Assembly: GCA_963793265.1 (NCBI GenBank)
Contig: CAWBZI010000007.1
Coordinates: forward strand, 192,001 to 256,000
Source of the DNA: an uncultured cyanobacterium
Lineage (GTDB): Bacteria > Cyanobacteriota > Cyanobacteriia > Phormidesmidales > Phormidesmidaceae
Direction of reading: 5' to 3'
Length of the DNA: 64,000 bases
In this document: one piece after another, positions 1 through 64,000 of the stretch
How the letters are laid out: the number at the start of each line of letters is the position of its first letter
Numbering within the stretch: the stretch's first letter is position 1
The notes under the pieces: model-generated
Seen by the model: the letters and a program-made list of their open reading frames with translations, nothing else
Told to the model about the DNA's origin: nothing
Databases searched by the model: none
Position numbers and translations under genes: made by a program

Positions 1-934
1 CTATCAACATAATCCCAGAGGGCTGTTAGTACATAGAGATGAGCTAGATGGCTTGTTTAAAAGTGATAATAAATATCGTGGTGGGAAAGGAGATGATTCA
101 CAGAAATGGCTATCTCTTTACAGCGGTAAACCTATCAAAGTCAATCGAAAGGGAATTGAAAGCGACAAATTACAACTCAATAAAACGACTGTATCAGTTA
201 CAGGTACTATTCAGCCTGAGATATTAAGACAGTATCTCAAAGGAATTCAAACCCATAGTGGATTTAATTCAAGGTGGTTATTCTGTAGTTCTCAAATGCC
301 TTCTGCGAAATATACCGGTAAAGATTCTCCAGATGTTAGGGATATTTTGACGCAGCTCTATTTGGCATTGGGAAAAGTCCCAGATGGTTCTACGTTTGTA
401 TTTTCTAGCGAGGCTAAAGATTGCTTTGTTAGAGACTGGCATGACCCTATTGTCGAAAGAATAGAGCAAGAGCAAAATCCTTTTATTCAGGCTATTCTAG
501 CCAAGATGAAAGGGTATTGTGCCAAGATAGCTTCGATTATCCATTGCATTAATGAGGCCATTGCAACTAGCCATAACAATTCAGAAACTGCCATAGATAT
601 CTCGAAAGAAATATCCTTAGAGACGATTCAAAAGGCAATAGCCCTATCTTTTTTCTATGTAGCCCAAGCAGAAAAGATTTATGGAGTAGTAAGAGAAACT
701 CAAAACCCCACATACGATGTCTGGATGATTCTGAAACAGCTATCTGAAGACAGTGGCGGATGGATAAAAGCTAGAGATGCTGGTCAGAAAACCAAAAGGA
801 TTAAGGGAGCAGACAACTTCCGTAAACTATTTCAGAGTATGGCTTCTGATGGGTTTGGAGAAGTCCAAGGTGAAGGAAAAAACCTTGAGTGGAGGTATGG
901 AGAGTCTATAGAAATAGCTTCTACACTTCTGTAA
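1..934 (+). CDS. DUF3987 (YfjI-like, primase/helicase-associated) protein, 5'-partial
   Basis: Frame is open from base 2 (YQHNPRGLLVHRDELDGLFKS...), followed by motifs typical of DUF3987 (DxQxWLSLYSG, VSVTGTIQP, SGFNSRWLF). Family is common in integrative elements. Confidence 0.75.
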   Translation, partial: YQHNPRGLLVHRDELDGLFKSDNKYRGGKGDDSQKWLSLYSGKPIKVNRKGIESDKLQLNKTTVSVTGTIQPEILRQYLKGIQTHSGFNSRWLFCSSQMPSAKYTGKDSPDVRDILTQLYLALGKVPDGSTFVFSSEAKDCFVRDWHDPIVERIEQEQNPFIQAILAKMKGYCAKIASIIHCINEAIATSHNNSETAIDISKEISLETIQKAIALSFFYVAQAEKIYGVVRETQNPTYDVWMILKQLSEDSGGWIKARDAGQKTKRIKGADNFRKLFQSMASDGFGEVQGEGKNLEWRYGESIEIASTLL

Positions 935-962
935 AACGCTGAAAGTATTGTAGCTTAAAGGC

Positions 963-1002
963 TTAGCTGTAGAGCTACTGCTAGAAATAGCTCTACAGCT
1001 AA
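963..1002. repeat. Perfect 15-bp inverted repeat with 10-nt loop
   Basis: TTAGCTGTAGAGCTA (963-977) and TAGCTCTACAGCTAA (988-1002), between convergent genes. Confidence 0.85.
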
Positions 1003-1096
1003 ACAGAATTTTCGTATGTCAAAATGTGTTAACAAGCGCATCTATACTTTCTATATCGGTGCCTTACGGATTGCGCTGAGTCTCTCCATATCATTT

Positions 1097-1744
1097 CTAT
1101 GCTTTCACATGGACTATCCCAGGAAGTCTTAGCATGCAACTTAAGTTTGCGTTTTTGGGAATTCCACTTGAGTTCAATCGAGTTTTACTAGCCGAGAAAA
1201 AAATTTGCTTCCTTGCTCTAGTTACACCTACATAAAATACGCTCAATTCTTCCAAGAATGGTTTTCTGTTTTTATCGCTCACTGTTAAGTTGCAACTATT
1301 TTTATAATTGCAACTTCCACAAAGCCCGCGCCAGTTAGGAATAGAATATTGTTCCATGTCTGGCATTAAGACGTAGTCCCATTCTAGTCCTTTTGCTCCG
1401 TGGATCGTTGAAATAATAACGCTTCTATCAATATATTCCATGTTTTGTTTCAAGGTTTTATTGTCAAAGGTATCTCTTATTAGGACTACTTTGTCCTCAG
1501 CACTCAAAAAGGAATAATCAGTTGATACCCTATCTAAAAATACTCGTAGTAGATTCAGTAACGACGCTATGACAGGTTTTCCACTATCTCTAAATGTTTT
1601 TTCAACTCGAAGGCATAATTTTCCTAGACTTCCTTTTGAAATCTTAATGCCTTCTCTTAATTGATCAGTAAACTGAGAGGAACACTCTCTATGAAATAAC
1701 AAGTAGTCTGGGTCATCATCTACAAAGAGGGCATAAAAATAAGG
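1097..1744 (-). pseudogene. UvrD/Rep-like SF1 helicase C-terminal fragment, truncated by IS1
   Basis: Motifs STIHGAKGLEWD and FYVGVTRARK present. The frame stays open up to the IS end at 1745. No N-terminal Walker A half on the other side of the IS. Confidence 0.85.
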
Positions 1745-1785
1745 GGTAGTCCTTAACGTGTAAGGATAATTCTATCGATTAGGCG

Positions 1786-2154
1786 ATGCGATCGCACAAA
1801 CGATTGGGTGATAATAGTAACGTTGCAACCTTAACTTTTCTAGTGACTTCCGCTCTTCCAACCTGCCCTGATTGCCATTCTGATTCTGTTGTTAAGAATG
1901 GATTTATTCACAACGGCAAGCAAAATCATCTGTGTAAAGACTGCGGACGACAATTCGTCAAAGACCCGCAGAATAAGGTGATTAGCGATGAGACGAAGGC
2001 GTTGATAGACAAACTATTGCTAGAGAAAATACCGCTGGCTGGGATTGCTAGAGTGGCTGATGTTTCTGAGGTATGGCTACAAGGTTACGTGAATAAGAAA
2101 TATGCATCGGTACCGCGCGAAGTCAACGTGCGGGCCAAAAAAAGGGGCGATTGA
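1786..2154 (+). CDS. insA: IS1 InsA (zinc finger + HTH); likely start GTG 1843
   Basis: CPDC...VKNG...GKQNHLCKDCGRQF zinc ribbon followed by an HTH. Confidence 0.9.
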   Translation: MRSHKRLGDNSNVATLTFLVTSALPTCPDCHSDSVVKNGFIHNGKQNHLCKDCGRQFVKDPQNKVISDETKALIDKLLLEKIPLAGIARVADVSEVWLQGYVNKKYASVPREVNVRAKKRGD

Positions 2155-2564
2155 CCATCCAATGCGATGAGATGTGGTCATTCGTGGGCAACAAAGGCAA
2201 CAAACAGTGGGTATGGCTGGCGATAGATATTGAAAGTCGAGAAGTTGTAGGGCTCTACATCGGTCGTCGAAGTCGAGTCGGTGCGCGTGGGCTATGGGCC
2301 ACACTGCCTCCCGTCTATCGGCAGTGTGCTGTGGCCTATACTGACTTCTGGGAAGCTTATGAACAGGTAATTCCAAGCAAACGGCATCGAGCAGTAGGGA
2401 AGGAAACGGGACTGACCAATCGGATTGAACGACTCAACTGTACCCTGCGTCAACGTATCTCTAGATTAGTGCGTAAAACGCTCTCATTTTCTAAAAAGTT
2501 GGAGAATCATATAGGCGCTATCTGGTACTTCATCCATCACTACAACGCATCCTTACCGCTTTAG
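2151..2564 (+). CDS. insB: IS1 InsB DDE domain, expressed via -1 frameshift
   Basis: CDEMWSFVG, YTDFWEAY, TNRIERLNCTLRQR motifs. Lies in the -1 frame relative to insA. Confidence 0.9.
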   Translation: MTIQCDEMWSFVGNKGNKQWVWLAIDIESREVVGLYIGRRSRVGARGLWATLPPVYRQCAVAYTDFWEAYEQVIPSKRHRAVGKETGLTNRIERLNCTLRQRISRLVRKTLSFSKKLENHIGAIWYFIHHYNASLPL

Positions 2565-2753
2565 GACTACCATGACCTAATTACTATAACGAACTACATA
2601 CGTATTAGGTTTTCTTTTTTCTAATTATACTGAGTCTCAAAATATACTGATGCTACAATGGAACAGTTAGCTATTTAGACGATGAGATTCATGAAAAGTA
2701 TCATTTTAATTAGGGCAGTATAAAGATACATTTACCGTACCAAATAACTTCTC

Positions 2754-3818
2754 ATGCAACTTCTGCGTAAAAGAACTATTAAATCTGATTCCGATGCAAG
2801 TAACACTGGTAGTCTTCAAGAACAGCTTGAAGAGAAAATGTTTAATCTTTTTGGACAGGTAGTAGAGAAGCGAAGCGACTATTATGACTCCCATCAAAAT
2901 GAGTTGCCAACAATTCAAAGTCTTCCTACACTAACCAAATATTGTGGCAATCAAAATGCTGCGATTTCCGGTGGTGCTAGCTTAGTTCCTGGGCCTTTAG
3001 ACATGGTGGCAGTAGTTCCCGAAATCACGTGGATTATCAAAAATCAAGTGGAGATGGTCTACGATATTGGCGTTGCATACGGTTACAGAAAGCAATTATC
3101 ACCTGAACTCCTTGCCAGCGTAGTCGGGTATGCATTAGGCGCAGGCACTCTAGGTCTAATAGCGCTACATGGACAAAAAGTGCTGGTAAAAAGAGCATCG
3201 CTTAGACTAATGCAAAAGCTCGTTAAGCTGATGGCAGGAAAAGTATCACAGAGACTACTCAAATCTATGGTGGGTAAGTGGGTTCCCGTTGCTGGTGCTG
3301 TTGCTTTAGCAGCATGGTCTAAATATTCAACACATGCAGTAGCTAAAAAGGCTATCTCTATTTTCGAGAAAGAATTTGTATTTTCTGATGATGAGGTAGG
3401 TCTTGAAGGGTATATGGAAAATCAGGATTCTTTAGAAGTATCAAAGGGCAATAGCTCAGGTACAGAGAGTCGAATCGAAAAAGCGAAGATTGAATCGCTT
3501 ATTAGCCTTATGCGTATAGACGGAGAAATTAAGTCAGAAGAACAAAAATTTATCGGACTCATTATTGAGGATTCTACTGTTCCTGATGGTGAGAGGATTG
3601 ACCTAATCAAGAAGATGAATCAAACTACCAAGTTGCAAGTCGATTATTCAGAAATCAAGAAGTCACCTGAAGATGCCGTCAGTCTGACTATTGATTTGGT
3701 AGCTCTATCGAAACAAGATGGTGAGTTTCACATTTCTGAGAAGATGTTCATTAAACAAGTAGGCAAAATGGTGGGCATGTCTCAAGACGACTTATCCGAA
3801 GTCATGTTGGCCTCATAG
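2754..3818 (+). CDS. EcsC-like protein with C-terminal TerB-like domain
   Basis: EcsC-like hydrophobic core (AISGGASLVPG...GKWVPVAGA). Two TerB-type DG-x(4-5)-E motifs (RIDGEIKSEE, KQDGEFHISE). Confidence 0.6.
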   Translation: MQLLRKRTIKSDSDASNTGSLQEQLEEKMFNLFGQVVEKRSDYYDSHQNELPTIQSLPTLTKYCGNQNAAISGGASLVPGPLDMVAVVPEITWIIKNQVEMVYDIGVAYGYRKQLSPELLASVVGYALGAGTLGLIALHGQKVLVKRASLRLMQKLVKLMAGKVSQRLLKSMVGKWVPVAGAVALAAWSKYSTHAVAKKAISIFEKEFVFSDDEVGLEGYMENQDSLEVSKGNSSGTESRIEKAKIESLISLMRIDGEIKSEEQKFIGLIIEDSTVPDGERIDLIKKMNQTTKLQVDYSEIKKSPEDAVSLTIDLVALSKQDGEFHISEKMFIKQVGKMVGMSQDDLSEVMLAS

Positions 3819-4186
3819 TTTGACATCTTCAAATTAGAGGTGTTTGCAAGATACTAATGTCAATGTAGTGATCTCATTAAGGGTTTATGTGCAGTGGTAA
3901 TTGTAGGTTTATTAGTACTTAATTGTACTGTCTAAGCTAATCTTAGCCAGGAAAACGACGCGCTAAACCTGTCTAAGACCTTATAAGACCCTAGTTATAG
4001 GAAAACTCTATCAAGCTCCTCTTTACTAAAATAGATTCAGTAGAGAAGGGCTAATCCATCTCATACCTATTTTCATACAGACAAGAATACTCGATTTATC
4101 CAGTTGAGCTATTAATGTTTGGGAGAGAAGTGCTAGATTCTACAGACTTGATACGCTAGAACCCTTATGTAAAAAGCAAGATACCA

Positions 4187-4229
4187 ATCGATGTCAACGA
4201 TGCGCTCTAACCAACTGAGCTATACGTCC
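4187..4229 (-). tRNA. tRNA-Val(GAC) 5' half only (integration-site fragment)
   Basis: Minus strand reads GGACGTA-TA-GCTC-AGTTGGTTA-GAGC-G-CATCG-TTGACAT-CGAT, then diverges. No T-arm or 3' acceptor strand follows. Confidence 0.88.
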
Positions 4230-4330
4230 TTAGTGGAAACTGGGCATAGCATGGCGGTTGCCTCCTATGCAAGTATGGATTTTGTTGAGGCAAAACTGCA
4301 CATGACGAAAGTTTAGTCTACTGGGAGTAT

Positions 4331-5173
4331 TTGATTTTGAGACGTTTGGTGTGGGGAATAGGCGCGATCGCACTACTCTATCTCGGGGCCTGCATAGCGC
4401 TATGGGCCTATCAGCCACGAATGATATTTTTCCCTGATGCTTTGGTGAAGAGTAGGCCAACTGAGGTAGGGCTAGCTTACGAAGACATAGAGCTGCAAGT
4501 TCAGGGCGATACTGTGCATGGATGGTGGATTCCGGCGGTGGGTGAGACGGCCCCGGTTGTGCTGTACCTGCATGGGAATGGCAGCAACGTGGGGGATTTG
4601 GTGGCGCGGGCGCAAAGGTTTCATGAGTGGAATTACAATGTGCTGCTGATCGACTATCGAGGGTATGGGCGTAGCAGCGGAAAGTTTCCGAATGAGCGGC
4701 GGGTGTATGAGGATGCTGAGGCAGCTTGGCAATATCTGACGCAGGAGCGGCAGGTGGCGGCAGAGCGGATTGTGATTTTTGGTCAGTCTTTGGGGGGAGC
4801 GATCGCAGTGCAGCTAGCGAGCCAAAAAAACGATGCAGCGGGGCTGATAGTCGAGTCGTCTTTTACGTCTATGAGAGAGATGGTGGGGCACTCATATTCG
4901 CGGCTACCGTCGCTGGTGCCAGTGAATTTGATTTTGACGCAGCGGTTTGATTCTTTGGCGAAGGTGCGATCGCTCAAAATGCCCTTACTGCTGCTGCATG
5001 GCACCGAAGATCAGATGGTACCGGCCAGGATGAGCCAGGCTTTGTACGATGCGGCAGGCGGTGAGAAGTCATTGGTGTGGCTTGAAGGCGGTGGGCACAA
5101 CGATTTGCCTTATAGAGAAGGGAGTGAGTATGCAGATAGTATTAGAGCCTTCGTCGAGCGGTATGCTAAGTAG
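4331..5173 (+). CDS. Alpha/beta hydrolase (Bem46/ABHD13-like), N-terminal membrane anchor
   Basis: YLHGNG, DYRGYG, GQSLGG nucleophile, HGTED and GGHND catalytic triad motifs. Confidence 0.85.
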   Translation: MILRRLVWGIGAIALLYLGACIALWAYQPRMIFFPDALVKSRPTEVGLAYEDIELQVQGDTVHGWWIPAVGETAPVVLYLHGNGSNVGDLVARAQRFHEWNYNVLLIDYRGYGRSSGKFPNERRVYEDAEAAWQYLTQERQVAAERIVIFGQSLGGAIAVQLASQKNDAAGLIVESSFTSMREMVGHSYSRLPSLVPVNLILTQRFDSLAKVRSLKMPLLLLHGTEDQMVPARMSQALYDAAGGEKSLVWLEGGGHNDLPYREGSEYADSIRAFVERYAK

Positions 5174-5198
5174 CAATTAATCGATTGCGCCTACTACG

Positions 5199-6833
5199 AT
5201 GAGCCGTATTGCAGCCAACTCACACTCTCAGCGTCGCCTCTGGAGCTGGATTGTTGTCATCCTTTTATGTTTGGGCGTTTTGTTTCGAGTGTCCTATCTC
5301 GATCGGCCTGTGTACTGGGTGGATGAGGTGGCAACGTCTATGCGGGTGTCGGGGTATACGCACGCGGATGTGCGGGAGCAGGTGGCGACAGGGTTGCCGG
5401 TTACGGTGGCGGATTTGCAGACGTTTCAGATGATTAGGGGCGATCGCCCCCGTTCAGATTTGTCGCGAGTGCTTACCCAAAGCCCAGAACATGCGCCGCT
5501 TTATTTTGTATTAGCCAGGTTTTGGGCAGAGGCATTGGGTGGTTCTGTTGTGGTGATGCGAAGCTTGCCCGTGTTGTTTGGGTTGTTGGCCTTCCCGGCA
5601 ATGTATGGACTAGGGAGAGCGCTGTTTCAAAAGCATCAAGGGCGGCATTTGATTGGGCTAAGTGCGATGGGGCTGCTAGCGATTTCTCCCTTTTTTGTAG
5701 CCTACTCGCAGGAGGCGCGGCCCTATAGCCTTTGGATACTGCTGCTGTTGCTGGTGAGTCAGTTTTTAGCGCGATCGCTCCAATCAAACCGCTGGCAGTG
5801 GTGGCTCAGCTACGCCCTTTCTCTTATTCTATGTTTGTACACCTCCCTGCTAACGGTGCTTGTTGTCTTTGGTCAGGGGCTAGCGGTGATAGCTTTTCAT
5901 CCCAAACGACGGCTCTCCTATACGATTGTGACAGGGGCTTCGCTGGTCGCGCTTCTACCCTGGGTAGTTGTGGTGTTTACCCACTGGACGAAGCTACAGA
6001 GCAATACGGTTTGGATGCAGGTGCCAACAACAATATGGGCGATTTTAGGCACATGGTTTTATAGCCTAGCAGTGCTGTTCTTTGATGTGCCAGTGGCGGT
6101 AAATCCAGTGCTATTCGTGATGGAAGTGGTTGCAGCAACGCTAACGCTAGCGGTAATTGGCTATGCTTTTTACCACCTCATCCGCAGCGCACCTCGTTCT
6201 GTAATAGGATTCTTTTTGGCAGGGACGTTTTCAATCCCGCTGATGCTGTTGTTAATTGACATTGTTCGTGACGGACAGGCCGCTGCTACGCCCAGATACC
6301 TGATGCCGACTCATATAGGTGCTTTGGTGGCAACGGCTTATCTAATAGGCGATCGCCTTTTTGCAGCGAATAATTTGACAGGAAATCAGACAGCTAAGCT
6401 GTCAACTAAGCAGTGGAATAGTGCGATCGCCTTACTCCTATCCGTCAGCCTATTGTCTTGCATTATCGGTCTGAATAAAGACTCTCCCTATCTAAAAAGT
6501 CGCAACCTGAGCAACGCAGGAATTATAGCCGAGCTAAACAACGTCCAATTTGTTCAGCTTGTCACAACGCCCTACTACATTCAAGATGTGATCTCTTTAA
6601 GCTATCGGTTAAATCCTGACATCAGCATCTATTTCTTACCCGAGAAAAGCGACCCCGGCGAGCTACTGACAAAAGTTGTGAGCCTAAATAAGCCCACCTT
6701 CTTGTTTACACCTTCAGAAGAGCTGAAAGCAGTTGTAAAAGAGAATCAGTTCGGTAATTTGCGATCCGTCTTCGAGCCTGCACCTCTCATTTCAGGAGAC
6801 TACGGTCTGACGCTTTGGAGGCTTGAATCATGA
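5199..6833 (+). CDS. GT-C fold glycosyltransferase (GT39/PMT/ArnT-like)
   Basis: YWVDE motif after TM1, EHAPLYF, YSQEARPYSL, many TM helices. Confidence 0.85.
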   Translation: MSRIAANSHSQRRLWSWIVVILLCLGVLFRVSYLDRPVYWVDEVATSMRVSGYTHADVREQVATGLPVTVADLQTFQMIRGDRPRSDLSRVLTQSPEHAPLYFVLARFWAEALGGSVVVMRSLPVLFGLLAFPAMYGLGRALFQKHQGRHLIGLSAMGLLAISPFFVAYSQEARPYSLWILLLLLVSQFLARSLQSNRWQWWLSYALSLILCLYTSLLTVLVVFGQGLAVIAFHPKRRLSYTIVTGASLVALLPWVVVVFTHWTKLQSNTVWMQVPTTIWAILGTWFYSLAVLFFDVPVAVNPVLFVMEVVAATLTLAVIGYAFYHLIRSAPRSVIGFFLAGTFSIPLMLLLIDIVRDGQAAATPRYLMPTHIGALVATAYLIGDRLFAANNLTGNQTAKLSTKQWNSAIALLLSVSLLSCIIGLNKDSPYLKSRNLSNAGIIAELNNVQFVQLVTTPYYIQDVISLSYRLNPDISIYFLPEKSDPGELLTKVVSLNKPTFLFTPSEELKAVVKENQFGNLRSVFEPAPLISGDYGLTLWRLES

Positions 6834-8065
6834 AGATTGCAATTATTAGCTCTGGGTTTTTGCCGGTTGTTGATGGGGTGACGGTAGCCCTTTACCAGCG
6901 GCTGCGAGTGCTGAGCGAATTGAAACACGAGGTATTAGTGCTATGTCCAGACTATGCATCGATTGAGTCAGTCTATCCTAGTTGGCGCGATTATCAGGGC
7001 GAGGTTTTACCGGGGGTGCAGGTAAAGGGGGTGCCGAGCGAGCCTTTCATGGGGGTGGCGTTTGAGCGGAATATGAGCGGGAAGGCTAATCAGGTGTTGC
7101 AGCAGACGCTAAAGGCTTTTAATCCAGATGTTGTGCATGTAGACGAGCCCGATCGGCTGTTTTTAGGGCTATTGAAAGCGCCTGGTGTTGCTTATGCTAA
7201 GAGAAACCACGTTCCCTGTCTGGGGTTCTATCATACGAACTTCATTGACTATATCGAAGACTTTTTGCCGCTGCGGGGCGTTGCAATTTCTTTTTTGCAG
7301 TGGGTTTCGATGTTGTTTATACGGCCCGTGCTGCACGCTTACGATGCGATTTTGGTGTCTAGTCCGGCAGCAGAGGCTAGGCTAAAACAATTGCGAGTGA
7401 AGGGCGTGGTGTGCGATCGCTTCTTAGGCGTAGACACAGCAGCCTTTGACGCGCAGACACGCCAGCCCAATTTCTTCAAAGCACAGTACGGCATTAACGA
7501 CATTGACAACAAAGTAAAAATAGTCTTCTTAGGGCGGCTGACGCCTGATAAAGGCTGGCAGTTTACGCTGAAGGCTTTGGCGGCTTGGATGAAAGATCCT
7601 GCGAATCAAGCGATCGCCTCTCAGATGGCAATCGTAATTGTAGGCAGCGGCGAGCTAAAAGTCGAAATTGAATCAAAACTACAGTCTCTGGGGCTAACGG
7701 CTTATTTCCTGGGACGGATTGCGCCTGATGCGGTGCCTGCTCTGCTGGTGAATAGTGATATTCATGTGACGACTTCTGAAAAGGAGACGCTGGGGTTGAC
7801 GATATTAGAGGCTTTTGCGGCAGGGATTCCAGCGATCGCGCCCAATGCAGGCGGCGTCACAACGCTTATGCGCGACGGTGAGAACGGGCTGTTGTTCGAG
7901 CCTCAGAATATCGAGAGTTTTGGGCGATCGCTCTCAATGCTGGTCGTAAATGAGGGAATGCGGCAGCAGATGGGCGATCGCGGAAGACGAGATGTCGAGC
8001 CCTACAGTTGGCGCGTGGTGGTGAATAATTTGATCGAGGTCTGGAAAGCTTACATACCCGACTGA
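6830..8065 (+). CDS. GT4 glycosyltransferase, SqdX-like paralogue
   Basis: FLPVVDGV N-terminus, YHT, GRL..DKG, ETLGLTILEA (EX7E). ATGA overlap with the upstream gene. Confidence 0.88.
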   Translation: MKIAIISSGFLPVVDGVTVALYQRLRVLSELKHEVLVLCPDYASIESVYPSWRDYQGEVLPGVQVKGVPSEPFMGVAFERNMSGKANQVLQQTLKAFNPDVVHVDEPDRLFLGLLKAPGVAYAKRNHVPCLGFYHTNFIDYIEDFLPLRGVAISFLQWVSMLFIRPVLHAYDAILVSSPAAEARLKQLRVKGVVCDRFLGVDTAAFDAQTRQPNFFKAQYGINDIDNKVKIVFLGRLTPDKGWQFTLKALAAWMKDPANQAIASQMAIVIVGSGELKVEIESKLQSLGLTAYFLGRIAPDAVPALLVNSDIHVTTSEKETLGLTILEAFAAGIPAIAPNAGGVTTLMRDGENGLLFEPQNIESFGRSLSMLVVNEGMRQQMGDRGRRDVEPYSWRVVVNNLIEVWKAYIPD

Positions 8066-8192
8066 ATATGGAACCAGCGCCTTCCAAATCTGGCTAATTT
8101 TATGGAACCTTGTCTTGACAGCGCCGTTCTTTCAGTTTAGTTAGATATATACAGTCAGCTCTAAAAGTACGCATTCACAAACTTCCTCACGC

Positions 8193-11100
8193 ATGAGTTC
8201 ATCCCGGTCTGCTTCGCCTGAGCCTATTGCAATTGTCGGTATTGGCTGCCGATATCCGGGGGGCGCTAATACGCCTGACGCCTTTTGGCAAATGATTCGC
8301 AATGGCATCGATAGCGTGACGGAGGTACCCGCCTCTCGCTGGAATGCAGCCGCTATTTATGACCCTGATGTGAGTGTGCCGAATAAAACGAATACTCGCT
8401 GGGGTGGCTTTTTAGAGCAAGTCGATCAGTTTGACCCGCAATTTTTTGGCATTGCGCCGCGCGAAGTGGCGACGATGGATCCACAGCAAAGGCTTTTGCT
8501 AGAGGTGACCTGGGAGGCGCTAGAAGATGCCGGGCAAATTCCCGAGCGTTTGCGCGGGTCTAAAACGGGCGTTTTTATTGGGATAGGGACGCACGACTAC
8601 TCGATTATGCTGTGGCAGCAGCCGGTGAATGACCCGTATGCGACAACCGGTACGGGGAACTGCATTGCGGCGAATCGAATCTCTTATCTGTTCGACTTTA
8701 AGGGGCCGAGCTTAGCGGTAGATACGGCCTGTTCATCGTCGTCGGTGGCGGTGCATTTGGCCTGCCAGAGTATCTGGAATGGTGAGAGCCAAATGGCGGT
8801 GGCGGGCGGCGTGAATGTGCTGCTGCTGCCGACGGTGACAGCCGGGTTTTCTAAGGGCGGCTTTATGTCGGGTGAGGGCCGGTGCAAGAGCTTTGATGCG
8901 AGTGCCGATGGCTATGTGCGCAGTGAAGGTGCAGGGCTGGTGATATTGAAGCCGCTCTCGCAGGCGGTGGCTGATAATGACGCGGTATACGCGGTAATTC
9001 GTGGAAGCGCGGTTAATCAGGACGGCTTTAGTCAGGGGATGGCGGCTCCAAATGCTGAAGCGCAGGCGGCGGTGCTGCGGGTGGCGTATGAACAGGCGGG
9101 TGTTGACCCGGCGAAGGTGCGGTATGTGGAGGCGCACGGGACAGGGACGAAGCTGGGCGATCCGGTGGAGGCGCAGGCGCTAGGGGCGGTTTTGAGTGGG
9201 GGGCGATCGCCTGAAAATCCTTGTATTATCGGCTCTGTAAAAAGCAACATCGGCCACACTGAAACAGCAGCTGGGGTCGCAGGTGTGATCAAAGCGGCTT
9301 TAATCCTCAAGCACAAGGAGATTCCGCCTAGCCTGCATTTTTACTCAGCAAATCCGGCGATTGACTTTGAGCAGTTGAGGCTGCGGGTAGAGACAGGCGT
9401 TACGTCTCTTTCACAGGAGTCTGAGATATATGTGGGCGTGAATTCTTTTGGGTTTGGAGGGACTAATGCACATACCGTATTAGCTTCGTTTGAGACGGCT
9501 AAAGTAGAACAGAATAAGTCTGTTTTAGAGGCTCAGATTTTAGCGCTTTCAGCTAAGAGTGAAGCGGCGCTAAGGGATTTAGTTGTGCGGTATCAGGAGC
9601 TATTACGCTTAGAGCCTGATCTGGGGGCTTTGTGCAGAGCGGCGGGGGTGAAGCGATCGCACTTTTCTCATCGGGTTTCTTTTGTGGCCAAGTCAGTCTT
9701 GCAGCTACAAGAAAAGATAAAGGACTGGCTAGCTGGCGATGACGCAATCGGCGCTGTGTCTGGTCGGAAGGCAGAGACTACCGGCATTGCCTTTCTCTTT
9801 ACCGGGCAAGGGTCGCAGGCAGTAGGCATGGGGCGATCGCTCTACAAAACTCAGCCTGCTTTTCGCGACGCGCTAGATTGCTGTTCTAAAATACTCAGTC
9901 AGCACAATGTCCCTTTATTAGATGTGTTGTTTGAGGGGAAGCCGACCGCAGAGGCCATTCATCAAACAGCTTATACGCAGCCGGTTTTATTCGCTTTTGA
10001 ATATGCACTGGCTCGACTTTGGATGTCGTGGGGCATTCAGCCTTCGGTAGTGCTAGGACATAGCTTAGGCGAATATATGGCTGCTTGCCTGGCGGGCGTG
10101 TTTAGTTTAGAAGATGCGCTGAAGCTAGTTACAGCCAGAGGTCGGCTGATGCAGGCGTTGCCGTCAGGAGGAGCGATGGTGTCTGTGATGGCGAGTGCGG
10201 CACTATGTAAAGAGGCCATTGCGGCAGTCGGTAAGGAAGCTTCGATTGCAGCGGTGAATGGGCCGCAGAGTACTGTTGTTTCTGGGCATGAGGAGGCGAT
10301 CGCGCAAATCACCCAACAGCTCGAACAACAAAACATTAAGTGCAAGCCGCTTACCGTCTCTCACGCCTTTCATTCAGATCTCATGGAGCCGATGCTAGAT
10401 GAGTTTCGAGAAGTGGCAAATTCGGTCATTTTCCATAAGCCCGAGCTGCCGCTAATTTCTATGCTTACAGGAGAGGTAGCCACCGCAGAGATCGCGACGG
10501 CTGACTATTGGGTGCGACATGTGCGATCGCCCGTCCAATTCCTAGATGCCATAAAAACCCTACATAAAAGACAAGAACGCACCTATCTTGAAATTGGCGC
10601 AAAGCCCATTCTGCTCGGGATGGCTCGAATCTGTTTGCCCAATGCCGAAGATGTGCGCTGGTTGCCTAGCTTGCGGCCTCAACAATCTTCTGAGCAAGTC
10701 GAAATGCTCACTAGCCTGGCGAAGCTCTACGTACAGGGCGCAAACGTCAACTGGGCGGCAGTTGATCCCAACCTGAAAGCAACCGCGATATCGCTACCCA
10801 CTTATCCCTTTCAGCGGCAGCGCTACTGGTGGGAAGGGGCGAGCATTCCTAGTATGGAGCCTCGGCAGTCAGCGTCTCAAGGACTGGCTTCTACCACAGA
10901 ACATCCTCTAATTGGCAATCGTCTGCTGCTAGCAGGCACTAGAGAGCAGCGGTTTCAAAGCTTATTGAGTGCTCAATCACCTGGCTATCTAGCAGATCAT
11001 CGTGTTTTAGAGAACGTTGTTTTGCCGGGAGCGGCTTATTTAGAGATGGCGATCGCCACGGCGGCTCACTGGTGCGGTTCTACAAAATTCTCACTCTCTC

Positions 11101-14100
11101 AGGTATCTATCGAACAACCGCTAATACTAAAAGAGAAGGCAACAGTAATACAGTCGGTACTAGCACCTGATCAAAATGAGCAGGCCACGGTTCAAATATT
11201 TAGCTCAGATTTGTCCGAAGAGAATTTTACACGTCATGCGATGGCGACAGTTGAAAAAGTCTCTTCCAAAGAGAACTTACTGCTAGAGAGGCGATCGCTT
11301 AAGAACATTCAAGCTGCCTTGCAGTTTCACGCTGTTGATGTTGACGGCTACTATCAAAAGCTTAGCGAGCAAGGGCTGAACTACGGCAAAAGTTTTCGGG
11401 TTATTCAACAGCTTTGGCGACATGAAGGGCAGGCGCTAAGCCAAATCAGCCGTGAGGGCGCTATAGATCTTGCATATTCTCTTCATCCCGCCCTGCTAGA
11501 CGGCTGCTTTCAAACCATAGGCGCGGCGGTGCAGAACAACATAGCACTCGGCACTTACCTCCCTGTTGGACTAGATTGGCTTCAGGTTTACCGCCCACTG
11601 CGGCAGTCGGGCTGGTGCGCCGTAAAGATCACGCAGCCTGATGCAAGCGCTAACGGCAGCCGAGACGGGGCAACACCTACGCAGATCAAAGCCAACCTGT
11701 CCATTTGGGATGAAGCAGGCGAGCTGGCAGCGCAAATCACAGGAATGACGCTTAGATACGTCAATCGCAGCGCTTTACAACAGCTTTTTGGTGCGCCCGA
11801 AACGCCCGCACACAATTGGCTATACGATTTCGCCTGGTTAGCTCAGCCCAAGCCAGAAGGTAAGAAGAAAATAGTGGCTCAAGATACGTCTACCTGGATT
11901 ATCTTTGCAGATGACAAAGGCATTGGGCAACAGATTACAGAAGCTTTGCAGGCGGCGAGCGGCTCAGTTAAAGTCGGATCGCAGCAGCGCTGTATTTCGG
12001 TGAAGAAGGGCGATCGCTATCAAGCCTTAAAGAAAAACACATACGCGCTAAATCCTGCTAGCGCCGAAGATTTCACGCAGCTATTCACCGATCTCACCAT
12101 TACCTTAGCGGCTGAGCAAGGCGATCTCAACTGTCGAATGCTCTATCTATGGGGTTTGGATGCTGAAGGCAGCGAGATTGGAGACTTGAGCGTACAGGAA
12201 CACGTTTGCGGCGGACTGTTGAACTTAGTAGGCGCGATCGCTCAGTTCCCTGCTCTTTCTGCTCGCCTATGGATCACAACGCAAGCGGCACAGGCAGTAG
12301 ACGGCCCTTCATCGCTCAAGCTTCAGCAAACGCCACTATGGGGCCTGGCGCGAACCCTGCGATTAGAGCATCCCGGTTTGCAGTGCATCTGCTTAGATGT
12401 CGCAGAGACATTCTTTTCTAAACTCAGCCCGAAGAGCTTGAACCTGTTGCTAGCCGATCTCTGTTACCCGGATGCCGAAGAACAGATTGCCTATCGACAA
12501 GATCTCCGGTTTGTCGCTCGCCTACTTTCTCACTCAGATGAAAAAGCCTCTCAACCCTTACAAGTTCCTGACAGTGACTCTTTCCGCCTGGGTCTTTCGA
12601 GCTACGGCGTACTCGATCATCTAACGCTAGTGCCCGCAAAACGACGCTTTCATGCAGGCGCAGCAACGCCCCAAGCGGGAGAAGTTGAAATTCAGGTGAA
12701 GGCTTCAGGGCTAAACTTTCGTGATGTGTTGAACGCGCTAGGAATGCTGCAATCGGTGGCAGAGAGCATGGGCTATGCCACCTCGGCGGAGGTGCCTTTT
12801 GGTGGTGAGTGTGCAGGGATTATAACGGCAGTTGGGCCAGGCGTGAAGCGTGTGCAGGTGGGCGATGCAGTGATTGCCGCGCAGGCCGTAGGCAGCTTGA
12901 GTCAGTTTGTAACGGTGCCGGTAGATTTTGTGGTGCCAAAGCCGCCGTCTATGAGCTTTGCCGATGCGGCGACGATACCCACCACGTTTTTGACGGCCTA
13001 TTATGGGCTGGTGCACTGCGCTAGGTTGAAGAAGGGCGATCGCATCTTGATTCATGCCGCAGCAGGCGGTGTAGGGCAGTCGGCGGTTCAGCTCGCACAG
13101 CAGATTGGTGCTGAGGTGTTTGCAACCGCAAGCGAGCCTAAGTGGAACTTCTTGCGGGCGATGGGTGTTAAGTATGTCAGTAACTCTCGATCACTTGACT
13201 TTGCCGATGAGATCTTGGCGCTGACAGAGGGTAAAGGCGTAGATGTTGTCTTCAACAGTTTGAATGGAGAGGTAATCGGCAAAAATATAGAGGTACTAGC
13301 GCCACAGGGTCGGTTTGTTGAAATCGGTAAAATTGGGATCTGGACGACGGATCAGATGCAGGCGACTCGGCCCGATGTGAGCTATTTCCCATTTGACCTG
13401 CTAGAGGTTTCTAATGCTGACTCACAAATTATTGCTCAAATGTTTGCTGAGCTGATGACCCGCTTCAAGTCAAGAAGTCTTCAGCCTTTACCTAAAACTG
13501 TGTTTCCCATTGAGTTTGCTCCTGACGCCTTCCGCTATATGGCCCAGTCGCGGCACATTGGGAAGGTTGTGCTGACGCTGCCGGAGATTGCGCCGTATCA
13601 GGAGATGATTGATGGTGAGGCGAATTATTTGCTGGCTGGGGGATTGGGGGCCTTAGGGCTTAGGGTGGCTGAGTGGCTAGTGAGTCAGGGTGCGCGTCAT
13701 TTGATTCTGTTAGGGAGGCGATCACCTGCTGCCGCTGCAAAAGAAACTATCTCGCATCTTGAAAACGAAGGCGCTACTGTTAAAGTTATCCAAACTGACA
13801 TTGCCAGTGCAAAAGAACTTAAAACGGCCCTTTCTTCTTTCATAAACGCCTCATCTGCTCACCCGATCAAAGGCGTGTTTCATTTAGCGGGCGTTCTAGA
13901 AGACAAACTCCTTATAAACCAAACCTGGGAAAGCTTTGAAACTGTCATGAAGCCCAAGATTGCGGGCGCTTGGAACTTACACTATCTCACTCAAGACCTA
14001 CCGCTCGATCACTTTGTCTGTTTTTCTTCGATTGTCTCTTTGATGGGTTCTTTGGGGCAAGGCAACTATGCGGCGGCGAATACCTTTCTCGATGGCCTAG

Positions 14101-16136
14101 CACATCATCGTCGCGGGCTCGGACTGCCAGCGCTAAGCATCAACTGGGGGCCTTGGGCCGAAGCTGGGATGGTCGCTGAGCTAGACACTCGCAGCCAAGA
14201 CCGCATGAAAGCGCAAGGATTGACGGCAATCTCGCCGGACGTGGGTCTACAGATATTAGGTGAGGCGATGCACCAAGCGAGAACGCAGGTGGGCGTAGTG
14301 CCGATTGACTGGGCTGCGTTTATGGCATCCGCAGGCGGGCAGGCGAGCGGCGCAAAGTCCTCGCTGTTTACAGCACTCAGACCAGCGGCTAAACCGGCTA
14401 AGGCGGCATTACGCGCTGAGGTGCTTCAGCAGTTGACGACCGTCGATGCGCGAGATCGCCCCGCCCTATTAGCCACCTACATTCAAGCTCAGCTCGCAAA
14501 AGTCATGGGCTTCAGCTCACCAGAGGCCATCAGCCTCAACGAACAGTTTGGCGACTTAGGCATGGATTCTCTCATGGCCGTCGAATTCAGCAATCGCCTG
14601 CAAACCAATCTCAATCACCCCATTCCACAAACGCTCGCCTTTGACTATCCCACCGTCAATGCCCTATCCAAGTATTTAGTGCAAAAAATCGCGCCTGCAA
14701 CAGATGCCGAAAAAGCACAGCCTGCCGCTATGAAGAAAGCACCAGCCTCTACGTCTATTAAATCCACTGCCGCTGAATCCACTGCCGCTAAATCCACTAC
14801 CGCTGAATCCACTACCGCTGAATCCACTACCGCTAAATCTACTGCTGTTGAACCTATAGCAGAACATTCTCTTCCCCCAAAACACACGCCGAAGCAAAAC
14901 AAAGCTCCCTCATACAAGCCTCCGGCAGCGCACTATCAGTTCTCACAAATGCCTGACTACCGGCGATTACAGCAGGATCTAGAGCGGCTCGAAGATCTCA
15001 AAAATCCTTTCTTCGCCGTTCACGATGGTATTGCCAAAGACACCACGCATATTCAGGGGCGATCGCTCATAAACTACGCCAGCTACAACTATCTCGGACT
15101 CTCAGGCCATCCCGCCGTCAGCGAAGCCGCCCAAAAGGCAATTACGCAATACGGCACCTCCGTTTCGGCAAGTCGAGTGGTTTCAGGCGAGCGCAGTGTT
15201 CATCTGAAATTAGAGCAGGCGATCGCACAGTTCTTAGGCACCGAAGACTGCATTACCTTCATCGGCGGACACGCCACCAACGTAACTACCATCGGCCACC
15301 TCTTCCAAGAAAAAGACCTCATCCTTTGCGACGCGCTTAGCCACAACAGCATTCGCGAAGGATGCAAGCTCTCAGGTGCAACCATTATCGAGTTTCCTCA
15401 CAACGACTGGCAGGCGCTTGACGAGCTTTTATATGAACATCGCCCTCATCATGAGAAAGTATTGGTCGCCATTGAAGGCGTTTATAGTACAGATGGCGAT
15501 CTGGCTGTGCTGACAGAATTTGTGCGGCTAAAAGCAGCGCATAAGGTGTTCTTGATGGTAGATGAGGCGCATTCTATTGGCGTGACGGGTGCGACCGGGC
15601 GAGGTGTGGGTGAGCACTTTGGCGTAGCTGCTGGCGATGTAGATATGTGGATGGGCACGTTGAGTAAGTCTTTTGCGAGCTGTGGCGGCTATATCGCTGG
15701 GTGTTCTGAGCTGGTGAAATACCTGAAATATACGGCTCCAGGATTCTTGTTTAGTGTGGGAATGGCTCCTGCGAATGCAGCAGCAGCACTCGCGGCTTTG
15801 CAAACAGTTCAGCGAGAGCCAGAGCGGGTGACTCAGGTGCAGGCGCGATCGCGTTTGTTCCTCTCTTTAGCCAAAGCCCAAGGACTCAACACCGGAGACA
15901 GCCACGATTCTCCCGTAGTCCCCATTATTGTTGGCGAACCTTACAAGGCCGTTCAACTCTCTTACACACTGCTTCAGCAAGGCATCAACGTACAGCCAAT
16001 GGTTTACCCTTCAGTGCCTTACAACGCCGCTCGCTTACGATTCTTTTTAAGCTGCTTACACACCGAAGAACAGATTACAAAAACCGTACAGACTATTGCC
16101 GACGAGCTAATGATTATCAACGCAGCGGCCTTATAG
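8193..16136 (+). CDS. Type I reducing PKS (KS-AT-DH-ER-KR-ACP) fused to a C-terminal PLP-dependent alpha-oxoamine synthase
   Basis: KS: DTACSSS, HGTGT, NIGH. AT: GHSLG, HAFHS (malonyl type). DH: HRVLENVVLP, HPALLDG. ER: LIHAAAGGVG. KR: GGLGALG, NYAAAN. ACP: GMDSL. AOS: SYNYLG, DEAHS, GTLSKS. Confidence 0.95.
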   Translation: MSSSRSASPEPIAIVGIGCRYPGGANTPDAFWQMIRNGIDSVTEVPASRWNAAAIYDPDVSVPNKTNTRWGGFLEQVDQFDPQFFGIAPREVATMDPQQRLLLEVTWEALEDAGQIPERLRGSKTGVFIGIGTHDYSIMLWQQPVNDPYATTGTGNCIAANRISYLFDFKGPSLAVDTACSSSSVAVHLACQSIWNGESQMAVAGGVNVLLLPTVTAGFSKGGFMSGEGRCKSFDASADGYVRSEGAGLVILKPLSQAVADNDAVYAVIRGSAVNQDGFSQGMAAPNAEAQAAVLRVAYEQAGVDPAKVRYVEAHGTGTKLGDPVEAQALGAVLSGGRSPENPCIIGSVKSNIGHTETAAGVAGVIKAALILKHKEIPPSLHFYSANPAIDFEQLRLRVETGVTSLSQESEIYVGVNSFGFGGTNAHTVLASFETAKVEQNKSVLEAQILALSAKSEAALRDLVVRYQELLRLEPDLGALCRAAGVKRSHFSHRVSFVAKSVLQLQEKIKDWLAGDDAIGAVSGRKAETTGIAFLFTGQGSQAVGMGRSLYKTQPAFRDALDCCSKILSQHNVPLLDVLFEGKPTAEAIHQTAYTQPVLFAFEYALARLWMSWGIQPSVVLGHSLGEYMAACLAGVFSLEDALKLVTARGRLMQALPSGGAMVSVMASAALCKEAIAAVGKEASIAAVNGPQSTVVSGHEEAIAQITQQLEQQNIKCKPLTVSHAFHSDLMEPMLDEFREVANSVIFHKPELPLISMLTGEVATAEIATADYWVRHVRSPVQFLDAIKTLHKRQERTYLEIGAKPILLGMARICLPNAEDVRWLPSLRPQQSSEQVEMLTSLAKLYVQGANVNWAAVDPNLKATAISLPTYPFQRQRYWWEGASIPSMEPRQSASQGLASTTEHPLIGNRLLLAGTREQRFQSLLSAQSPGYLADHRVLENVVLPGAAYLEMAIATAAHWCGSTKFSLSQVSIEQPLILKEKATVIQSVLAPDQNEQATVQIFSSDLSEENFTRHAMATVEKVSSKENLLLERRSLKNIQAALQFHAVDVDGYYQKLSEQGLNYGKSFRVIQQLWRHEGQALSQISREGAIDLAYSLHPALLDGCFQTIGAAVQNNIALGTYLPVGLDWLQVYRPLRQSGWCAVKITQPDASANGSRDGATPTQIKANLSIWDEAGELAAQITGMTLRYVNRSALQQLFGAPETPAHNWLYDFAWLAQPKPEGKKKIVAQDTSTWIIFADDKGIGQQITEALQAASGSVKVGSQQRCISVKKGDRYQALKKNTYALNPASAEDFTQLFTDLTITLAAEQGDLNCRMLYLWGLDAEGSEIGDLSVQEHVCGGLLNLVGAIAQFPALSARLWITTQAAQAVDGPSSLKLQQTPLWGLARTLRLEHPGLQCICLDVAETFFSKLSPKSLNLLLADLCYPDAEEQIAYRQDLRFVARLLSHSDEKASQPLQVPDSDSFRLGLSSYGVLDHLTLVPAKRRFHAGAATPQAGEVEIQVKASGLNFRDVLNALGMLQSVAESMGYATSAEVPFGGECAGIITAVGPGVKRVQVGDAVIAAQAVGSLSQFVTVPVDFVVPKPPSMSFADAATIPTTFLTAYYGLVHCARLKKGDRILIHAAAGGVGQSAVQLAQQIGAEVFATASEPKWNFLRAMGVKYVSNSRSLDFADEILALTEGKGVDVVFNSLNGEVIGKNIEVLAPQGRFVEIGKIGIWTTDQMQATRPDVSYFPFDLLEVSNADSQIIAQMFAELMTRFKSRSLQPLPKTVFPIEFAPDAFRYMAQSRHIGKVVLTLPEIAPYQEMIDGEANYLLAGGLGALGLRVAEWLVSQGARHLILLGRRSPAAAAKETISHLENEGATVKVIQTDIASAKELKTALSSFINASSAHPIKGVFHLAGVLEDKLLINQTWESFETVMKPKIAGAWNLHYLTQDLPLDHFVCFSSIVSLMGSLGQGNYAAANTFLDGLAHHRRGLGLPALSINWGPWAEAGMVAELDTRSQDRMKAQGLTAISPDVGLQILGEAMHQARTQVGVVPIDWAAFMASAGGQASGAKSSLFTALRPAAKPAKAALRAEVLQQLTTVDARDRPALLATYIQAQLAKVMGFSSPEAISLNEQFGDLGMDSLMAVEFSNRLQTNLNHPIPQTLAFDYPTVNALSKYLVQKIAPATDAEKAQPAAMKKAPASTSIKSTAAESTAAKSTTAESTTAESTTAKSTAVEPIAEHSLPPKHTPKQNKAPSYKPPAAHYQFSQMPDYRRLQQDLERLEDLKNPFFAVHDGIAKDTTHIQGRSLINYASYNYLGLSGHPAVSEAAQKAITQYGTSVSASRVVSGERSVHLKLEQAIAQFLGTEDCITFIGGHATNVTTIGHLFQEKDLILCDALSHNSIREGCKLSGATIIEFPHNDWQALDELLYEHRPHHEKVLVAIEGVYSTDGDLAVLTEFVRLKAAHKVFLMVDEAHSIGVTGATGRGVGEHFGVAAGDVDMWMGTLSKSFASCGGYIAGCSELVKYLKYTAPGFLFSVGMAPANAAAALAALQTVQREPERVTQVQARSRLFLSLAKAQGLNTGDSHDSPVVPIIVGEPYKAVQLSYTLLQQGINVQPMVYPSVPYNAARLRFFLSCLHTEEQITKTVQTIADELMIINAAAL
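14760..14849 (+). repeat. Intragenic 15-bp tandem repeat x6 encoding a (K/E)ST(A/T)A linker
   Basis: Units (A/G)AATCCACT(G/A)CCGCT, the sixth degenerate, between the ACP and AOS domains. Confidence 0.92.
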
Positions 16137-17191
16137 TGGCTGTCAAATCTTCTCGCACCTACCGAATCGTCGCGCTACCGGGTGAAGGCATTGGCCCTGA
16201 AGTGGTAGAAGCTTGTCTGAAAATTCTTCAAGAACTGTCAGGAACAGAGGGCTTTACGGTTGTAATAGATTACGGTTGGATTGGCGAACCGGCCCGGCAA
16301 CAGTTTGGCTCTGCCTTGCCCAAGGAGACTTTGCAGCTATGCGAAGGTGCGGACGGTATTTTGTTCGGTGCGGTTACTAAAGGAGGACTGTTAGAGCTAC
16401 GGCGACACTTTGACTTATTTACCAACCTGCGTCCGGTTCGGCCTTCATTGAGCTTGATCCATACCTCCGCTATTAAAGCCGAGCGGTTGCAAAACGTCGA
16501 TTTACTCTTTGTTCGAGAGCTAGTCAGCGGAATCTATTTTGGCGAGTCGGGGCGATCGCACAGCGAAGGATTTCACACCATGCGCTACGCCGACAGTGAA
16601 ATTCGTCGAGTTGCAAAAGTCGCTCTGGGATATGCACAGTCTCGGCGGCAACGCCTTTGTGTGGCGCACAAGGAGAACGCACTGCCTCATTTGCACTGGA
16701 CACGAATCGTAAAAGAAGAGGCGCAAGCTTTTGAAACTGTGAAGGTAGAGCCGATGCTGGTAGACAATTTGGCAATGCAGCTTGTAACGCGGCCTGCTGA
16801 CTTTGATGTTGTGCTGGCGGGGAATTTATTTGGTGATATTTTGAGTGATTTAGGAGGTGCGATCGCTGGCTCAATCGGTTTACTCGGCTCAGCTAGCCTT
16901 AACGCCGACGGGTTTGGTATGTACGAAGCTGTGCATGGTACGGCCCCTGACATTGCCGGTAAAGGCATTGCTAATCCGCTCGGAACCTTAGCAGGTGTCG
17001 TCTTGATGCTAGAGCAATGGGGTGAAATTCGAGCGGCTAAGAGGCTCGTGTCTATCCAAGAAAAGCTGCTTGCTCAGGGCTACCGAACGGCTGACTTATT
17101 TCAACCGAACGCACCGCATCATCAGCAAATGGTCACCACTGCCGAACTTGTTAATCTATTTATCACATTAATTCGGGAGCCTGACCGGTAG
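16136..17191 (+). CDS. Isocitrate/isopropylmalate dehydrogenase family protein (LeuB-like paralogue)
   Basis: GIGPEV, NLRPV, VRE..SGIYFG, NLFGDILSD and HGTAPDIAG motifs. GTG start overlaps the PKS TAG. Confidence 0.88.
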   Translation: MAVKSSRTYRIVALPGEGIGPEVVEACLKILQELSGTEGFTVVIDYGWIGEPARQQFGSALPKETLQLCEGADGILFGAVTKGGLLELRRHFDLFTNLRPVRPSLSLIHTSAIKAERLQNVDLLFVRELVSGIYFGESGRSHSEGFHTMRYADSEIRRVAKVALGYAQSRRQRLCVAHKENALPHLHWTRIVKEEAQAFETVKVEPMLVDNLAMQLVTRPADFDVVLAGNLFGDILSDLGGAIAGSIGLLGSASLNADGFGMYEAVHGTAPDIAGKGIANPLGTLAGVVLMLEQWGEIRAAKRLVSIQEKLLAQGYRTADLFQPNAPHHQQMVTTAELVNLFITLIREPDR

Positions 17192-17238
17192 AATGCGATC
17201 ACTTTATTCAATATGTCCTATTACTTTTTTTCCTACAA

Positions 17239-18042
17239 ATGAAAGCTCAAGAAAACACTATGATCTGCTTTAATCGATTGCTGGCAGGCAAACGCTTGAG
17301 CTATACAAAAGCGGTTTTGTTAAGTGCAATTTGTGTAAATGTGATTGCGCCCGGCGAGGCACTAGCCGAACCTTTACCCAGTGTCACCTCTACAATCGAT
17401 GCCTCAGACGGAATCGCAACAGTACAAGACGATTGGAAGAGTGAGCCTGCCGCTGAAGCTCTACAGCCCAGCAGTCAGCTTACCAGTGAGTTTATCCCTG
17501 AAGAGATTTCTCTTAGCGCTGAGAATCCTTCTGTTCTACTCACTCAGCTCGAAGATGAAACAGATGAGACGCCAAAGTTTGGCACCGCTGGTAAGCAACG
17601 ACTGTATGTACAAGGCGCAGTTGCAAGTGATTTTGATGATGAAACGCTCGGCTTGGTCGGTGTAGGCGTATCTCATTTCTTCTATGACGCGCACAGCGTT
17701 AATTTAGAGCTGAACGCGCTGGCTTTTGATCAGCCAGGAGACAATGCGCTCGGGTTAAATCTGAATCTTTTGGTGCGATCGCACTGGATTCGCGGCGAAA
17801 ACTGGTCTGTTTTCATCGATGGCGGCGCAGGCATCATCGGCACCACCAGCGACGTACCCAGCGAAGGATCAAGCTTCAACTTCACCCCCCAAGTCGGCGG
17901 CGGCGCAACCTTCCAAATCAACGATAAACAGCGGCTTATGACCGGCCTCCGCTACTACCACATCTCCAACGCCGACACCTTTGAGAGCAACCCAGGCTTG
18001 GACGCCTTGATGGGCTATGTGGGCCTCAACTTTCCGCTATAA
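17239..18042 (+). CDS. PagL-like (acyloxyacyl hydrolase) outer-membrane beta-barrel
   Basis: Signal-peptide-like N-terminus, FNFTPQVGGG, catalytic-type YHISNA...NPG motif, terminal beta strand. Confidence 0.72.
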   Translation: MKAQENTMICFNRLLAGKRLSYTKAVLLSAICVNVIAPGEALAEPLPSVTSTIDASDGIATVQDDWKSEPAAEALQPSSQLTSEFIPEEISLSAENPSVLLTQLEDETDETPKFGTAGKQRLYVQGAVASDFDDETLGLVGVGVSHFFYDAHSVNLELNALAFDQPGDNALGLNLNLLVRSHWIRGENWSVFIDGGAGIIGTTSDVPSEGSSFNFTPQVGGGATFQINDKQRLMTGLRYYHISNADTFESNPGLDALMGYVGLNFPL

Positions 18043-18147
18043 ATCTTTTCAAGGATCCGTTGGCATCTATGAGCTAGATACTCTGTTTGCAACTGTCAAT
18101 TACATTTTCAAGCAATGTAAGCAACAGTTGAAGGCATTGGTAAGCGC

Positions 18148-18885
18148 CTAACTTGCGGCTTTGGTTGCAGCGCCAATGTACATTACGCAATCGCCCTCAA
18201 AGCTCACCTGAAACTCACCGCTCTCCCAATACCGCCGTAAACTCTTCCACTTTCCTAACACACCTTTCCCGAACAGATCAAAGCCATTCACGGCAACAGT
18301 CTGCATTTTCTGTTCTTCAATCATCCCCACGAGTTCTGCGGGCTTAATGAACTTATCCCAATCGTGAACGCCGCAGGGAATTTGTCTGAGCGTATTTTCT
18401 AGTAGCCAAATCATCACCAGCTTTGACTGCCAGGTGCGGTTGATCGTATCGAAGCAAAACCAGCCGCTCGGCCCTAGCACTCGGCCAATCTCAGCAATAG
18501 TCTGCTGTGGATCTTCGACATGTTCTAAAACATCTACGCACACGACTACATCAAATGCTGCATCGTGAAAAGGTAGCTGCTCAGCATAACCCTGCTGATA
18601 GCTAATTTTAAGATTCACTTCATCCGCGTGACGACTAGCGGCTGCAATACAGGCGGCTGATTGATCGATTCCCGTTACCTGTGCGCCGCGTTCTGCTAAA
18701 AACTCACAGGTAAAGCCGCCCCCACAGCCAATGTCTAAGACGCTAAGTCCTCGCCAGTCGGTAATATACTGGTCAAAAAACTGGAACCGTAGCGGATTAA
18801 GCCGACTGAGCGGGGCGACGGTGGCGCTTTTGTTCCACCATTGAGCGGCCCACTGGTCATAATAGGAGAGGTTGTTACGCTGCAT
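18148..18885 (-). CDS. ubiG: UbiG-like SAM-dependent O-methyltransferase
   Basis: WW...PLSRLNPLR, VLDIGCGGG, DVLEHV, TINRT and HDWDKFIKP motifs. Confidence 0.8.
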   Translation of the reverse strand: MQRNNLSYYDQWAAQWWNKSATVAPLSRLNPLRFQFFDQYITDWRGLSVLDIGCGGGFTCEFLAERGAQVTGIDQSAACIAAASRHADEVNLKISYQQGYAEQLPFHDAAFDVVVCVDVLEHVEDPQQTIAEIGRVLGPSGWFCFDTINRTWQSKLVMIWLLENTLRQIPCGVHDWDKFIKPAELVGMIEEQKMQTVAVNGFDLFGKGVLGKWKSLRRYWESGEFQVSFEGDCVMYIGAATKAAS

Positions 18886-18893
18886 GAATTAGG

Positions 18894-19664
18894 GTGATTG
18901 ATACAAAAGAGGCTAACGTTTCTATCATTATTCCGACGCTAAATGAGGGCCGCTGTTTGGCCAGGACGCTTCGTCATCTAACCATATTGGAGCCCCCTGC
19001 TAAAGAAATTATTGTTGTTGACGGTGGCAGTACGGATGATACGGTAGCGATCGCTCAAGCCGCCAAACAGTCCGCAAAACAGTCCGTCAACGCCACTATC
19101 CTCCATAGCCCCCAGCCCAACCGCGCCCTACAAATGAACTTAGGCGCTGCGCAAGCCACAGGCGATTTCCTGTGCTTTCTACACGGCGACACGCTAGTGC
19201 CTGACGATTTAGTCGCTATCATTGCCACGACCCTGTCCGATTCTAAAGTAGCAGGCGGCGGTTTTATCTCGTTGATGACAGGCAAAACAACCCGGTGGGG
19301 CACTTCGCTGCACAACAGCTTAAAGACGTACTACGCGCCATTACTCTTTCGGCCCAGACTGTTCTTCCAAAGAGGATTGAGGCTGTTGTTTGGAGATCAG
19401 GTCATCTTTTGTCGTCGGCAAAATTTTATGGACTGCGGCGGCTACGACAGCGCACTTAGCATTATGGAAGAAGCTGATTTGTGTATTAAGCTGGCGCAAA
19501 AAGGTCGCATCTGCCAGGTTAACCGCACTGTACGTTCAAGCGATCGCAGAGTTGCAAAGTGGGGGCCACTAAAAGCCAACTTCATCTATCTATCCATTGG
19601 CTTTCTATGGGGCATCGGCGTTTCATCCAACACGCTCAAACGCTTTTACGAAGAAGTCCGCTGA
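18894..19664 (+). CDS. GT2 glycosyltransferase, TIGR04283-like (rSAM/arsenosugar-associated)
   Basis: SIIIPTLNE, VDGGSTD, RALQMNLGA, FLHGDT, FGDQ, IMEE and SSDRR motifs. Confidence 0.82.
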   Translation: MIDTKEANVSIIIPTLNEGRCLARTLRHLTILEPPAKEIIVVDGGSTDDTVAIAQAAKQSAKQSVNATILHSPQPNRALQMNLGAAQATGDFLCFLHGDTLVPDDLVAIIATTLSDSKVAGGGFISLMTGKTTRWGTSLHNSLKTYYAPLLFRPRLFFQRGLRLLFGDQVIFCRRQNFMDCGGYDSALSIMEEADLCIKLAQKGRICQVNRTVRSSDRRVAKWGPLKANFIYLSIGFLWGIGVSSNTLKRFYEEVR

Positions 19665-20350
19665 TTTAAAGCCCAGCTATAGGGAAGATACGCTATCTCA
19701 ACAGTGGTTGGAATTTTAGCGTTGTCAAGATAAGACTGAATATATTGAGGAACGGAATCGGCCTGCTTGAGAAAGTCTTCTTCGTACCATTCGAAGATTT
19801 TGCTGCAATAGAGTGTTTGCCTATCAGCGTCGTAATCAACTTTTTCAGGATTGTTGATAAAACGGTGTGCGTCTTCTTCTAGCTGCTCGTTCACCTGTTC
19901 TGGAAAGTAAGCACCGCTTCTTAGCAAAGGACAGCCTGAAGAGGCACACACCAGAGCAAAGTGCATACGCGGTTCGCTATAGCGCTGCTGCAAAATATCT
20001 TTTTCAATATTGTCTAAGCTTAGCGATCGCCCATTGAGCGTATAGATCTTTCCCTTGAAAAATAACAGAAAGCTAGCCCAGTTAGGAATGCCTAAAATTT
20101 CGGGCCGAATAGAGTCAATCGGATACTTTTGCAAAACCTGTCTAATGGTCAGCGCGTTATAAAGGTTGATCAGAAAGGCGATCGCGCCATCCCGAGTCAA
20201 CTGCTCGATATCAACAGCACTCACGTCCAAAAGCCATTGCTCAAGCCGATCTATTGACGCTACCTGCCACCGCTTGTAGTCCACCGCCCCAGCACTCACG
20301 TACTCACGCAGCATTTCATCCAATGGCCTAAAATCAATTGAGCTGTCCAT
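19646..20350 (-). CDS. DUF547 domain protein
   Basis: AFLINLYNALTI, SLDNIE, EPRMHFALVCASSGCP, SKIFEWY, YSWALN. ATG at 20350 preferred over the upstream TTG. Confidence 0.85.
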   Translation of the reverse strand: MDSSIDFRPLDEMLREYVSAGAVDYKRWQVASIDRLEQWLLDVSAVDIEQLTRDGAIAFLINLYNALTIRQVLQKYPIDSIRPEILGIPNWASFLLFFKGKIYTLNGRSLSLDNIEKDILQQRYSEPRMHFALVCASSGCPLLRSGAYFPEQVNEQLEEDAHRFINNPEKVDYDADRQTLYCSKIFEWYEEDFLKQADSVPQYIQSYLDNAKIPTTVEIAYLPYSWALNQRTSS

Positions 20351-20382
20351 AAAACCTTCTTTATCACACCTACTTTTTAGCA

Positions 20383-20862
20383 ATGTCTTGGCTTTCTACC
20401 CCTGCCCGTTCGGTTCGATCATTAGCCTGGCAAGGGGTGAAAAGCTGGGTACGCCGTAGTTTCCCATCAGTGCCCGCAGTTTCTACCACAACCCTAGCAG
20501 GCTGGCTGCAAAAGGAAACAGTTCAGCTGCTGCTAATCGACGTGCGCGCTGAAGAAGAGTATGCGATTAGCCATTTACCCCATGCCCACCGGGCGAAAAC
20601 AGTGGCCGAAGCTGAGCGCCTTATTCAGCGTATCAACCCAGTCGGACAGACGCCAGTCGTACTCTATTGCTCGGTAGGCTATCGCTCAGCGCGGCTGGGG
20701 AAAGCGCTTCAAGCAGCGGGCTACGATGTGGCGAATTTAGAAGGATCTATTTTTCAGTGGGCCAATGAAGGACGGCAGATGGTGAGTGAGAATGGGCCGA
20801 CGCAGCAGGTGCATCCTTATAGTCAAGTTTGGGGATGGCTGCTAGCGCCACCTGAAGATTGA
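20383..20862 (+). CDS. Rhodanese-like domain protein
   Basis: IDVR..EEY..SHL, YCSVGYRS, NLEGSIFQW motifs. Confidence 0.85.
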   Translation: MSWLSTPARSVRSLAWQGVKSWVRRSFPSVPAVSTTTLAGWLQKETVQLLLIDVRAEEEYAISHLPHAHRAKTVAEAERLIQRINPVGQTPVVLYCSVGYRSARLGKALQAAGYDVANLEGSIFQWANEGRQMVSENGPTQQVHPYSQVWGWLLAPPED

Positions 20863-21596
20863 GTGCGTTTCAGCTCGTACCACAGGGGCAAATCTTCTGG
20901 ACGATCGATGTCAGAGAGGGGATTGAGTCGGGCAGTAGAAAGATTGTGGTGAGTTGCGATCGCCTCCGTTTCTGTCAGTACCCGCTCTGTGCTCCAGGGA
21001 ATATTCTCAAACAAAAATGGATAAAACTGGCTGAGCCCAATTAAATAATAGCCCCCGTCTAGCGCAGGCCCTAACGCCACATCATGCGTATCTAATAGTC
21101 TCAGCGCTGCCAAGATCTTCTGATTATCTAGCTGCGGGCAGTCGCTCCCTACAACAATAATCTTGCTCAGCCCGCCCTGAAATCCTTGCCTTAACGCTGC
21201 TACTAACCGATCTCCCAAGCTTCCTGACTGTTGTGGAATGAGAGTTTGAACGGTGGGGAACTTAGGGCTTAGCCAATCTGACATTTGTTCGGTGGTGCCG
21301 CCTGCAAAGTGGATCTGAAGGGATAGCGATCGCTCAGAAAACTGCTGAAACCGCGATAGTAAATGTTCGGTCATTTGCTGCTGCAAGTCAGCGGCTCCGC
21401 GATCGCCCAAAGCCGGGATAAGCCGCGTTTTAGTGCATCCCGGCTGAGGAAATCGGGTAAACACAAAGAGTCCGTCGCTAGCTAAAGGCTTCAAAATACT
21501 ATTATCAGACCTATCTTGTGAAATAGAAATAAGAGAAGGAGAAGCAACCATAGTCTGAAAAATCTTAATTTCTCTGTACTTTGACAGAGAAAGCAC
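20823..21596 (-). CDS. TIGR04282/DUF2064-like transferase (CofC-like); true start may be ATG 21551
   Basis: FTRFPQPGCTKTRL, GSDCP, GPALDGGYYLIG, WST and DIDRPEDL motifs. Confidence 0.85.
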   Translation of the reverse strand: MLSLSKYREIKIFQTMVASPSLISISQDRSDNSILKPLASDGLFVFTRFPQPGCTKTRLIPALGDRGAADLQQQMTEHLLSRFQQFSERSLSLQIHFAGGTTEQMSDWLSPKFPTVQTLIPQQSGSLGDRLVAALRQGFQGGLSKIIVVGSDCPQLDNQKILAALRLLDTHDVALGPALDGGYYLIGLSQFYPFLFENIPWSTERVLTETEAIATHHNLSTARLNPLSDIDRPEDLPLWYELKRTQSSGGASSHPQT

Positions 21597-21657
21597 GCTT
21601 AGCGGATCGCTTTAAGGAGGTAAAAACGTTACGATCCTAGAGTCGCTGGATAGTTTT

Positions 21658-22317
21658 ATGCCTCAAGTGCCCGCTGCATTAGTCAATCAAGCTGCTGTCG
21701 AAATTGAAGGCCATCAGGCCCAGCTTGTCACCTTCAACACCGTTGAAAATCACCCCCTAACCTGGCAGCAAATCGCTCAGCACCTGACCAAAGACAGCGA
21801 CTTTCGCACGCTATGGAACCACACCTGGGCGACCCTTCCCTTTGATTTTGAATGGAAGCCCGTTCCCATTCATCCTTACACCGCCCAGACGCATCCTTTT
21901 TTTGCGATCGCCTTCCCCGCCAAATTTCGCCCGGCTAATCCCAAAGACTTTCAGCACTACCTCACAGACTTAGCACCAGATGAGCTAACGGCAACGTTCG
22001 ATAATTTTTCAGGCGACGCGCAGCTACTTATTCCTGCTAATACAGGAGACTACGGCCATATTGCCGCTTTTTGTAGAACGGCTGAGCCCGAGGCTGCGCG
22101 CGCGCTTTGGCAGGAGGTAGGAAAGCTTTGCTTGGCGGCGATCGCCCAGCAAACCCCAGTCTGGTGCAACACCCACGGTCACGGCGTACCCTGGCTACAC
22201 GTTCGCTTCGATAGCCGGTTAAAGTACTCGATATTCCCACCTCGCGGCAACATCACCGCAAACTCTCAAGCCGTTTGGTACGAACAGATATACGCTCAGG
22301 TGCAGCCGGACAACTGA
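21658..22317 (+). CDS. Conserved hypothetical protein (DUF6940-like)
   Basis: NFSGDAQLLIP, YGHIAAF and WCNTHGHGVPWLHVRFDSRLKY resemble this family, from recall. Confidence 0.55.
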   Translation: MPQVPAALVNQAAVEIEGHQAQLVTFNTVENHPLTWQQIAQHLTKDSDFRTLWNHTWATLPFDFEWKPVPIHPYTAQTHPFFAIAFPAKFRPANPKDFQHYLTDLAPDELTATFDNFSGDAQLLIPANTGDYGHIAAFCRTAEPEAARALWQEVGKLCLAAIAQQTPVWCNTHGHGVPWLHVRFDSRLKYSIFPPRGNITANSQAVWYEQIYAQVQPDN

Positions 22318-22357
22318 AGTTGGTACTATAGCCAGTAATCGTTTATGCGCCAAATCT

Positions 22358-22978
22358 ATGACGGCTGCTATTACAGACGCTATCAAGACCATAGCTGTAG
22401 CAGAACAGCGCTTTAATCTATCAAGAGCAGAGAACGAGACGTTTTTTACTGAATGGCAGACGACGCTGCCTGAGCTTAGCGAGCGCACAAAAATCCAGCT
22501 AGATGAGCTACGTCAGCGCTACCTATACCAGCGCTCATCTGGGCAGCTCTTGGAGGGAACAGTCACCTTACTTTTAGCCTCTCCGTTGCTGGCAGCAGCG
22601 GGTTTTTATGATCCGCCTTTTCTAGTCAAAGCCGAAAATTCTATTCAACTGCGAATAGAAGATAGTGAAGAAGTGCTCTGCGGACAGATAGACGTGCTGG
22701 TACTGAAAGATCGGCTGTGGGTTGTCGTATTAGAGTCTAAGAAGACGGCGCTATCAGCGTGGGCTGCACTCCCGCAAACGCTCGCCTATCTAATGGCAAA
22801 CCCTCAACCGGATCAGCCTAGCTTTGGTATGGTCACCAATGGCGACGATATCTTTTTTATCAAGCTTATGCAGCAGCCTCAGCCGCAATATGCTTTATCG
22901 CGCGTGTTCTCACCGCTTATCTCCAAGCAAGAGCTTTACAACACATTGCAAATTCTGAGGCGACTTGCGCAGGTGTAG
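22358..22978 (+). CDS. Cyanobacterial PD-(D/E)xK protein (HsdR N-terminal-like)
   Basis: GQIDVLVL...VVLESK, LPQTLAY and GMVTNG motifs. Confidence 0.75.
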   Translation: MTAAITDAIKTIAVAEQRFNLSRAENETFFTEWQTTLPELSERTKIQLDELRQRYLYQRSSGQLLEGTVTLLLASPLLAAAGFYDPPFLVKAENSIQLRIEDSEEVLCGQIDVLVLKDRLWVVVLESKKTALSAWAALPQTLAYLMANPQPDQPSFGMVTNGDDIFFIKLMQQPQPQYALSRVFSPLISKQELYNTLQILRRLAQV

Positions 22979-22994
22979 TTTGAAGAAAGTCGCC

Positions 22995-23291
22995 TTAGTT
23001 GATTTTTAATAGCGACAACAAAGACTCTCCTGTCAACTGTTCAATTACAATGCTTTCTTTTTTAGCTTTAGACAGCCGTTTGATTCGATATTCAGCTTTA
23101 GCTGCTAAAGAGCGAATGCCGATCTCAGCCGAGTAGACCATCGTCAGCGGCCCCTTAGCTCTAAGATATTTAGCACCCTGCTTACCGCTCTCGTGCTCGG
23201 CTAGTCGCTGCAATACGTCTGTAGTAATGCCAGTATACAAGGTGTTGTAGCGGGTTCTGACAAGGTATACAAACCAGGTTGATTTACTCAT
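22995..23291 (-). CDS. GIY-YIG nuclease family protein (UPF0213)
   Basis: FVYLV...[15 protein letters not shown] and EYRIK motifs. Confidence 0.88.
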
Positions 23292-23321
23292 TGTTGCACC
23301 GTTCGTTGCACTGCGCTGTGC

Positions 23322-24227
23322 CTATGCTATCTGCTGGCTTTGCTTTTTTATGCTGCTCAGCGCACTGTACAAGTCTTGCGTGTGCGGCCAGCCGACAAAT
23401 CCTGCAAAAAGACAGTCTCCCATATAGTTTGATAAAAATACATGGTGAATGTTCATGCGGCTACGCCAGGTGCGGAGGACTAAGCTGTCGGGCAGCAGCG
23501 CCCAGACTTCAGACTTTTCAAAGCCGCGATAGTGAGCGTCTGTAATACCAGGAATGGCCTGCAACTGGCGGATGAGGCGATCGCAATAGCTCTCAACCGG
23601 CTCGGGCACACACAGGCCCCCCTCATGCTGCCAAAACTCTCGAATAATGCTAGCCACCTCAGGATGCTTCTTCATCCGATCGTGGTTGATGTGGTTCACT
23701 TCTACATAGCTCGCTCGGTGAAACCGTGTGCACTCCACCGGCACCACGCCATCGCTGCCATCGTCATAGTCACCTGCAATAATCAGCGTCGGCACCTCAG
23801 CCGCTATTCGCTCAGCTAAGGCCCGCCGGTTTGTGCCCAAATCTCTAGCAATGCCAATCCCCATCCCCAGCGGATCGACCATGCGGCTAAGGTCTGCACC
23901 CCCCACAGGAGAAGCGACTAATACCAAAGACTCCACCATTGGCCACCATTCAGGATGTCGGGTAAGCACTTCTAGCCAGATCAAACCGCCCATCGAATGC
24001 CCCACAATTCGTAGCGGCGTATCGGGCTGCTGGGCCTGGGTTTGTTGCGCGATCGCCTCTACTCGATCAATCAAAGGGGCTATCCGAATCCAGGTATTCA
24101 CAAAGCCTAAATTTGGAACAACTACCTGCGCCTGCGGGCTGGCAATTTGTTTTGCTAGCTTTCCGATGCCTGTATCGATATCGGCCCAACCGTGCTGCGC
24201 GTAGAGAATGTAGTCAGGCTCAAGCAT
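23322..24227 (-). CDS. Alpha/beta-fold hydrolase (lipase-like)
   Basis: QHGW, GHSMGG, SDGVV and conserved His. Confidence 0.8.
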   Translation of the reverse strand: MLEPDYILYAQHGWADIDTGIGKLAKQIASPQAQVVVPNLGFVNTWIRIAPLIDRVEAIAQQTQAQQPDTPLRIVGHSMGGLIWLEVLTRHPEWWPMVESLVLVASPVGGADLSRMVDPLGMGIGIARDLGTNRRALAERIAAEVPTLIIAGDYDDGSDGVVPVECTRFHRASYVEVNHINHDRMKKHPEVASIIREFWQHEGGLCVPEPVESYCDRLIRQLQAIPGITDAHYRGFEKSEVWALLPDSLVLRTWRSRMNIHHVFLSNYMGDCLFAGFVGWPHTQDLYSALSSIKKQSQQIA

Positions 24228-24330
24228 AAGAATTAAGAGAGACTTTAGGAGATATTTGCGCTTACTGTAGTCAGTGATTATGCGCTGCGTCTAGTGTGGG
24301 TAGACATCTTGGCAATTGTCTTTACGGACG

Positions 24331-25305
24331 TTAGCAGAGTCGCAAAATAGCGGGCGGCTCGGCCACAACGTATAAAGTTTTCCCGGTACGTGGATGCAAA
24401 AATCGCAGGCGGTGTGCGTGCAAATGGTAGCCACAGTCACCCGGCATCGCCTTGCTACCTGCAATCGGCACACCACCAGCGGCATAGAGCGGATCGCCTA
24501 GCATGGGGAAGCCTGCCGCCGCTAAATGAATCCGAATTTGATGCGGCCTGCCGGTCAAAATAGAAACATCTACCAGGGTCGAGTCGGCATCGCGACGCAG
24601 CACCGTGCACTCACTTTTTGAAGCTAGGCCGCCTTCACAGTGGCCGTATAAGTAGCTCAGTCCTTCGTAGGGCAGCTTGCCGATGGGATAGTCGCAGGTG
24701 AAGCGATCGCTCAACTCATCCACCGAAGCAGGCCCAATCAAGGCCCGATAAACCTTGCTCAAAGACCTCACTCTAAACTGCTGCGAAAGCAGCTCTCTAG
24801 CAGTCTGAGACTTCGCCACTAAGATTGCGCCTGAGGTGCCTCGGCCTAGTCTGTGTACGGGTACGGGCGTTTCGTTTGGGTAGCGCGATCGCATCTGATG
24901 CAGCAGCGTGTGCTCTAAAAAGCCGCCGCCGGGCAGTACGGGTAGGCCAGAAGGTTTCGCGATCGCCCAAAAGTCCTCATCCTCATACAGCACCCCAAAA
25001 TCTAGCGGCACCATCGGCTCTGCCCAGGGCAGTCGGTAGTAGGAAAGCTCTCCTGTAGATAAGCGTGTTTGCGGGGTCACTGACTGGCCGTTCAGCAGAA
25101 TCTGGCCGGTTTCGATGCGCGATCGCCATTCCTCACGGGTCGAATGCTGATAGCGCGAGGTGTAATAGTCCAGCACTGTTTGACCCACCGCCGCAGGCTT
25201 CACCCGGTCAAAATACGTCCAGCCCTGGTTCATCACGTGTTGTAAATCAGCCTGCACGTCTTCGTCGCCTGATAGATAATCTATCGTGAGCATACATTTT
25301 TCCAA
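24331..25305 (-). CDS. RluA-family pseudouridine synthase
   Basis: KPSGL, HRLGRGTSG (catalytic Asp position reads G) and TGRPHQIRIH motifs. Confidence 0.85.
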   Translation of the reverse strand: MEKCMLTIDYLSGDEDVQADLQHVMNQGWTYFDRVKPAAVGQTVLDYYTSRYQHSTREEWRSRIETGQILLNGQSVTPQTRLSTGELSYYRLPWAEPMVPLDFGVLYEDEDFWAIAKPSGLPVLPGGGFLEHTLLHQMRSRYPNETPVPVHRLGRGTSGAILVAKSQTARELLSQQFRVRSLSKVYRALIGPASVDELSDRFTCDYPIGKLPYEGLSYLYGHCEGGLASKSECTVLRRDADSTLVDVSILTGRPHQIRIHLAAAGFPMLGDPLYAAGGVPIAGSKAMPGDCGYHLHAHRLRFLHPRTGKTLYVVAEPPAILRLC

Positions 25306-25308
25306 CGC

Positions 25309-26484
25309 TTGCTAATGTCTATTGATACATCCATTCAGCGGTCGAAAGTATTACTGACGGCTTTTTTAGCGGCTATCTTACTTGGCGGCTGCGCCCTGCC
25401 CCAGGTCAGCGCCCAAGACCGACTGTTTTTAGATGTCTCTGCGGAGCTAACCGGCAGCACCGTTTTGAGTGAGCAGAGTTTTGAGGGTGAGCCAGTGGGA
25501 GGAATTTCTGCGATCGCCTACGATATTCCGCGTGATCGCCTCTACGCCCTTTCAGATAATCGCGATCGCCCCCGCTTCTACACCCTCACCACCGCCGACT
25601 TACAAACCCAAAACCCCACCCTCGCTGTCGAAAGCGTCACCTACCTCAAAGACGAACAGGGCAACCCCTACACCCCCGGCGACATCGACCCTGAAGGCAT
25701 GGCCCTTACCCCCACTGGCACCCTACTAATTTCCAGTGAAGGCTCCCCTACCCGACGCGTCGCCCCCGCTATTGGCGAATACGATTTGGCAACCGGCAAA
25801 CTTCAAAAAGCCTTCCCGCTCCCGACCCGCTACATTCCAGACAGCGTACTCAGCGCAGACGCCTCCGCCCTCGGCAAAGACCAGACTCAGGGCGTCCAAG
25901 AAAACCTCAGCTTTGAAGCGCTTACCATCAACGTCTCATCCGGTGCAGGCGGCGTCTACGAGCCCTACCGCCTCTTTGTTGCCACTGAAGGCCCCTTACT
26001 GCAAGACCTCGACTTTGCCCCCGATATTCCCTACAAAAACCGTCTGCTCCACTACACCATCGACCCCTATCAAACCACCATCATCTCCGAGCACCTCTAC
26101 GAAATGGACTTAGCTCCCTCTGGCGCAGTGCTCCACGGCCTCTCAGAGCTTACGCTGCTCGACCGCGGCGGTCACTTCTTAGCACTAGAGCGTTCCTACG
26201 GCTTTCAAGGCTTTGCAATTCGGCTCTATCAGTTGGCCTCAGGTGGCGCGACAGATATTAGTGCCATCGACTCTCTTAAAGCCGACACCAGCGGCATCAG
26301 CCCTATCCGCAAAGAACTCGTACTCGATTTAGCTGAGCTGCCCATACCGCTACAGAACTACGAAGCGATGACCTTTGGCCCTAGCCCCTCAGAGCGTAGC
26401 CGCACATTATTAGTGATGAGCGATGATAACTTTGACGCAGATCAAGAAACCAGGCTGCTTGTGTTTCAGCTTCAGGCGTCCTAA
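25309..26484 (+). CDS. Esterase-like activity of phytase family lipoprotein
   Basis: LLGGC lipobox, GGISAI, LSD, DPEG, NLSFEAL, LER, NYEAM and SDDNF motifs. Confidence 0.82.
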   Translation: MLMSIDTSIQRSKVLLTAFLAAILLGGCALPQVSAQDRLFLDVSAELTGSTVLSEQSFEGEPVGGISAIAYDIPRDRLYALSDNRDRPRFYTLTTADLQTQNPTLAVESVTYLKDEQGNPYTPGDIDPEGMALTPTGTLLISSEGSPTRRVAPAIGEYDLATGKLQKAFPLPTRYIPDSVLSADASALGKDQTQGVQENLSFEALTINVSSGAGGVYEPYRLFVATEGPLLQDLDFAPDIPYKNRLLHYTIDPYQTTIISEHLYEMDLAPSGAVLHGLSELTLLDRGGHFLALERSYGFQGFAIRLYQLASGGATDISAIDSLKADTSGISPIRKELVLDLAELPIPLQNYEAMTFGPSPSERSRTLLVMSDDNFDADQETRLLVFQLQAS

Positions 26485-26857
26485 ACTTCGGCTGCTAACT
26501 TCTATCAAAAGAGAGAGGGAGTTTAGTTTGGTTTTAAGTAGCTGTTGGCGACGCTTTAACTTTTTCTTATTTTTCTTAAGCGGCGCTTATTTTAAGACAG
26601 CTTTTTGTGCAGTCACTTAATGCATTTTTTAGGCCGCTAAAAGTTATTATTTTTGGCGACCTTACTCAACTTCAAAAAACGCTGAAACCCTAGCAAATAA
26701 AGCACTTTGATTCAGATCGTCAGATCTCAGAATCGGCATTTACACCGGCCTTACAGCTCATTTATCGACCGCCTGCTTTGCAAGAAATTACGCATCCTTG
26801 CGCCCAAACGATGATAAATTGAGCAACAGCAAAGGTCAATTATTAAAGGTTTCATAA

Positions 26858-28018
<1,161 letters not shown>

Positions 28019-28171
28019 GCTCTGATCGTTTGAGTTTGATTGGTGAAAAGGTCAGTTTGCATGTTTGAAGTGCCGACTGGCCTTTTTACTAGCTACTGGC
28101 ATCTTCAATTCGGTTTCCTCTACACGCTTCCGTACACTTACTTCTACTACTGCCACGCACTTTTTTAATCT

Positions 28172-29317
28172 ATGCGAATTGCAATTTTCACGGAAACCTT
28201 TCTGCCTAAAGTGGACGGGATTGTCACTCGTTTGAAGCACACCGTTGAGCACTTGCAGAGCTTCGGGAACGAGGTGTGCGTGTTTTGCCCTGATGGCGGG
28301 CTGCGTGAGTACAAAGGCGCAAAAGTAGAAGGGATTTCTGGCTTCCCGCTGCCGCTTTACCCAGAGCTAAAGCTGGCCTTACCTCGACCTTCGATGCGAG
28401 AGGCGATTGAAGCTTTTAAACCCGACCTAATTCACGTTGTCAATCCTGCCGTTCTAGGCGTGGGCGGCATCTACTACAGCCGCTCGCTCAACATTCCGCT
28501 GATTGCGTCCTATCACACGCACCTGCCTAAGTATTTGGAGCACTACAACCTTGGCATGTTAGAAGGGGTGCTGTGGGAGCTGCTGAAGGCGATGCACAAC
28601 AAAGCGGCTTTGAATTTGTGTACCTCTTCGGTTTTGCAGCAAGAGCTAATCGATCATGAGATCGAGCGGGTAGAGGTGTGGCAGCGCGGGGTTGATACTG
28701 AGCTGTTTCGCCCAGATTTGCGCAGCGATGAAATGCGATCGCGCCTCACAAACGGTCATCCCGACGCGCCAATCTTGATTTACATCGGTCGTCTCTCTGC
28801 CGAAAAAGAAATTGATCGCATTAAGCCCGTCCTAGACGCTATGCCGGGCGCTCGTTTGGCCTTAGTCGGCGACGGCCCTTATCGTGAAGAACTCGAAAAG
28901 CATTTTGCAGGTACGCCTACAAACTTTGTGGGCTACCTGGCGGGCGAAGAACTTGGTGCGGCCTATGCCTCTGCTGATGCGTTTATTTTCCCTTCTCGAA
29001 CTGAGACATTGGGTTTGGTGCTGCTAGAAGCGATGGCCGCAGGCTGTCCGGTGGTGGCTGCTCGCGCGGGTGGTATTCCTGATATTGTGACCGATGGCGT
29101 CAATGGCTTTATGTTTGACCCGACCGATGAGCAGGGGGCGATCGCAGCGACTCAAAAGCTATTAGGGATGAAAGCCGAGCGCGAACTATTACGGCAAAAT
29201 GCTCGGGTAGAAGCTGAGCGCTGGGGTTGGGAAGCTTCTACCCGGCAGCTAGAGCGATACTATATTGCAGTTTTAAGCAGGGGTTTGAATGGGGGAGAAA
29301 TGGTGATCGCAGCTTAG
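28172..29317 (+). CDS. sqdX: Sulfoquinovosyltransferase (SQDG synthase)
   Basis: GT4 with FTETFLPKVDGIV, SYHTHLP and ETLGLVLLEAMA; directly follows sqdB. Confidence 0.93.
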   Translation: MRIAIFTETFLPKVDGIVTRLKHTVEHLQSFGNEVCVFCPDGGLREYKGAKVEGISGFPLPLYPELKLALPRPSMREAIEAFKPDLIHVVNPAVLGVGGIYYSRSLNIPLIASYHTHLPKYLEHYNLGMLEGVLWELLKAMHNKAALNLCTSSVLQQELIDHEIERVEVWQRGVDTELFRPDLRSDEMRSRLTNGHPDAPILIYIGRLSAEKEIDRIKPVLDAMPGARLALVGDGPYREELEKHFAGTPTNFVGYLAGEELGAAYASADAFIFPSRTETLGLVLLEAMAAGCPVVAARAGGIPDIVTDGVNGFMFDPTDEQGAIAATQKLLGMKAERELLRQNARVEAERWGWEASTRQLERYYIAVLSRGLNGGEMVIAA

Positions 29318-29677
29318 CTACGCCAAGCTGCGATCACCAGTACCGAAATCGGTATACTGGCGCACCTCGGGCTCATGAAAAGCAAGCACAATATCTTCTT
29401 TAGGAACGCCCATCTCTACTAGCTGATTGGCAATACCGACTTCTGTGCCATCGTGCTGAATCCAGATTTTGCCGTCTTTGATGTCAAGATGTAAAAGACA
29501 GCCGAAGCTACGTTTATTGCCACGCCAGCCAACGTGAAGTAACTGGTAATGATTTCTTTCAGTGTCAAAAAGCGTCTGAATTTCATACTCGCGCGCGTTC
29601 TTTTGCAGTGAAGAAGCTCGTTGACTACGCTCAAAAAGAAGATCTTGAATATACTGCTGATACTGCTCTACGGCCAT
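29318..29677 (-). CDS. xisI: XisI protein
   Basis: HYQLLHVGW, HLDIKDGKIWIQHDGTE and GVPKEDIVLAF motifs. Confidence 0.93.
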   Translation of the reverse strand: MAVEQYQQYIQDLLFERSQRASSLQKNAREYEIQTLFDTERNHYQLLHVGWRGNKRSFGCLLHLDIKDGKIWIQHDGTEVGIANQLVEMGVPKEDIVLAFHEPEVRQYTDFGTGDRSLA

Positions 29678-30078
29678 TTCTCAATTACCTCCTGCTCTAC
29701 ATTGTAGACTAGGAGCTGTAGCTGGTATCGACGCACCGCAGCCGTGATAAACTTTCTTTGAAAAAAGCTTTCGTAGATAGGCGTACGTACGGCGAGGAAA
29801 AGCTGACGGTCTGGCTCAACTATCTCAAGCGCATCTCTGTAGTTGAGAAACTGTCCTAGTGCCGTATGAAAGTCTGAGACGTTAGAGGGGCTAATAAAGC
29901 TCTTGATCTCTACGGCAATCTTCTGAGTGTCTCGAATAGCTGCTACTAGCTGCTCAGCGGCTAAATCTATCTCAAAGTCTACATCATCAACATCGATAGT
30001 ATAGGGATCGTCTGTGATTTGCCAGCCTTCTTTTTCTAAGGCTATTCTAACGACTTGATGGAAACGATCCCTGGCCAT
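29668..30078 (-). CDS. xisH: XisH family endonuclease-fold protein
   Basis: ALEKEGWQITDDP, IDLAAE, AVEIKSF and FHTALGQF motifs. Confidence 0.93.
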   Translation of the reverse strand: MARDRFHQVVRIALEKEGWQITDDPYTIDVDDVDFEIDLAAEQLVAAIRDTQKIAVEIKSFISPSNVSDFHTALGQFLNYRDALEIVEPDRQLFLAVRTPIYESFFQRKFITAAVRRYQLQLLVYNVEQEVIEKWP

Positions 30079-30246
30079 AGTGCACTGTATAAATTAACTA
30101 AAAAGTCTGCTAGTTTTACTAAGCTACATTTCATGGTGCTTCTATACTCAAACTATTTTATTGAACCTTAACGGAGCAAAGCTGAGCTACTGTCTGTCGA
30201 TAGTGAGCGTATCTAGCTTATTTGTGCTATGAGTAGGTCAAGAAGC

Positions 30247-31434
30247 TTATGCAGTACAGGGCTTGTTTAGATCTAATATACGCATAAAGTTAGCGGATAA
30301 ACGTAGGGTTTCTAGATCTGCTTCTGAAAACGGATCGGGGTCAAAATGCATGATGTCATTTCGTAAGCTACGGATAGCATCCAAGTGTTTTATGAAAATC
30401 TTACGATCAACAAAAATGTTCAAAGAATCCCAGGATTCAGCTCGACCTATCAATCTCAGCGCTTCTCCAAACGATAAATCCGCTACATTGTTGATGGTAC
30501 GATTATCGCTAGGATCTTGTCCTTCAGCGAGCTGATCTCGCGTGAACTTACCATCAATCAGTCTGCGAATATAGTTCTCAATTTCACCGACTAAAAGGAA
30601 TGGCTCTGCTAGTTGGCGAAACTGTAGGCTTAAATCTGTTGTTGTGACAATTCCTGTTATTCTACTATCTTGTTGGCGAACAAGAACGTATCCATGCTTA
30701 ACAATTAATTCTATAGCTGAGAAAAGTGATGATTCAGACTGAACCTCTACAGCTATTCCCATACAGTCTCGAACAAAGATACATTCATTTCCAAGAGCGC
30801 TATGTTCACCAATCGATTCCCAGCTAATAACGCCCTTAATAGTTCTCTCGTTTTGCATGACTGGGAGTTGAGAAAAATTATGCAGCATCATTAGCGTAGT
30901 TGCCTCTGATATCTTTGAGTCTGGCTTAACAGCAATGAGCTGAGTATCGGCTGAAGGCAGTTTTCCCATACGAAATGTCGGGTCTTGAATAGAACCAGAT
31001 ACATATTCCTCAACACATTCTGCATCTACCTCCGTAACGCCTTCACTATCATCACTTGGAAGAGAAGAGGTGATATTCGAAGCATCTTCTTTTCTAACAG
31101 GTACAAAGCGCACAACCGCATCAATGTATACGTTTGAAAAGTCTGGATCGGTCACCAAACCAGCATCTGTTAAAGCTTGCCTAATGAAATGGACGACGTA
31201 TGAACCTCTCCTTCTTGCGCCAAACCAACCCAATAAAACTCTGACGCTTTCTTTTACTTCTTAATCTTTTTCTCTTACCTGTATAGAAATTTCTTGTAAT
31301 CTACTCCATCCCGTCTGGCTATCTTCGCTGTTTACATTATCTCCATACTCAGCGTTGACTAGCATTATGTTATCTTCAGCAGTCTCACGTACGTCGAGAT
31401 CCCCTTCATGATTTTTTGCTTGGTCGTAAGACAT
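30247..31434 (-). pseudogene. CBS-pair + HEPN (Swt1-like) protein, interrupted by an in-frame TAA at 31261-31263
   Basis: ATG at 31434 is in frame with the 328-aa ORF apart from one stop. CBS motifs (FSQLPV, GIVTTTDL) and HEPN RxxxxH (RNDIMH). Confidence 0.7.
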
Positions 31435-31842
31435 AAAATTCGGTCGTAGATTTTGATGTATCTTAGTCTACTTTCGCACTTTGTTCTCGTGAAATCCTTT
31501 TATTACCTAAGATGAGTGGCTACTTAGTTTGATTTCCTACAACCAGCCTGTGACATAGATCGCTATAAAGATTTTAAACCGCTATGAAGACATATAGAAA
31601 CAGCCCATCATCTGCTGACTATCGTAGCTAGCCTGTCGCGGTGAAAGGCTGATGAGTCACGAGAGGCAAAGTCATAGAATTAGCTCCAAATATTTACCCC
31701 TTTCAGTAGATTCTTTTATAGAGATAATCTGCGATAGTAAGAGGCAGTAGATGGTGCACCTTTTAAAAGCAAAAGCCTTATATTTTAAGGTAACTAAAGG
31801 CGTCGCTTAATTCTACTGTTTGCTCACCCGCCTAAAGTCTTC

Positions 31843-32802
31843 ATGAAAAATACGTCCCAATCTTCCAACCTCGTTAGGAGCTATCTCAAAAATATCGGTC
31901 GCTTTCCTCTACTCACCCATGAACAAGAAATTAAGCTGGGCAAGAAAGTTCAGCAGTATATGGCATTGCAGGAAGTGAAGTCTGACTTGGCCGAGTCAAC
32001 AGGTGAAGCGCTAAGTGAAGAAGAATGGGCAGATAATACGGATCTTTCAACGACAGAGCTGAGGCAGGTGATCGCTCAAGGAGAACGCGCTAGGGCAAAA
32101 ATGGTCAGGGCAAATCTGCGCTTGGTCGTATCGATTGCGAAAAAGTATACCGGCCACAGCCTAGAGATGATGGATCTCATCCAAGAAGGGACGATTGGCC
32201 TGCATCGCGGCGTAGAAAAGTTCGACCCGGCTAAGGGCTATCGATTCTCGACCTATGCCTACTGGTGGATTCGCCAGGCTATTACGCGCTCGATTAGTAA
32301 CAACAGCCGGGTTATTCGCCTGCCGATTCATATTAGCGACAAGCTCAGAAAGATGCGTAAGGCTCAGCGGAAGCTATCTGTTTCATTAGGTCGTCAGATA
32401 ACCGTTTCAGAACTTGCTAACGAGATGTCTATATCGGTTGAGAAGCTCAGGGAGCTTCAAGAGCAAGGGAGAAAGCCGCTCTCGCTCGATATGAAGATTG
32501 GTAGTGAGCAAAATACTGACCTGGGCGATTTGTTGGAAGACGAAGGCATTTTGCCAGAAGAATACGCTACTCGAAGCCTGCTAAAGCGTGATTTGAGAAA
32601 TCTTTTGCTGAGTCTTTCAGAACAGCAGAGGGAAGTGATTAGATTGCGCTTTGGCCTAGATACAGGTAGTAAAATGACGCTTAATCAGATTGGCGAGCGC
32701 ATGGACATTAGCCGAGAGCGAGTGCGTCAGGTTGAACGTTCCGCACTGCGAAAGCTTCGTCAGAAGGGCGGTTCTTTAAAGGAATACGCGACTGCGGTTT
32801 GA
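31843..32802 (+). CDS. Group 2 sigma-70 factor (RpoD/SigA family)
   Basis: NLRLVVSIAKKY, DLIQEG, FSTYAYWWIRQ and region 4 SRERVRQ; lacks region 1.1. Confidence 0.93.
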   Translation: MKNTSQSSNLVRSYLKNIGRFPLLTHEQEIKLGKKVQQYMALQEVKSDLAESTGEALSEEEWADNTDLSTTELRQVIAQGERARAKMVRANLRLVVSIAKKYTGHSLEMMDLIQEGTIGLHRGVEKFDPAKGYRFSTYAYWWIRQAITRSISNNSRVIRLPIHISDKLRKMRKAQRKLSVSLGRQITVSELANEMSISVEKLRELQEQGRKPLSLDMKIGSEQNTDLGDLLEDEGILPEEYATRSLLKRDLRNLLLSLSEQQREVIRLRFGLDTGSKMTLNQIGERMDISRERVRQVERSALRKLRQKGGSLKEYATAV

Positions 32803-32829
32803 GGACTGCCAGCTAGCAACAGATAGCTA

Positions 32830-35568
32830 TTACAGCCAGTTACCCACTAATACGTAAGAGGCCCAGTAGTAAGGTGCCGGATAGCCTTCTTCAGTCAGTA
32901 GCGCTCTTTGGGCTCTTTGTAGGGCCTTTGCTTTAGATAAGCCTTCGTTCAACCCCTGGTAAAAGTAAGTCATAAGCTGAGTATTGGCCCGATCGTCTGC
33001 TCGCCAGAGGGTAGAGAGCGTACTGCGGGTACCGGCTCTGATGGCAATACCGGCTAGGCCCAATACAGCCCGGCGATCGCCTTGAGCGGTGGCACAAGCG
33101 CTGAGTACTAATAGCTCTAGTGGCTCAGCTTGCGTTTGACTCGCTGAGCGTACCAGTGCGCTGAGTCCATTCGCCGTAATGCCGTCCTGATAGGCAACCA
33201 AAAAGGTTTCAGCAGGCGTAGAGCTAAAGACGCCGTGTGTTTTCCAATGGATAGCCGAATATTCATAGGTAGCAAGCTGCTGTTCAATATTGGCTTTGGT
33301 AAAGGCTTCATTTAATAGCGGTGGGGCGACCGTTAAAGACTCTGGAATTTGATCGAGTTCTGTTTTGACCAGTTCAATCGGCGGAAAGCTCTGGCCGCGG
33401 ATTGTTTGAGACAAACCGATGCCGCCTCTTAGCACTTTGAGCTGCTGCGGCATGGGGCGTGGGGCAAATAAAGAAAGCTGTGGGGCGATCGCGAGCGCAT
33501 AGTCTTTTTCAACTAAGTAGCGATCGCCATCGTACAGCACGCCCATCGGAATATTTCGCAGCAGGCCGTCAGGCACAAACACCAGCGTTTCAAGCTGACG
33601 ATTAGCGGCCAGCGTGTCTTCTAGCGGCGCAATGAGCCATTGATAGATCTGACTAGCCTCTGCAATGACAGCAGGCGTTTTACCCGGTAGGGTAAGGTTT
33701 GTTCTCAGCGACTTAAGCGTTTGTTCAACGTCGGCCTGAGCCACTTTCACACGACGAAAATCGATTGGTTGATCAGGAACCTCGAAGATAATAGCAATTT
33801 GATCGGGTAGGATAATTGGATATATTTTGACGGCATTAGGATCGCTGTTAGATTCATTCAGGTTTACAAGCTGTGAGAGATTACAGCCCAAGAAATTCTC
33901 TAGCTCTGTAAGCTGAAGGGCATCGAGCGTTTTGACCGCGCGCTGAAGAGATTGTTGATCTGGCTCTACAGCATCTGTCGTCTCATCATTGAGCAGGATC
34001 GCTACAAACTCTCGATAGATAGGCTCTACATTGTCTCTAAAAGAGAACTGCACCTGCGAATCAACAAGCAACAGATTTTGACGAACAGCCGCCAGAGAAT
34101 CTATAGCCTGCTGGTAGGCCAAGATTGCCTGCTGCCGAAACTGACTACCTGGAGCCTCACGTTTTGCCTGCTGCCAATAAAGGCGACCTAGCTGCCACTG
34201 CCAGCGATAGGCAGCTTCAGGAACAGACTTACCCTCCAATAGCTGTAATGCCTTTTCGCTAAGGGCTTTAGCCTCTGCCCATTGCTGGCTTAGCTCGTAC
34301 ACATGACCTAATTCACCTGTCGCGTAAGACTCCAATAGCGGATCTTGAAGCGCTCTAGCAGCCCTGACCGCATCGTTTAATAAGGCCGTCATCGGCTCCC
34401 AAAGCGACTGATCTGAGCGAGCAGCGGAGGAAATACTGCCCAATTCTTCTTGCCACTCCTGCTTTACACAGGCGGCTGAAGTCGGTACTTGCAAGCATCC
34501 GAGGCTGTGAGCGTAGCTGATGTCAGCTTCTACCACGGCGCGACCTGTCGGTAAGTCTGCCAAAGATATGTTTTGCCAAAAGGACTGGGCCGCTTCTGTT
34601 TGACCAATTTCTACAAGATAGCTGAGCTGATTGAGCTGAGCTTGAGTTTGAAGGAGCGGGTCGGTAGTTTCTGTATCGGCGGGCTGAGCAGCAGCGGTGT
34701 AGGCACTGATTGCGGCTCTGGCATAGTCACGGGCCAATGATAGCTTGCCAAGTGCGATCGCCCGGTGGCTGAGGGCGCGAGCCGTATGCCCTAGCTCTAG
34801 CTGAAGCGCTGGGCGCGCTGGGCCACTAGATGGAGCAGTTGCAATTCTTGCAGTAAGGAGGCTTTGGGCAGCGGAAAGTTCTCCTACGCCCCGCAAAGCT
34901 CTGCCGAGTTCTTTCGCAGCTACCCCCTGCAAGCTAGGATTCAAAGCCGAAACCTGTGGAACTATCTGGTTCAGCAGGCGCACGGCTTGAGCGTTAAAGC
35001 CAAGCTCTTGCAAAGCCATCGCCTGATTGATTTGGCTGAGTACTTGGCCTGACGTATTCGAGTTTAAAAGCGCCTGATCGCTCTGGGCCGGTTGAGCCTT
35101 TTGATAGTGCGCTTCGGCCTGTTGCCAGGTGGCGAGCGCCTGCTGGCTTTGACCCTGCTGCCACTGGCTTTGGCCCTGCGTATTAAGGACGCGAGCAGAT
35201 ACCTCCCAATAGGTCTGATCCTGTTGCGGCCAAGATTCAATAATTGAAAGGCTCTCTGCTAAGGCTGTTTGAGCGTTTTGAAACTGGGCTAGCGCCTGGT
35301 AGGCTGCAGATAGGTTGCTTAGCAGGTAGGCTCGGGTGAGATCTGGAGAGTGGGGTGCGATCGCCTTTTGCCAGTAATCAATAGCGTCTGCAAATCGTCC
35401 GTTTTCATAAGCCGTTACGCCCGCCGTAATGCCCGCTGTGGTGTTAGCACCAGCAGGCGTATCAATAGCGGCTGCGACACCGCCCAGCATCAGCGCCGCC
35501 AAAAAACTTGCCAGCGCCAAAACGGCCCTCTGCTTTCCCCGCTTGATTAAGACCGCCAGTTCAAACAT
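32830..35568 (-). CDS. Signal peptide + TPR + CHAT (caspase-like) domain protein
   Basis: TPR-like helices, HWKTHG, LVLSAC and PYYWA CHAT motifs. Confidence 0.9.
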   Translation of the reverse strand: MFELAVLIKRGKQRAVLALASFLAALMLGGVAAAIDTPAGANTTAGITAGVTAYENGRFADAIDYWQKAIAPHSPDLTRAYLLSNLSAAYQALAQFQNAQTALAESLSIIESWPQQDQTYWEVSARVLNTQGQSQWQQGQSQQALATWQQAEAHYQKAQPAQSDQALLNSNTSGQVLSQINQAMALQELGFNAQAVRLLNQIVPQVSALNPSLQGVAAKELGRALRGVGELSAAQSLLTARIATAPSSGPARPALQLELGHTARALSHRAIALGKLSLARDYARAAISAYTAAAQPADTETTDPLLQTQAQLNQLSYLVEIGQTEAAQSFWQNISLADLPTGRAVVEADISYAHSLGCLQVPTSAACVKQEWQEELGSISSAARSDQSLWEPMTALLNDAVRAARALQDPLLESYATGELGHVYELSQQWAEAKALSEKALQLLEGKSVPEAAYRWQWQLGRLYWQQAKREAPGSQFRQQAILAYQQAIDSLAAVRQNLLLVDSQVQFSFRDNVEPIYREFVAILLNDETTDAVEPDQQSLQRAVKTLDALQLTELENFLGCNLSQLVNLNESNSDPNAVKIYPIILPDQIAIIFEVPDQPIDFRRVKVAQADVEQTLKSLRTNLTLPGKTPAVIAEASQIYQWLIAPLEDTLAANRQLETLVFVPDGLLRNIPMGVLYDGDRYLVEKDYALAIAPQLSLFAPRPMPQQLKVLRGGIGLSQTIRGQSFPPIELVKTELDQIPESLTVAPPLLNEAFTKANIEQQLATYEYSAIHWKTHGVFSSTPAETFLVAYQDGITANGLSALVRSASQTQAEPLELLVLSACATAQGDRRAVLGLAGIAIRAGTRSTLSTLWRADDRANTQLMTYFYQGLNEGLSKAKALQRAQRALLTEEGYPAPYYWASYVLVGNWL

Positions 35569-38459
35569 CTTTCGCCTTCATCTGAGGAAGCCGCTACCAG
35601 CATGATGCTCCCCTGTTCATCCCTCGCCCAGCCCTGTGCTTCTACAACTGGTGAAGCTTGAGAGGATGGGACATTCGCAGTATTTTCGGGCGCAGCTAGC
35701 GCGGTTGGAATAGACACATCTACAAGACTCTGGCGATTATTTAACACACCATAGGGACTGGTGCCTAAGCCACCGCGTCCAGACTGAATAAACCGGCTGC
35801 CGCTGCTGCTGGCGTCGCAGCCCTGAGCGAGCGCAGGCACTTGAGTAGATTGAGGCGTCTGCGCGGCCTGGTCGCGCAGAATCGGATCTAGCGTTTCTAG
35901 CTGAGTTTCGCCAGCAACCCCAAAGTCAGAGCTAGCGGTGATGTCGCTCTCTGAGGTCACCGCCTCGCGCGGCTGAAGGCCGATCACCTGCTGGGCGGTA
36001 ATATCTACTCTGCCACCGTCACCAAATACAGCGTTAGCGGTGATATCACTATTTTCATCAGGTACGGCAATGACAAATCCATTCGCCGCATTGATGTTGA
36101 TGTTGCCGCCTGTGGCTTCGCCTGTGGCGTTGGTGGTGATGTTGCTGCGATCGCGCAGGGTCAGCAGGTCTGTGGTTAGTGTAATGCTGCCGCGATCGCC
36201 CACCGCCGTATCAGCACTCAGCAATCCCTGATTTCTCACCGTAATTCTGCGCGCATCCACCTGTAAATTACCAGCCGCGCCTCGTCCAGGCGGTATCGGT
36301 GAGCTGGCCCGACTCGGAAAGTTACTCACGCTCAGCGTTCCGCCGTCATTCACCTCAACGCTATTAGCCGTCACAATTAAGTTTCCACCTGCGCCCACAT
36401 CACCAATTGCCGTCGCAAACAGCCCGCTTCGTCCCTCATTCGTTTGGCCCGATACTAAAACCGACTCACTATTTACAATCAAATCTCCCGAAGGGCCAGG
36501 CCCCCGCGTCCCACTATTCACCTGCGCCCCGTTTAGAACCTGCAATTGTTGGGCATCCAACCTGAGCCTGCCGCCTGTTCCTGTGGCCCCCCCGCTTACG
36601 GTAGTACTCACCAGGCTGGGGCCTTCAAGCGCATCGAATCCAGACACCTCAATATCGCTTGCAGAAATATTGACGTCACCAGACTGGCCCTGACCAAACG
36701 TACCTGTTGTAATTTCTGCGCCTTCAAAAAGCACCACCTGCTCAGCGTTAATTGAAATGTCCCCGCCTTGTCCCTGCGATCCTTCGCCCATGGTTGACTG
36801 TAATAGCGTCGGGCTCACAATGGTGTCTGTAGTGCCATCAGGTAGTGAAATCTCAAACGGTAAGCTGGTGCCTACCAGGGTCACTTGGTCAGCCTCGACG
36901 CTGATACTGCCAGCCGTACCGCGATTGAAACTGCTAGTAATGACCTGCGCGCCCTCACTTATGCTTAAACGTCCGGCCTTTATATCAATTTGGCCGCTGT
37001 TACCACTGCCGGTTTCGCCTGTAATGGCAAACAAACCGCTAGGGCCTAAAAAAGACTCTCCACCCAAAAAAGCGGTTTCACTCACTACTAGCTGGATTCG
37101 TCCAGCATTACCGTTACCGTAAGCATTAGCGCCAATCTGCCCGCCTCGCTCTATTGCTAAGTTACGAGTCTGCACGCTCACCACACCCCCCACCCCCTCT
37201 GCGCCCGGCGCAGTATCTACAGATAGATAGCTATGGAAAGGTGGGTTAAAAGGGATCTGTGGGTCTGCTGTAAAGTCGCTTATTTGAATGGTGCCGGTTG
37301 CGCGAATATCAATCAGCCCGCCTGAGCTGTTCTCAGCAAGCAAAGGTGGCTGCTCTGGAAAGTCCATTTGCAACACGTCTATTGCCGGTAAGGTTTCAGC
37401 GAGCACTGCCGAGCTATCCATTACAGAAATATCTCGACCTTGAAGCAACACCTGGCCGGGGTGGCTATCGCTGACTTCTAAGGTTGATCTTTGGGTGAGT
37501 GTGATATCAGCAAAGCGACTGACTGAGCTGTAGTTGGGTGCGAGGGTTTGATCGAATAAGAGCGTGCCATCAGATAGGCTGCCAATAGCGATCTGCCCGC
37601 CTGCGGCAGTGAGATTACCGCCTGCTAGCTCAATGCCGTTGCCCAAAAGTGCGATTGTCTGTCCAGGTCGTACGGCGATTTCAGAAATGGGCGGCAGGCT
37701 GGGCGGCTGTGGAAAGGCATCGGGTGGCGCGGGCGGCGCAGGCTGCTGAAAGAGACGATTGACAAACGCATCTGGCCTATCAGGCGAGCCAAAGACCAAT
37801 CGATTGCCCGTGCCTTGCGTGGTGATGGGGCCGCTACTTTCTATAAAGCCAAGCCCTACTGGCGCGCTGATAGTGAGGAGGCGATCGCGACTGTCAGTAG
37901 GCTGACCCGTCAACAGCTCAACCCCATTTTCAAACATCACTTTACTAGCAGTGCTGGCCACAAAAGAGCCGCCTAAATCAAGCTGAGCGTGAGGGCCAAA
38001 AGCAATGCCGTTCGGGTTGATCAAAAACAAATTAGCGCTACTTTCTGTACTGCTGCTGATTAACCCATTGACTAAAGAATCCGACCCGCCTGTAACGCGC
38101 ACAATAATATCGCGCACGCCTGGATCTACAAACAAGGCTGAATGATCGCCTGAGGGTGAATCGAGAGAAAACTGGCTAAAGCTATGAAGCAGCGTACTTT
38201 CGGCTGTATTGAGGGTGCCGCCTGTGATCGTGCAGGTGGCTGCTAGGCAGCTATCGGCAGTAGATCCGTTGACGATTGAGCCTAGCGTACTGTCAGGTGT
38301 GACCTGTGCGATCGCGCGCTTATTGCCCAGTATTCCACCGCCTAAAGCATTGCCTTCTAAAACACTGTCAATAGTGAGCAGAGATCCTGCTGCAACACCA
38401 ATCTTAACAAGTGCTTGAGCTTTGCTGCGTCGATTATTTGATAAGCGCATAGAGTTCAA
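35547..38459 (-). CDS. Filamentous haemagglutinin N-terminal (TPS) domain exoprotein
   Basis: LLHSFSQFS, NLFLINPNGI, GGSFVAST, beta-helix repeats, SDITAS and GRGG...EAQGW C-terminus. Confidence 0.9.
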   Translation of the reverse strand: MNSMRLSNNRRSKAQALVKIGVAAGSLLTIDSVLEGNALGGGILGNKRAIAQVTPDSTLGSIVNGSTADSCLAATCTITGGTLNTAESTLLHSFSQFSLDSPSGDHSALFVDPGVRDIIVRVTGGSDSLVNGLISSSTESSANLFLINPNGIAFGPHAQLDLGGSFVASTASKVMFENGVELLTGQPTDSRDRLLTISAPVGLGFIESSGPITTQGTGNRLVFGSPDRPDAFVNRLFQQPAPPAPPDAFPQPPSLPPISEIAVRPGQTIALLGNGIELAGGNLTAAGGQIAIGSLSDGTLLFDQTLAPNYSSVSRFADITLTQRSTLEVSDSHPGQVLLQGRDISVMDSSAVLAETLPAIDVLQMDFPEQPPLLAENSSGGLIDIRATGTIQISDFTADPQIPFNPPFHSYLSVDTAPGAEGVGGVVSVQTRNLAIERGGQIGANAYGNGNAGRIQLVVSETAFLGGESFLGPSGLFAITGETGSGNSGQIDIKAGRLSISEGAQVITSSFNRGTAGSISVEADQVTLVGTSLPFEISLPDGTTDTIVSPTLLQSTMGEGSQGQGGDISINAEQVVLFEGAEITTGTFGQGQSGDVNISASDIEVSGFDALEGPSLVSTTVSGGATGTGGRLRLDAQQLQVLNGAQVNSGTRGPGPSGDLIVNSESVLVSGQTNEGRSGLFATAIGDVGAGGNLIVTANSVEVNDGGTLSVSNFPSRASSPIPPGRGAAGNLQVDARRITVRNQGLLSADTAVGDRGSITLTTDLLTLRDRSNITTNATGEATGGNININAANGFVIAVPDENSDITANAVFGDGGRVDITAQQVIGLQPREAVTSESDITASSDFGVAGETQLETLDPILRDQAAQTPQSTQVPALAQGCDASSSGSRFIQSGRGGLGTSPYGVLNNRQSLVDVSIPTALAAPENTANVPSSQASPVVEAQGWARDEQGSIMLVAASSDEGERCLNWRS

Positions 38460-38906
38460 ACTGCCAGAGCCGCAAACAGAGCCGCGAAACGCATTTTTGA
38501 TGATACCAATAGCTTCTTGGCTGTAGCACAGCTTGGATTTTGGCGCGACGATATTTTAGATGAGTATAGAAGTTTCTACGTGATTATTTATTGAAAGCCT
38601 GTTGAAAAATCACTTTGAAACGAATGTTATTGTTTTTAACATCATTTTTTATGAATGCCAAGGATTTATGAAAAGCCCCGCACTGTATTGAGTTGATCAG
38701 TGCTTCAGGAAACTAATGTCTTCGCCAATCGTCTTTGATTAAGAGCCGTACATAATCAACCTTCAGTAATTATGCTTAAGTTAGCGATATATTGATCTCG
38801 CTGAGGCTATTTCTAAGCATTTCTGGCCGCCAGCGATCGCTTTATATTCAATTTTTATCTATTAATTTTCTCCACTTAAAACCTATCCTCTTTTCAAGAA
38901 CCTATC

Positions 38907-40916
38907 ATGTCTAAGCCTTTATACCGTTTTAGTGATGCCCTGCCTGTAGCACTAGCCCTCGCTATACCCGTAGCGCTAATACCGCAGTCCTCTGCTCAAG
39001 CGCTCAATTTTCGGTTCGATTTTGGCGGCAACGTCTCTGATGATTTTCAGCAGGCAGCCCAAGAAGCTGCTGGAATGTGGTCGTCAGTGCTCAAGGATGA
39101 TGTCGCAGTTGATATTAGGGTTGAGTACAGCGATTTATCGTCAGCAGGCGCGGTACTGGCGGGCGCGCGGCCAAACAAAGTGAAAGTGAAGTATGAAGAC
39201 TACGTACAGGCCATGCTCAAAGACGCGGTTTCGAGCAATGATATTCAGGCGCTAGGCAGTTTGCAGCTATCGAGCAAAGGGCAAGAAGCTATTCAAGAAT
39301 TTCAGGCTGGCGCGCTTAGCTCGGTCGAGAAGATCAAGCTAGATTCAAAAGAGTTTGACTTTTTGATGGACGGCCAGTTTGCCAAAGGCGCTTCGCCCTC
39401 TCAAGCTGATTTTATTGACAACAACGGCAACGACAATAATAAAAGCGTGATGCTGACGCGAGCCCAGGCGCAGGCGTTGGGCTTAGTCGATACTAAAAAA
39501 GAAGGGCTTGACGGCATTATCAAGATCAACAGTGACGTCAGTTGGGATACCGATAGTAGCAATGGCATCGATAGCGATAAATACGATCTTTCTACGGTGC
39601 TAAAGCACGAGATTGGCCACACGCTCGGCATTATTAGCGGTGTAGACGGGCTAGATTTTTTATTAGCTGTGAATGAGCCGGTTGACATTGAGAAAAATGA
39701 GTTCTCATATCTTACGCCTTTAGATATGTTCAGGTACTCAGAGAAGAGCGCAGCGTTAGGCGTGATGGACTTGACGCTGGGCAGCGACGAGAAATATTTC
39801 TCTTTGGACGCAGGACAAAGTGCTGTTACCAATGCAGCAGGCCGAGCAGCTTATTTTTCAACGGGCAGCACTGAATCAGGAGGAGATGGCTACAGCGGTA
39901 GCCATTGGAAGTCGGGAGGTAGCCCGTTAGGTGTTACTAATCCGATTTTACAAAAGGGAACCTCTATCGATATCTCTGAGCTAGATCTAGCGCTTTTAGA
40001 TGCGGTTGGGTGGGATCTAGAAGATAATAACCTCAAGCGGGCCGCCGCGATAGGGTTCGACTGGGCAGGGCTGAAAAATGATTTGGCAAGCGATCGCCAG
40101 GCCGTTAAATCGCAGATCATAGCAGAGTGGGGCGATGACATTCCAGCGCTAGATGCGGCATTAAGTGAGGCTTCTTTTGAAACAGAAGAGAAGTTTCGTC
40201 AGAAGCTACAAGAAGAGTTTGATAAGCTAGCGAAAGAACTTGAGGGTGAAGACGGCGGGAAGGATCGCAACAAAAAGATTTCAAAGTTCTATGAAAAAGT
40301 AGATGAGGAGGCTAGTAAGCGAAACGAAACGTTGCGCAAGCTACCCGAAGAAATCTCTAAGACAGATGAAAAAGTCCGCGAATGGCTAACGCTTTCGACA
40401 GATGATTTGTCAAAGGAAGTAAGGGAAGCAGACGGTGCAACTATAAACCGGCTAGCCAATATTATAAAAGCCGCTCCCCGAAAAGAGAGATCGCGAATGG
40501 AGGCAAAGCTAGAAGAGGCGCTAGCTCAGTTTGTAGATAAACCCAGTAAGTTAGTTGGAGAGCTTCTAAAGTCGAGCGGCCCTAGCAATCCGGTTAGGTG
40601 GGGCCGTGCCTATCGTTTTAACTGGTGGTTTCAGGAAGCCGACCCCGCAGAGTTGGGCGTTGCTACTAGCGAGGGCACAGATAGTTTGACCTACTTCGCA
40701 ACGGCTGCACCCGACGACGCTGGGATAATAGATAGGGTGGGGGCAGATGCCGAGGCGATTGGAGGCTTGGTGCCAGTTGGAGCAGGCTCACTGAGCGCGG
40801 GTGGCTTCAGCGACTCGAAGCGTGATGCTGAAGATGTACCGGAGCCCTCTTCAGTGCTGGCTTTGTTTGGAATAGCAGTGCTAGGAGCAAAGCTCACCGG
40901 GCAGCGTAAAGCATAG
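38907..40916 (+). CDS. PEP-CTERM-anchored zinc metalloprotease (NF038122-like)
   Basis: Signal peptide, HEIGHTLG, TPLDMFRYS, SHWK, D.VGWD, then VPEPSS-TM-basic tail. Confidence 0.85.
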   Translation: MSKPLYRFSDALPVALALAIPVALIPQSSAQALNFRFDFGGNVSDDFQQAAQEAAGMWSSVLKDDVAVDIRVEYSDLSSAGAVLAGARPNKVKVKYEDYVQAMLKDAVSSNDIQALGSLQLSSKGQEAIQEFQAGALSSVEKIKLDSKEFDFLMDGQFAKGASPSQADFIDNNGNDNNKSVMLTRAQAQALGLVDTKKEGLDGIIKINSDVSWDTDSSNGIDSDKYDLSTVLKHEIGHTLGIISGVDGLDFLLAVNEPVDIEKNEFSYLTPLDMFRYSEKSAALGVMDLTLGSDEKYFSLDAGQSAVTNAAGRAAYFSTGSTESGGDGYSGSHWKSGGSPLGVTNPILQKGTSIDISELDLALLDAVGWDLEDNNLKRAAAIGFDWAGLKNDLASDRQAVKSQIIAEWGDDIPALDAALSEASFETEEKFRQKLQEEFDKLAKELEGEDGGKDRNKKISKFYEKVDEEASKRNETLRKLPEEISKTDEKVREWLTLSTDDLSKEVREADGATINRLANIIKAAPRKERSRMEAKLEEALAQFVDKPSKLVGELLKSSGPSNPVRWGRAYRFNWWFQEADPAELGVATSEGTDSLTYFATAAPDDAGIIDRVGADAEAIGGLVPVGAGSLSAGGFSDSKRDAEDVPEPSSVLALFGIAVLGAKLTGQRKA

Positions 40917-40931
40917 CTGTAGATTTTATAC

Positions 40932-40950
40932 CCAGCCTTTTCAGGGCTGG
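40932..40950. terminator. Hairpin between convergent genes, possible terminator
   Basis: CCAGCC-N7-GGCTGG. Confidence 0.4.
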
Positions 40951-40972
40951 AATATCCAGTCTCAAGAACATG

Positions 40973-41593
40973 TCAATCTGCTTTTCCAGCGTCAAGAATC
41001 TGCGTGACGGGTATCGTTATTTCTGGAAAGATAGCAGACTTTACGCTTTGTCCTGCGACGAATGATTTGCCTGCTTTGTACTCGCGATCGCCCAGCTCAT
41101 AAACCCACACTGTCGGCGTTTTAGGCGATCCAATAAACCTGACGCCCCCCAAAGCACGATAGTCCACTATCCAATATTCCAGCACACCTAGCTTTTCGTA
41201 CTCAGCTAGCTTTATTAGATAGTCATCTTGCCAGTTAGTGCTAACAACTTCAACAATCAGCTTAATAGGAGCACCGCTCGAAACACTAGAAGCTTTTTGC
41301 CAATAAGGATCTTCTTTTAGCTTTGCGCTATCTAAAACGATGATATCTGGCAGATATCCTTCACCTTCTCGATAAGGTTTCACCAGACAAGACTGTGGGA
41401 TAAGATAGGGCTGCTGAAGTCGGTCAATTTCTAAATCAAGCTTACGACGAATCAGCGCGATAACTTCTTCATGGAGGCCGATAGGTCGCATTTCTACGAT
41501 TTTTCCATAGCGTAGCTCGTAGCGTCCGTTGTCTTCTGGATACAGCGCTATGAAATCATCGAACGATAGGGATGGGGCGGTTGCTTGAACCAT
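40973..41593 (-). CDS. Uma2 family endonuclease
   Basis: PDII, VEVVS and EYWIVD motifs. Start set at ATG 41593 because the upstream extension is a REP. Confidence 0.88.
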   Translation of the reverse strand: MVQATAPSLSFDDFIALYPEDNGRYELRYGKIVEMRPIGLHEEVIALIRRKLDLEIDRLQQPYLIPQSCLVKPYREGEGYLPDIIVLDSAKLKEDPYWQKASSVSSGAPIKLIVEVVSTNWQDDYLIKLAEYEKLGVLEYWIVDYRALGGVRFIGSPKTPTVWVYELGDREYKAGKSFVAGQSVKSAIFPEITIPVTQILDAGKAD

Positions 41594-41615
41594 AGCCAGG
41601 TTAGCGGAGGTTACT

Positions 41616-41639
41616 GTAGGGGCGTAAGGCTTTACGCCC
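41616..41639 (+). repeat. GTAG-type REP element
   Basis: GTAGGGGCGTAAGGCTTTACGCCC; identical inverted copy at 57545-57568. Confidence 0.85.
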
Positions 41640-41666
41640 AGTGCAATGAATATACCATTAGCCATT

Positions 41667-43736
41667 TTATTTGGTCATTGTCTGAGCCGAACTAGCCTCA
41701 CAGAAAAGCTGGCTGATGTGAGAGGCATTCATCGGCTTACCCAGGTAGTAGCCCTGCACAACGTCTACGCCACAGCGTTGAACTAGATGCAACTGCTCTG
41801 CGGTTTCTACGCCTTCTGCTACGACCGAGAATCCCAAATCATGACAGAGCTGAATGCTAGAGGCCAGCAATACTTGGCCGCGCCTGGCCTCTCCTTTAGG
41901 TGCAGTCACAAGCTGTCTATCTAGTTTAATTTCGTCGGCCTCTAGTGCCACTAAATTAGTTAGGGAGGAGTATCCTGCCCCAAAGTCGTCAATCGCAATG
42001 CGGTGCCCTGCCGCTCGAAGCTGATGAATAACGGAGGCGAGGGCCTTGAGTTCTACAGTATAGGTATGTTCAGTGATTTCAATGTAGAAGCGGATGTTAT
42101 GTTGTTTTGCGCGAGCAATAAAGTCTTGCACAGCCCGCGAATCGAGTAAAAAGTCTTTATCAAAATTGATGGCGATCGGTGGAATTTCAAAGCCCATCGT
42201 TCGCCAGCGAGCAATCTGAGAGAAGGTAAGATTAACGACTTTTTTATCAACGGCTTTTGAGAGCCCTTGCTTGTAGAGCACGGGTAGAAACGACGGTGGG
42301 AAAATTGTGCCGTCATTGTCTTGAAAGCGGAGCAGGGCTTCTAGGCCAACCAGATGAAGCGATCGCGCATCCATCTTGGGCTGAAAATATAGTAAAAAGT
42401 CCCCGTCTCTAAGCTGATGTAGCACCTTTTGAGCCGCCGCCACACTCTTTAGCATATCCTTCTGACGTGCGACGAACAGCCGCTCTTGGCGGTTGCTCAT
42501 TTCCTCACTCACAAATCCATAGGCATCTCCCCCGAAAAGCCGACGCAGATAACGGGGCGCTTCGTATTGCTGAGAGGCGATCGCTAAAAACGGAAAGTAA
42601 AGGCAGCCGTCTACCACAATGCAAACCATCTGTGTCGCTACAGCCCACAGCGATCCATCTGTGGCCACATAAGCGCTGTAGAGTGGGGGCGTCATCCAGT
42701 GTACGGGCAGCAGATCGATAGAGAATAGGCCGAGGCGAATAGCGGTAAAGGCGATCGCCATATTGACAAAGGCGGTTGCAAAAAAAGGAATAAAGAAAAT
42801 AGGATTCAACAGAATAGGTAGGCCAAACAGCAGAATTTCATTGACGTTGAAAAAAGAAAACGGCAGACTCAGCCGAGCGATTGATTTTAGGCGGGTGGCT
42901 TGCTTGGTGAAAAGAATGAGAAATGGCACTACGAACGTCGCCCCCGTGCCTCCTATACTCAAAAAAACATCGTAGAAAGGCTTCATCCGAATTGTGGTTG
43001 TTTCACCGACCGGAATTTTGTAGAGAAGCTGAAAGATTCCAGAGGCACTATGATCGCCGTGTAGTCCTACAAACCAGGCACATAGCGCAATTATTTTGAA
43101 GACAACAAGTTCTTGAATAGGTTTAATTTGCTCAAACTGTGGAAAAGCATGAGCCAATAGAAAGCTTCCATCCGCACCCAATAGCAGCGCGGTAGGCCAT
43201 CTCATTAGCTCAAACAACAAAACCGTTAAAAAACCAGGAATGACTAGATTAAGAGAACTAATCAGGCGAGGGCTCAAATCGCTACGGTAATTAACAATCT
43301 GTAGCCAGGGCTTTTTAGAAAAGTAGTGCAGAAGCCAAACAGCCAGCCAAGCGCACGGAATGCTGGTAAGGATAGATCCGTGATAGGAGATAATTTGAGC
43401 CGACTCGTCAATACCTAGAAACCCTGAGCCTCTTAAAAAGCAGACCATGGCAATGAGCAGCGTACCAATTTGATCGAGCCCTTTGTGCTTGGCCAGCAGC
43501 GTGCTGAGCGATAAGTTGACAAAAAGCGGCAGCAAAAAGAAATATAGCCGATTGATCTCTGTGCTAGATAGTGCGGCTTTGTCTATAAAGAGGCTGCTGG
43601 CATTTATGCTTTCTAATACCCCTGTCAGGCCAGAAAGCATGACCAGAATATTCATCACCAGCACAACAGGCAGCAGGGAGATGAAAGCTTCTCGGATGAT
43701 GATAAGCGGCTTAGCGTCGATGGAGGGGGACGACAT
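41667..43736 (-). CDS. PTS EIIC (Lac/Cel-type) membrane domain fused to EAL c-di-GMP phosphodiesterase
   Basis: EIIC motifs WFVGLHG, GGTGAT and FNVNEILLFGLPILLNP. EAL motifs FQPK, EAL, EITE, DDFGAGYS, EGVET and QGY. Confidence 0.88.
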   Translation of the reverse strand: MSSPSIDAKPLIIIREAFISLLPVVLVMNILVMLSGLTGVLESINASSLFIDKAALSSTEINRLYFFLLPLFVNLSLSTLLAKHKGLDQIGTLLIAMVCFLRGSGFLGIDESAQIISYHGSILTSIPCAWLAVWLLHYFSKKPWLQIVNYRSDLSPRLISSLNLVIPGFLTVLLFELMRWPTALLLGADGSFLLAHAFPQFEQIKPIQELVVFKIIALCAWFVGLHGDHSASGIFQLLYKIPVGETTTIRMKPFYDVFLSIGGTGATFVVPFLILFTKQATRLKSIARLSLPFSFFNVNEILLFGLPILLNPIFFIPFFATAFVNMAIAFTAIRLGLFSIDLLPVHWMTPPLYSAYVATDGSLWAVATQMVCIVVDGCLYFPFLAIASQQYEAPRYLRRLFGGDAYGFVSEEMSNRQERLFVARQKDMLKSVAAAQKVLHQLRDGDFLLYFQPKMDARSLHLVGLEALLRFQDNDGTIFPPSFLPVLYKQGLSKAVDKKVVNLTFSQIARWRTMGFEIPPIAINFDKDFLLDSRAVQDFIARAKQHNIRFYIEITEHTYTVELKALASVIHQLRAAGHRIAIDDFGAGYSSLTNLVALEADEIKLDRQLVTAPKGEARRGQVLLASSIQLCHDLGFSVVAEGVETAEQLHLVQRCGVDVVQGYYLGKPMNASHISQLFCEASSAQTMTK

Positions 43737-43902
43737 CTACAAAAATGGCGCAAGGATTACATCAGAATACTCGCGGATGCTGTAGTTTTGCCCTGAACTC
43801 ATTAACGGCTTAGCTCTACGATGTGCCTTACACAATAGCTCAGCAAGCCTTAGTAGAGGTTCAGTGGTTGAGAGGTAAAGCCGAGTATAAAAAGCGATCG
43901 CG

Positions 43903-44787
43903 TTAGTATTCACCTGATTCTTTAATCCGTCTTACCAGGTACTCTCGCATCTCGATAAAGTCTTTAGATACGCGGATTTCTGACGGCGAGGTGGTTTGCA
44001 GCCGTGCTGAGAAAGGGTTGGGAATATCTTCAACAATGCGTCCCGGCTTGGCATACATCAAAACAATGCGGGTAGAGAGCAGCAGCGCTTCTTCGACATC
44101 GTGGGTGATAAAAAAGATGCTTTTGTTGGTTTTACGCCAAATGTCGTAGAGGCTGAGCTGCATCGATTCGCGCGTAAAGGCATCGAGTGCGCCAAAGGGC
44201 TCATCCATGAGGATGACTTTAGGATCGGCGGCCAGGGCGCGGGCGATCGCAGCGCGTTGCTTCATCCCCCCTGATAGCTGGTGCGGTAGCTTTTTAGCCG
44301 CATCAATCAGGCTTACCATCTCTAAAAAGTAGCTGACGCGCTGCTTTCGCTGCAGGGCTTCCATCTTTTTCATCCGAGGGCCAAACGAGACATTCTTCTC
44401 TATCGTGAGCCAGGGAAATAGATTGGGCTGCTGGAAGACAACGCCGACTTCAGCGTCAGGCTTGGTGTGCGGTCTGCCATCCACGGTGACAGTGCCGTTT
44501 GTAGGGCGTTCGTATCCGGCCAGTACGCGCAGTAGAGAGGTTTTGCCGCAGCCAGAGGGGCCAATGGCACAGACAAAATCGCCTTCGTTAAGATTGAGAT
44601 CAAGATCGTGCAGCGCTTCAAAAGGCTCACCGCCGTCGTCTTCGTAAAATAGATCGATGTTCTGTAGTGAGATTAAAGTGTCGCCAGTCAGCGGGTTTTG
44701 GATGTCTTCAGTTGAGGATGCTCCTGTGGTATCTACAGGCGTATCTGTAGATGAGGTGCCATGAAGCGTGTCAGGGAGAAGATCCAT
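43903..44787 (-). CDS. tauB: Taurine/sulfonate ABC transporter ATP-binding protein
   Basis: GPSGCGKT, LSGGMKQR, DEPFGALD and THDVEEA motifs; operon context. Confidence 0.8.
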   Translation of the reverse strand: MDLLPDTLHGTSSTDTPVDTTGASSTEDIQNPLTGDTLISLQNIDLFYEDDGGEPFEALHDLDLNLNEGDFVCAIGPSGCGKTSLLRVLAGYERPTNGTVTVDGRPHTKPDAEVGVVFQQPNLFPWLTIEKNVSFGPRMKKMEALQRKQRVSYFLEMVSLIDAAKKLPHQLSGGMKQRAAIARALAADPKVILMDEPFGALDAFTRESMQLSLYDIWRKTNKSIFFITHDVEEALLLSTRIVLMYAKPGRIVEDIPNPFSARLQTTSPSEIRVSKDFIEMREYLVRRIKESGEY

Positions 44788-44844
44788 AGGAGAGGATTAG
44801 GTTACGACAAGAAAGGGAGATTAGGTGTTTTTTATAAGAATGCT

Positions 44845-44873
44845 GTAGGGGTTTAGCACTGCTAAACCCCTAC
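44845..44873. repeat. Perfect GTAG-type palindromic REP
   Basis: GTAGGGGTTTAGCA-C-TGCTAAACCCCTAC, between tauA and tauB. Confidence 0.88.
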
Positions 44874-44903
44874 GAGATATCAAGCGATCGCGTCTTCTAA
44901 ACC

Positions 44904-46010
44904 CTACTTAGCCGCGTCAGCAACAGGCGCGTTAAATAGCGCTTTTTGATAGGTTTCAACATCAGGCGCACTAGGAATCGCGTCTTGGCTCACCATGAAC
45001 TCAGCAGAATCCTTGAGCACCTGGCTCATCTGACCCGGCGCATCGGGCGTGCCCAGATACTCAGCCGTCGCTTGTTCTGAAGCATCTAGCCAAACCAGCT
45101 CATTCATCACCTTCAGGCTTTCTTCAGGCGTCAGACCGATCTCTTCAGAGATAGCAGCAGCAGCTTCTTCAGGCTCGCTACGGTATAGCTCAGTTGCCTC
45201 GCTCAGCGCAGCAACATAGCCCTCAAGAAACTCAGGGTAGCTGGCAGCAAACTCTTTACTCACGATCCCAAGATCAGCGGTGATAATGCCGTCTTCAGCG
45301 AGCTGCTTAGCCGTGATTAGCAGGCTGCCGCTTTCATCGACCATTTTAGAGAGCGTAGGCTGCCACACAAAGCCGCCGTCGATGTCGCCACGCTGCCAGG
45401 CAGCCAGCATGTCTTGAGGCTGCAAATCAAGAATTTGAACGTCAGCAGGGTCGATGTCTGCCTGGGTAAGAGCCGAAAGTAGGCTGAAGTGAGTGGTGGA
45501 GCCGAAGGGAACGCCGATTTTTTTGCCAACAAGATCGGCCATTTCGGCAATGCCAGAGGCTTCGGTCACGGCCAGAGCTTCGTTGTCGCCAATGATGTCG
45601 TGAATGAAGTAGACGCTATAGGGTAAGTCTTGGGCAACGCCTGTAGAAACGGGAACGGAGCCTGCTAGGCCCACGTCAATGCCACCTGCGACCATGGCCG
45701 TGTTTACGTCACGACCGGAGTCAAACGGAAGCCACTTGATGTCAACATCGGGAAATTTAGCTTCGGCTAACCCTAAGTTTTTTGTTAGCAGTTCAGCGTT
45801 AGGAACCACCTGATAGCCAATGCGAAATTCGGTGGGCATCGCGCCGGTAGCGCCACCCTCAGCGCTGGTGGTAGTTTCAGGCTGGGTGCAGGCAGCTAGC
45901 GTCAGCACTAACGTCATGCTGAGGAGGCCGAGCAAAACGGCGAACTGTCTGCGGAATAAGCGCTTTAGCCCGAAAGGCGATCGCGTGGTGGGCTTGATTG
46001 AATGGGGCAT
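44904..46010 (-). CDS. tauA: Taurine ABC transporter substrate-binding lipoprotein
   Basis: LAAC lipobox; IGYQ, FDSG.DV, EAL, VPFGSTTHFSLL and AAWQRGDIDG are TauA-type motifs. Confidence 0.82.
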   Translation of the reverse strand: MPHSIKPTTRSPFGLKRLFRRQFAVLLGLLSMTLVLTLAACTQPETTTSAEGGATGAMPTEFRIGYQVVPNAELLTKNLGLAEAKFPDVDIKWLPFDSGRDVNTAMVAGGIDVGLAGSVPVSTGVAQDLPYSVYFIHDIIGDNEALAVTEASGIAEMADLVGKKIGVPFGSTTHFSLLSALTQADIDPADVQILDLQPQDMLAAWQRGDIDGGFVWQPTLSKMVDESGSLLITAKQLAEDGIITADLGIVSKEFAASYPEFLEGYVAALSEATELYRSEPEEAAAAISEEIGLTPEESLKVMNELVWLDASEQATAEYLGTPDAPGQMSQVLKDSAEFMVSQDAIPSAPDVETYQKALFNAPVADAAK

Positions 46011-46108
46011 GTTTTCTTTTAGTTCTGTATATAAAGAGCGTGAGATTCAACAGTCACTATACAAGGCGACGTTAATTTGCCAAGGCTATTACCCAGCTAT
46101 TTCTCAGA

Positions 46109-47008
46109 CTATTCGCGACCGACCCAGGGCAGATAGTGGGCCTGCAAGCGGCGCAGACCCGTGTCAAGAATAATCGCAATCACGCCCATAATAATGATGC
46201 CGACGAACATCACATCGCTGCGCAAAAAGCTGCTCGCATCAAGCACCATCCAGGCAATGCCTGAAAGAGCTGCCACCATTTCAGCGGCGACTAAGGTGGT
46301 GTACATAAATCCGAGCGCAGTTCGCAGACCGGTAAATAGTTCAGGTAAGCAAGAAGGGAAAACGACCTGAGTAAATACTTGCCACTGCGAGGAGCCTAGC
46401 GAAAGGGCGGCGTTGATGCGATCGCGCGGCACCCTTTGAACGCCCGACACCATCGCAATATAGAGCGGGGCAAAGCCAGCTAAAAACAGCAGCGCAATCT
46501 TAGAGCCGTCTTCAATACCGAGCCAGATAATCAGCAGCGTGTAGTAGGCCAGCGGTGGCAGCGGGCGATAGAACTCAATGAACGGATCAATAATGGCCCG
46601 AACTGGCTTGAAGTAGCCGCTGGCTAGTCCTAATGGCACCGCTAGCGAAATCGCGAGCACAAAAGCAATGATTAGCCGCATCATGCTCGCGCCAATGTGC
46701 ATTAGCAGCGGCGTCCCTTTATAGCCGTTTGTGAGAATATCTATAAAGGTTGTCCATACGGTTTGAGGGGATGGAAAGAACAGGGGTTTGACCCAGCCTA
46801 AGTTAGTGGCTAAAAACCAAATGAGGAGGGCGATCGCAACCGATAAAAAAGACAGCCAGCGATAGGAAGAAGGTCGCTTTTTCTTCGTAGATCGCTGGCG
46901 CTTGCGGGCGGGTTTAATCGGTACGTTTTTGTTGATCGGCTCTTTGGTTTGCGCAGGCATAAAGGTATGTATCAGGCTGGGGCTTACTTTTCGATTGAGC
47001 TGTGTCAA
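46109..47008 (-). CDS. tauC: Taurine/sulfonate ABC permease
   Basis: FPSP, EFYRPLPPLAY..L..IWLGI and TTLVAAE motifs. Confidence 0.82.
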   Translation of the reverse strand: MTQLNRKVSPSLIHTFMPAQTKEPINKNVPIKPARKRQRSTKKKRPSSYRWLSFLSVAIALLIWFLATNLGWVKPLFFPSPQTVWTTFIDILTNGYKGTPLLMHIGASMMRLIIAFVLAISLAVPLGLASGYFKPVRAIIDPFIEFYRPLPPLAYYTLLIIWLGIEDGSKIALLFLAGFAPLYIAMVSGVQRVPRDRINAALSLGSSQWQVFTQVVFPSCLPELFTGLRTALGFMYTTLVAAEMVAALSGIAWMVLDASSFLRSDVMFVGIIIMGVIAIILDTGLRRLQAHYLPWVGRE

Positions 47009-47022
47009 CTACGCTAGGCGAA

Positions 47023-48459
47023 TTATGCAGGTAATGCAAATACAGCCTTGCGTAACACCTCAGCGAGCCGGTCTATTTCTGCGCGCGTAACAATCAGCGG
47101 CGGGCAAAGAATCAGCACATTGTTAAAGCCTGGAATGGTGTTGGTGTTGCGCCCAATCATCACATTTTGTTCCATGCAGCCTTTCACAACGGCAACAACT
47201 TTTCCATCCTCTAAAGGCGTTTTACTCGCTTTATCAGTCACCAGCTCTACGCCCATCAACAGTCCTTTACCTCGCACATCACCCACATTCGGATGCGCTA
47301 GCAAAGGCTGAAGCTTCTCCATCAGGTAGTCACCCATTTCAGCCGCATTGTCGGCCAGATTTTCTCTTTCAATAATTTCAATATTACGCAGCCCTACCGC
47401 CGTACAAACGGGCGTACCGCCGTAGGTGCTGATATGACGAAAGTGGCTATTGGTACCGGGCTCGTCTAGAAAAGCCTCAAAGATATGCTGCTTTACAACC
47501 GTTGCAGAGAGCGGCATGTAGCCACTGGTGAGCCCTTTGGCAAAGGTGATAATGTCAGGCGTAATCCCCCAGTGCTGGTGCCCAAACATTTTGCCGGTGC
47601 GGCCAAAGCCGTTGACGACTTCATCGAATATGAGCAGAATGCCGGTGCGATCGCAAATCTCCCTGACCCCTTTTAAATAGCCATCAGGCGGCACAATTAC
47701 CCCGCCCCCTGAGATAATCGGCTCCACAATAATCGCCGCAATCGAATCGGCTCCCTCATACTGAATAGTCATCTCCAACTCTTTTAGGAGCGTGTCGTTG
47801 TAGCTTTCTTCAGTCTGGCCGTTGCCAAATCGGTAGTAGTAAGGTGGATTCGTATGTAAAAAGCCTGGCACCAGCGGGCCGTATTTTGACTTTCTTTCAG
47901 CTTGAGCCGTGGCGCTTAGTGCGCCCATGGTGCCGCCGTGATAGCCTCGGTAGCGAGAGATAAATTTGTAGCGATCGCCCGCCCCCTTTGCTCCTGTTTG
48001 CGCATGATACTGCCGGGCAATTTTGAAGGCGGTTTCATTCGCTTCAGAACCACTCGTAGAGAAAAAGACTTTGCCCTCATAGTCAAGCAGTTCCAACAGT
48101 TTATGAGCCAGGCGAATGCCAGGCTCGTGGCTCATCGTCAGCGGCGAATAGGCCAGATTTGTCATTTGCTCATAGGCCACCTCGGCTAGTTCCTGTCGGC
48201 CATAGCCAACATTCACGCACCAAAGACCTGAAACGCCATCAAAATACTCTACGCCCTGGTCATCCGTTACATGACAGCCTGCCGCTTTGCTAATACACTT
48301 GGGCGGCTGCTTTGCAAAAGGCTTGTGCTGCGCCATCGCGTGCCACAGCGACGACTGATCCATCTCAGATAGGCTACTTGCCGGGTTACCTGCTTGATCT
48401 AGCTGCTTTAGATCAAACTCTTTTTTATTCAACCGACTCTTGTCTAGCTTAATAACCAT
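47023..48459 (-). CDS. tpa: Class III aminotransferase, taurine-pyruvate aminotransferase-like
   Basis: WH..QHKPF, GLWCVNVGYGR, SGSEANE, DEVVNGFGRTG and AKG motifs; first gene of the tau operon. Confidence 0.72.
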   Translation of the reverse strand: MVIKLDKSRLNKKEFDLKQLDQAGNPASSLSEMDQSSLWHAMAQHKPFAKQPPKCISKAAGCHVTDDQGVEYFDGVSGLWCVNVGYGRQELAEVAYEQMTNLAYSPLTMSHEPGIRLAHKLLELLDYEGKVFFSTSGSEANETAFKIARQYHAQTGAKGAGDRYKFISRYRGYHGGTMGALSATAQAERKSKYGPLVPGFLHTNPPYYYRFGNGQTEESYNDTLLKELEMTIQYEGADSIAAIIVEPIISGGGVIVPPDGYLKGVREICDRTGILLIFDEVVNGFGRTGKMFGHQHWGITPDIITFAKGLTSGYMPLSATVVKQHIFEAFLDEPGTNSHFRHISTYGGTPVCTAVGLRNIEIIERENLADNAAEMGDYLMEKLQPLLAHPNVGDVRGKGLLMGVELVTDKASKTPLEDGKVVAVVKGCMEQNVMIGRNTNTIPGFNNVLILCPPLIVTRAEIDRLAEVLRKAVFALPA

Positions 48460-48540
48460 GGTGAGATACCTGAATTTCAGAACAAATAATTTTGAAGAAA
48501 TGCCTGAGTCGCGACTGATATGAAGCGCGCTATTGAAAGA

Positions 48541-48582
48541 ACAATAACAATTCAGGAAAAGAGTTTGTGTATCTCAAAATAC
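48541..48582 (-). promoter_or_regulatory. Canonical NtcA-activated promoter (GTA-N8-TAC-N22-TAN3T)
   Basis: Minus strand reads GTATTTTGAGATAC (48582-48569), exactly 22 nt, then TATTGT (48546-48541), pointing into tpa. Confidence 0.82.
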
Positions 48583-48638
48583 GGTTAAGGGAGGAAATTG
48601 TTGAATCTCCTCCTTATGACGAAAGTGAATATTTTTCT

Positions 48639-49445
48639 TTAGCCGTCTTCTCGATGGATGAGGGTGCCTGTAGACTGATCGGTGGGCAGTAAATACAGCT
48701 CACTAATGTTGACGTGAGCCGGGCGGGTCGCCGCAAAGAAGATACTATCGGCCACATCATCTGGCGTCAGTGCCGTCATGCCTTTGTAGACATTCTTCGC
48801 CCGCGCTTCATCACCTCGAAAACGAACGCCGCTAAACTCTGTTTCGACCAGCCCAGGCTCAACGTTAGTCACGCGAATAGGCGTACCCAACAAATCTATT
48901 TTCAGCCCCTCAGTTATTACCTTCACCGCCGCTTTTGTCGCACAGTAAACGCTGCCTCCTGTGTAGGTATAGCGCCCAGCGCTAGAGCCGATATTTATGA
49001 TGTGCCCCTGGTTGCGCGCCACCATGCCCGGCACAATTGCGCGCGTCATATACAGTACGCCTTTAACGTTGGTATCGATCATCTCCTCCCAGTCCTGAAG
49101 CGGGGCTTCGTACTGTTTATCAAGGCCACGACTCAACCCGGCATTGTTGATGAGGACGTCGATAGATTTCCACTCATCCGGTAGACCAGCGAGCGCGCTA
49201 TTGACATCACCAGATTTTTGCACGTCTAAAGGCAGCAACAATGTGTCTGTTTTATGCTCTTTTTGTAGCTGTTCGGCCAAGGACTGTAGCTTTTCTTTGC
49301 GGCGAGCGCAGAGAATGAGTTTGGCCCCAGCTTCAGCGAATAGTCGGGCACTAGAGGCACCAATCCCCGCGCTAGCTCCGGTGATAAGAACAACTTTGTT
49401 TTTGAGTGCGATCGCCATAATTTTTCTAAGAATGCTAGTGTGCAC
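48639..49445 (-). CDS. NADP-dependent SDR, YdfG/IsfD subfamily
   Basis: TGASAGIG, ARR, NNAG, YCATK, EPGLVETEFS..RF and P.HVNI motifs. Confidence 0.85.
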   Translation of the reverse strand: MHTSILRKIMAIALKNKVVLITGASAGIGASSARLFAEAGAKLILCARRKEKLQSLAEQLQKEHKTDTLLLPLDVQKSGDVNSALAGLPDEWKSIDVLINNAGLSRGLDKQYEAPLQDWEEMIDTNVKGVLYMTRAIVPGMVARNQGHIINIGSSAGRYTYTGGSVYCATKAAVKVITEGLKIDLLGTPIRVTNVEPGLVETEFSGVRFRGDEARAKNVYKGMTALTPDDVADSIFFAATRPAHVNISELYLLPTDQSTGTLIHREDG

Positions 49446-49938
49446 CCCTTATGGTAAAAGCTTTTTGAGCGCAGCGTTCACCGTTTCGCTCCAAGCTAGA
49501 TAGATGCATTGTGATTAATATTTTTGTTCTACCAAACCCAGGATTGGAGTGACTGAGGAACAAGAACAATACTTTAAATACTATGCTTCAGGGGAACCGA
49601 CGCCGCTTCTTTTGATTAAGTGGCTGTGCCGACGCCCTTCTTTAATGCCGAAGTTATGGGGTGCGTAGGTGGAGCCTATACGTAATGATCGCAAGGATGC
49701 CGACAACATCTGCCTAGACCTACGGTGAGCGTTATTTATGTACCGATACTAGAAATTTTCTATGTGCACTTCTGTATTGAACCGCACAATTTTTCTTTAT
49801 AAATGTTAGTGCTTCATTACAATTGTGTCGCTAGCGCAGCCCCTTTGCACTAAGAACAATCGTTAACGACCGCTGACTTGCTTAAGTATTCCTTACCAGA
49901 ATTAGATTATTTGATGTATAGGCCGTAAAATTGAACAT

Positions 49939-51642
49939 ATGACGGCTGATAAAACGATTTTAATTTTGGCGGCGAATCCTTCGGATACGACTCGGCTACG
50001 GCTTCCAAAGGAGGTACGCGAGATTCAGGAAGGATTGGCGCTTTCATCAGGGCGCGATCGCTTCTCGGTTGTCTCCCAATGGGCCGTACGCCCAGACGAT
50101 TTACGCCGCGCCCTACTTAAGTATCAGCCCCAAATCGTCCACTTCTCAGGCCATGGCGAAGGCGCTCAAGGGCTCGTATTTGAAAACGATAGAGATAAGT
50201 CTAAACGGGTCAGCGGAGCTGCGTTAGCCCGGCTGTTTGGGCTGTGTCCTAGTGTGGAGTGTGTGCTGCTAAATGCCTGCTATTCGAGCGTACAGGCCGA
50301 GGCGATTGGTGAGCATGTGCAGTATGTAGTGGGCATGACGCAGGATATTGGCGATCGCGCTGCGATTAACTTTGCCGTTGGCTTCTACGATGCCTTGGGC
50401 TACGGACGCTCAGTACCCGATGCTTATAAGTTTGGACTGGCTGCTATTGACCTAGAAGGCATTGACGAGACGGCGACGCCGGTTTTGCAGGTGAAAGATC
50501 AGCCGGTGGAGAACTTGCGTGTTGAAGCGCAACCTCCTGAACTTCGACCAGTGGCAGATTCGACGCCTGCAAATAACGGCACAGATGACACGGACGAGAC
50601 ACCGCCGATTCAGACTCAATCACTTCAGATCGAGGAGCCGGGGGGACTGGTGCCTTTGCAGTCGCTGTTCTATGTGGAGCGATCGCCTATCGAAAAAGAC
50701 TGCTACGAGGCCGTTGTGCGTCAGGGCTCTCTCATTCGGATCAAAGCGCCTCGGCAGATGGGCAAAACGTCTTTGCTGGTAAGAACGCTTGACCACGCCA
50801 AAGCGCAGGGCTACGAAACGGTCAGGTTGAGCTTTCAAACCGCAGACACCGAAGCGCTCAACCACCTCGACGAGTTTTTGCAGTGGTTTTGCGCCAGCGT
50901 GACTGAAGAGTTGGATATGGAAGATCGCCTAGCTGACTACTGGAAAGGCGCTCGGGGAATTGTCAGGCGGGCGCAGCGATATTTTGAAAAGTACGTTTTA
51001 GCTGAGTTAGATAAGCCGCTGGTGTTAGGCCTTGATGATGTTGATCAGGCATTTGAGCATCCTGCGATCGCCACCGACTTCTTCGGCATGTTGCGCGTAT
51101 GGCACGAAGAAGGCAAAAGCAGCCCCTTATGGCGCAGGCTGCATCTGGTCATCGTGCACTCTAAAGAGGTCTACATTCCCCTCAGCATCAATCGTTCTCC
51201 TTTTAACGTGGGCTTGCCAATTGAGCTACGAGAGCTGAACGCCGAAGAAGTCGCCGCCCTGATAGATCGCCACCGTTTAACCCTCACCGAGCATCAACAA
51301 GAACAGCTAGTAGAGCTAGTCGGCGGTCATCCCTATCTACTTCGCGCTGCCCTCTACCAGCTCGCCAGAGGCCGACTTACCCTTTCTAAGCTCATGGCCC
51401 AAGCCCCCACCGAAAGCGGCCTATATAGCGATCACCTACGCCGACATCTGTTGAACTTAGAGGCCGATCATGATCTAGTAGAAGCTTTTCGAGAAGTGAT
51501 CGGCGTGTATAGCCCAGTGCGAATTGGGTCTACCGCTGCGTTTAAGCTACATAGCATGGGACTGGTAAAGTATCAGGGTAATGAGGTGGTGCCTTTGTGC
51601 GAACTTTACCGGCAATATTTTCAATCTCGGTTAGGAGGATAG
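49939..51642 (+). CDS. CHAT domain + AAA-like (AAA_35, STAND) NTPase
   Basis: ILILAANP, VHFSGHG and LNACYS (His/Cys dyad); Walker A APRQMGKTS; SPFNVG and GGHPYL. Confidence 0.88.
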   Translation: MTADKTILILAANPSDTTRLRLPKEVREIQEGLALSSGRDRFSVVSQWAVRPDDLRRALLKYQPQIVHFSGHGEGAQGLVFENDRDKSKRVSGAALARLFGLCPSVECVLLNACYSSVQAEAIGEHVQYVVGMTQDIGDRAAINFAVGFYDALGYGRSVPDAYKFGLAAIDLEGIDETATPVLQVKDQPVENLRVEAQPPELRPVADSTPANNGTDDTDETPPIQTQSLQIEEPGGLVPLQSLFYVERSPIEKDCYEAVVRQGSLIRIKAPRQMGKTSLLVRTLDHAKAQGYETVRLSFQTADTEALNHLDEFLQWFCASVTEELDMEDRLADYWKGARGIVRRAQRYFEKYVLAELDKPLVLGLDDVDQAFEHPAIATDFFGMLRVWHEEGKSSPLWRRLHLVIVHSKEVYIPLSINRSPFNVGLPIELRELNAEEVAALIDRHRLTLTEHQQEQLVELVGGHPYLLRAALYQLARGRLTLSKLMAQAPTESGLYSDHLRRHLLNLEADHDLVEAFREVIGVYSPVRIGSTAAFKLHSMGLVKYQGNEVVPLCELYRQYFQSRLGG

Positions 51643-51646
51643 ATCT

Positions 51647-52345
51647 ATGGTGCAACAGCTATTGTCCGATAGCCAATCCGATAGTCCGCTTGACGATTTC
51701 GATCAGTACCCTGACACCGATGGGCAACTGATGGCAGACAATACAAAACAGTTTCGTTGGATTGTCATTATCAAGGAGAATTTAGAGCGATTGTTTGCGG
51801 CTGAAGCAGACGTTTTTGTGGCCGGAGACTTGCTGTGGTATCCGGTTGAGGGTGAGCCCAAACGCAGACAAGCGCCAGACGTGATGGTTGTTTTTGGCCG
51901 ACCTAAAGGCGATAGAGGATCTTACCGGCAGTGGATAGAAGCCGATATTGCTCCCCAAGTTGTATTCGAGATATTATCGCCAGGCAATCGCTCTGGAGAA
52001 ATGCTGCGGAAGCTCAACTTCTACCAACGCTACGGCGTAGACGAGTATTACATTTACGATCCAGACGGTAATGAGCTGACTGGATTTCAGCGCTCAGGCA
52101 AATCGCTTCAGCTTATCAGTGAAATGAATGATTGGGTTAGCCCGAGGTTGAATATCCGTTTTCAATTAGGAGAGTTAGCCTTAGAGATTTATCGCCCCGA
52201 TGGTGAGAAGTTCTTGACTTCTGTAGAACTAGGCGATCAGCTTAGGATTGAACGACAGCAGAGACAGCAAGGCCAGCAACGAATTCAATCTTTAGAGGCT
52301 AAGCTGCGCGAGCTAGGCGTGAATCCAGAAGACTTAGCGGAATAG
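51647..52345 (+). CDS. Uma2 family endonuclease
   Basis: APDVMV, FEILSP and YGVDEYYIYDP motifs with a coiled-coil tail. Confidence 0.9.
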   Translation: MVQQLLSDSQSDSPLDDFDQYPDTDGQLMADNTKQFRWIVIIKENLERLFAAEADVFVAGDLLWYPVEGEPKRRQAPDVMVVFGRPKGDRGSYRQWIEADIAPQVVFEILSPGNRSGEMLRKLNFYQRYGVDEYYIYDPDGNELTGFQRSGKSLQLISEMNDWVSPRLNIRFQLGELALEIYRPDGEKFLTSVELGDQLRIERQQRQQGQQRIQSLEAKLRELGVNPEDLAE

Positions 52346-55039
52346 GTGATGGCCGAATATCGCTACCAAGTAGGCGGAAGTCTGCCCGCCGATGCTCAAA
52401 CGTATGTGGCAAGGGCCGCTGATACGGCGTTCTATGAGGCGCTAAAGGCCGGGGAGTATTGCTATGTGCTTAACTCGCGGCAGATGGGTAAATCTAGCCT
52501 GCGGGTGCGGGTGGCGCAGCGGCTTCAGGCAGAAGCGGTGGTTTGTGCGTCGTTGGATATTAGCGGGTTAGGGACGACAGCGATCGCGCCCGAAGAATGG
52601 TACTTTGGCATCATCGACAGCCTAGCCGACCGGCTAAATCTAACCCTCGATATAGATGACTGGTGGGAGGAGAACAACAAACTCTCAGCTACTCGACGAT
52701 TAGGGAAGTTCTTAAGCGACGTACTCCTAACAGCCATCGCTCAGCCTATTGTTATCTTCTTAGATGAAATCGACAGCATCCTTAGCATAGACTTTGATAC
52801 AGACGACTTTTTCGCCGTCATTCGAGAGTGCTACAACAACAGAGCTGAAGATCCTACATTCAATCGGCTGACGTTTGCCCTAATTGGGGTAGCTACGCCT
52901 ACAGAGCTAATTCAAGATAAACAAAAGACACCCTTTAACATCGGCCAGGCCATTCAATTACCAGGCTTTAAGCTAGAAGAAGCTTCGCCTTTACTACCCG
53001 GATTAGCTCAGCAGGTAGATGATCCAGAGGCCATACTGCAAGAGATTTTGCACTGGACGGGCGGACAGCCATTTTTAACCCAAAAGGTTTGTCAGCTTGT
53101 AGCGCAAGAAGCAAATCGGCAGCAAAGAAGATCTGTTGAAGTATCACCCTCACCACAGAAGCTGGTGGAATATGTGGTGCGGACTCACGTCATTGATAAT
53201 TGGGAAATGCAGGATGAGCCGCCGCACTTGAAGACAATACGCGATCGCCTCCGCAGCAATCCCAACGTGGGTCAACTCTTAGAGCTATACCAAACCGCAC
53301 TCATCCGAGGCCGCGTGGTCCAAGACAAAAGCCCACAGCAGGTAGAACTGCGGCTATCGGGCTTAGTGGTAGAACGCTTGGGCACCTTGCAGGTTTACAA
53401 TCCGGTTTATCGAGCCGTTTTCAACGCAGAATGGATTCGCGACACCCTCACAAGCATCCGTCCTTACGGCAGACAGATAGAAGAGTGGGTGAGTCACGAG
53501 CGGCACGACAGATTTTTACTAGAAGGAATGACGCTCGAACGGGCTCTAGATTGGGCTGAGAGCCGCAACCTGAGCAAGTTAGACTATCAGTTTTTAGTAG
53601 AAAGTCAGAAGCTCGGGCTGCGTAACGATTTGATTGCGACGCAGGAAACGGTCGTACGCACAAGTAAACAACTCTCTGATAAAAATAGAGCGCTTAGCGC
53701 TGTCAATACGGATCTAGATAGTGCTCGTATAGCCCTAACGAAAGTACGCCGCCGTACGAGAGTGGCTAATATATTGGGCCTCGGGTTATTAGGTTTGGTT
53801 GGAGTAGGAACGGCTTTGGTAGGACAGTACGCAGGCGAACAAACGCGGGCGGCTGAACTGGCGAGCCAGGAAACGGCTGAGGCTGAAGACAAACTGGTAG
53901 TGGCTTCTAAAGACGTTGAAGATCTGCAATCTGAAAGAGAGAGCTTAAACGCCGCTCGCGTTGAGCTTGAGCAAAACAACCAGACTCTAGAAAACAACAA
54001 TCAAGGGCTTCTTTTAGAAAACAAACAAATCTCTCAACAGGTGAGCGCAGCGCTATCGGCTCAACAGTCCGCGCGTAATGCAGCGGCAAGCGCTCAGAAT
54101 GCGGCGGCTCAGGCGAAGGAAGAAGCGGCTGTGATTGAGGCTGAAGCCGCTAGTGCTAAGCAGGAAGCAGATCGGGTAAAGGCTGAAGCAGCAGCGGCGC
54201 AGGCTGAGGCGGCTGATGTACAGGCGGCGCTGGCGGGGGTAAATACGAGTCTGAAGGAAAAGAACAGTGAGCTAAATCAACTGCTAGCTGAAACAACTGC
54301 GCTTCAGCAGGAGCAAGCGGCCTTAAATGAAAGTAACGCGCGGCTCAGGGCTTTGGGCGAAGACTTAGGCAGACGGTTTCGAGATGCGGGCATTGTTCAG
54401 CGATTTCGCAGCGTCACCGAGAGCGATGCGTCTCAAGATTCTTTGACTATGTTGGAAGATAGATTAGAGATAGCGATAGAAACCAGTGATAAAAGAGAAG
54501 AGGGATATATTTATAGCAATATAGGTGATGTGTATCGAAATTTAGGAGATAATGACCGAGCGCTGGAATACTACGAAAGGCATTTAGCGATCGCACAGCA
54601 AACTCAAGACCGCTACCGAGAAGGGCAACTGTTTGGCCAGATTGGTGAAGTGCTCTACAGCCAAAACGAGTATGCAAAAGCGCTAGAGCGACACCAGCAA
54701 CATCTAGACATTGCCCTTGAAACGCGAGACAAATGGGGCGAAAGTCAGGCATTGACTAATTTAGGCCGAGCTGAGGTGGCTTTAGAGAAACCCGACGACG
54801 CGATTGAGTATTATGAACAAAGTATAGACCTGGCTCAATCGATCCAAGATAGCTCAGGGGAAGGTGAAATACTTGGCTATATAGGCGATGCGTATGCTGT
54901 TAAAAGAGAATTTGAGGCGGCGATTGAGTATTATCAGCGCGGGTTGGAGATTGCAAGGGAAGTGGGCGATCGCACCAGAGAAGCCGAACTGCTTGAGAAA
55001 ATAGCGGCAGCGCGACAGCAGCTTATAAGGCAAATATAG
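52346..55039 (+). CDS. AAA_35 STAND NTPase - TM helix - coiled coil - TPR protein
   Basis: [21 protein letters not shown] and [10 protein letters not shown] motifs; [21 protein letters not shown]-terminal TPRs. Confidence 0.88.
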
Positions 55040-55254
55040 CAATACTCTCATTTAGATTTAACAAAAAGACTGCTTAATTTCTATGAGATGCAAGCATCTC
55101 TGAACAACGTTTAAAATCTTTGCCAGTCTATTAATCCAGTCTATTAATTAAGTGTTGTGAAACAATGGCAGCATTAGCGTACAAAATCGATTTGGCTTAA
55201 CTAAAATTGCAGTTAAGCAAACTCGTAATGAGTATGGGTAAGCGATATACTTAA

Positions 55255-57528
<2,274 letters not shown>

Positions 57529-57544
57529 CTCCTGAATGCTCGGA

Positions 57545-57568
57545 GGGCGTAAAGCCTTACGCCCCTAC
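57545..57568 (-). repeat. GTAG-type REP downstream of katG
   Basis: Exact reverse complement of 41616-41639. Confidence 0.85.
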
Positions 57569-57701
57569 AAAGGGTACGGCTCTTAATTGGGGGGTACGAT
57601 TCGGACTTGGTATAACAAGGTCAGCATTATCTATGTTCTAGTAAAACCGAGATGGGCAAAGAACACTTCTTTTCCCTATCTCGGTTTTATGGTGGCTTCG
57701 C

Positions 57702-58721
57702 CTACTCACCGCAACCATCCGTACACAGCCCATCAGCGTCAAACGCCAGCGTTCTGCCGCTCAGTGGCACATACACGCTAGTGTCTGTTGCTTCAATAAA
57801 AGCAGCCGTTTTAGTATCTAGCTGAACTTCACCATTCACCGTCGCAGCTTCATTCGCGTGAGAAGCGATTACCGCAGCCGGTTGAATCAGCTCATTGATA
57901 ACGTACGCTGCTTCTGTCGGCCCAGTGGTAAACGTATCGCCAATATTCATCACAACAAGTTCAGCACCGTATTGACCAGCGACTACAGTTTGTTGTTCAG
58001 CCGTCACGCCCGTATCGCCTGATAGGTAAACGACCAAACCGTTGGAGAAAGTAATGACATATCCTGTCGGTGGCCCCACGTAAGCGCTCAGCCCCGCAGC
58101 AGATAGGCTCTCACCCAACTCGCCTTCAATAAAGTCACCGCTCAATCCGTTGGAATGCACGGCTGGAACCGTTGTAAAGCTCACGCCTTCAATATTACGA
58201 GAAGCTCCAAAGCGCACGAGCTGAACACTGCTAGCATCGCCGCCTAAGCCCTCAACTTTGTTCGCCAAAAAGCTAGACATTTCGCTGCCTACAACAATGT
58301 TTGCCGCTTTCCCCACGGCAATTTCAACACTGTTGGAGTTAGGAACTGTGCTGATGTCCGTTTGGGGCTGTGCGCAGGTGCCTTCATTGGGGGTTTCGAT
58401 CCTGCGATCGCCCAAATGATCCCCATGCACATGACTCACCAAAACAACATCAATATCACCTAGCCTCGGATCGTCAGCGCCCGCAACCGTTCTCCCCGCG
58501 TCGTAAAGAATCCGCAGCCCGCCAGGATCTTCAAACACCATCGCCCGATCCAGCGCGCAAAACTCACCATCGTGACTGCCAAGCGGCGTTACTTTTACGC
58601 CGTTGGTCAGATCTGCTACAGGCTGCGCGCTGCTCGGAAAATTTGATACGCAAAGGACAAGAACAGAAAGTGACAGAACTAGAAACCATTTGCGTAATGC
58701 CATTGTGAGCGTTGTTTCCAT
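57702..58721 (-). CDS. Secreted MBL-fold metallo-hydrolase
   Basis: Signal peptide, SHVHGDH, AVHS, YLSGDTG and terminal SH motifs. Confidence 0.82.
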   Translation of the reverse strand: METTLTMALRKWFLVLSLSVLVLCVSNFPSSAQPVADLTNGVKVTPLGSHDGEFCALDRAMVFEDPGGLRILYDAGRTVAGADDPRLGDIDVVLVSHVHGDHLGDRRIETPNEGTCAQPQTDISTVPNSNSVEIAVGKAANIVVGSEMSSFLANKVEGLGGDASSVQLVRFGASRNIEGVSFTTVPAVHSNGLSGDFIEGELGESLSAAGLSAYVGPPTGYVITFSNGLVVYLSGDTGVTAEQQTVVAGQYGAELVVMNIGDTFTTGPTEAAYVINELIQPAAVIASHANEAATVNGEVQLDTKTAAFIEATDTSVYVPLSGRTLAFDADGLCTDGCGE

Positions 58722-58763
58722 TGAGATAGTTTTTTGATTGTACAGCGCTGAAAAGAACCAGTA

Positions 58764-61700
58764 CTATACAGCTTTGGGAAGATCTTGCTGGCGGCTGTCT
58801 GTAGCGTGAAATAGCGTGTAAAAACAAGGAATTACAAACAGCGTCAACAGCGTTGCTAGAGAAAGACCAGAGAACACAACCACGCCTAGCGGCTGTAAGA
58901 ATTCTGAACCTTCACCAATCCCTAGCGCTAACGGAAACATGCCAAGAACGGTTGTGATAGTGGTCATTAAAATAGGTCGCAGGCGCTGGGGTGCGGCTTT
59001 GAGAATAGCCAAGATGCGACTACAGCGCTCTTGTGCGTAAATTTGGTTGGCCAGCTCTACTAGAATAATGGCGTTGTTAACAACAATGCCGACCAGCAGC
59101 ACCGCGCCTACAATCACCGTTGCACCAATCGCCGTTTGGGTAATGAATAACCCTAAAATGCCGCCCGCTAAAGCCAGCGGCACCGTTAGCATAATCACCA
59201 GCGGATCGATCAGCGAGTTGTACTGTACGGCCATGACGGTAAAGACCAAAAAGGCCGCGAGCCCGCCTAAAATGCCGATGCCGTCTGAAATCGCGGCGTT
59301 GCTTTGGGCGCTAAAGCTCGGCAGGCGAGTGATGCCATCGGGCAGATCCAAAGACGAAAATATCCGATCGGCTTCTTCTAATGCTTCGCCCAAGCTGGCA
59401 CCGTCGCTGAGCCTACCTTCAATGATAAAAACCTGCCGCTGACTAATGCGCTGAATCTCGCCGGGAGCCTGACCGTTTTCGATACTAGCGACATCGCCAA
59501 GGCGCACGGGCTGACCGCCGCTGTTGGTGAGTAGGGGCAGTTGCGCTAGCTCAGATGGGTTTTGGACGAGCGCTTGAGGGGTTTGAATGCGTACGTCTAC
59601 CAGGCGATCGCCTCTTTGAAGCTGCGTCGGTACCGCCCCCGAAAGTACCGTCTGCACCGTCCGGCCAATATCTTCTGCCGAAAGCCCCAAATCAGCCGCA
59701 CGTTCCCAGTTGGGCCGAATCTGAATTTCTGGCTGCGGCGGATCGGCATCGGGCGAGTATGCTGCCAGCGTAGCCTGTTCTTCTAGCGCTTCTACGACGA
59801 GCGCACCGGCTGCTTCCAGTGTGTCTGTATTAGACCCTTGCAAAATAACGTCAATATCGCCGCGCACCGGAGAGTTGTTCAAAATCAGGCCGCGCACGCT
59901 GCCGGGAGATACGCGCAGCCGGGTATTGACGAGGTTGAACTGATTGAACTGTTCGGACATGCGATCGCTAAAAGCCGTTACGTCGGTTCCCGGCACCAGC
60001 GTTAGCGTACTAGACCCTCGCAGCGCATTTTCGCTGGTGCTACCGCCGAAGAGAAACCCACCCGACGTACTAAACGCATACTCTACTTCAGGCTGAGCTA
60101 TCAGCAGTTCGTCCACTGCGCTCATGACCCGACGATTCTCCTCTACGGTGGTGCCCGGCGGCAACTGCACCCGTACATCTGCCTGGCCCGTAGCAATGCT
60201 TGGCAAAATCTCTTGAGGAATGCGGCTCACCATGAGAACGCTGCTGCCGCCGAATAAAAGGAAGGCGATCGCGACCACCAAAATCCGTCGCCTCAGCACC
60301 CACCTCAACAGCCTCGCATACTGCCTGGTCAATCCTTGCAACCGCGCATCAAACCCACGAATCACCCAGAGCTTACTCACCCCGCTAGACCTTTTCACAG
60401 CAAGCAGCCGAGAAGTCAGCGCAGGCACCACCGTCAGCGCCACCACCAGCGAAGCCCCCACCGCAAAACTCACCGTTAGCACCAGTTCATTAAACAGCAG
60501 TGCAATAAACCCACCAATCAACAAAAACGGCAGCACCGCAACCAAGTTTGTTGTCGTAGACGCAAATAGCGCAGATTCCAACTCTCGGCTGCTCACTTCA
60601 GCCTGACGAACTACGTGCTTTCTGTCCGACTGACTATTCTCCTTTACCCCTTTCACGATGTTTTCTAGCATCACAATGGCATTATCTACCACAATGCCAA
60701 CGCCCAGGGCCAGCCCGCCAAGGCTAAATACATTTAGCGAGAGCCCAAACATGCCCATCAGCAAAATTGCAACGAGCGTAGCCAAAGGAATTGCCACGAC
60801 AATAATAAATGTCTGCCGCAGCGAGCCTAAAAACAACAGAACAGCGACCCCAGCAAGCCCAGCGCCCGTAATGCCAGAAATAGCAACATTGCGAATGGAA
60901 TTGCGAATAAAAATAGACTCGTCCAGCGTGGCATTAAGAACCAGATCTTCTGGAATTAATCCAGATGCCCTCAGGTCTTCTAGCCGCTGTCTTACGCCTT
61001 CAACCACCGCAATTGTGTTCGCCGCGGGCTGCTTTTGAATGCTCAACTTCACCGCAGGCTCACCGTTAAGATTCACAAAAACGCGCTGTTCTTCAGTCCC
61101 GTCTATCACCTCAGCAAAGTCCCGCAGGTATACCTGTTGCACAGAGCCCGCTTCACCGACTTCAAAGATTAAGTTACGAATCTCATCTGCCTGCTGAAAA
61201 CGTCCGGCCACACGGGTTAGCGGCTCGCCATCCATTCCCTGAATGCGTCCGCCTGACGTATCCTGATTACGTTCTGAAAGTGCATCCAACACATCTGTCA
61301 GGCCCAAACCCAATGCCTGCAATCGCGCCGGATCTAAGTTGATGCGAATCTCTTCTTGAGCGCCCCCCGAAATATCCGCGCTGGCTACACCAGGTACGGT
61401 AATCAGCTCTCGGGCCAGCTCTTGCTCAGCAAACACTCTCAAGTCTACCCCTTGTAGCGACGGCGAAGTCAGCGCTGTCTCATATACCGGCAGTTGCGAC
61501 GGGTCGAACTTGAACAAACGAGGCTGCCCGACCGTATCTGGGAGGCTATCGCGAGAACGATTGAGCGTGGCAGTTGCATCATTTAGTGCCTGGTCAATAT
61601 CGCCGCCTGGTTGAAAATACAGGTCGAGACTAATACGGCCTTCTCGGGTTTGAGACACTACCTGAACGACCCCTTCGGTTGCAGACAGCGCTTCTTCTAG

Positions 61701-61970
61701 CGGGCGGGTGATCTCATCGACTGCGACTTCTGGTGATACCCCTGGCGCATCTGCTCTGACGCCAATGCGCGGATAGGTAATAGAGGGCAGCAGATCGACG
61801 GGAAGCTGCTGAACAAAGAAAAGACCTAACACAATCACCGCAATCGTCAGTACCAGCGTGGCAATGTGCCGCCGAATGGCCAGGGTGCTAAGGCTGAGAT
61901 TGCTGGAAGGGGAGCCGAGGTTTGGGGTAGGATCAGTCTCTAAACCTGATGAAGCAGTGGAACGTGTCAT
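58764..61970 (-). CDS. RND efflux permease (AcrB/AcrD/AcrF family)
   Basis: GIVVDNAIVMLENI, GIVVNNAI and RLRPILMT motifs; 1068 aa. Confidence 0.95.
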   Translation of the reverse strand: MTRSTASSGLETDPTPNLGSPSSNLSLSTLAIRRHIATLVLTIAVIVLGLFFVQQLPVDLLPSITYPRIGVRADAPGVSPEVAVDEITRPLEEALSATEGVVQVVSQTREGRISLDLYFQPGGDIDQALNDATATLNRSRDSLPDTVGQPRLFKFDPSQLPVYETALTSPSLQGVDLRVFAEQELARELITVPGVASADISGGAQEEIRINLDPARLQALGLGLTDVLDALSERNQDTSGGRIQGMDGEPLTRVAGRFQQADEIRNLIFEVGEAGSVQQVYLRDFAEVIDGTEEQRVFVNLNGEPAVKLSIQKQPAANTIAVVEGVRQRLEDLRASGLIPEDLVLNATLDESIFIRNSIRNVAISGITGAGLAGVAVLLFLGSLRQTFIIVVAIPLATLVAILLMGMFGLSLNVFSLGGLALGVGIVVDNAIVMLENIVKGVKENSQSDRKHVVRQAEVSSRELESALFASTTTNLVAVLPFLLIGGFIALLFNELVLTVSFAVGASLVVALTVVPALTSRLLAVKRSSGVSKLWVIRGFDARLQGLTRQYARLLRWVLRRRILVVAIAFLLFGGSSVLMVSRIPQEILPSIATGQADVRVQLPPGTTVEENRRVMSAVDELLIAQPEVEYAFSTSGGFLFGGSTSENALRGSSTLTLVPGTDVTAFSDRMSEQFNQFNLVNTRLRVSPGSVRGLILNNSPVRGDIDVILQGSNTDTLEAAGALVVEALEEQATLAAYSPDADPPQPEIQIRPNWERAADLGLSAEDIGRTVQTVLSGAVPTQLQRGDRLVDVRIQTPQALVQNPSELAQLPLLTNSGGQPVRLGDVASIENGQAPGEIQRISQRQVFIIEGRLSDGASLGEALEEADRIFSSLDLPDGITRLPSFSAQSNAAISDGIGILGGLAAFLVFTVMAVQYNSLIDPLVIMLTVPLALAGGILGLFITQTAIGATVIVGAVLLVGIVVNNAIILVELANQIYAQERCSRILAILKAAPQRLRPILMTTITTVLGMFPLALGIGEGSEFLQPLGVVVFSGLSLATLLTLFVIPCFYTLFHATDSRQQDLPKAV

Positions 61971-62004
61971 TTGTTTTTAGTCCTGCTTTTGTTTTCTCAG
62001 TGCA

Positions 62005-63348
62005 TCATTCAGATAAAATACTCAGCCGCACCGCCTGCCCAGAAGTCAGGGGCCGATCGCTCTCAACGATAAAAGACTCTCCCGGACTCAGGCCCGACAC
62101 AATCTCCACGCTCTCCTGACTTTGTTCCCCTGTTCTTACCGAACGCGCGATCGCCTTTGCCTGCTCATCCTCACCCTCTACCACAAACACCGTATTACTC
62201 TCTTCTCCAACCGCCAGCGCACTCGCAGGCACCACCACGCCAGGCTGCTGCCTTGAAGAGAACTGCACCCTAGCCAGCAGTCCGCTACCAATCCGACCAT
62301 TTGAATTCGGCACGCTCACCTGCACCGGAATCAGCCGCGATGTCTCATCGGCAACTGGTGCAATTCGTTCAATCTGCCCTGTGGTCGAACCTTCACCGGG
62401 AAAAGCATCAAACTGTATCTGCGTGGGCTGACCTACGCTAAGCCGCGCAATATCTAGTTCAGAAACCTGTACGGTCACCTCTAAGCGGCTAAGGTCGCCT
62501 AGCTCAAGCACGGTCGCACCCGATTCAACAAAGTCACCCACGTCTACCTGCCGCGAAAGCACAACACCTGTGAGGGGCGATCGCAGATCCGCATAAGAGA
62601 GCTGCTTCTCCGTTTGCGCTAGCACCGCCCGCTGTGCGTCAATTCGATCCGCCGAAGAAGCAACGGCCTGCTGCTGCGCATTTACCTGAGCTTGAGCTGA
62701 GAGAATCGCCTGCCGCGCGTTAGTAACTGCCAGCTCTGCCGCTTCAGCCTCCTGCTGAGAAATCGCCCCCTGATTGGCCAGCGATCGCAACCTATCCGCG
62801 TCAATCTGAGCCTGATCAAACGTCGCCTGCGCCTGCACTACTGCCGACTGAGCATCGCTAATCGCTACTTCTGCCTGAGCCGTCTCAGCCCTTCTCGCAG
62901 AGAGTTCGGCCTGCGCTTCATTAAGGCTGGTCGTTTGCAAATCGCCGTCAAGCTGAGCGAGCAAATCACCACGGGCGATCGCATCACCCACATCTACAGC
63001 CAGAGTGGTCACTTCGCCAGACACTTGCGATCGCAACGTCACCTGTTGATTAGGCCGAGTAGTGCCTGTGTAGCTCAACAGCCCAGCAACCGAACCCGTT
63101 TCCGCTTGAGCGGTTTGTACAGCAATGGGGCCGTCAGACCCGTCCCTACCCCGCGCTCCTGATGTGGGCTGAGCCGAGCTAGAAGGAAAAAGGCCGCATC
63201 CTGCGATCGCTATTAGCGGCAGCAGTAAACTAACTTGAACAAACCCCTGTATAAAAGGCCCAATAATACGCATACGAAAATAGAAAGGGGTGACCGCTCG
63301 AACTCGCTCGATGTGAACGTTACAAGCATAATGTGAACCGACGTTCAT
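62005..63348 (-). CDS. RND periplasmic adaptor (MFP) subunit; true start probably ATG 63273
   Basis: IAGC lipobox, lipoyl halves (SQVSGEV, RSPLTGVV) and coiled-coil hairpin. Confidence 0.92.
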   Translation of the reverse strand: MNVGSHYACNVHIERVRAVTPFYFRMRIIGPFIQGFVQVSLLLPLIAIAGCGLFPSSSAQPTSGARGRDGSDGPIAVQTAQAETGSVAGLLSYTGTTRPNQQVTLRSQVSGEVTTLAVDVGDAIARGDLLAQLDGDLQTTSLNEAQAELSARRAETAQAEVAISDAQSAVVQAQATFDQAQIDADRLRSLANQGAISQQEAEAAELAVTNARQAILSAQAQVNAQQQAVASSADRIDAQRAVLAQTEKQLSYADLRSPLTGVVLSRQVDVGDFVESGATVLELGDLSRLEVTVQVSELDIARLSVGQPTQIQFDAFPGEGSTTGQIERIAPVADETSRLIPVQVSVPNSNGRIGSGLLARVQFSSRQQPGVVVPASALAVGEESNTVFVVEGEDEQAKAIARSVRTGEQSQESVEIVSGLSPGESFIVESDRPLTSGQAVRLSILSE

Positions 63349-63466
63349 TACAGTAGCGCCAAAACCGGACGAAAACTTGTGCCAAAAGTCATTATCTACC
63401 GCCGAAGTCCTGAGATAGTATTCTGTCGGCTGTAGTTTTCTCCTAGTTGTTTATCACACCTTTTTT

Positions 63467-64000
63467 ATGAATCATCGTTTTTTGCTTCGGCTTGCCACAA
63501 ACTTCGCGGTTGTTTTGCTCACACTCTCTTGCTTTGGCATTGTGCTATGGGTGATTGATGAGTTTTTGATGTGGGATATCTTACCGGAGACGTGGAGTCT
63601 CGCTGTGCGGGCTTTGCTTGTTGCAGGTGGGATTATTGCTTTTGTATTGGTGGTGATGAATGTGCTGCTGTCTTTTGCACTGCTGGCTGAGGCGAATGCA
63701 AGTCGGGCAGGGCTGCCAAACTACGGGGTATCGGTGCAGCTAAAGCGGCGGGTGCGGCGGGCAATTGTTGCAGGGATTGTTGCGGTCGCACTCATTATTG
63801 CGGGCCTGCAAGTCACCAATCACTTTCGTGAGCAGGTCGCCGCGCGCGAGGCCAAAGCCGAGTTTATTCAGGTTCAAAACGACTTAGATTCATCTATGGC
63901 AGAAGTGCTAGCCCTATTTACGCCGCCACTTTTAGAAGCACTCGATACGAATACGCTTGCAGAGAAAGGTCAGCTTGGGAATATGAGCAAGCTGCTGAAT
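63467..64000 (+). CDS. Hypothetical membrane protein, 3'-partial
   Basis: ATG at 63467, open to the window end (MNHRFLLRLATNFAVVLL...), about three hydrophobic segments. Not in the supplied ORF track. Confidence 0.7.
   Translation, partial: MNHRFLLRLATNFAVVLLTLSCFGIVLWVIDEFLMWDILPETWSLAVRALLVAGGIIAFVLVVMNVLLSFALLAEANASRAGLPNYGVSVQLKRRVRRAIVAGIVAVALIIAGLQVTNHFREQVAAREAKAEFIQVQNDLDSSMAEVLALFTPPLLEALDTNTLAEKGQLGNMSKLLN

Follow-up and report, generated by a model that had tools for sequence, protein, structure and literature searches.

A fused polyketide synthase and alpha-oxoamine synthase gene in a cyanobacterium of the Phormidesmidaceae, and a candidate route to aryl-tipped envelope glycosphingolipids

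The canonical bacterial ceramide pathway consists of Spt, bCerS and CerR. In Sinorhizobium (RkpA/RkpG/RkpH) and the Burkholderia group (WcbR/WcbT), a polyketide synthase (PKS) and an alpha-oxoamine synthase (AOS), encoded separately, have been proposed to make a lipid anchor or carrier of capsule or surface polysaccharide. PfSgaAB of Pseudomonas fluorescens MYb115, also a separate PKS plus AOS, was experimentally shown to make sphinganine, and thus the core PKS and AOS chemistry is already known; the PfSgaAB(C) product has a plain C24-C28 chain and a phosphoglycerol head group (PMC12134224). The 20 supplements of that study contain no Synechococcus, Leptolyngbya, Nostoc, Microcystis or 'cyanobacter'. 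A 2022 study described the genetic basis of cyanobacterial sphingolipids as unreported, and counted only two known ceramides in the phylum (PMC8895605). As a prior description, CF-8 of Calteau et al. was rejected because it is the hydrocarbon PKS family; the supplement rows examined give only cluster class and size. In the Planktothrix genus paper, no passage attributable to this cluster was found.

We analyzed a stretch of 64,000 nucleotides (the window) from an uncultured cyanobacterium of the family Phormidesmidaceae. All six co-oriented open reading frames reported by the first-pass annotation between positions 4331 and 18042 were verified on the + strand (Table 1), together with its two overlapping junctions: an ATGA at 6830-6833 between the GT-C and GT4 genes, and one common base at 16136 between the PKS-AOS and HphB-type genes. 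The annotation had taken these six genes as the whole pathway, which did not hold; HphA, HphCD, a McyG-type loader PKS, a free ketosynthase (KS), a short-chain dehydrogenase/reductase (SDR), an exported START protein and an ACP-less FAAL are encoded outside the window. In another cyanobacterium (G017), all of the parts are contiguous. Our results indicate that the six genes form part of a more extensive multi-locus set, either carried whole or absent as a unit. In one non-carrier of the family (G438), the block has been removed by a clean deletion of about 12 kb, and a hydrolase orthologue and a broken PagL-like copy remain. A promoter and terminator scan of the locus gave no signal (10 and 11 sites, versus 11.3 and 17.3 in shuffles). 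That this all-or-none set builds a glycosylated, aryl-tipped envelope sphingolipid is a reading to which we give slightly less than an even chance.

Table 1. Positions of the genes and domains discussed; positions refer to the window except for the last line.
Feature	Position	Strand	Basis or remark
Alpha/beta hydrolase	4331..5173	+	Pfam Hydrolase_4
GT-C (PMT_2/ArnT-like) glycosyltransferase	5199..6833	+	Pfam PMT_2
GT4 glycosyltransferase	6830..8065	+	Pfam
PKS-AOS fusion, 2647 aa	8193..16136	+	Pfam KS-AT-DH-ER-KR-ACP-Aminotran_1_2
KS domain of PKS-AOS	8220-9494	+	
AT domain of PKS-AOS	9792-10745	+	malonyl motif HAFH
DH domain of PKS-AOS	10902-11780	+	
ER domain of PKS-AOS	12663-13577	+	
KR domain of PKS-AOS	13620-14162	+	
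ACP domain of PKS-AOS	14478-14678	+	low-complexity linker, then AOS
AOS domain	14958..16103	+	probably RkpG/WcbT/SgaB-like branch; trees, identities, motifs
HphB-type 3-benzylmalate dehydrogenase	16136..17191	+	Pfam Iso_dh; lid absence; homologues
PagL-like outer-membrane barrel	17239..18042	+	Pfam PagL; structure model; Foldseek
3-Ketosphinganine-reductase-like SDR	C4:384592-385401		unlinked to six-gene block

The PKS-AOS gene encodes, as first annotated, a single fully reducing malonyl-type module that ends in an AOS; catalytic motifs are intact in all PKS domains and in the AOS, and there is no TE. The ACP-AOS part was matched by 1342 proteins of 1455-4633 aa, and the best 120 of the 1342 all contain KR, ACP and AOS. 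PfSgaAB(C) has the same KS-AT-DH-ER-KR-ACP series, an AOS apparently of the same branch and a KDSR-like SDR (PfSgaB was represented in our comparison by a plasmid homologue, L076). In contrast, the PKS and AOS are fused here, the KS belongs to another clade, and the set includes an aryl loader, a free KS, hph genes, GT4/GT-C enzymes and PagL. In line with the first-pass annotation, the AOS appears to group with RkpG/WcbT/SgaB-type enzymes, with which it has common active-site motifs, and apart from SPT, BioF and Kbl: it is 56% identical to a Pseudomonas capsule-locus AOS, 53% to a WcbT-type enzyme, 48% to RkpG, 37% to an SPT and 35% to BioF, scores under all three SPT cut-offs and falls outside the Spt clade in trees. 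Its predicted substrate is serine. The Spt-bCerS-CerR pathway likewise starts a long-chain base with an AOS, followed by acylation and glycosylation, but its AOS is of the other clade and the reductase here is TSC10-like; no GNAT-type ceramide synthase was found among the annotated neighbours of fused-type loci.

In quick trees, the AOS domain is sister to, not inside, the three capsule-type rows, and a reduced LG+G4 tree held 25 of 26 fused rows together. This sister position to the RkpG/WcbT clade, the 39% identity of the SDR to RkpH and the presence of several glycosyltransferases would suit a capsule or surface polysaccharide anchor or carrier of the kind proposed for RkpA/RkpG and WcbR/WcbT. 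However, the KS falls outside the RkpA/WcbR clade, and whereas the four proteobacterial loci are flanked by capsule biosynthesis, export or LTA-synthase-family genes, no such gene was found among the conserved genes annotated in the neighbourhoods of the cyanobacterial loci; we therefore hold an anchor function to be very improbable. In the same KS tree (FastTree, 72 rows), the PKS-AOS KS forms its own clade (support 100) beside the free-KS and FAAL-PKS ketosynthases. Because it groups with modular cyanobacterial ketosynthases, not with the proven iterative type, iteration by the PKS-AOS remains putative.

The gene following the PKS-AOS, first labelled LeuB-like, proved not to be a leucine enzyme. 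It lacks the 13-residue active-site lid of IPMDH, as does HphB, is only 37% identical to the LeuB of the same genome, and is 63-69% identical to Nostoc, Microcystis and Planktothrix proteins, as well as to entries annotated as 3-benzylmalate dehydrogenase. The lid was absent from all 96 readable HphB-type homologues, a further 24 of the 120 being unreadable by pattern. By sequence the gene is HphB-type, which catalyzes the last step in the homologation of aryl 2-oxo acids, and the genome also has an HphA-like synthase, a fused HphCD and a normal LeuB. Nostoc punctiforme likewise has a dehydrogenase without the lid, a fused LeuD-LeuC isomerase and a LeuA-like synthase, which are known to feed homo-amino acids to peptides; here, in contrast, these enzymes are associated with a PKS loader. 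The HphB identity suggests that the starter is aromatic and that it is loaded by another PKS, encoded elsewhere in the genome. Among the pocket positions checked in HphA (A73, D157, A159, M186, S242), Cys and Leu replace Asp157 and Met186 of the characterised enzyme, while equivalents of Ala159 and Ser242 were present in 120 of 120 sequences (positions set by motif, in an alignment without characterised HphA). HphB is promiscuous, and together with these pocket differences this means that the starter could be another 2-oxo acid.

The loader has the layout A-T-KS-AT-DH-ER-KR-ACP, with one frameshift in this assembly. For its A-T part the top PDB match is McyG (E 1e-145), which loads phenylpropanoids (PMC2885083) and likewise has A-T followed by a hybrid-type KS. 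The loader differs from McyG in having three Gly pocket residues in place of Val/Ala/Ala and a fully reducing module, with no peptide synthetase downstream. A roomier A pocket was invariant in 16 loci, 15 of them from hphB genomes, and of the 7 loci with a McyG-like pocket, 6 came from genomes in which no hphB was found. In 16 of 33 fusion loci, hphB lies immediately 3' of the PKS-AOS. This might suggest that the AOS uses homophenylalanine or homotyrosine, provided by HphABCD, as its amino acid, with a vitroprocine-like amino-ketone or amino-alcohol as the product. However, the AOS motifs are identical with and without hphB and match those of the SgaB-like enzyme, it is the loader A pocket that varies with hphB, and hphA adjoins the loader in all 7 loci read on both flanks. 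Thus, we regard supply of the amino acid as the least probable of the explanations considered, its chance being slight.

How the aryl chain reaches the product may be seen in two ways. The free KS, which has neither AT nor ACP of its own, carries a CurL-like docking helix and is sister, in the KS tree, to a full module preceding a free AOS; it keeps the Cys-His-His triad in the 11 distinct copies read, with the second His unmatched in one. It may bridge the loader to the PKS-AOS. On the other hand, the PKS-AOS has no N-terminal docking helix (its KS begins at most 37 residues from the N-terminus in all but one protein with the motif found), like the self-standing SgaA/RkpA type, and so may be unable to accept any aryl chain. 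It is established that single-module iterative PKSs, for example Mas, can be primed by a FAAL. With this precedent and the domain order of iterative SgaA, the PKS-AOS could work alone, self-primed like SgaA or primed by the ACP-less FAAL, to give a plain very-long-chain sphinganine, while a separate aryl chain from the loader and free KS would become the N- or O-acyl group; the product would still be an aryl-bearing envelope glycosphingolipid. We consider this convergent route rather unlikely: the free KS retains the full elongation triad without an ACP of its own, and the ACP-less FAAL, a single clade common to FAAL-ACP-AOS clusters, occurs also where an ACP-loading FAAL is already present, which argues against a priming role. 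On phylogenetic grounds only, this FAAL may be an amide synthase. Given the HphB identity and the second PKS loader, a plain chain made by one iterative PKS on its own is just one of two options, and the best reading of the product is an aryl-bearing envelope glycosphingolipid, the aryl chain lying in the base or forming an acyl group. A FAAL-ACP-PKS on C2 was rejected as a core part: orthologues of 67-73% identity were found in just 6 of 10 genomes searched, and it is optional because it was not found in G017, G014, G404 and G185.

A sphingoid base, as proposed by the first-pass annotation, is supported by the SDR, for which the top PDB match is the 3-ketodihydrosphingosine reductase TSC10 and which tracks the AOS: among 45 genomes chosen from the phylum, it occurs in 16 of the 25 with an AOS and in none of the 20 that are AOS-negative. 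The SqdX-like assignment of the GT4 was abandoned; a different GT4, only 26% identical, comes after an sqdB-like gene at 28172-29317. Homologues of the block's GT4 (45%) adjoin free-standing FAAL-ACP-AOS clusters (L044 and L051), and it is a candidate for the first sugar transferase. The GT-C enzyme, with 10 hydrophobic segments, likely uses a lipid-linked sugar at the outer face of the inner membrane. A polyprenol-type GT2 is also among the pathway-associated genes. The hydrolase has an intact GxSxG...D...H series and a single N-terminal hydrophobic helix as a membrane anchor, and is a candidate transacylase or deacylase. The outer-membrane barrel seen at first pass was confirmed: the model is eight-stranded (pLDDT 89.6), its top Foldseek match is PagL (2erv, TM 0.71-0.77), and H, S, N and D are invariant in 16 of 16 aligned sequences, so that the His-Ser-Asp set is conserved. 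The barrel is predicted to be a lipid deacylase or transacylase, and co-occurrence points to the cluster's own product as its substrate. Signal peptides or anchors were predicted on the SRPBCC, DUF1400, hydrolase and PagL-like proteins, and the proposed link to the envelope is thus supported by several exported or outer-membrane partners. For SRPBCC, the signal-peptide-like N-terminus led us to reject a role as a resorcinol-type aromatase/cyclase in the cytoplasm.

The neighbouring genes co-occur with the PKS in other genomes, as anticipated. Among 121 genomes of the family (11 PKS-AOS carriers and 110 others), the block's GT4 was found in 11/11 carriers and 0/110 others, and the HphB-type gene in 10/11 and 0/110. 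The GT-C enzyme occurs in 11/11 carriers and in G458, the hydrolase orthologue in 10/11 and in the relic genome G438, and the PagL-like gene in 10/11 besides the broken G438 copy; the SDR and the loader (at least 59% identity) were each found in 11/11 carriers and 2/110 others. These counts are not independent, since 9 of the 11 carriers belong to one genus. Membrane protein c14 was rejected as a marker: 10/11 carriers have a close orthologue, yet 57 of the 121 genomes match at the cut-off used. In the phylum survey, 5 of 26 AOS matches in 401 genomes were fused. Named cultured carriers include Planktothrix agardhii NIVA-CYA126/8, Synechococcus sp. PCC 7335 and Stanieria cyanosphaera PCC 7437. 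This patchy distribution, the plasmid-borne copy in the Planktothrix strain, the deletion in G438 and the derivation of the Hph and McyG-type parts from secondary metabolism would all fit a diffusible glycosylated amino-alcohol. However, the GT-C enzymes, GT2, exported START protein and barrel suit a membrane-bound product, and the annotated conserved neighbours of fused-type loci include no efflux transporter; a secondary metabolite is thus improbable in place of a structural envelope lipid.

For the aryl-tipped glycosphingolipid, we infer the chemistry of the following route from genes observed in the genome. HphA, HphCD and HphB would add one carbon to phenylpyruvate or its 4-hydroxy form, and the McyG-type loader would take the aryl acid and perform one extension. 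Through the docking tail of the loader, the chain would pass to the free KS, which has lost its AT, for condensation onto malonyl on the PKS-AOS ACP. The PKS-AOS would then reduce the chain, probably extend it further, and release it by the AOS on serine as a 3-keto base, which the KDSR-like SDR would reduce to omega-aryl sphinganine and the ACP-less FAAL would N-acylate. The GT4 may add a sugar inside and GT-C enzymes more outside; the exported START protein, hydrolase-fold enzymes and PagL-like barrel may carry and re-acylate the lipid in the envelope.

The first-pass annotation proposed an envelope lipid class not established for cyanobacteria; two cyanobacterial ceramides had been reported, without genes (PMC8895605). 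The novelty here lies in the fusion of PKS and AOS, in the predicted aryl starter, in the set of envelope tailoring genes and in the phylum of the host; no aryl-tipped sphingolipid was found in the literature searched. A wider view, which we offer as possible but doubtful, is that cyanobacteria own a family of sphingolipid pathways, of which this branch leads to omega-aryl glycosphingolipids: a homologated aromatic 2-oxo acid would prime a split line in which an AT-less KS bridges the loader to the PKS-AOS, the ACP-less FAAL clade would act as a novel type of ceramide synthase, and an outer-membrane lipid would be completed by lipid-A-style envelope enzymes, namely GT-C, PagL and an Asp/Arg-hydroxylase-family oxygenase. 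If the proposed route is true, no genetic route to cyanobacterial sphingolipids would precede it; it would also put Hph homologation to a new use and suggest a new type of N-acylating enzyme. The PKS-AOS set and the related FAAL-ACP-AOS-SDR clusters are named candidate genes for cyanobacterial sphingolipids that are directly testable.

The six co-oriented genes and two overlaps described in the first-pass annotation are present in the window, and the domains it assigned to them were borne out by Pfam. The PKS-AOS fusion is a protein of 2647 aa, in which KS-AT-DH-ER-KR-ACP is followed by a low-complexity linker and the AOS domain; its catalytic motifs are intact and the AT is of the malonyl type. 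The GC content of the block (0.519) is similar to that of the genome (0.506), and that of the 4.3 kb upstream is 0.402. This adjoining low-GC stretch, with a transposase-like ORF pair that is presumably IS1-like, looks to have been acquired separately. The ACP-AOS part of the fusion matched 1342 proteins (1455-4633 aa); KR, ACP and AOS were present in 120 of the 120 matches listed, and the KS motif in 101 of these. Nearly all of the named matches have cyanobacterial organism labels. The fusion is thus a family and not a single case. Among 401 genomes of the phylum, 26 AOSs of the same type were found, five of them fused. Three fusion loci (L014, L022 and L024), on short contigs of assemblies labelled Gracilibacteria, Alphaproteobacteria and Tatlockia group, fall within cyanobacterial clades, and these assemblies are probably mis-binned.

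The gene previously labelled LeuB-like is identified from its sequence as HphB. It scores under the leuB cut-off in a profile search. Its identity to the LeuB of the same genome is 37%, and its identity to proteins of Nostoc, Microcystis and Planktothrix and to entries named 3-benzylmalate dehydrogenase is 63-69%. A 13-residue loop of solved IPMDHs is absent from it, and a preprint describes HphB as being without a 14-residue lid (10.64898/2026.06.15.732371). HphA, HphCD and HphB extend the chain of phenylpyruvate and of hydroxyphenylpyruvate by a single carbon (excerpts of PMC12961565).

The window genes are only part of the pathway, and the remainder sits elsewhere in the genome, on contigs C2, C4 and C7 (see the table). 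In another cyanobacterial genome (G017), hphCD, hphB, the hydrolase, two GT-C genes, an Asp/Arg-hydroxylase-family gene, GT4, PagL, PKS-AOS, hphA, the loader, the free KS, SRPBCC, the SDR and a membrane protein form one contiguous run. In a further genome (G488), the C2-type block is contiguous with the window-type block, and a Planktothrix plasmid carries the loader, the free KS (in two frames), SRPBCC, GT4, two GT-C genes, PKS-AOS, DUF1400 and FAAL. The loader has one frameshift in this assembly; since contigs from two metagenome runs of two studies, which come from relatives and not from this strain, have one extra base at this site, the frameshift is likely an assembly error.

Locations of pathway genes and other features in the source genome and in other genomes
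Feature	Location	Remark
Loader PKS, A-T-KS-AT-DH-ER-KR-ACP	C7:121422-129736	divergent from hphA
hphA	C7:129868-131085	divergent from loader PKS
Fused hphCD	C7:138471-140174	
Free KS, SRPBCC/START protein, SDR	C4:381959-385401	
Second hydrolase, DUF1400 hydrolase, GT-C-like membrane protein, methyltransferase, ACP-less FAAL, FAAL-ACP-PKS, small GT2	C2:277272-293503	
DUF3987 gene, UvrD-like C-terminal fragment, transposase-like ORF pair (1786-2564), EcsC/TerB-like gene	window:1-4330	GC 0.40
UbiG-like methyltransferase, TIGR04283 and TIGR04282 glycosyltransferases (families named for arsenosugar biosynthesis), DUF547, rhodanese	window:18148-21596	mixed strands; not seen adjoining PKS-AOS in other loci
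sqdB-like gene, then GT4	window:26867-29317	probably the true sqdB-sqdX pair
CBS-domain anti-phage protein DS-11	window:30247-31233	over NCBIfam cut-off; low-GC patch
Taurine-type ABC transporter genes, class III aminotransferase	window:43903-48459	
Loader PKS adjoining photosystem II / phycobiliprotein-like genes	L066:756-11404	Pfam hits for PsbO and cytochrome c-550; the others presumed
12-kb block deletion in relic genome G438	L105:7044-8419	
Truncated loader in G438	L104:7876-11088	

The A-T part of the loader best matched McyG (E 1e-145), which loads phenylpropanoids (excerpts of PMC2885083). The pocket motif VAVWGGGSG was read in 16 loci, 15 in hphB-bearing genomes and one in the relic G438. 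A McyG-like pocket (IGS...ASG) was read in seven loci, only partially in five; six have host genomes with LeuB-level matches only, or none, and the remaining one is the Planktothrix plasmid, the hphB check covering the hosts of the other six. The pocket was unreadable in 6 of the 29 loci; its residues were located by motif, under the usual numbering scheme. Type-B loaders in three loci (L115, L021 and L026) adjoin an extra conserved block of an FAD oxidoreductase, a GT2 and unannotated proteins, to which FG-GAP, TIM-barrel and GT-C genes are added in L115.

The helix at the C-terminal end of the loader is presumably of the cyanobacterial docking type, and the N-terminus of the free KS is a CurL-like partner helix. 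Copies of the free KS range from 615 to 823 aa, with the AT at successive stages of loss. Because of the partner helix, the retained Cys-His-His, and the position of its clade in the KS tree as sister to the complete module located before the free AOS in genome G385, the free KS would form the bridge from the loader onto the ACP of PKS-AOS. An aryl chain in the base of a glycosphingolipid has, in our estimation, close to an even chance. Against this placement, sequence inspection found a docking helix of neither kind on PKS-AOS, iteration is unproven, and two HphA pocket residues are changed. Its placement as an acyl group of an envelope glycosphingolipid is somewhat unlikely; with both placements taken together, an aryl-bearing envelope glycosphingolipid is the probable product.

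The AOS comparison suggested in the first-pass annotation places the enzyme nearest the group of capsule-locus AOSs (56% identity to that of Pseudomonas, 53% to the WcbT type, 48% to RkpG) versus 37% to SPT and 35% to BioF, and its active-site motifs are common to that group. In quick trees, the 41 fused AOS rows fall together on one side of a branch (support 98), beside which lie free cyanobacterial AOSs and capsule-type rows; in a reduced tree, 25 of 26 fused rows stay together. A capsule anchor as the product is very unlikely. Pseudomonas fluorescens produces C24-C28 sphinganines with an iterative PKS and a serine-specific AOS of such a type, and a KDSR-like SDR was proposed for the reduction (excerpts of PMC12134224). 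Use of a homo-amino acid by the window AOS appears highly improbable. The best PDB match of the SDR was TSC10 (E 2e-29), and the SDR was found in 16 of 25 AOS-positive versus 0 of 20 AOS-negative genomes of the phylum. As this TSC10-like SDR tracks the AOS, the product is more likely to be an amino alcohol than a free ketone.

The ACP-less FAAL forms one clade (support 98, 13 rows) with the second FAALs of FAAL-ACP-AOS clusters, which already have a loading FAAL; this suggests that it acts at a later step such as N-acylation. Hydropathy and inspection indicate signal-peptide-like N-termini for SRPBCC, DUF1400 and PagL, and a membrane anchor for the hydrolase. The predicted structure of the PagL-like protein is an eight-stranded barrel (top match PagL, OmpW a close second), with His, Ser and Asp invariant in the alignment. 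These exported or anchored partners and the barrel suggest that the product is membrane-bound and is completed in the envelope; a diffusible metabolite is unlikely.

The neighbouring genes, whose failure to co-occur with the PKS had been named as a refutation, do accompany it. Of 121 family genomes, 11 have an AOS of the fused type (identity of at least 69%). With cut-offs picked to shut out paralogues, orthologues were detected in carriers and in the 110 others as follows: GT4, 11 and 0; HphB, 10 and 0 (the missing carrier being a 660-contig assembly); GT-C, 11 and 1; hydrolase, 10 and 1 (G438); PagL-like protein, 10 and one broken copy (G438). The loader and the SDR each occur in all 11 carriers and two others. 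A search of 15 further carrier genomes beyond the family found the loader in 14, in some cases as partial matches. Since nine of the 11 carriers belong to one genus, these counts are not independent events, but 17 further genomes of that genus are without the fusion; some locus and genome handles, whose contigs are of identical length, may also denote identical genomes. G438 is a decaying relic, in which the equivalent of window position 5392 is fused straight to 17574; the deletion, some 12 kb long, takes out GT4, PKS-AOS and hphB.

Other AOS clusters were also observed. A second cyanobacterial design (L043, L044, L046, L047, L050-L053, L040) has FAAL-ACP-AOS, often together with a KDSR-like SDR, another FAAL that lacks an ACP, Asp/Arg-hydroxylase-family genes, GT4, and B12 radical SAM or Rieske genes; plain ceramides are its candidate product. 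Clusters with HlyD/FtsX/ABC export genes (L056, L058, L048, L061), for which a KDSR-like SDR was not found, more likely produce exported amino-ketones. In L059 and L127 (G385), FAAL-PKS, PKS, free AOS, a FemAB-like GNAT and SDR form a single run; a second FAAL is absent from the stretch read, and the GNAT may take its place as N-acyltransferase.

A literature search, in which coverage of subscription journals was mostly missing, did not find this cluster described. A 2022 paper mentions two ceramides from cyanobacteria and no genetic basis (PMC8895605); one of the two, a plain C17 glucosylceramide, came from Moorea collected in the field (excerpts of PMC6272925). The window set would work similarly to PfSgaABC, the Pseudomonas PKS/AOS/SDR for sphinganine, but it is not a strict member of that system because its KS clade, PKS-AOS fusion and gene context differ. 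We infer the whole chemistry from genes, motifs, trees and co-occurrence, which were observed directly. The present analysis contributes the recognition of HphB, of the reductase and the free KS, of the FAAL clade and of the envelope set.

What the first reader, a model, noticed from the sequence alone, without database searches (positions are those of the whole stretch)
43903..49445. NtcA-controlled taurine-nitrogen scavenging operon in a cyanobacterium
Seen: a tpa-like aminotransferase followed by tauC-tauA-tauB, preceded by an exact GTA-N8-TAC-N22-TAN3T promoter. A YdfG/IsfD-type SDR lies immediately upstream on the same strand. No tauD or xsc is in the window. Known: in heterotrophs such as Klebsiella, a taurine aminotransferase plus IsfD deaminates taurine and excretes isethionate; NtcA is the cyanobacterial global nitrogen regulator; E. 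coli tauABCD serves sulfur starvation instead. Inference: this phototroph imports taurine or a similar omega-amino acid as a nitrogen source and may release isethionate, which would cross-feed neighbours.
Basis: partly seen in the sequence, partly recalled or inferred. Interest (0 to 1): 0.8.

Follow-up and report, generated by a model that had tools for sequence, protein, structure and literature searches.

The report
Nitrogen-controlled taurine cassette with orphan microprotein
A group of filamentous cyanobacteria carries a conserved gene cassette behind two nitrogen-starvation-type promoter motifs that likely imports taurine, keeps its nitrogen and likely excretes the sulfonate as isethionate, and the cassette opens with an undescribed 42-residue gene under strong protein-level selection that may regulate it.

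Summary
The reading is supported. The box is conserved before the aminotransferase in 41 of 51 cyanobacterial loci (background 1.3%). The binding protein keeps all seven E. coli TauA taurine-pocket residues and folds best on TauA. The genome has no taurine-type tauD, no ssuD and no xsc. Relatives add a TauE exporter (32 of 44 loci) and alanine dehydrogenase (15 of 44), and swap tauCAB for a Na+/alanine-type symporter. Corrections: the aminotransferase is of the pyruvate-dependent 3N5M/Tpa family, not Klebsiella Toa, and its 7-residue fingerprint equals the beta-alanine enzyme 3N5M. The SDR is a common cyanobacterial YdfG-like enzyme (85 of 351 genomes), so its IsfD role rests on context. Taurine to isethionate about 0.68; beta-alanine to 3-hydroxypropionate about 0.12. 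A known pathway, newly assembled in an oxygenic phototroph; no activity or expression data.

The parts
49774..49787 (-).
   Evidence: strict pattern before the small gene in 30 of 36 evaluable loci
49581..49709 (-). Conserved 42-aa ORF of no known family; first gene of the cassette; C-terminal motif K-E-G-R-x-H-x-H-L...G-V-G-S-P
   Evidence: (motif pN/pS 0.05 over 35 sequences)
48639..49418 (-). YdfG-like SDR, predicted NADPH-dependent; inferred sulfoacetaldehyde reductase (longest frame opens at GTG 49445)
   Evidence: (YdfG 260 bits, IsfD 6IXJ 208 bits)
48569..48582 (-). Second NtcA box (GTA-N8-TAC); -10 box TATTGT at 48546-48541; predicted start site near 48534
47023..48459 (-). Class III aminotransferase of the PRK07678/3N5M/Tpa family; inferred taurine:pyruvate aminotransferase
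   Evidence: (619 bits, cut-off 488)
46109..47008 (-). TauC-like ABC permease (likely start at the ATG near 46960)
   Evidence: best family TauC, 244 bits, below cut-off 342; 42% to E. coli TauC
44904..46010 (-). TauA-like binding protein with Q67, G99, G117, E144, T172, W216, D246 matching E. coli Q30, G61, G79, E106, T132, W176, D205
43903..44787 (-). TauB-like ABC ATPase
   Evidence: best family TauB, 263 bits, below cut-off 357; 44% to E. coli TauB

Best explanation
Under nitrogen shortage NtcA likely switches on two promoters of this cassette; the TauABC-type transporter likely imports taurine, the aminotransferase likely moves its amino group to pyruvate, and the SDR is predicted to reduce the leftover sulfoacetaldehyde to isethionate, which a TauE-family protein would export. 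Alanine dehydrogenase (C6:183968-185062 here; divergent from the cassette in many relatives) would release the ammonium for glutamine synthetase. Carbon and sulfur of taurine would be discarded because no desulfonating enzyme is found. Shown: gene order, both promoter motifs and their conservation, the TauA pocket and predicted fold, co-occurrence, absence of tauD/ssuD/xsc matches, and coding-type selection on the 42-aa gene. Inferred: every substrate, every activity, NtcA binding, export. For the 42-aa gene I favour a cis-acting leader that adds substrate sensing (about 0.5) over a trans-acting partner of the aminotransferase (about 0.4).
For: Promoters: class II pattern (GTR-N8-TAC-N21-23-TAN3T) within 450 nt of the aminotransferase's conserved start in 41 of 51 loci against 59 of 4529 upstream windows of this genome; ntcA present. 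Import: all four side chains whose mutation weakens or abolishes taurine binding in E. coli TauA, including D205 that SsuA lacks (PMC6906117), are kept; a pLDDT 95.6 model matches TauA at Z 40.1, rmsd 1.5 over 290 residues, against 33.4 for the best SsuA. Synteny over 52 distinct cyanobacterial loci: SDR 38 of 44, TauE 32 of 44, ald 15 of 44 with enough upstream DNA; an importer in 40 of 48 with enough downstream DNA (symporter 31, tauCA 9, never both). Enzyme: the cyanobacterial clade groups (96/98) with a deltaproteobacterial pair, one of which sits beside a true xsc plus ackA and a related symporter, apart from the pyd/MSDH-linked clade (100/99; p-AU 0.006). The nearest non-cyanobacterial locus L062 reads GntR-aminotransferase-tauCAB-aldehyde dehydrogenase-TauE. 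An N-terminal QH motif is shared with xsc-linked and annotated Tpa proteins and absent from all 6 pyd/MSDH-clade proteins shown. No PydA ortholog.
Against: The 7-position fingerprint (M W Y R G G N) is identical to the beta-alanine:pyruvate enzyme 3N5M and differs at 2 positions from Bilophila Tpa; 3N5M is the best solved match (500 bits). Tpa itself turns over beta-alanine at 38% of the taurine rate (PMC9418295 Table 2). L096 has the QH motif yet sits by MSDH and no xsc, so the motif is not a clean marker, and three other members of the sister group (L086, L087, L099) have no taurine genes nearby. The SDR is closer to YdfG than to IsfD, occurs in 85 of 351 phylum genomes, and shows no pocket difference between cassette and stand-alone copies. 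TauA, TauB and TauC all fall below their NCBIfam cut-offs. TauA-type proteins with the same or nearly the same pocket also occur in 6 of the 26 genus genomes without the aminotransferase. tauE is unlinked and lacks an NtcA box here. The genome has a dihydropyrimidinase over cut-off. The loci are kin, not independent. The promoter pattern was widened from GTA to GTR after (27 of 52 with GTA only), and the group for the tree test was named after a first tree was seen.
Confidence: 0.68

Rival explanations
1. The cassette scavenges nitrogen from beta-alanine: the aminotransferase gives malonate semialdehyde, the YdfG-like SDR reduces it to 3-hydroxypropionate, which is excreted, as in the last steps of pyrimidine-nitrogen scavenging.
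For: Fingerprint identical to 3N5M; Bacillota homologs at about 50% sit with MSDH and pyd genes; YdfG is the SDR's best family and structure; a dihydropyrimidinase is in the genome.
Against: TauA pocket and fold; TauE in 32 of 44 loci; pyd clade separate, p-AU 0.006; no PydA, and the PydC-like gene lies in a purine cluster beside hpxO; no pyd gene or MSDH in any cyanobacterial locus mapped.
Confidence: 0.12
2. Taurine nitrogen is used, but the sulfoacetaldehyde is not reduced by this SDR; it leaves as aldehyde or is oxidised to sulfoacetate by an unlinked dehydrogenase, and the SDR is a passenger.
For: SDR is widespread without the cassette; it is unlinked in G001, G003 and G134 and missing from loci L077 and L080; L062 uses an aldehyde dehydrogenase instead.
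Against: SDR within 4.5 kb in 38 of 44 loci, behind an NtcA-type promoter that 0 of 11 stand-alone copies have within 700 nt; all 20 aminotransferase-positive genus genomes keep it.
Confidence: 0.08
3. The main substrate is a taurine analogue (N-methyltaurine, hypotaurine or homotaurine), with the HODM-family protein of relatives removing N-methyl groups before transamination.
For: PF11927 (haem-dependent N-demethylase alpha-like) lies in 12 of 44 loci and is intact in 11 of 46 genus genomes, all of them aminotransferase-positive; plasmid homologs at 42% are annotated hypotaurine-pyruvate aminotransferase.
Against: This genome has no PF11927 match; no reductase partner of HODM was seen in the cassettes; 3 of the 11 HODM genes lie away from any cassette gene; the TauA pocket is unchanged from the taurine-selective E. 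coli one.
Confidence: 0.08
4. The transporter serves sulfur supply, feeding sulfite into cysteine or sulfolipid synthesis.
For: TauABC is a sulfur-starvation system in E. coli (PMC6906117); cassette genes lie next to sqdB-sqdX-like genes in 5 genus genomes.
Against: No tauD ortholog, ssuD or xsc; two NtcA-type promoters; an exporter rather than a lyase travels with the cassette.
Confidence: 0.04

Closest known systems
[quoted passage not shown]
   Same: TauABC-type import, class III aminotransferase, YdfG/IsfD-group SDR, exporter, no C-S cleavage.
   Different: Host is a cyanobacterium (the paper says IsfD clusters were predicted only in Proteobacteria); enzyme is of the 3N5M/Tpa family with ald, not Toa; SDR is a recruited native gene; control is by NtcA-type promoters with no regulator gene in the cassette; importer is interchangeable with an AgcS-family symporter; an undescribed 42-aa gene leads the unit.
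Taurine:pyruvate aminotransferase Tpa (Bilophila wadsworthia) and the 3N5M beta-alanine:pyruvate subfamily (PMC9418295)
   Same: Same subfamily, PRK07678 over cut-off; R145-type carboxylate/sulfonate arginine and no flipping arginine.
   Different: Fingerprint matches 3N5M at 7 of 7 and Tpa at 5 of 7; context is nitrogen scavenging, not sulfite respiration or Xsc catabolism.
E. coli tauABCD
   Same: Binding-protein pocket and fold, permease and ATPase homology.
   Different: No TauD; gene order tauC-tauA-tauB behind an aminotransferase; nitrogen-type promoter.
Taurine-to-sulfoacetate nitrogen pathway (SafD/SafE type; recalled from Neptuniibacter caesariensis, paper not read)
   Same: Aminotransferase, tauABC and a TauE/SafE exporter; locus L062 has this layout.
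   Different: The cyanobacterial cassette carries a reductase-type SDR, not an aldehyde dehydrogenase.
Metabolite-sensing leader peptides such as TnaC and SpeFL, and NtcA-regulated small effector proteins such as PirA and IF7 (all recalled, from no call)
   Same: Short first ORF with a conserved C-terminal part ending in Pro near the stop; or a small NtcA-controlled protein tied to one enzyme.
   Different: No sequence similarity found to any family; no Rho in this genome; no conserved RNA structure.

Membership tests
TauABC-Toa-IsfD-IsfE taurine-nitrogen pathway | Taurine-type ABC importer | tested here: met
   Pocket 7 of 7 (Q30 match by the N-terminal YQ motif, not by the pairwise local alignment); best fold TauA; below NCBIfam equivalog cut-offs
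TauABC-Toa-IsfD-IsfE taurine-nitrogen pathway | Taurine:2-oxoglutarate aminotransferase of the Toa type | tested here: not met
   BkToa 6JIX scores 231 bits against 500 for 3N5M; family PRK07678. It works like Toa but is the Tpa/3N5M type
TauABC-Toa-IsfD-IsfE taurine-nitrogen pathway | IsfD-type sulfoacetaldehyde reductase | tested here: inconclusive
   Y153, R199, Q248 align with IsfD Y148, R195, Q244 (residue roles recalled) but YdfG and stand-alone cyanobacterial copies have them too
TauABC-Toa-IsfD-IsfE taurine-nitrogen pathway | Sulfonate exporter in the cluster | tested here: inconclusive
   TauE/SafE in 32 of 44 related loci; unlinked in this genome; that IsfE is a TauE-family protein is recalled
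TauABC-Toa-IsfD-IsfE taurine-nitrogen pathway | No desulfonation route in the genome | tested here: met
   genome 98.97% complete; unknown routes not excluded
TauABC-Toa-IsfD-IsfE taurine-nitrogen pathway | Growth on taurine nitrogen with stoichiometric isethionate release | not testable with these tools
   needs culture
3N5M/Tpa aminotransferase subfamily (PRK07678) | Profile score and active-site fingerprint (W47, Y129, R145, G185, G346) | tested here: met
   619 bits over cut-off 488; fingerprint from PMC9418295 Table 1
NtcA-activated class II promoter | GTA/G-N8-TAC about 22 nt before a TAN3T box, outside coding DNA, conserved in orthologs (consensus recalled) | tested here: met
   same pattern precedes nirA and glnN in this genome
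NtcA-activated class II promoter | NtcA binding and nitrogen-dependent transcription | not testable with these tools
   no RNA holder listed
E. coli-type tauABCD sulfur system | Taurine dioxygenase TauD | tested here: not met
Pyd beta-alanine nitrogen pathway (PydABC, aminotransferase, MSDH) | PydA and linkage to pyd or MSDH genes; enzyme in the pyd-linked clade | tested here: not met
Ribosome-arrest leader peptide | Translated short ORF at the head of the transcript with conserved C-terminal residues | tested here: met
   Coding-type selection and position; translation itself is inferred
Ribosome-arrest leader peptide | A downstream switch (Rho site, attenuator or occluded ribosome site) | tested here: inconclusive
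   No Rho, consensus fold -2.8 kcal/mol, gap to next gene up to 730 nt
Ribosome-arrest leader peptide | Ligand-dependent stalling | not testable with these tools
   needs toeprinting or ribosome profiling

The most novel reading that the evidence does not exclude
The 42-aa gene is a new sulfonate-sensing ribosome-arrest peptide that replaces the TauR/GntR regulator and works without Rho, layering taurine induction on NtcA control; the cassette makes benthic filamentous cyanobacteria net converters of animal- and algal-derived taurine (and, where the HODM gene is present, N-methyltaurine) into isethionate for heterotrophic neighbours.
Probability: 0.22. Interest if true: 0.88.

Novelty: new variant of a known kind. 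Interest (0 to 1): 0.6.

Why it matters
Cyanobacteria are treated as makers of sulfonates (sulfolipid), not as users of taurine nitrogen; a 2026 paper on marine Synechococcus with taurine transporters found no tpa-type route and left the question open (PMC12997750, passages read). This cassette gives a complete, testable route in a lineage whose named members include cultured strains (PCC 7375 and PCC 7335 proteins), which would add taurine to the organic nitrogen sources of benthic cyanobacteria and make them a source of isethionate. The 42-aa gene is a new handle on substrate sensing inside the NtcA regulon. The chemistry itself is known from Proteobacteria, which caps the surprise.

Tried and rejected
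Single-sequence fold of the binding protein failed (pLDDT 36); the alignment-based fold worked. Complex prediction of the 42-aa protein with the aminotransferase was not available, so binding is untested. Rfam found nothing in 43000-50200; RNAalifold found no conserved structure over the small gene and its flanks in 19 loci, so a riboswitch or classic attenuator was rejected. Pfam, the 5.8-billion-protein search (21 hits; the named ones are hypothetical cyanobacterial proteins) and the ESM Atlas gave no family for the small protein (the Atlas blank shows nothing). No RNA holder listed. Near-identical DNA was laid from 3 of 7 listed runs (macroalgae and sediment metagenomes, 2 studies, one possibly the source); not used as habitat evidence. 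Sigma-70 and terminator scans were at shuffle level. The 50%-representative search added only outgroup rows. SDR pocket residues could not separate IsfD from YdfG. The Pfam TauD hit was rejected as taurine dioxygenase by context and lack of E. coli TauD similarity. The primary 3N5M paper was not held, so whether 3N5M accepts taurine is not known to me; the IsfD structure paper and Krejcik 2010 were not read. No supplements were read; Fig. S3 of PMC9418295 bears on my mapping of the fingerprint positions.
Full report
Observation. The five ORFs lie on the minus strand in the stated order. The box GTA-N8-TAC at 48582-48569 with TATTGT 22 nt later is in the sequence. The genome (5.68 Mb, 98.97% complete) has 837 bare palindromes but only 33 with this spacing, 20 outside long ORFs. 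I scanned 9 genes behind such sites; nitrite reductase, type III glutamine synthetase, the Sll0783 nitrogen-starvation protein, its neighbour and a xanthine permease were named, four were uninformative. ntcA and ald pass their cut-offs. The NtcA consensus itself is recalled.

Missed parts. A second, GTG-type box with a -10 element lies at 49787-49746. An earlier finding of this scan (e1-9915620) mentioned a small gene at the head of a similar cluster; I checked and found a 42-aa ORF at 49709-49581. In 35 distinct full copies it is 42-48 aa, starts with ATG in 34, and its 18-codon motif has pS 0.71 and pN 0.035 (ratio 0.05; the two shifted frames 3.2 and 5.4; the antisense frame in register 0.095, as expected when third positions coincide). 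It has no Pfam, Rfam or Atlas match and no conserved RNA fold. It is intact or nearly so in 16 of 46 genus genomes, 15 of which have the aminotransferase; the 16th is a decayed cassette; G001 has a copy with stops; 4 aminotransferase-positive genomes lack it. In a draw of 351 phylum genomes it was found in the same 2 as the aminotransferase, and in the distant one (G134) it lies directly before the aminotransferase. In 40 distinct copies the next cassette gene is the SDR (26), HODM (10), the aminotransferase (3) or TauE (1); 30 of 36 have a strict NtcA pattern just upstream, after dropping 4 loci cut by contig ends, two of which the script had scored wrongly.

Promoter conservation. With GTA only, 27 of 52 loci have the class II pattern before the aminotransferase. 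Allowing GTG, 41 of 51 do (1 locus dropped for a missing 5' end), against 59 of 4529 upstream windows in this genome; the A on each side of TAC, which the pattern does not demand, is invariant in all 42 sites. The loci are related, so this is a footprint, not a statistical test.

Cassette anatomy. Loci came from genus genomes and a GTDB scan. Over 52 distinct cyanobacterial loci: SDR 38, TauE 32, ald 15 and HODM 12 of the 44 with at least 2.5 kb upstream; an importer in 40 of the 48 with at least 1.5 kb downstream, an AgcS-family symporter in 31 and tauCA in 9, never both (families). Across 46 genus genomes the aminotransferase is in 20, the SDR ortholog in all 20 plus 7 others (3 of these with tauA, tauB or HODM remnants beside it), TauE in 16 of 20 versus 3 of 26, intact HODM in 11 of 20 versus 0 of 26. 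Named relatives are Phormidesmis, Leptothoe, Adonisia, Nodosilinea and Leptolyngbya types. This genome lacks HODM and keeps tauE elsewhere.

Substrate: binding protein. PMC6906117 (passages read) names Q30, G61, G79, T132 for the sulfonate and E106, T132, D205 for the amine, D205 being absent from SsuA, with W176 lining the site. The window protein keeps six by alignment and Q67 by the N-terminal YQ motif; a paralog in the same genome reads differently at 5 of 7. The predicted structure ranks E. coli TauA first (Foldseek E 9e-29; VIA Z 40.1, rmsd 1.5, 290 aligned) ahead of SsuA (Z 33.4). Against: scores are below the TauA family cut-offs, and close or solo homologs with the same or nearly the same pocket occur in 6 genus genomes without the aminotransferase.

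Substrate: aminotransferase. It passes PRK07678 and is closest to 3N5M. PMC9418295 (passages and Tables 1-2 read) places Bilophila Tpa in this subfamily, with taurine 250 and beta-alanine 95 mU/mg. The window enzyme's fingerprint equals 3N5M, which favours no decision for taurine. Context does: in a 93-row quick tree and a 32-row careful tree (rows chosen from the first; long branches left out) the cyanobacterial enzymes join a deltaproteobacterial pair (one with verified xsc, ackA and a symporter 49% identical to the cyanobacterial one; the other with ackA only on a short contig) and three proteobacterial enzymes without taurine context, at 96/98, while pyd/MSDH-linked enzymes form their own clade; holding cyanobacterial and pyd enzymes together is rejected at p-AU 0.006, a group named after the first tree. 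L062, nested among the cyanobacterial rows, has GntR, tauCAB, an aldehyde dehydrogenase and TauE; its host label may be a binning error. A QH motif near the N-terminus is shared with xsc-linked and annotated Tpa proteins and missing from the pyd clade, with L096 as a counter-example. I claim no donor or direction of transfer.

SDR. It is nearer YdfG than IsfD, present in 85 of 351 phylum genomes, and not distinguishable by pocket residues from stand-alone copies, none of 11 of which has an NtcA box within 700 nt. PMC6616044 (first fifth of the text and passages read) describes IsfD as one of a ubiquitous group of 3-hydroxyacid dehydrogenases, so recruitment of a native enzyme is plausible but inferred.

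What is absent. xsc, ssuD, a TauD ortholog, PydA and Rho were not found. A dihydropyrimidinase is present and an allantoate-amidohydrolase-like gene sits in a purine cluster.

Mechanism. Nitrogen shortage, NtcA, two transcripts or one with an internal promoter; taurine in by TauCAB or the symporter; taurine plus pyruvate to sulfoacetaldehyde plus alanine; Ald frees ammonium; SDR gives isethionate; TauE exports. All activities are inferred. For the small gene, always-first position and a conserved C-terminus ending in Pro 2-8 residues before the stop favour a leader; lack of Rho, of RNA structure and of fixed spacing, and its tight tie to the aminotransferase, favour a trans-acting partner.

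Prior art. Ten searches of the open library were made; the five aimed at cyanobacterial taurine use or NtcA leader peptides (17, 24, 63, 100, 120) listed no description of this cassette, judged from listings and abstracts, with passages read in PMC12997750, PMC13436972 and bioRxiv 10.64898/2026.10.08.757548. Subscription papers are not covered. The scan's own note e1-9915620 reached a similar reading in another genome; it is not independent support.

Verdict. A real, conserved, NtcA-type nitrogen cassette; a new variant of the known taurine-to-isethionate pathway, built from different parts in a phototroph, with one undescribed small gene. Interest 0.6.

Noticed in passing
window 41667-43736 (-): PTS EIIC domain fused to an EAL phosphodiesterase directly after tauB; not seen beside the cassette in the relatives mapped. 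Odd in a cyanobacterium, which is not expected to have a sugar PTS (recalled).
   Followed up: no
window 26867-29317; L028, L029, L140, L154, L169: sqdB-sqdX-like pair (names recognised from sequence; Pfam epimerase and GT4) lies 15 kb from the cassette here and right beside cassette genes in 5 genus genomes; ancestral location or a sulfonate link.
   Followed up: partly
L031:9067-10038, L028:7022-7996 and others: HODM alpha-like gene (PF11927) inside the cassette of 12 of 44 loci, with no reductase partner seen; candidate N-methyltaurine demethylase.
   Followed up: partly
G000:C7:2405-4126: AgcS-family symporter about 61% identical to the cassette symporters, with two GTA-N8-TAC boxes upstream and a Usp gene beside it; a possible second importer.
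   Followed up: partly
G000:C2:70468-82849 (L151): Sulfonate/nitrate-type ABC genes, a LysR-like gene, a PRK08275 flavoprotein and, at the end, the unlinked tauE; possible separate sulfonate system.
   Followed up: partly
L032 (G015), L129, L131, L134, L137: Decaying cassettes: repeated transposase-like insertions between promoter and aminotransferase and in tauA in G015; SDR next to lone tauA, tauB or HODM fragments elsewhere.
   Followed up: partly
L161-L168, L156, L157: Solo TauA paralogs (51-60% identity) without permease genes, most keeping the taurine pocket, several beside sensor- or enzyme-like genes.
   Followed up: no
L041 (G023): The cassette directly follows the copper amine oxidase, GCV_T/DUF1989 and ammonium-transporter cluster, whose counterpart in this genome is at C2:219959-226496.
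   Followed up: no
L062: Locus labelled Domibacillus whose aminotransferase nests among cyanobacterial ones, with GntR, tauCAB, aldehyde dehydrogenase and TauE; possible sulfoacetate-excreting variant or mis-binned contig.
   Followed up: partly
window 8193-16136 and 55300-57528: A 2647-aa polyketide-synthase-like ORF and a catalase-peroxidase-like ORF (recognised from sequence only).
   Followed up: no
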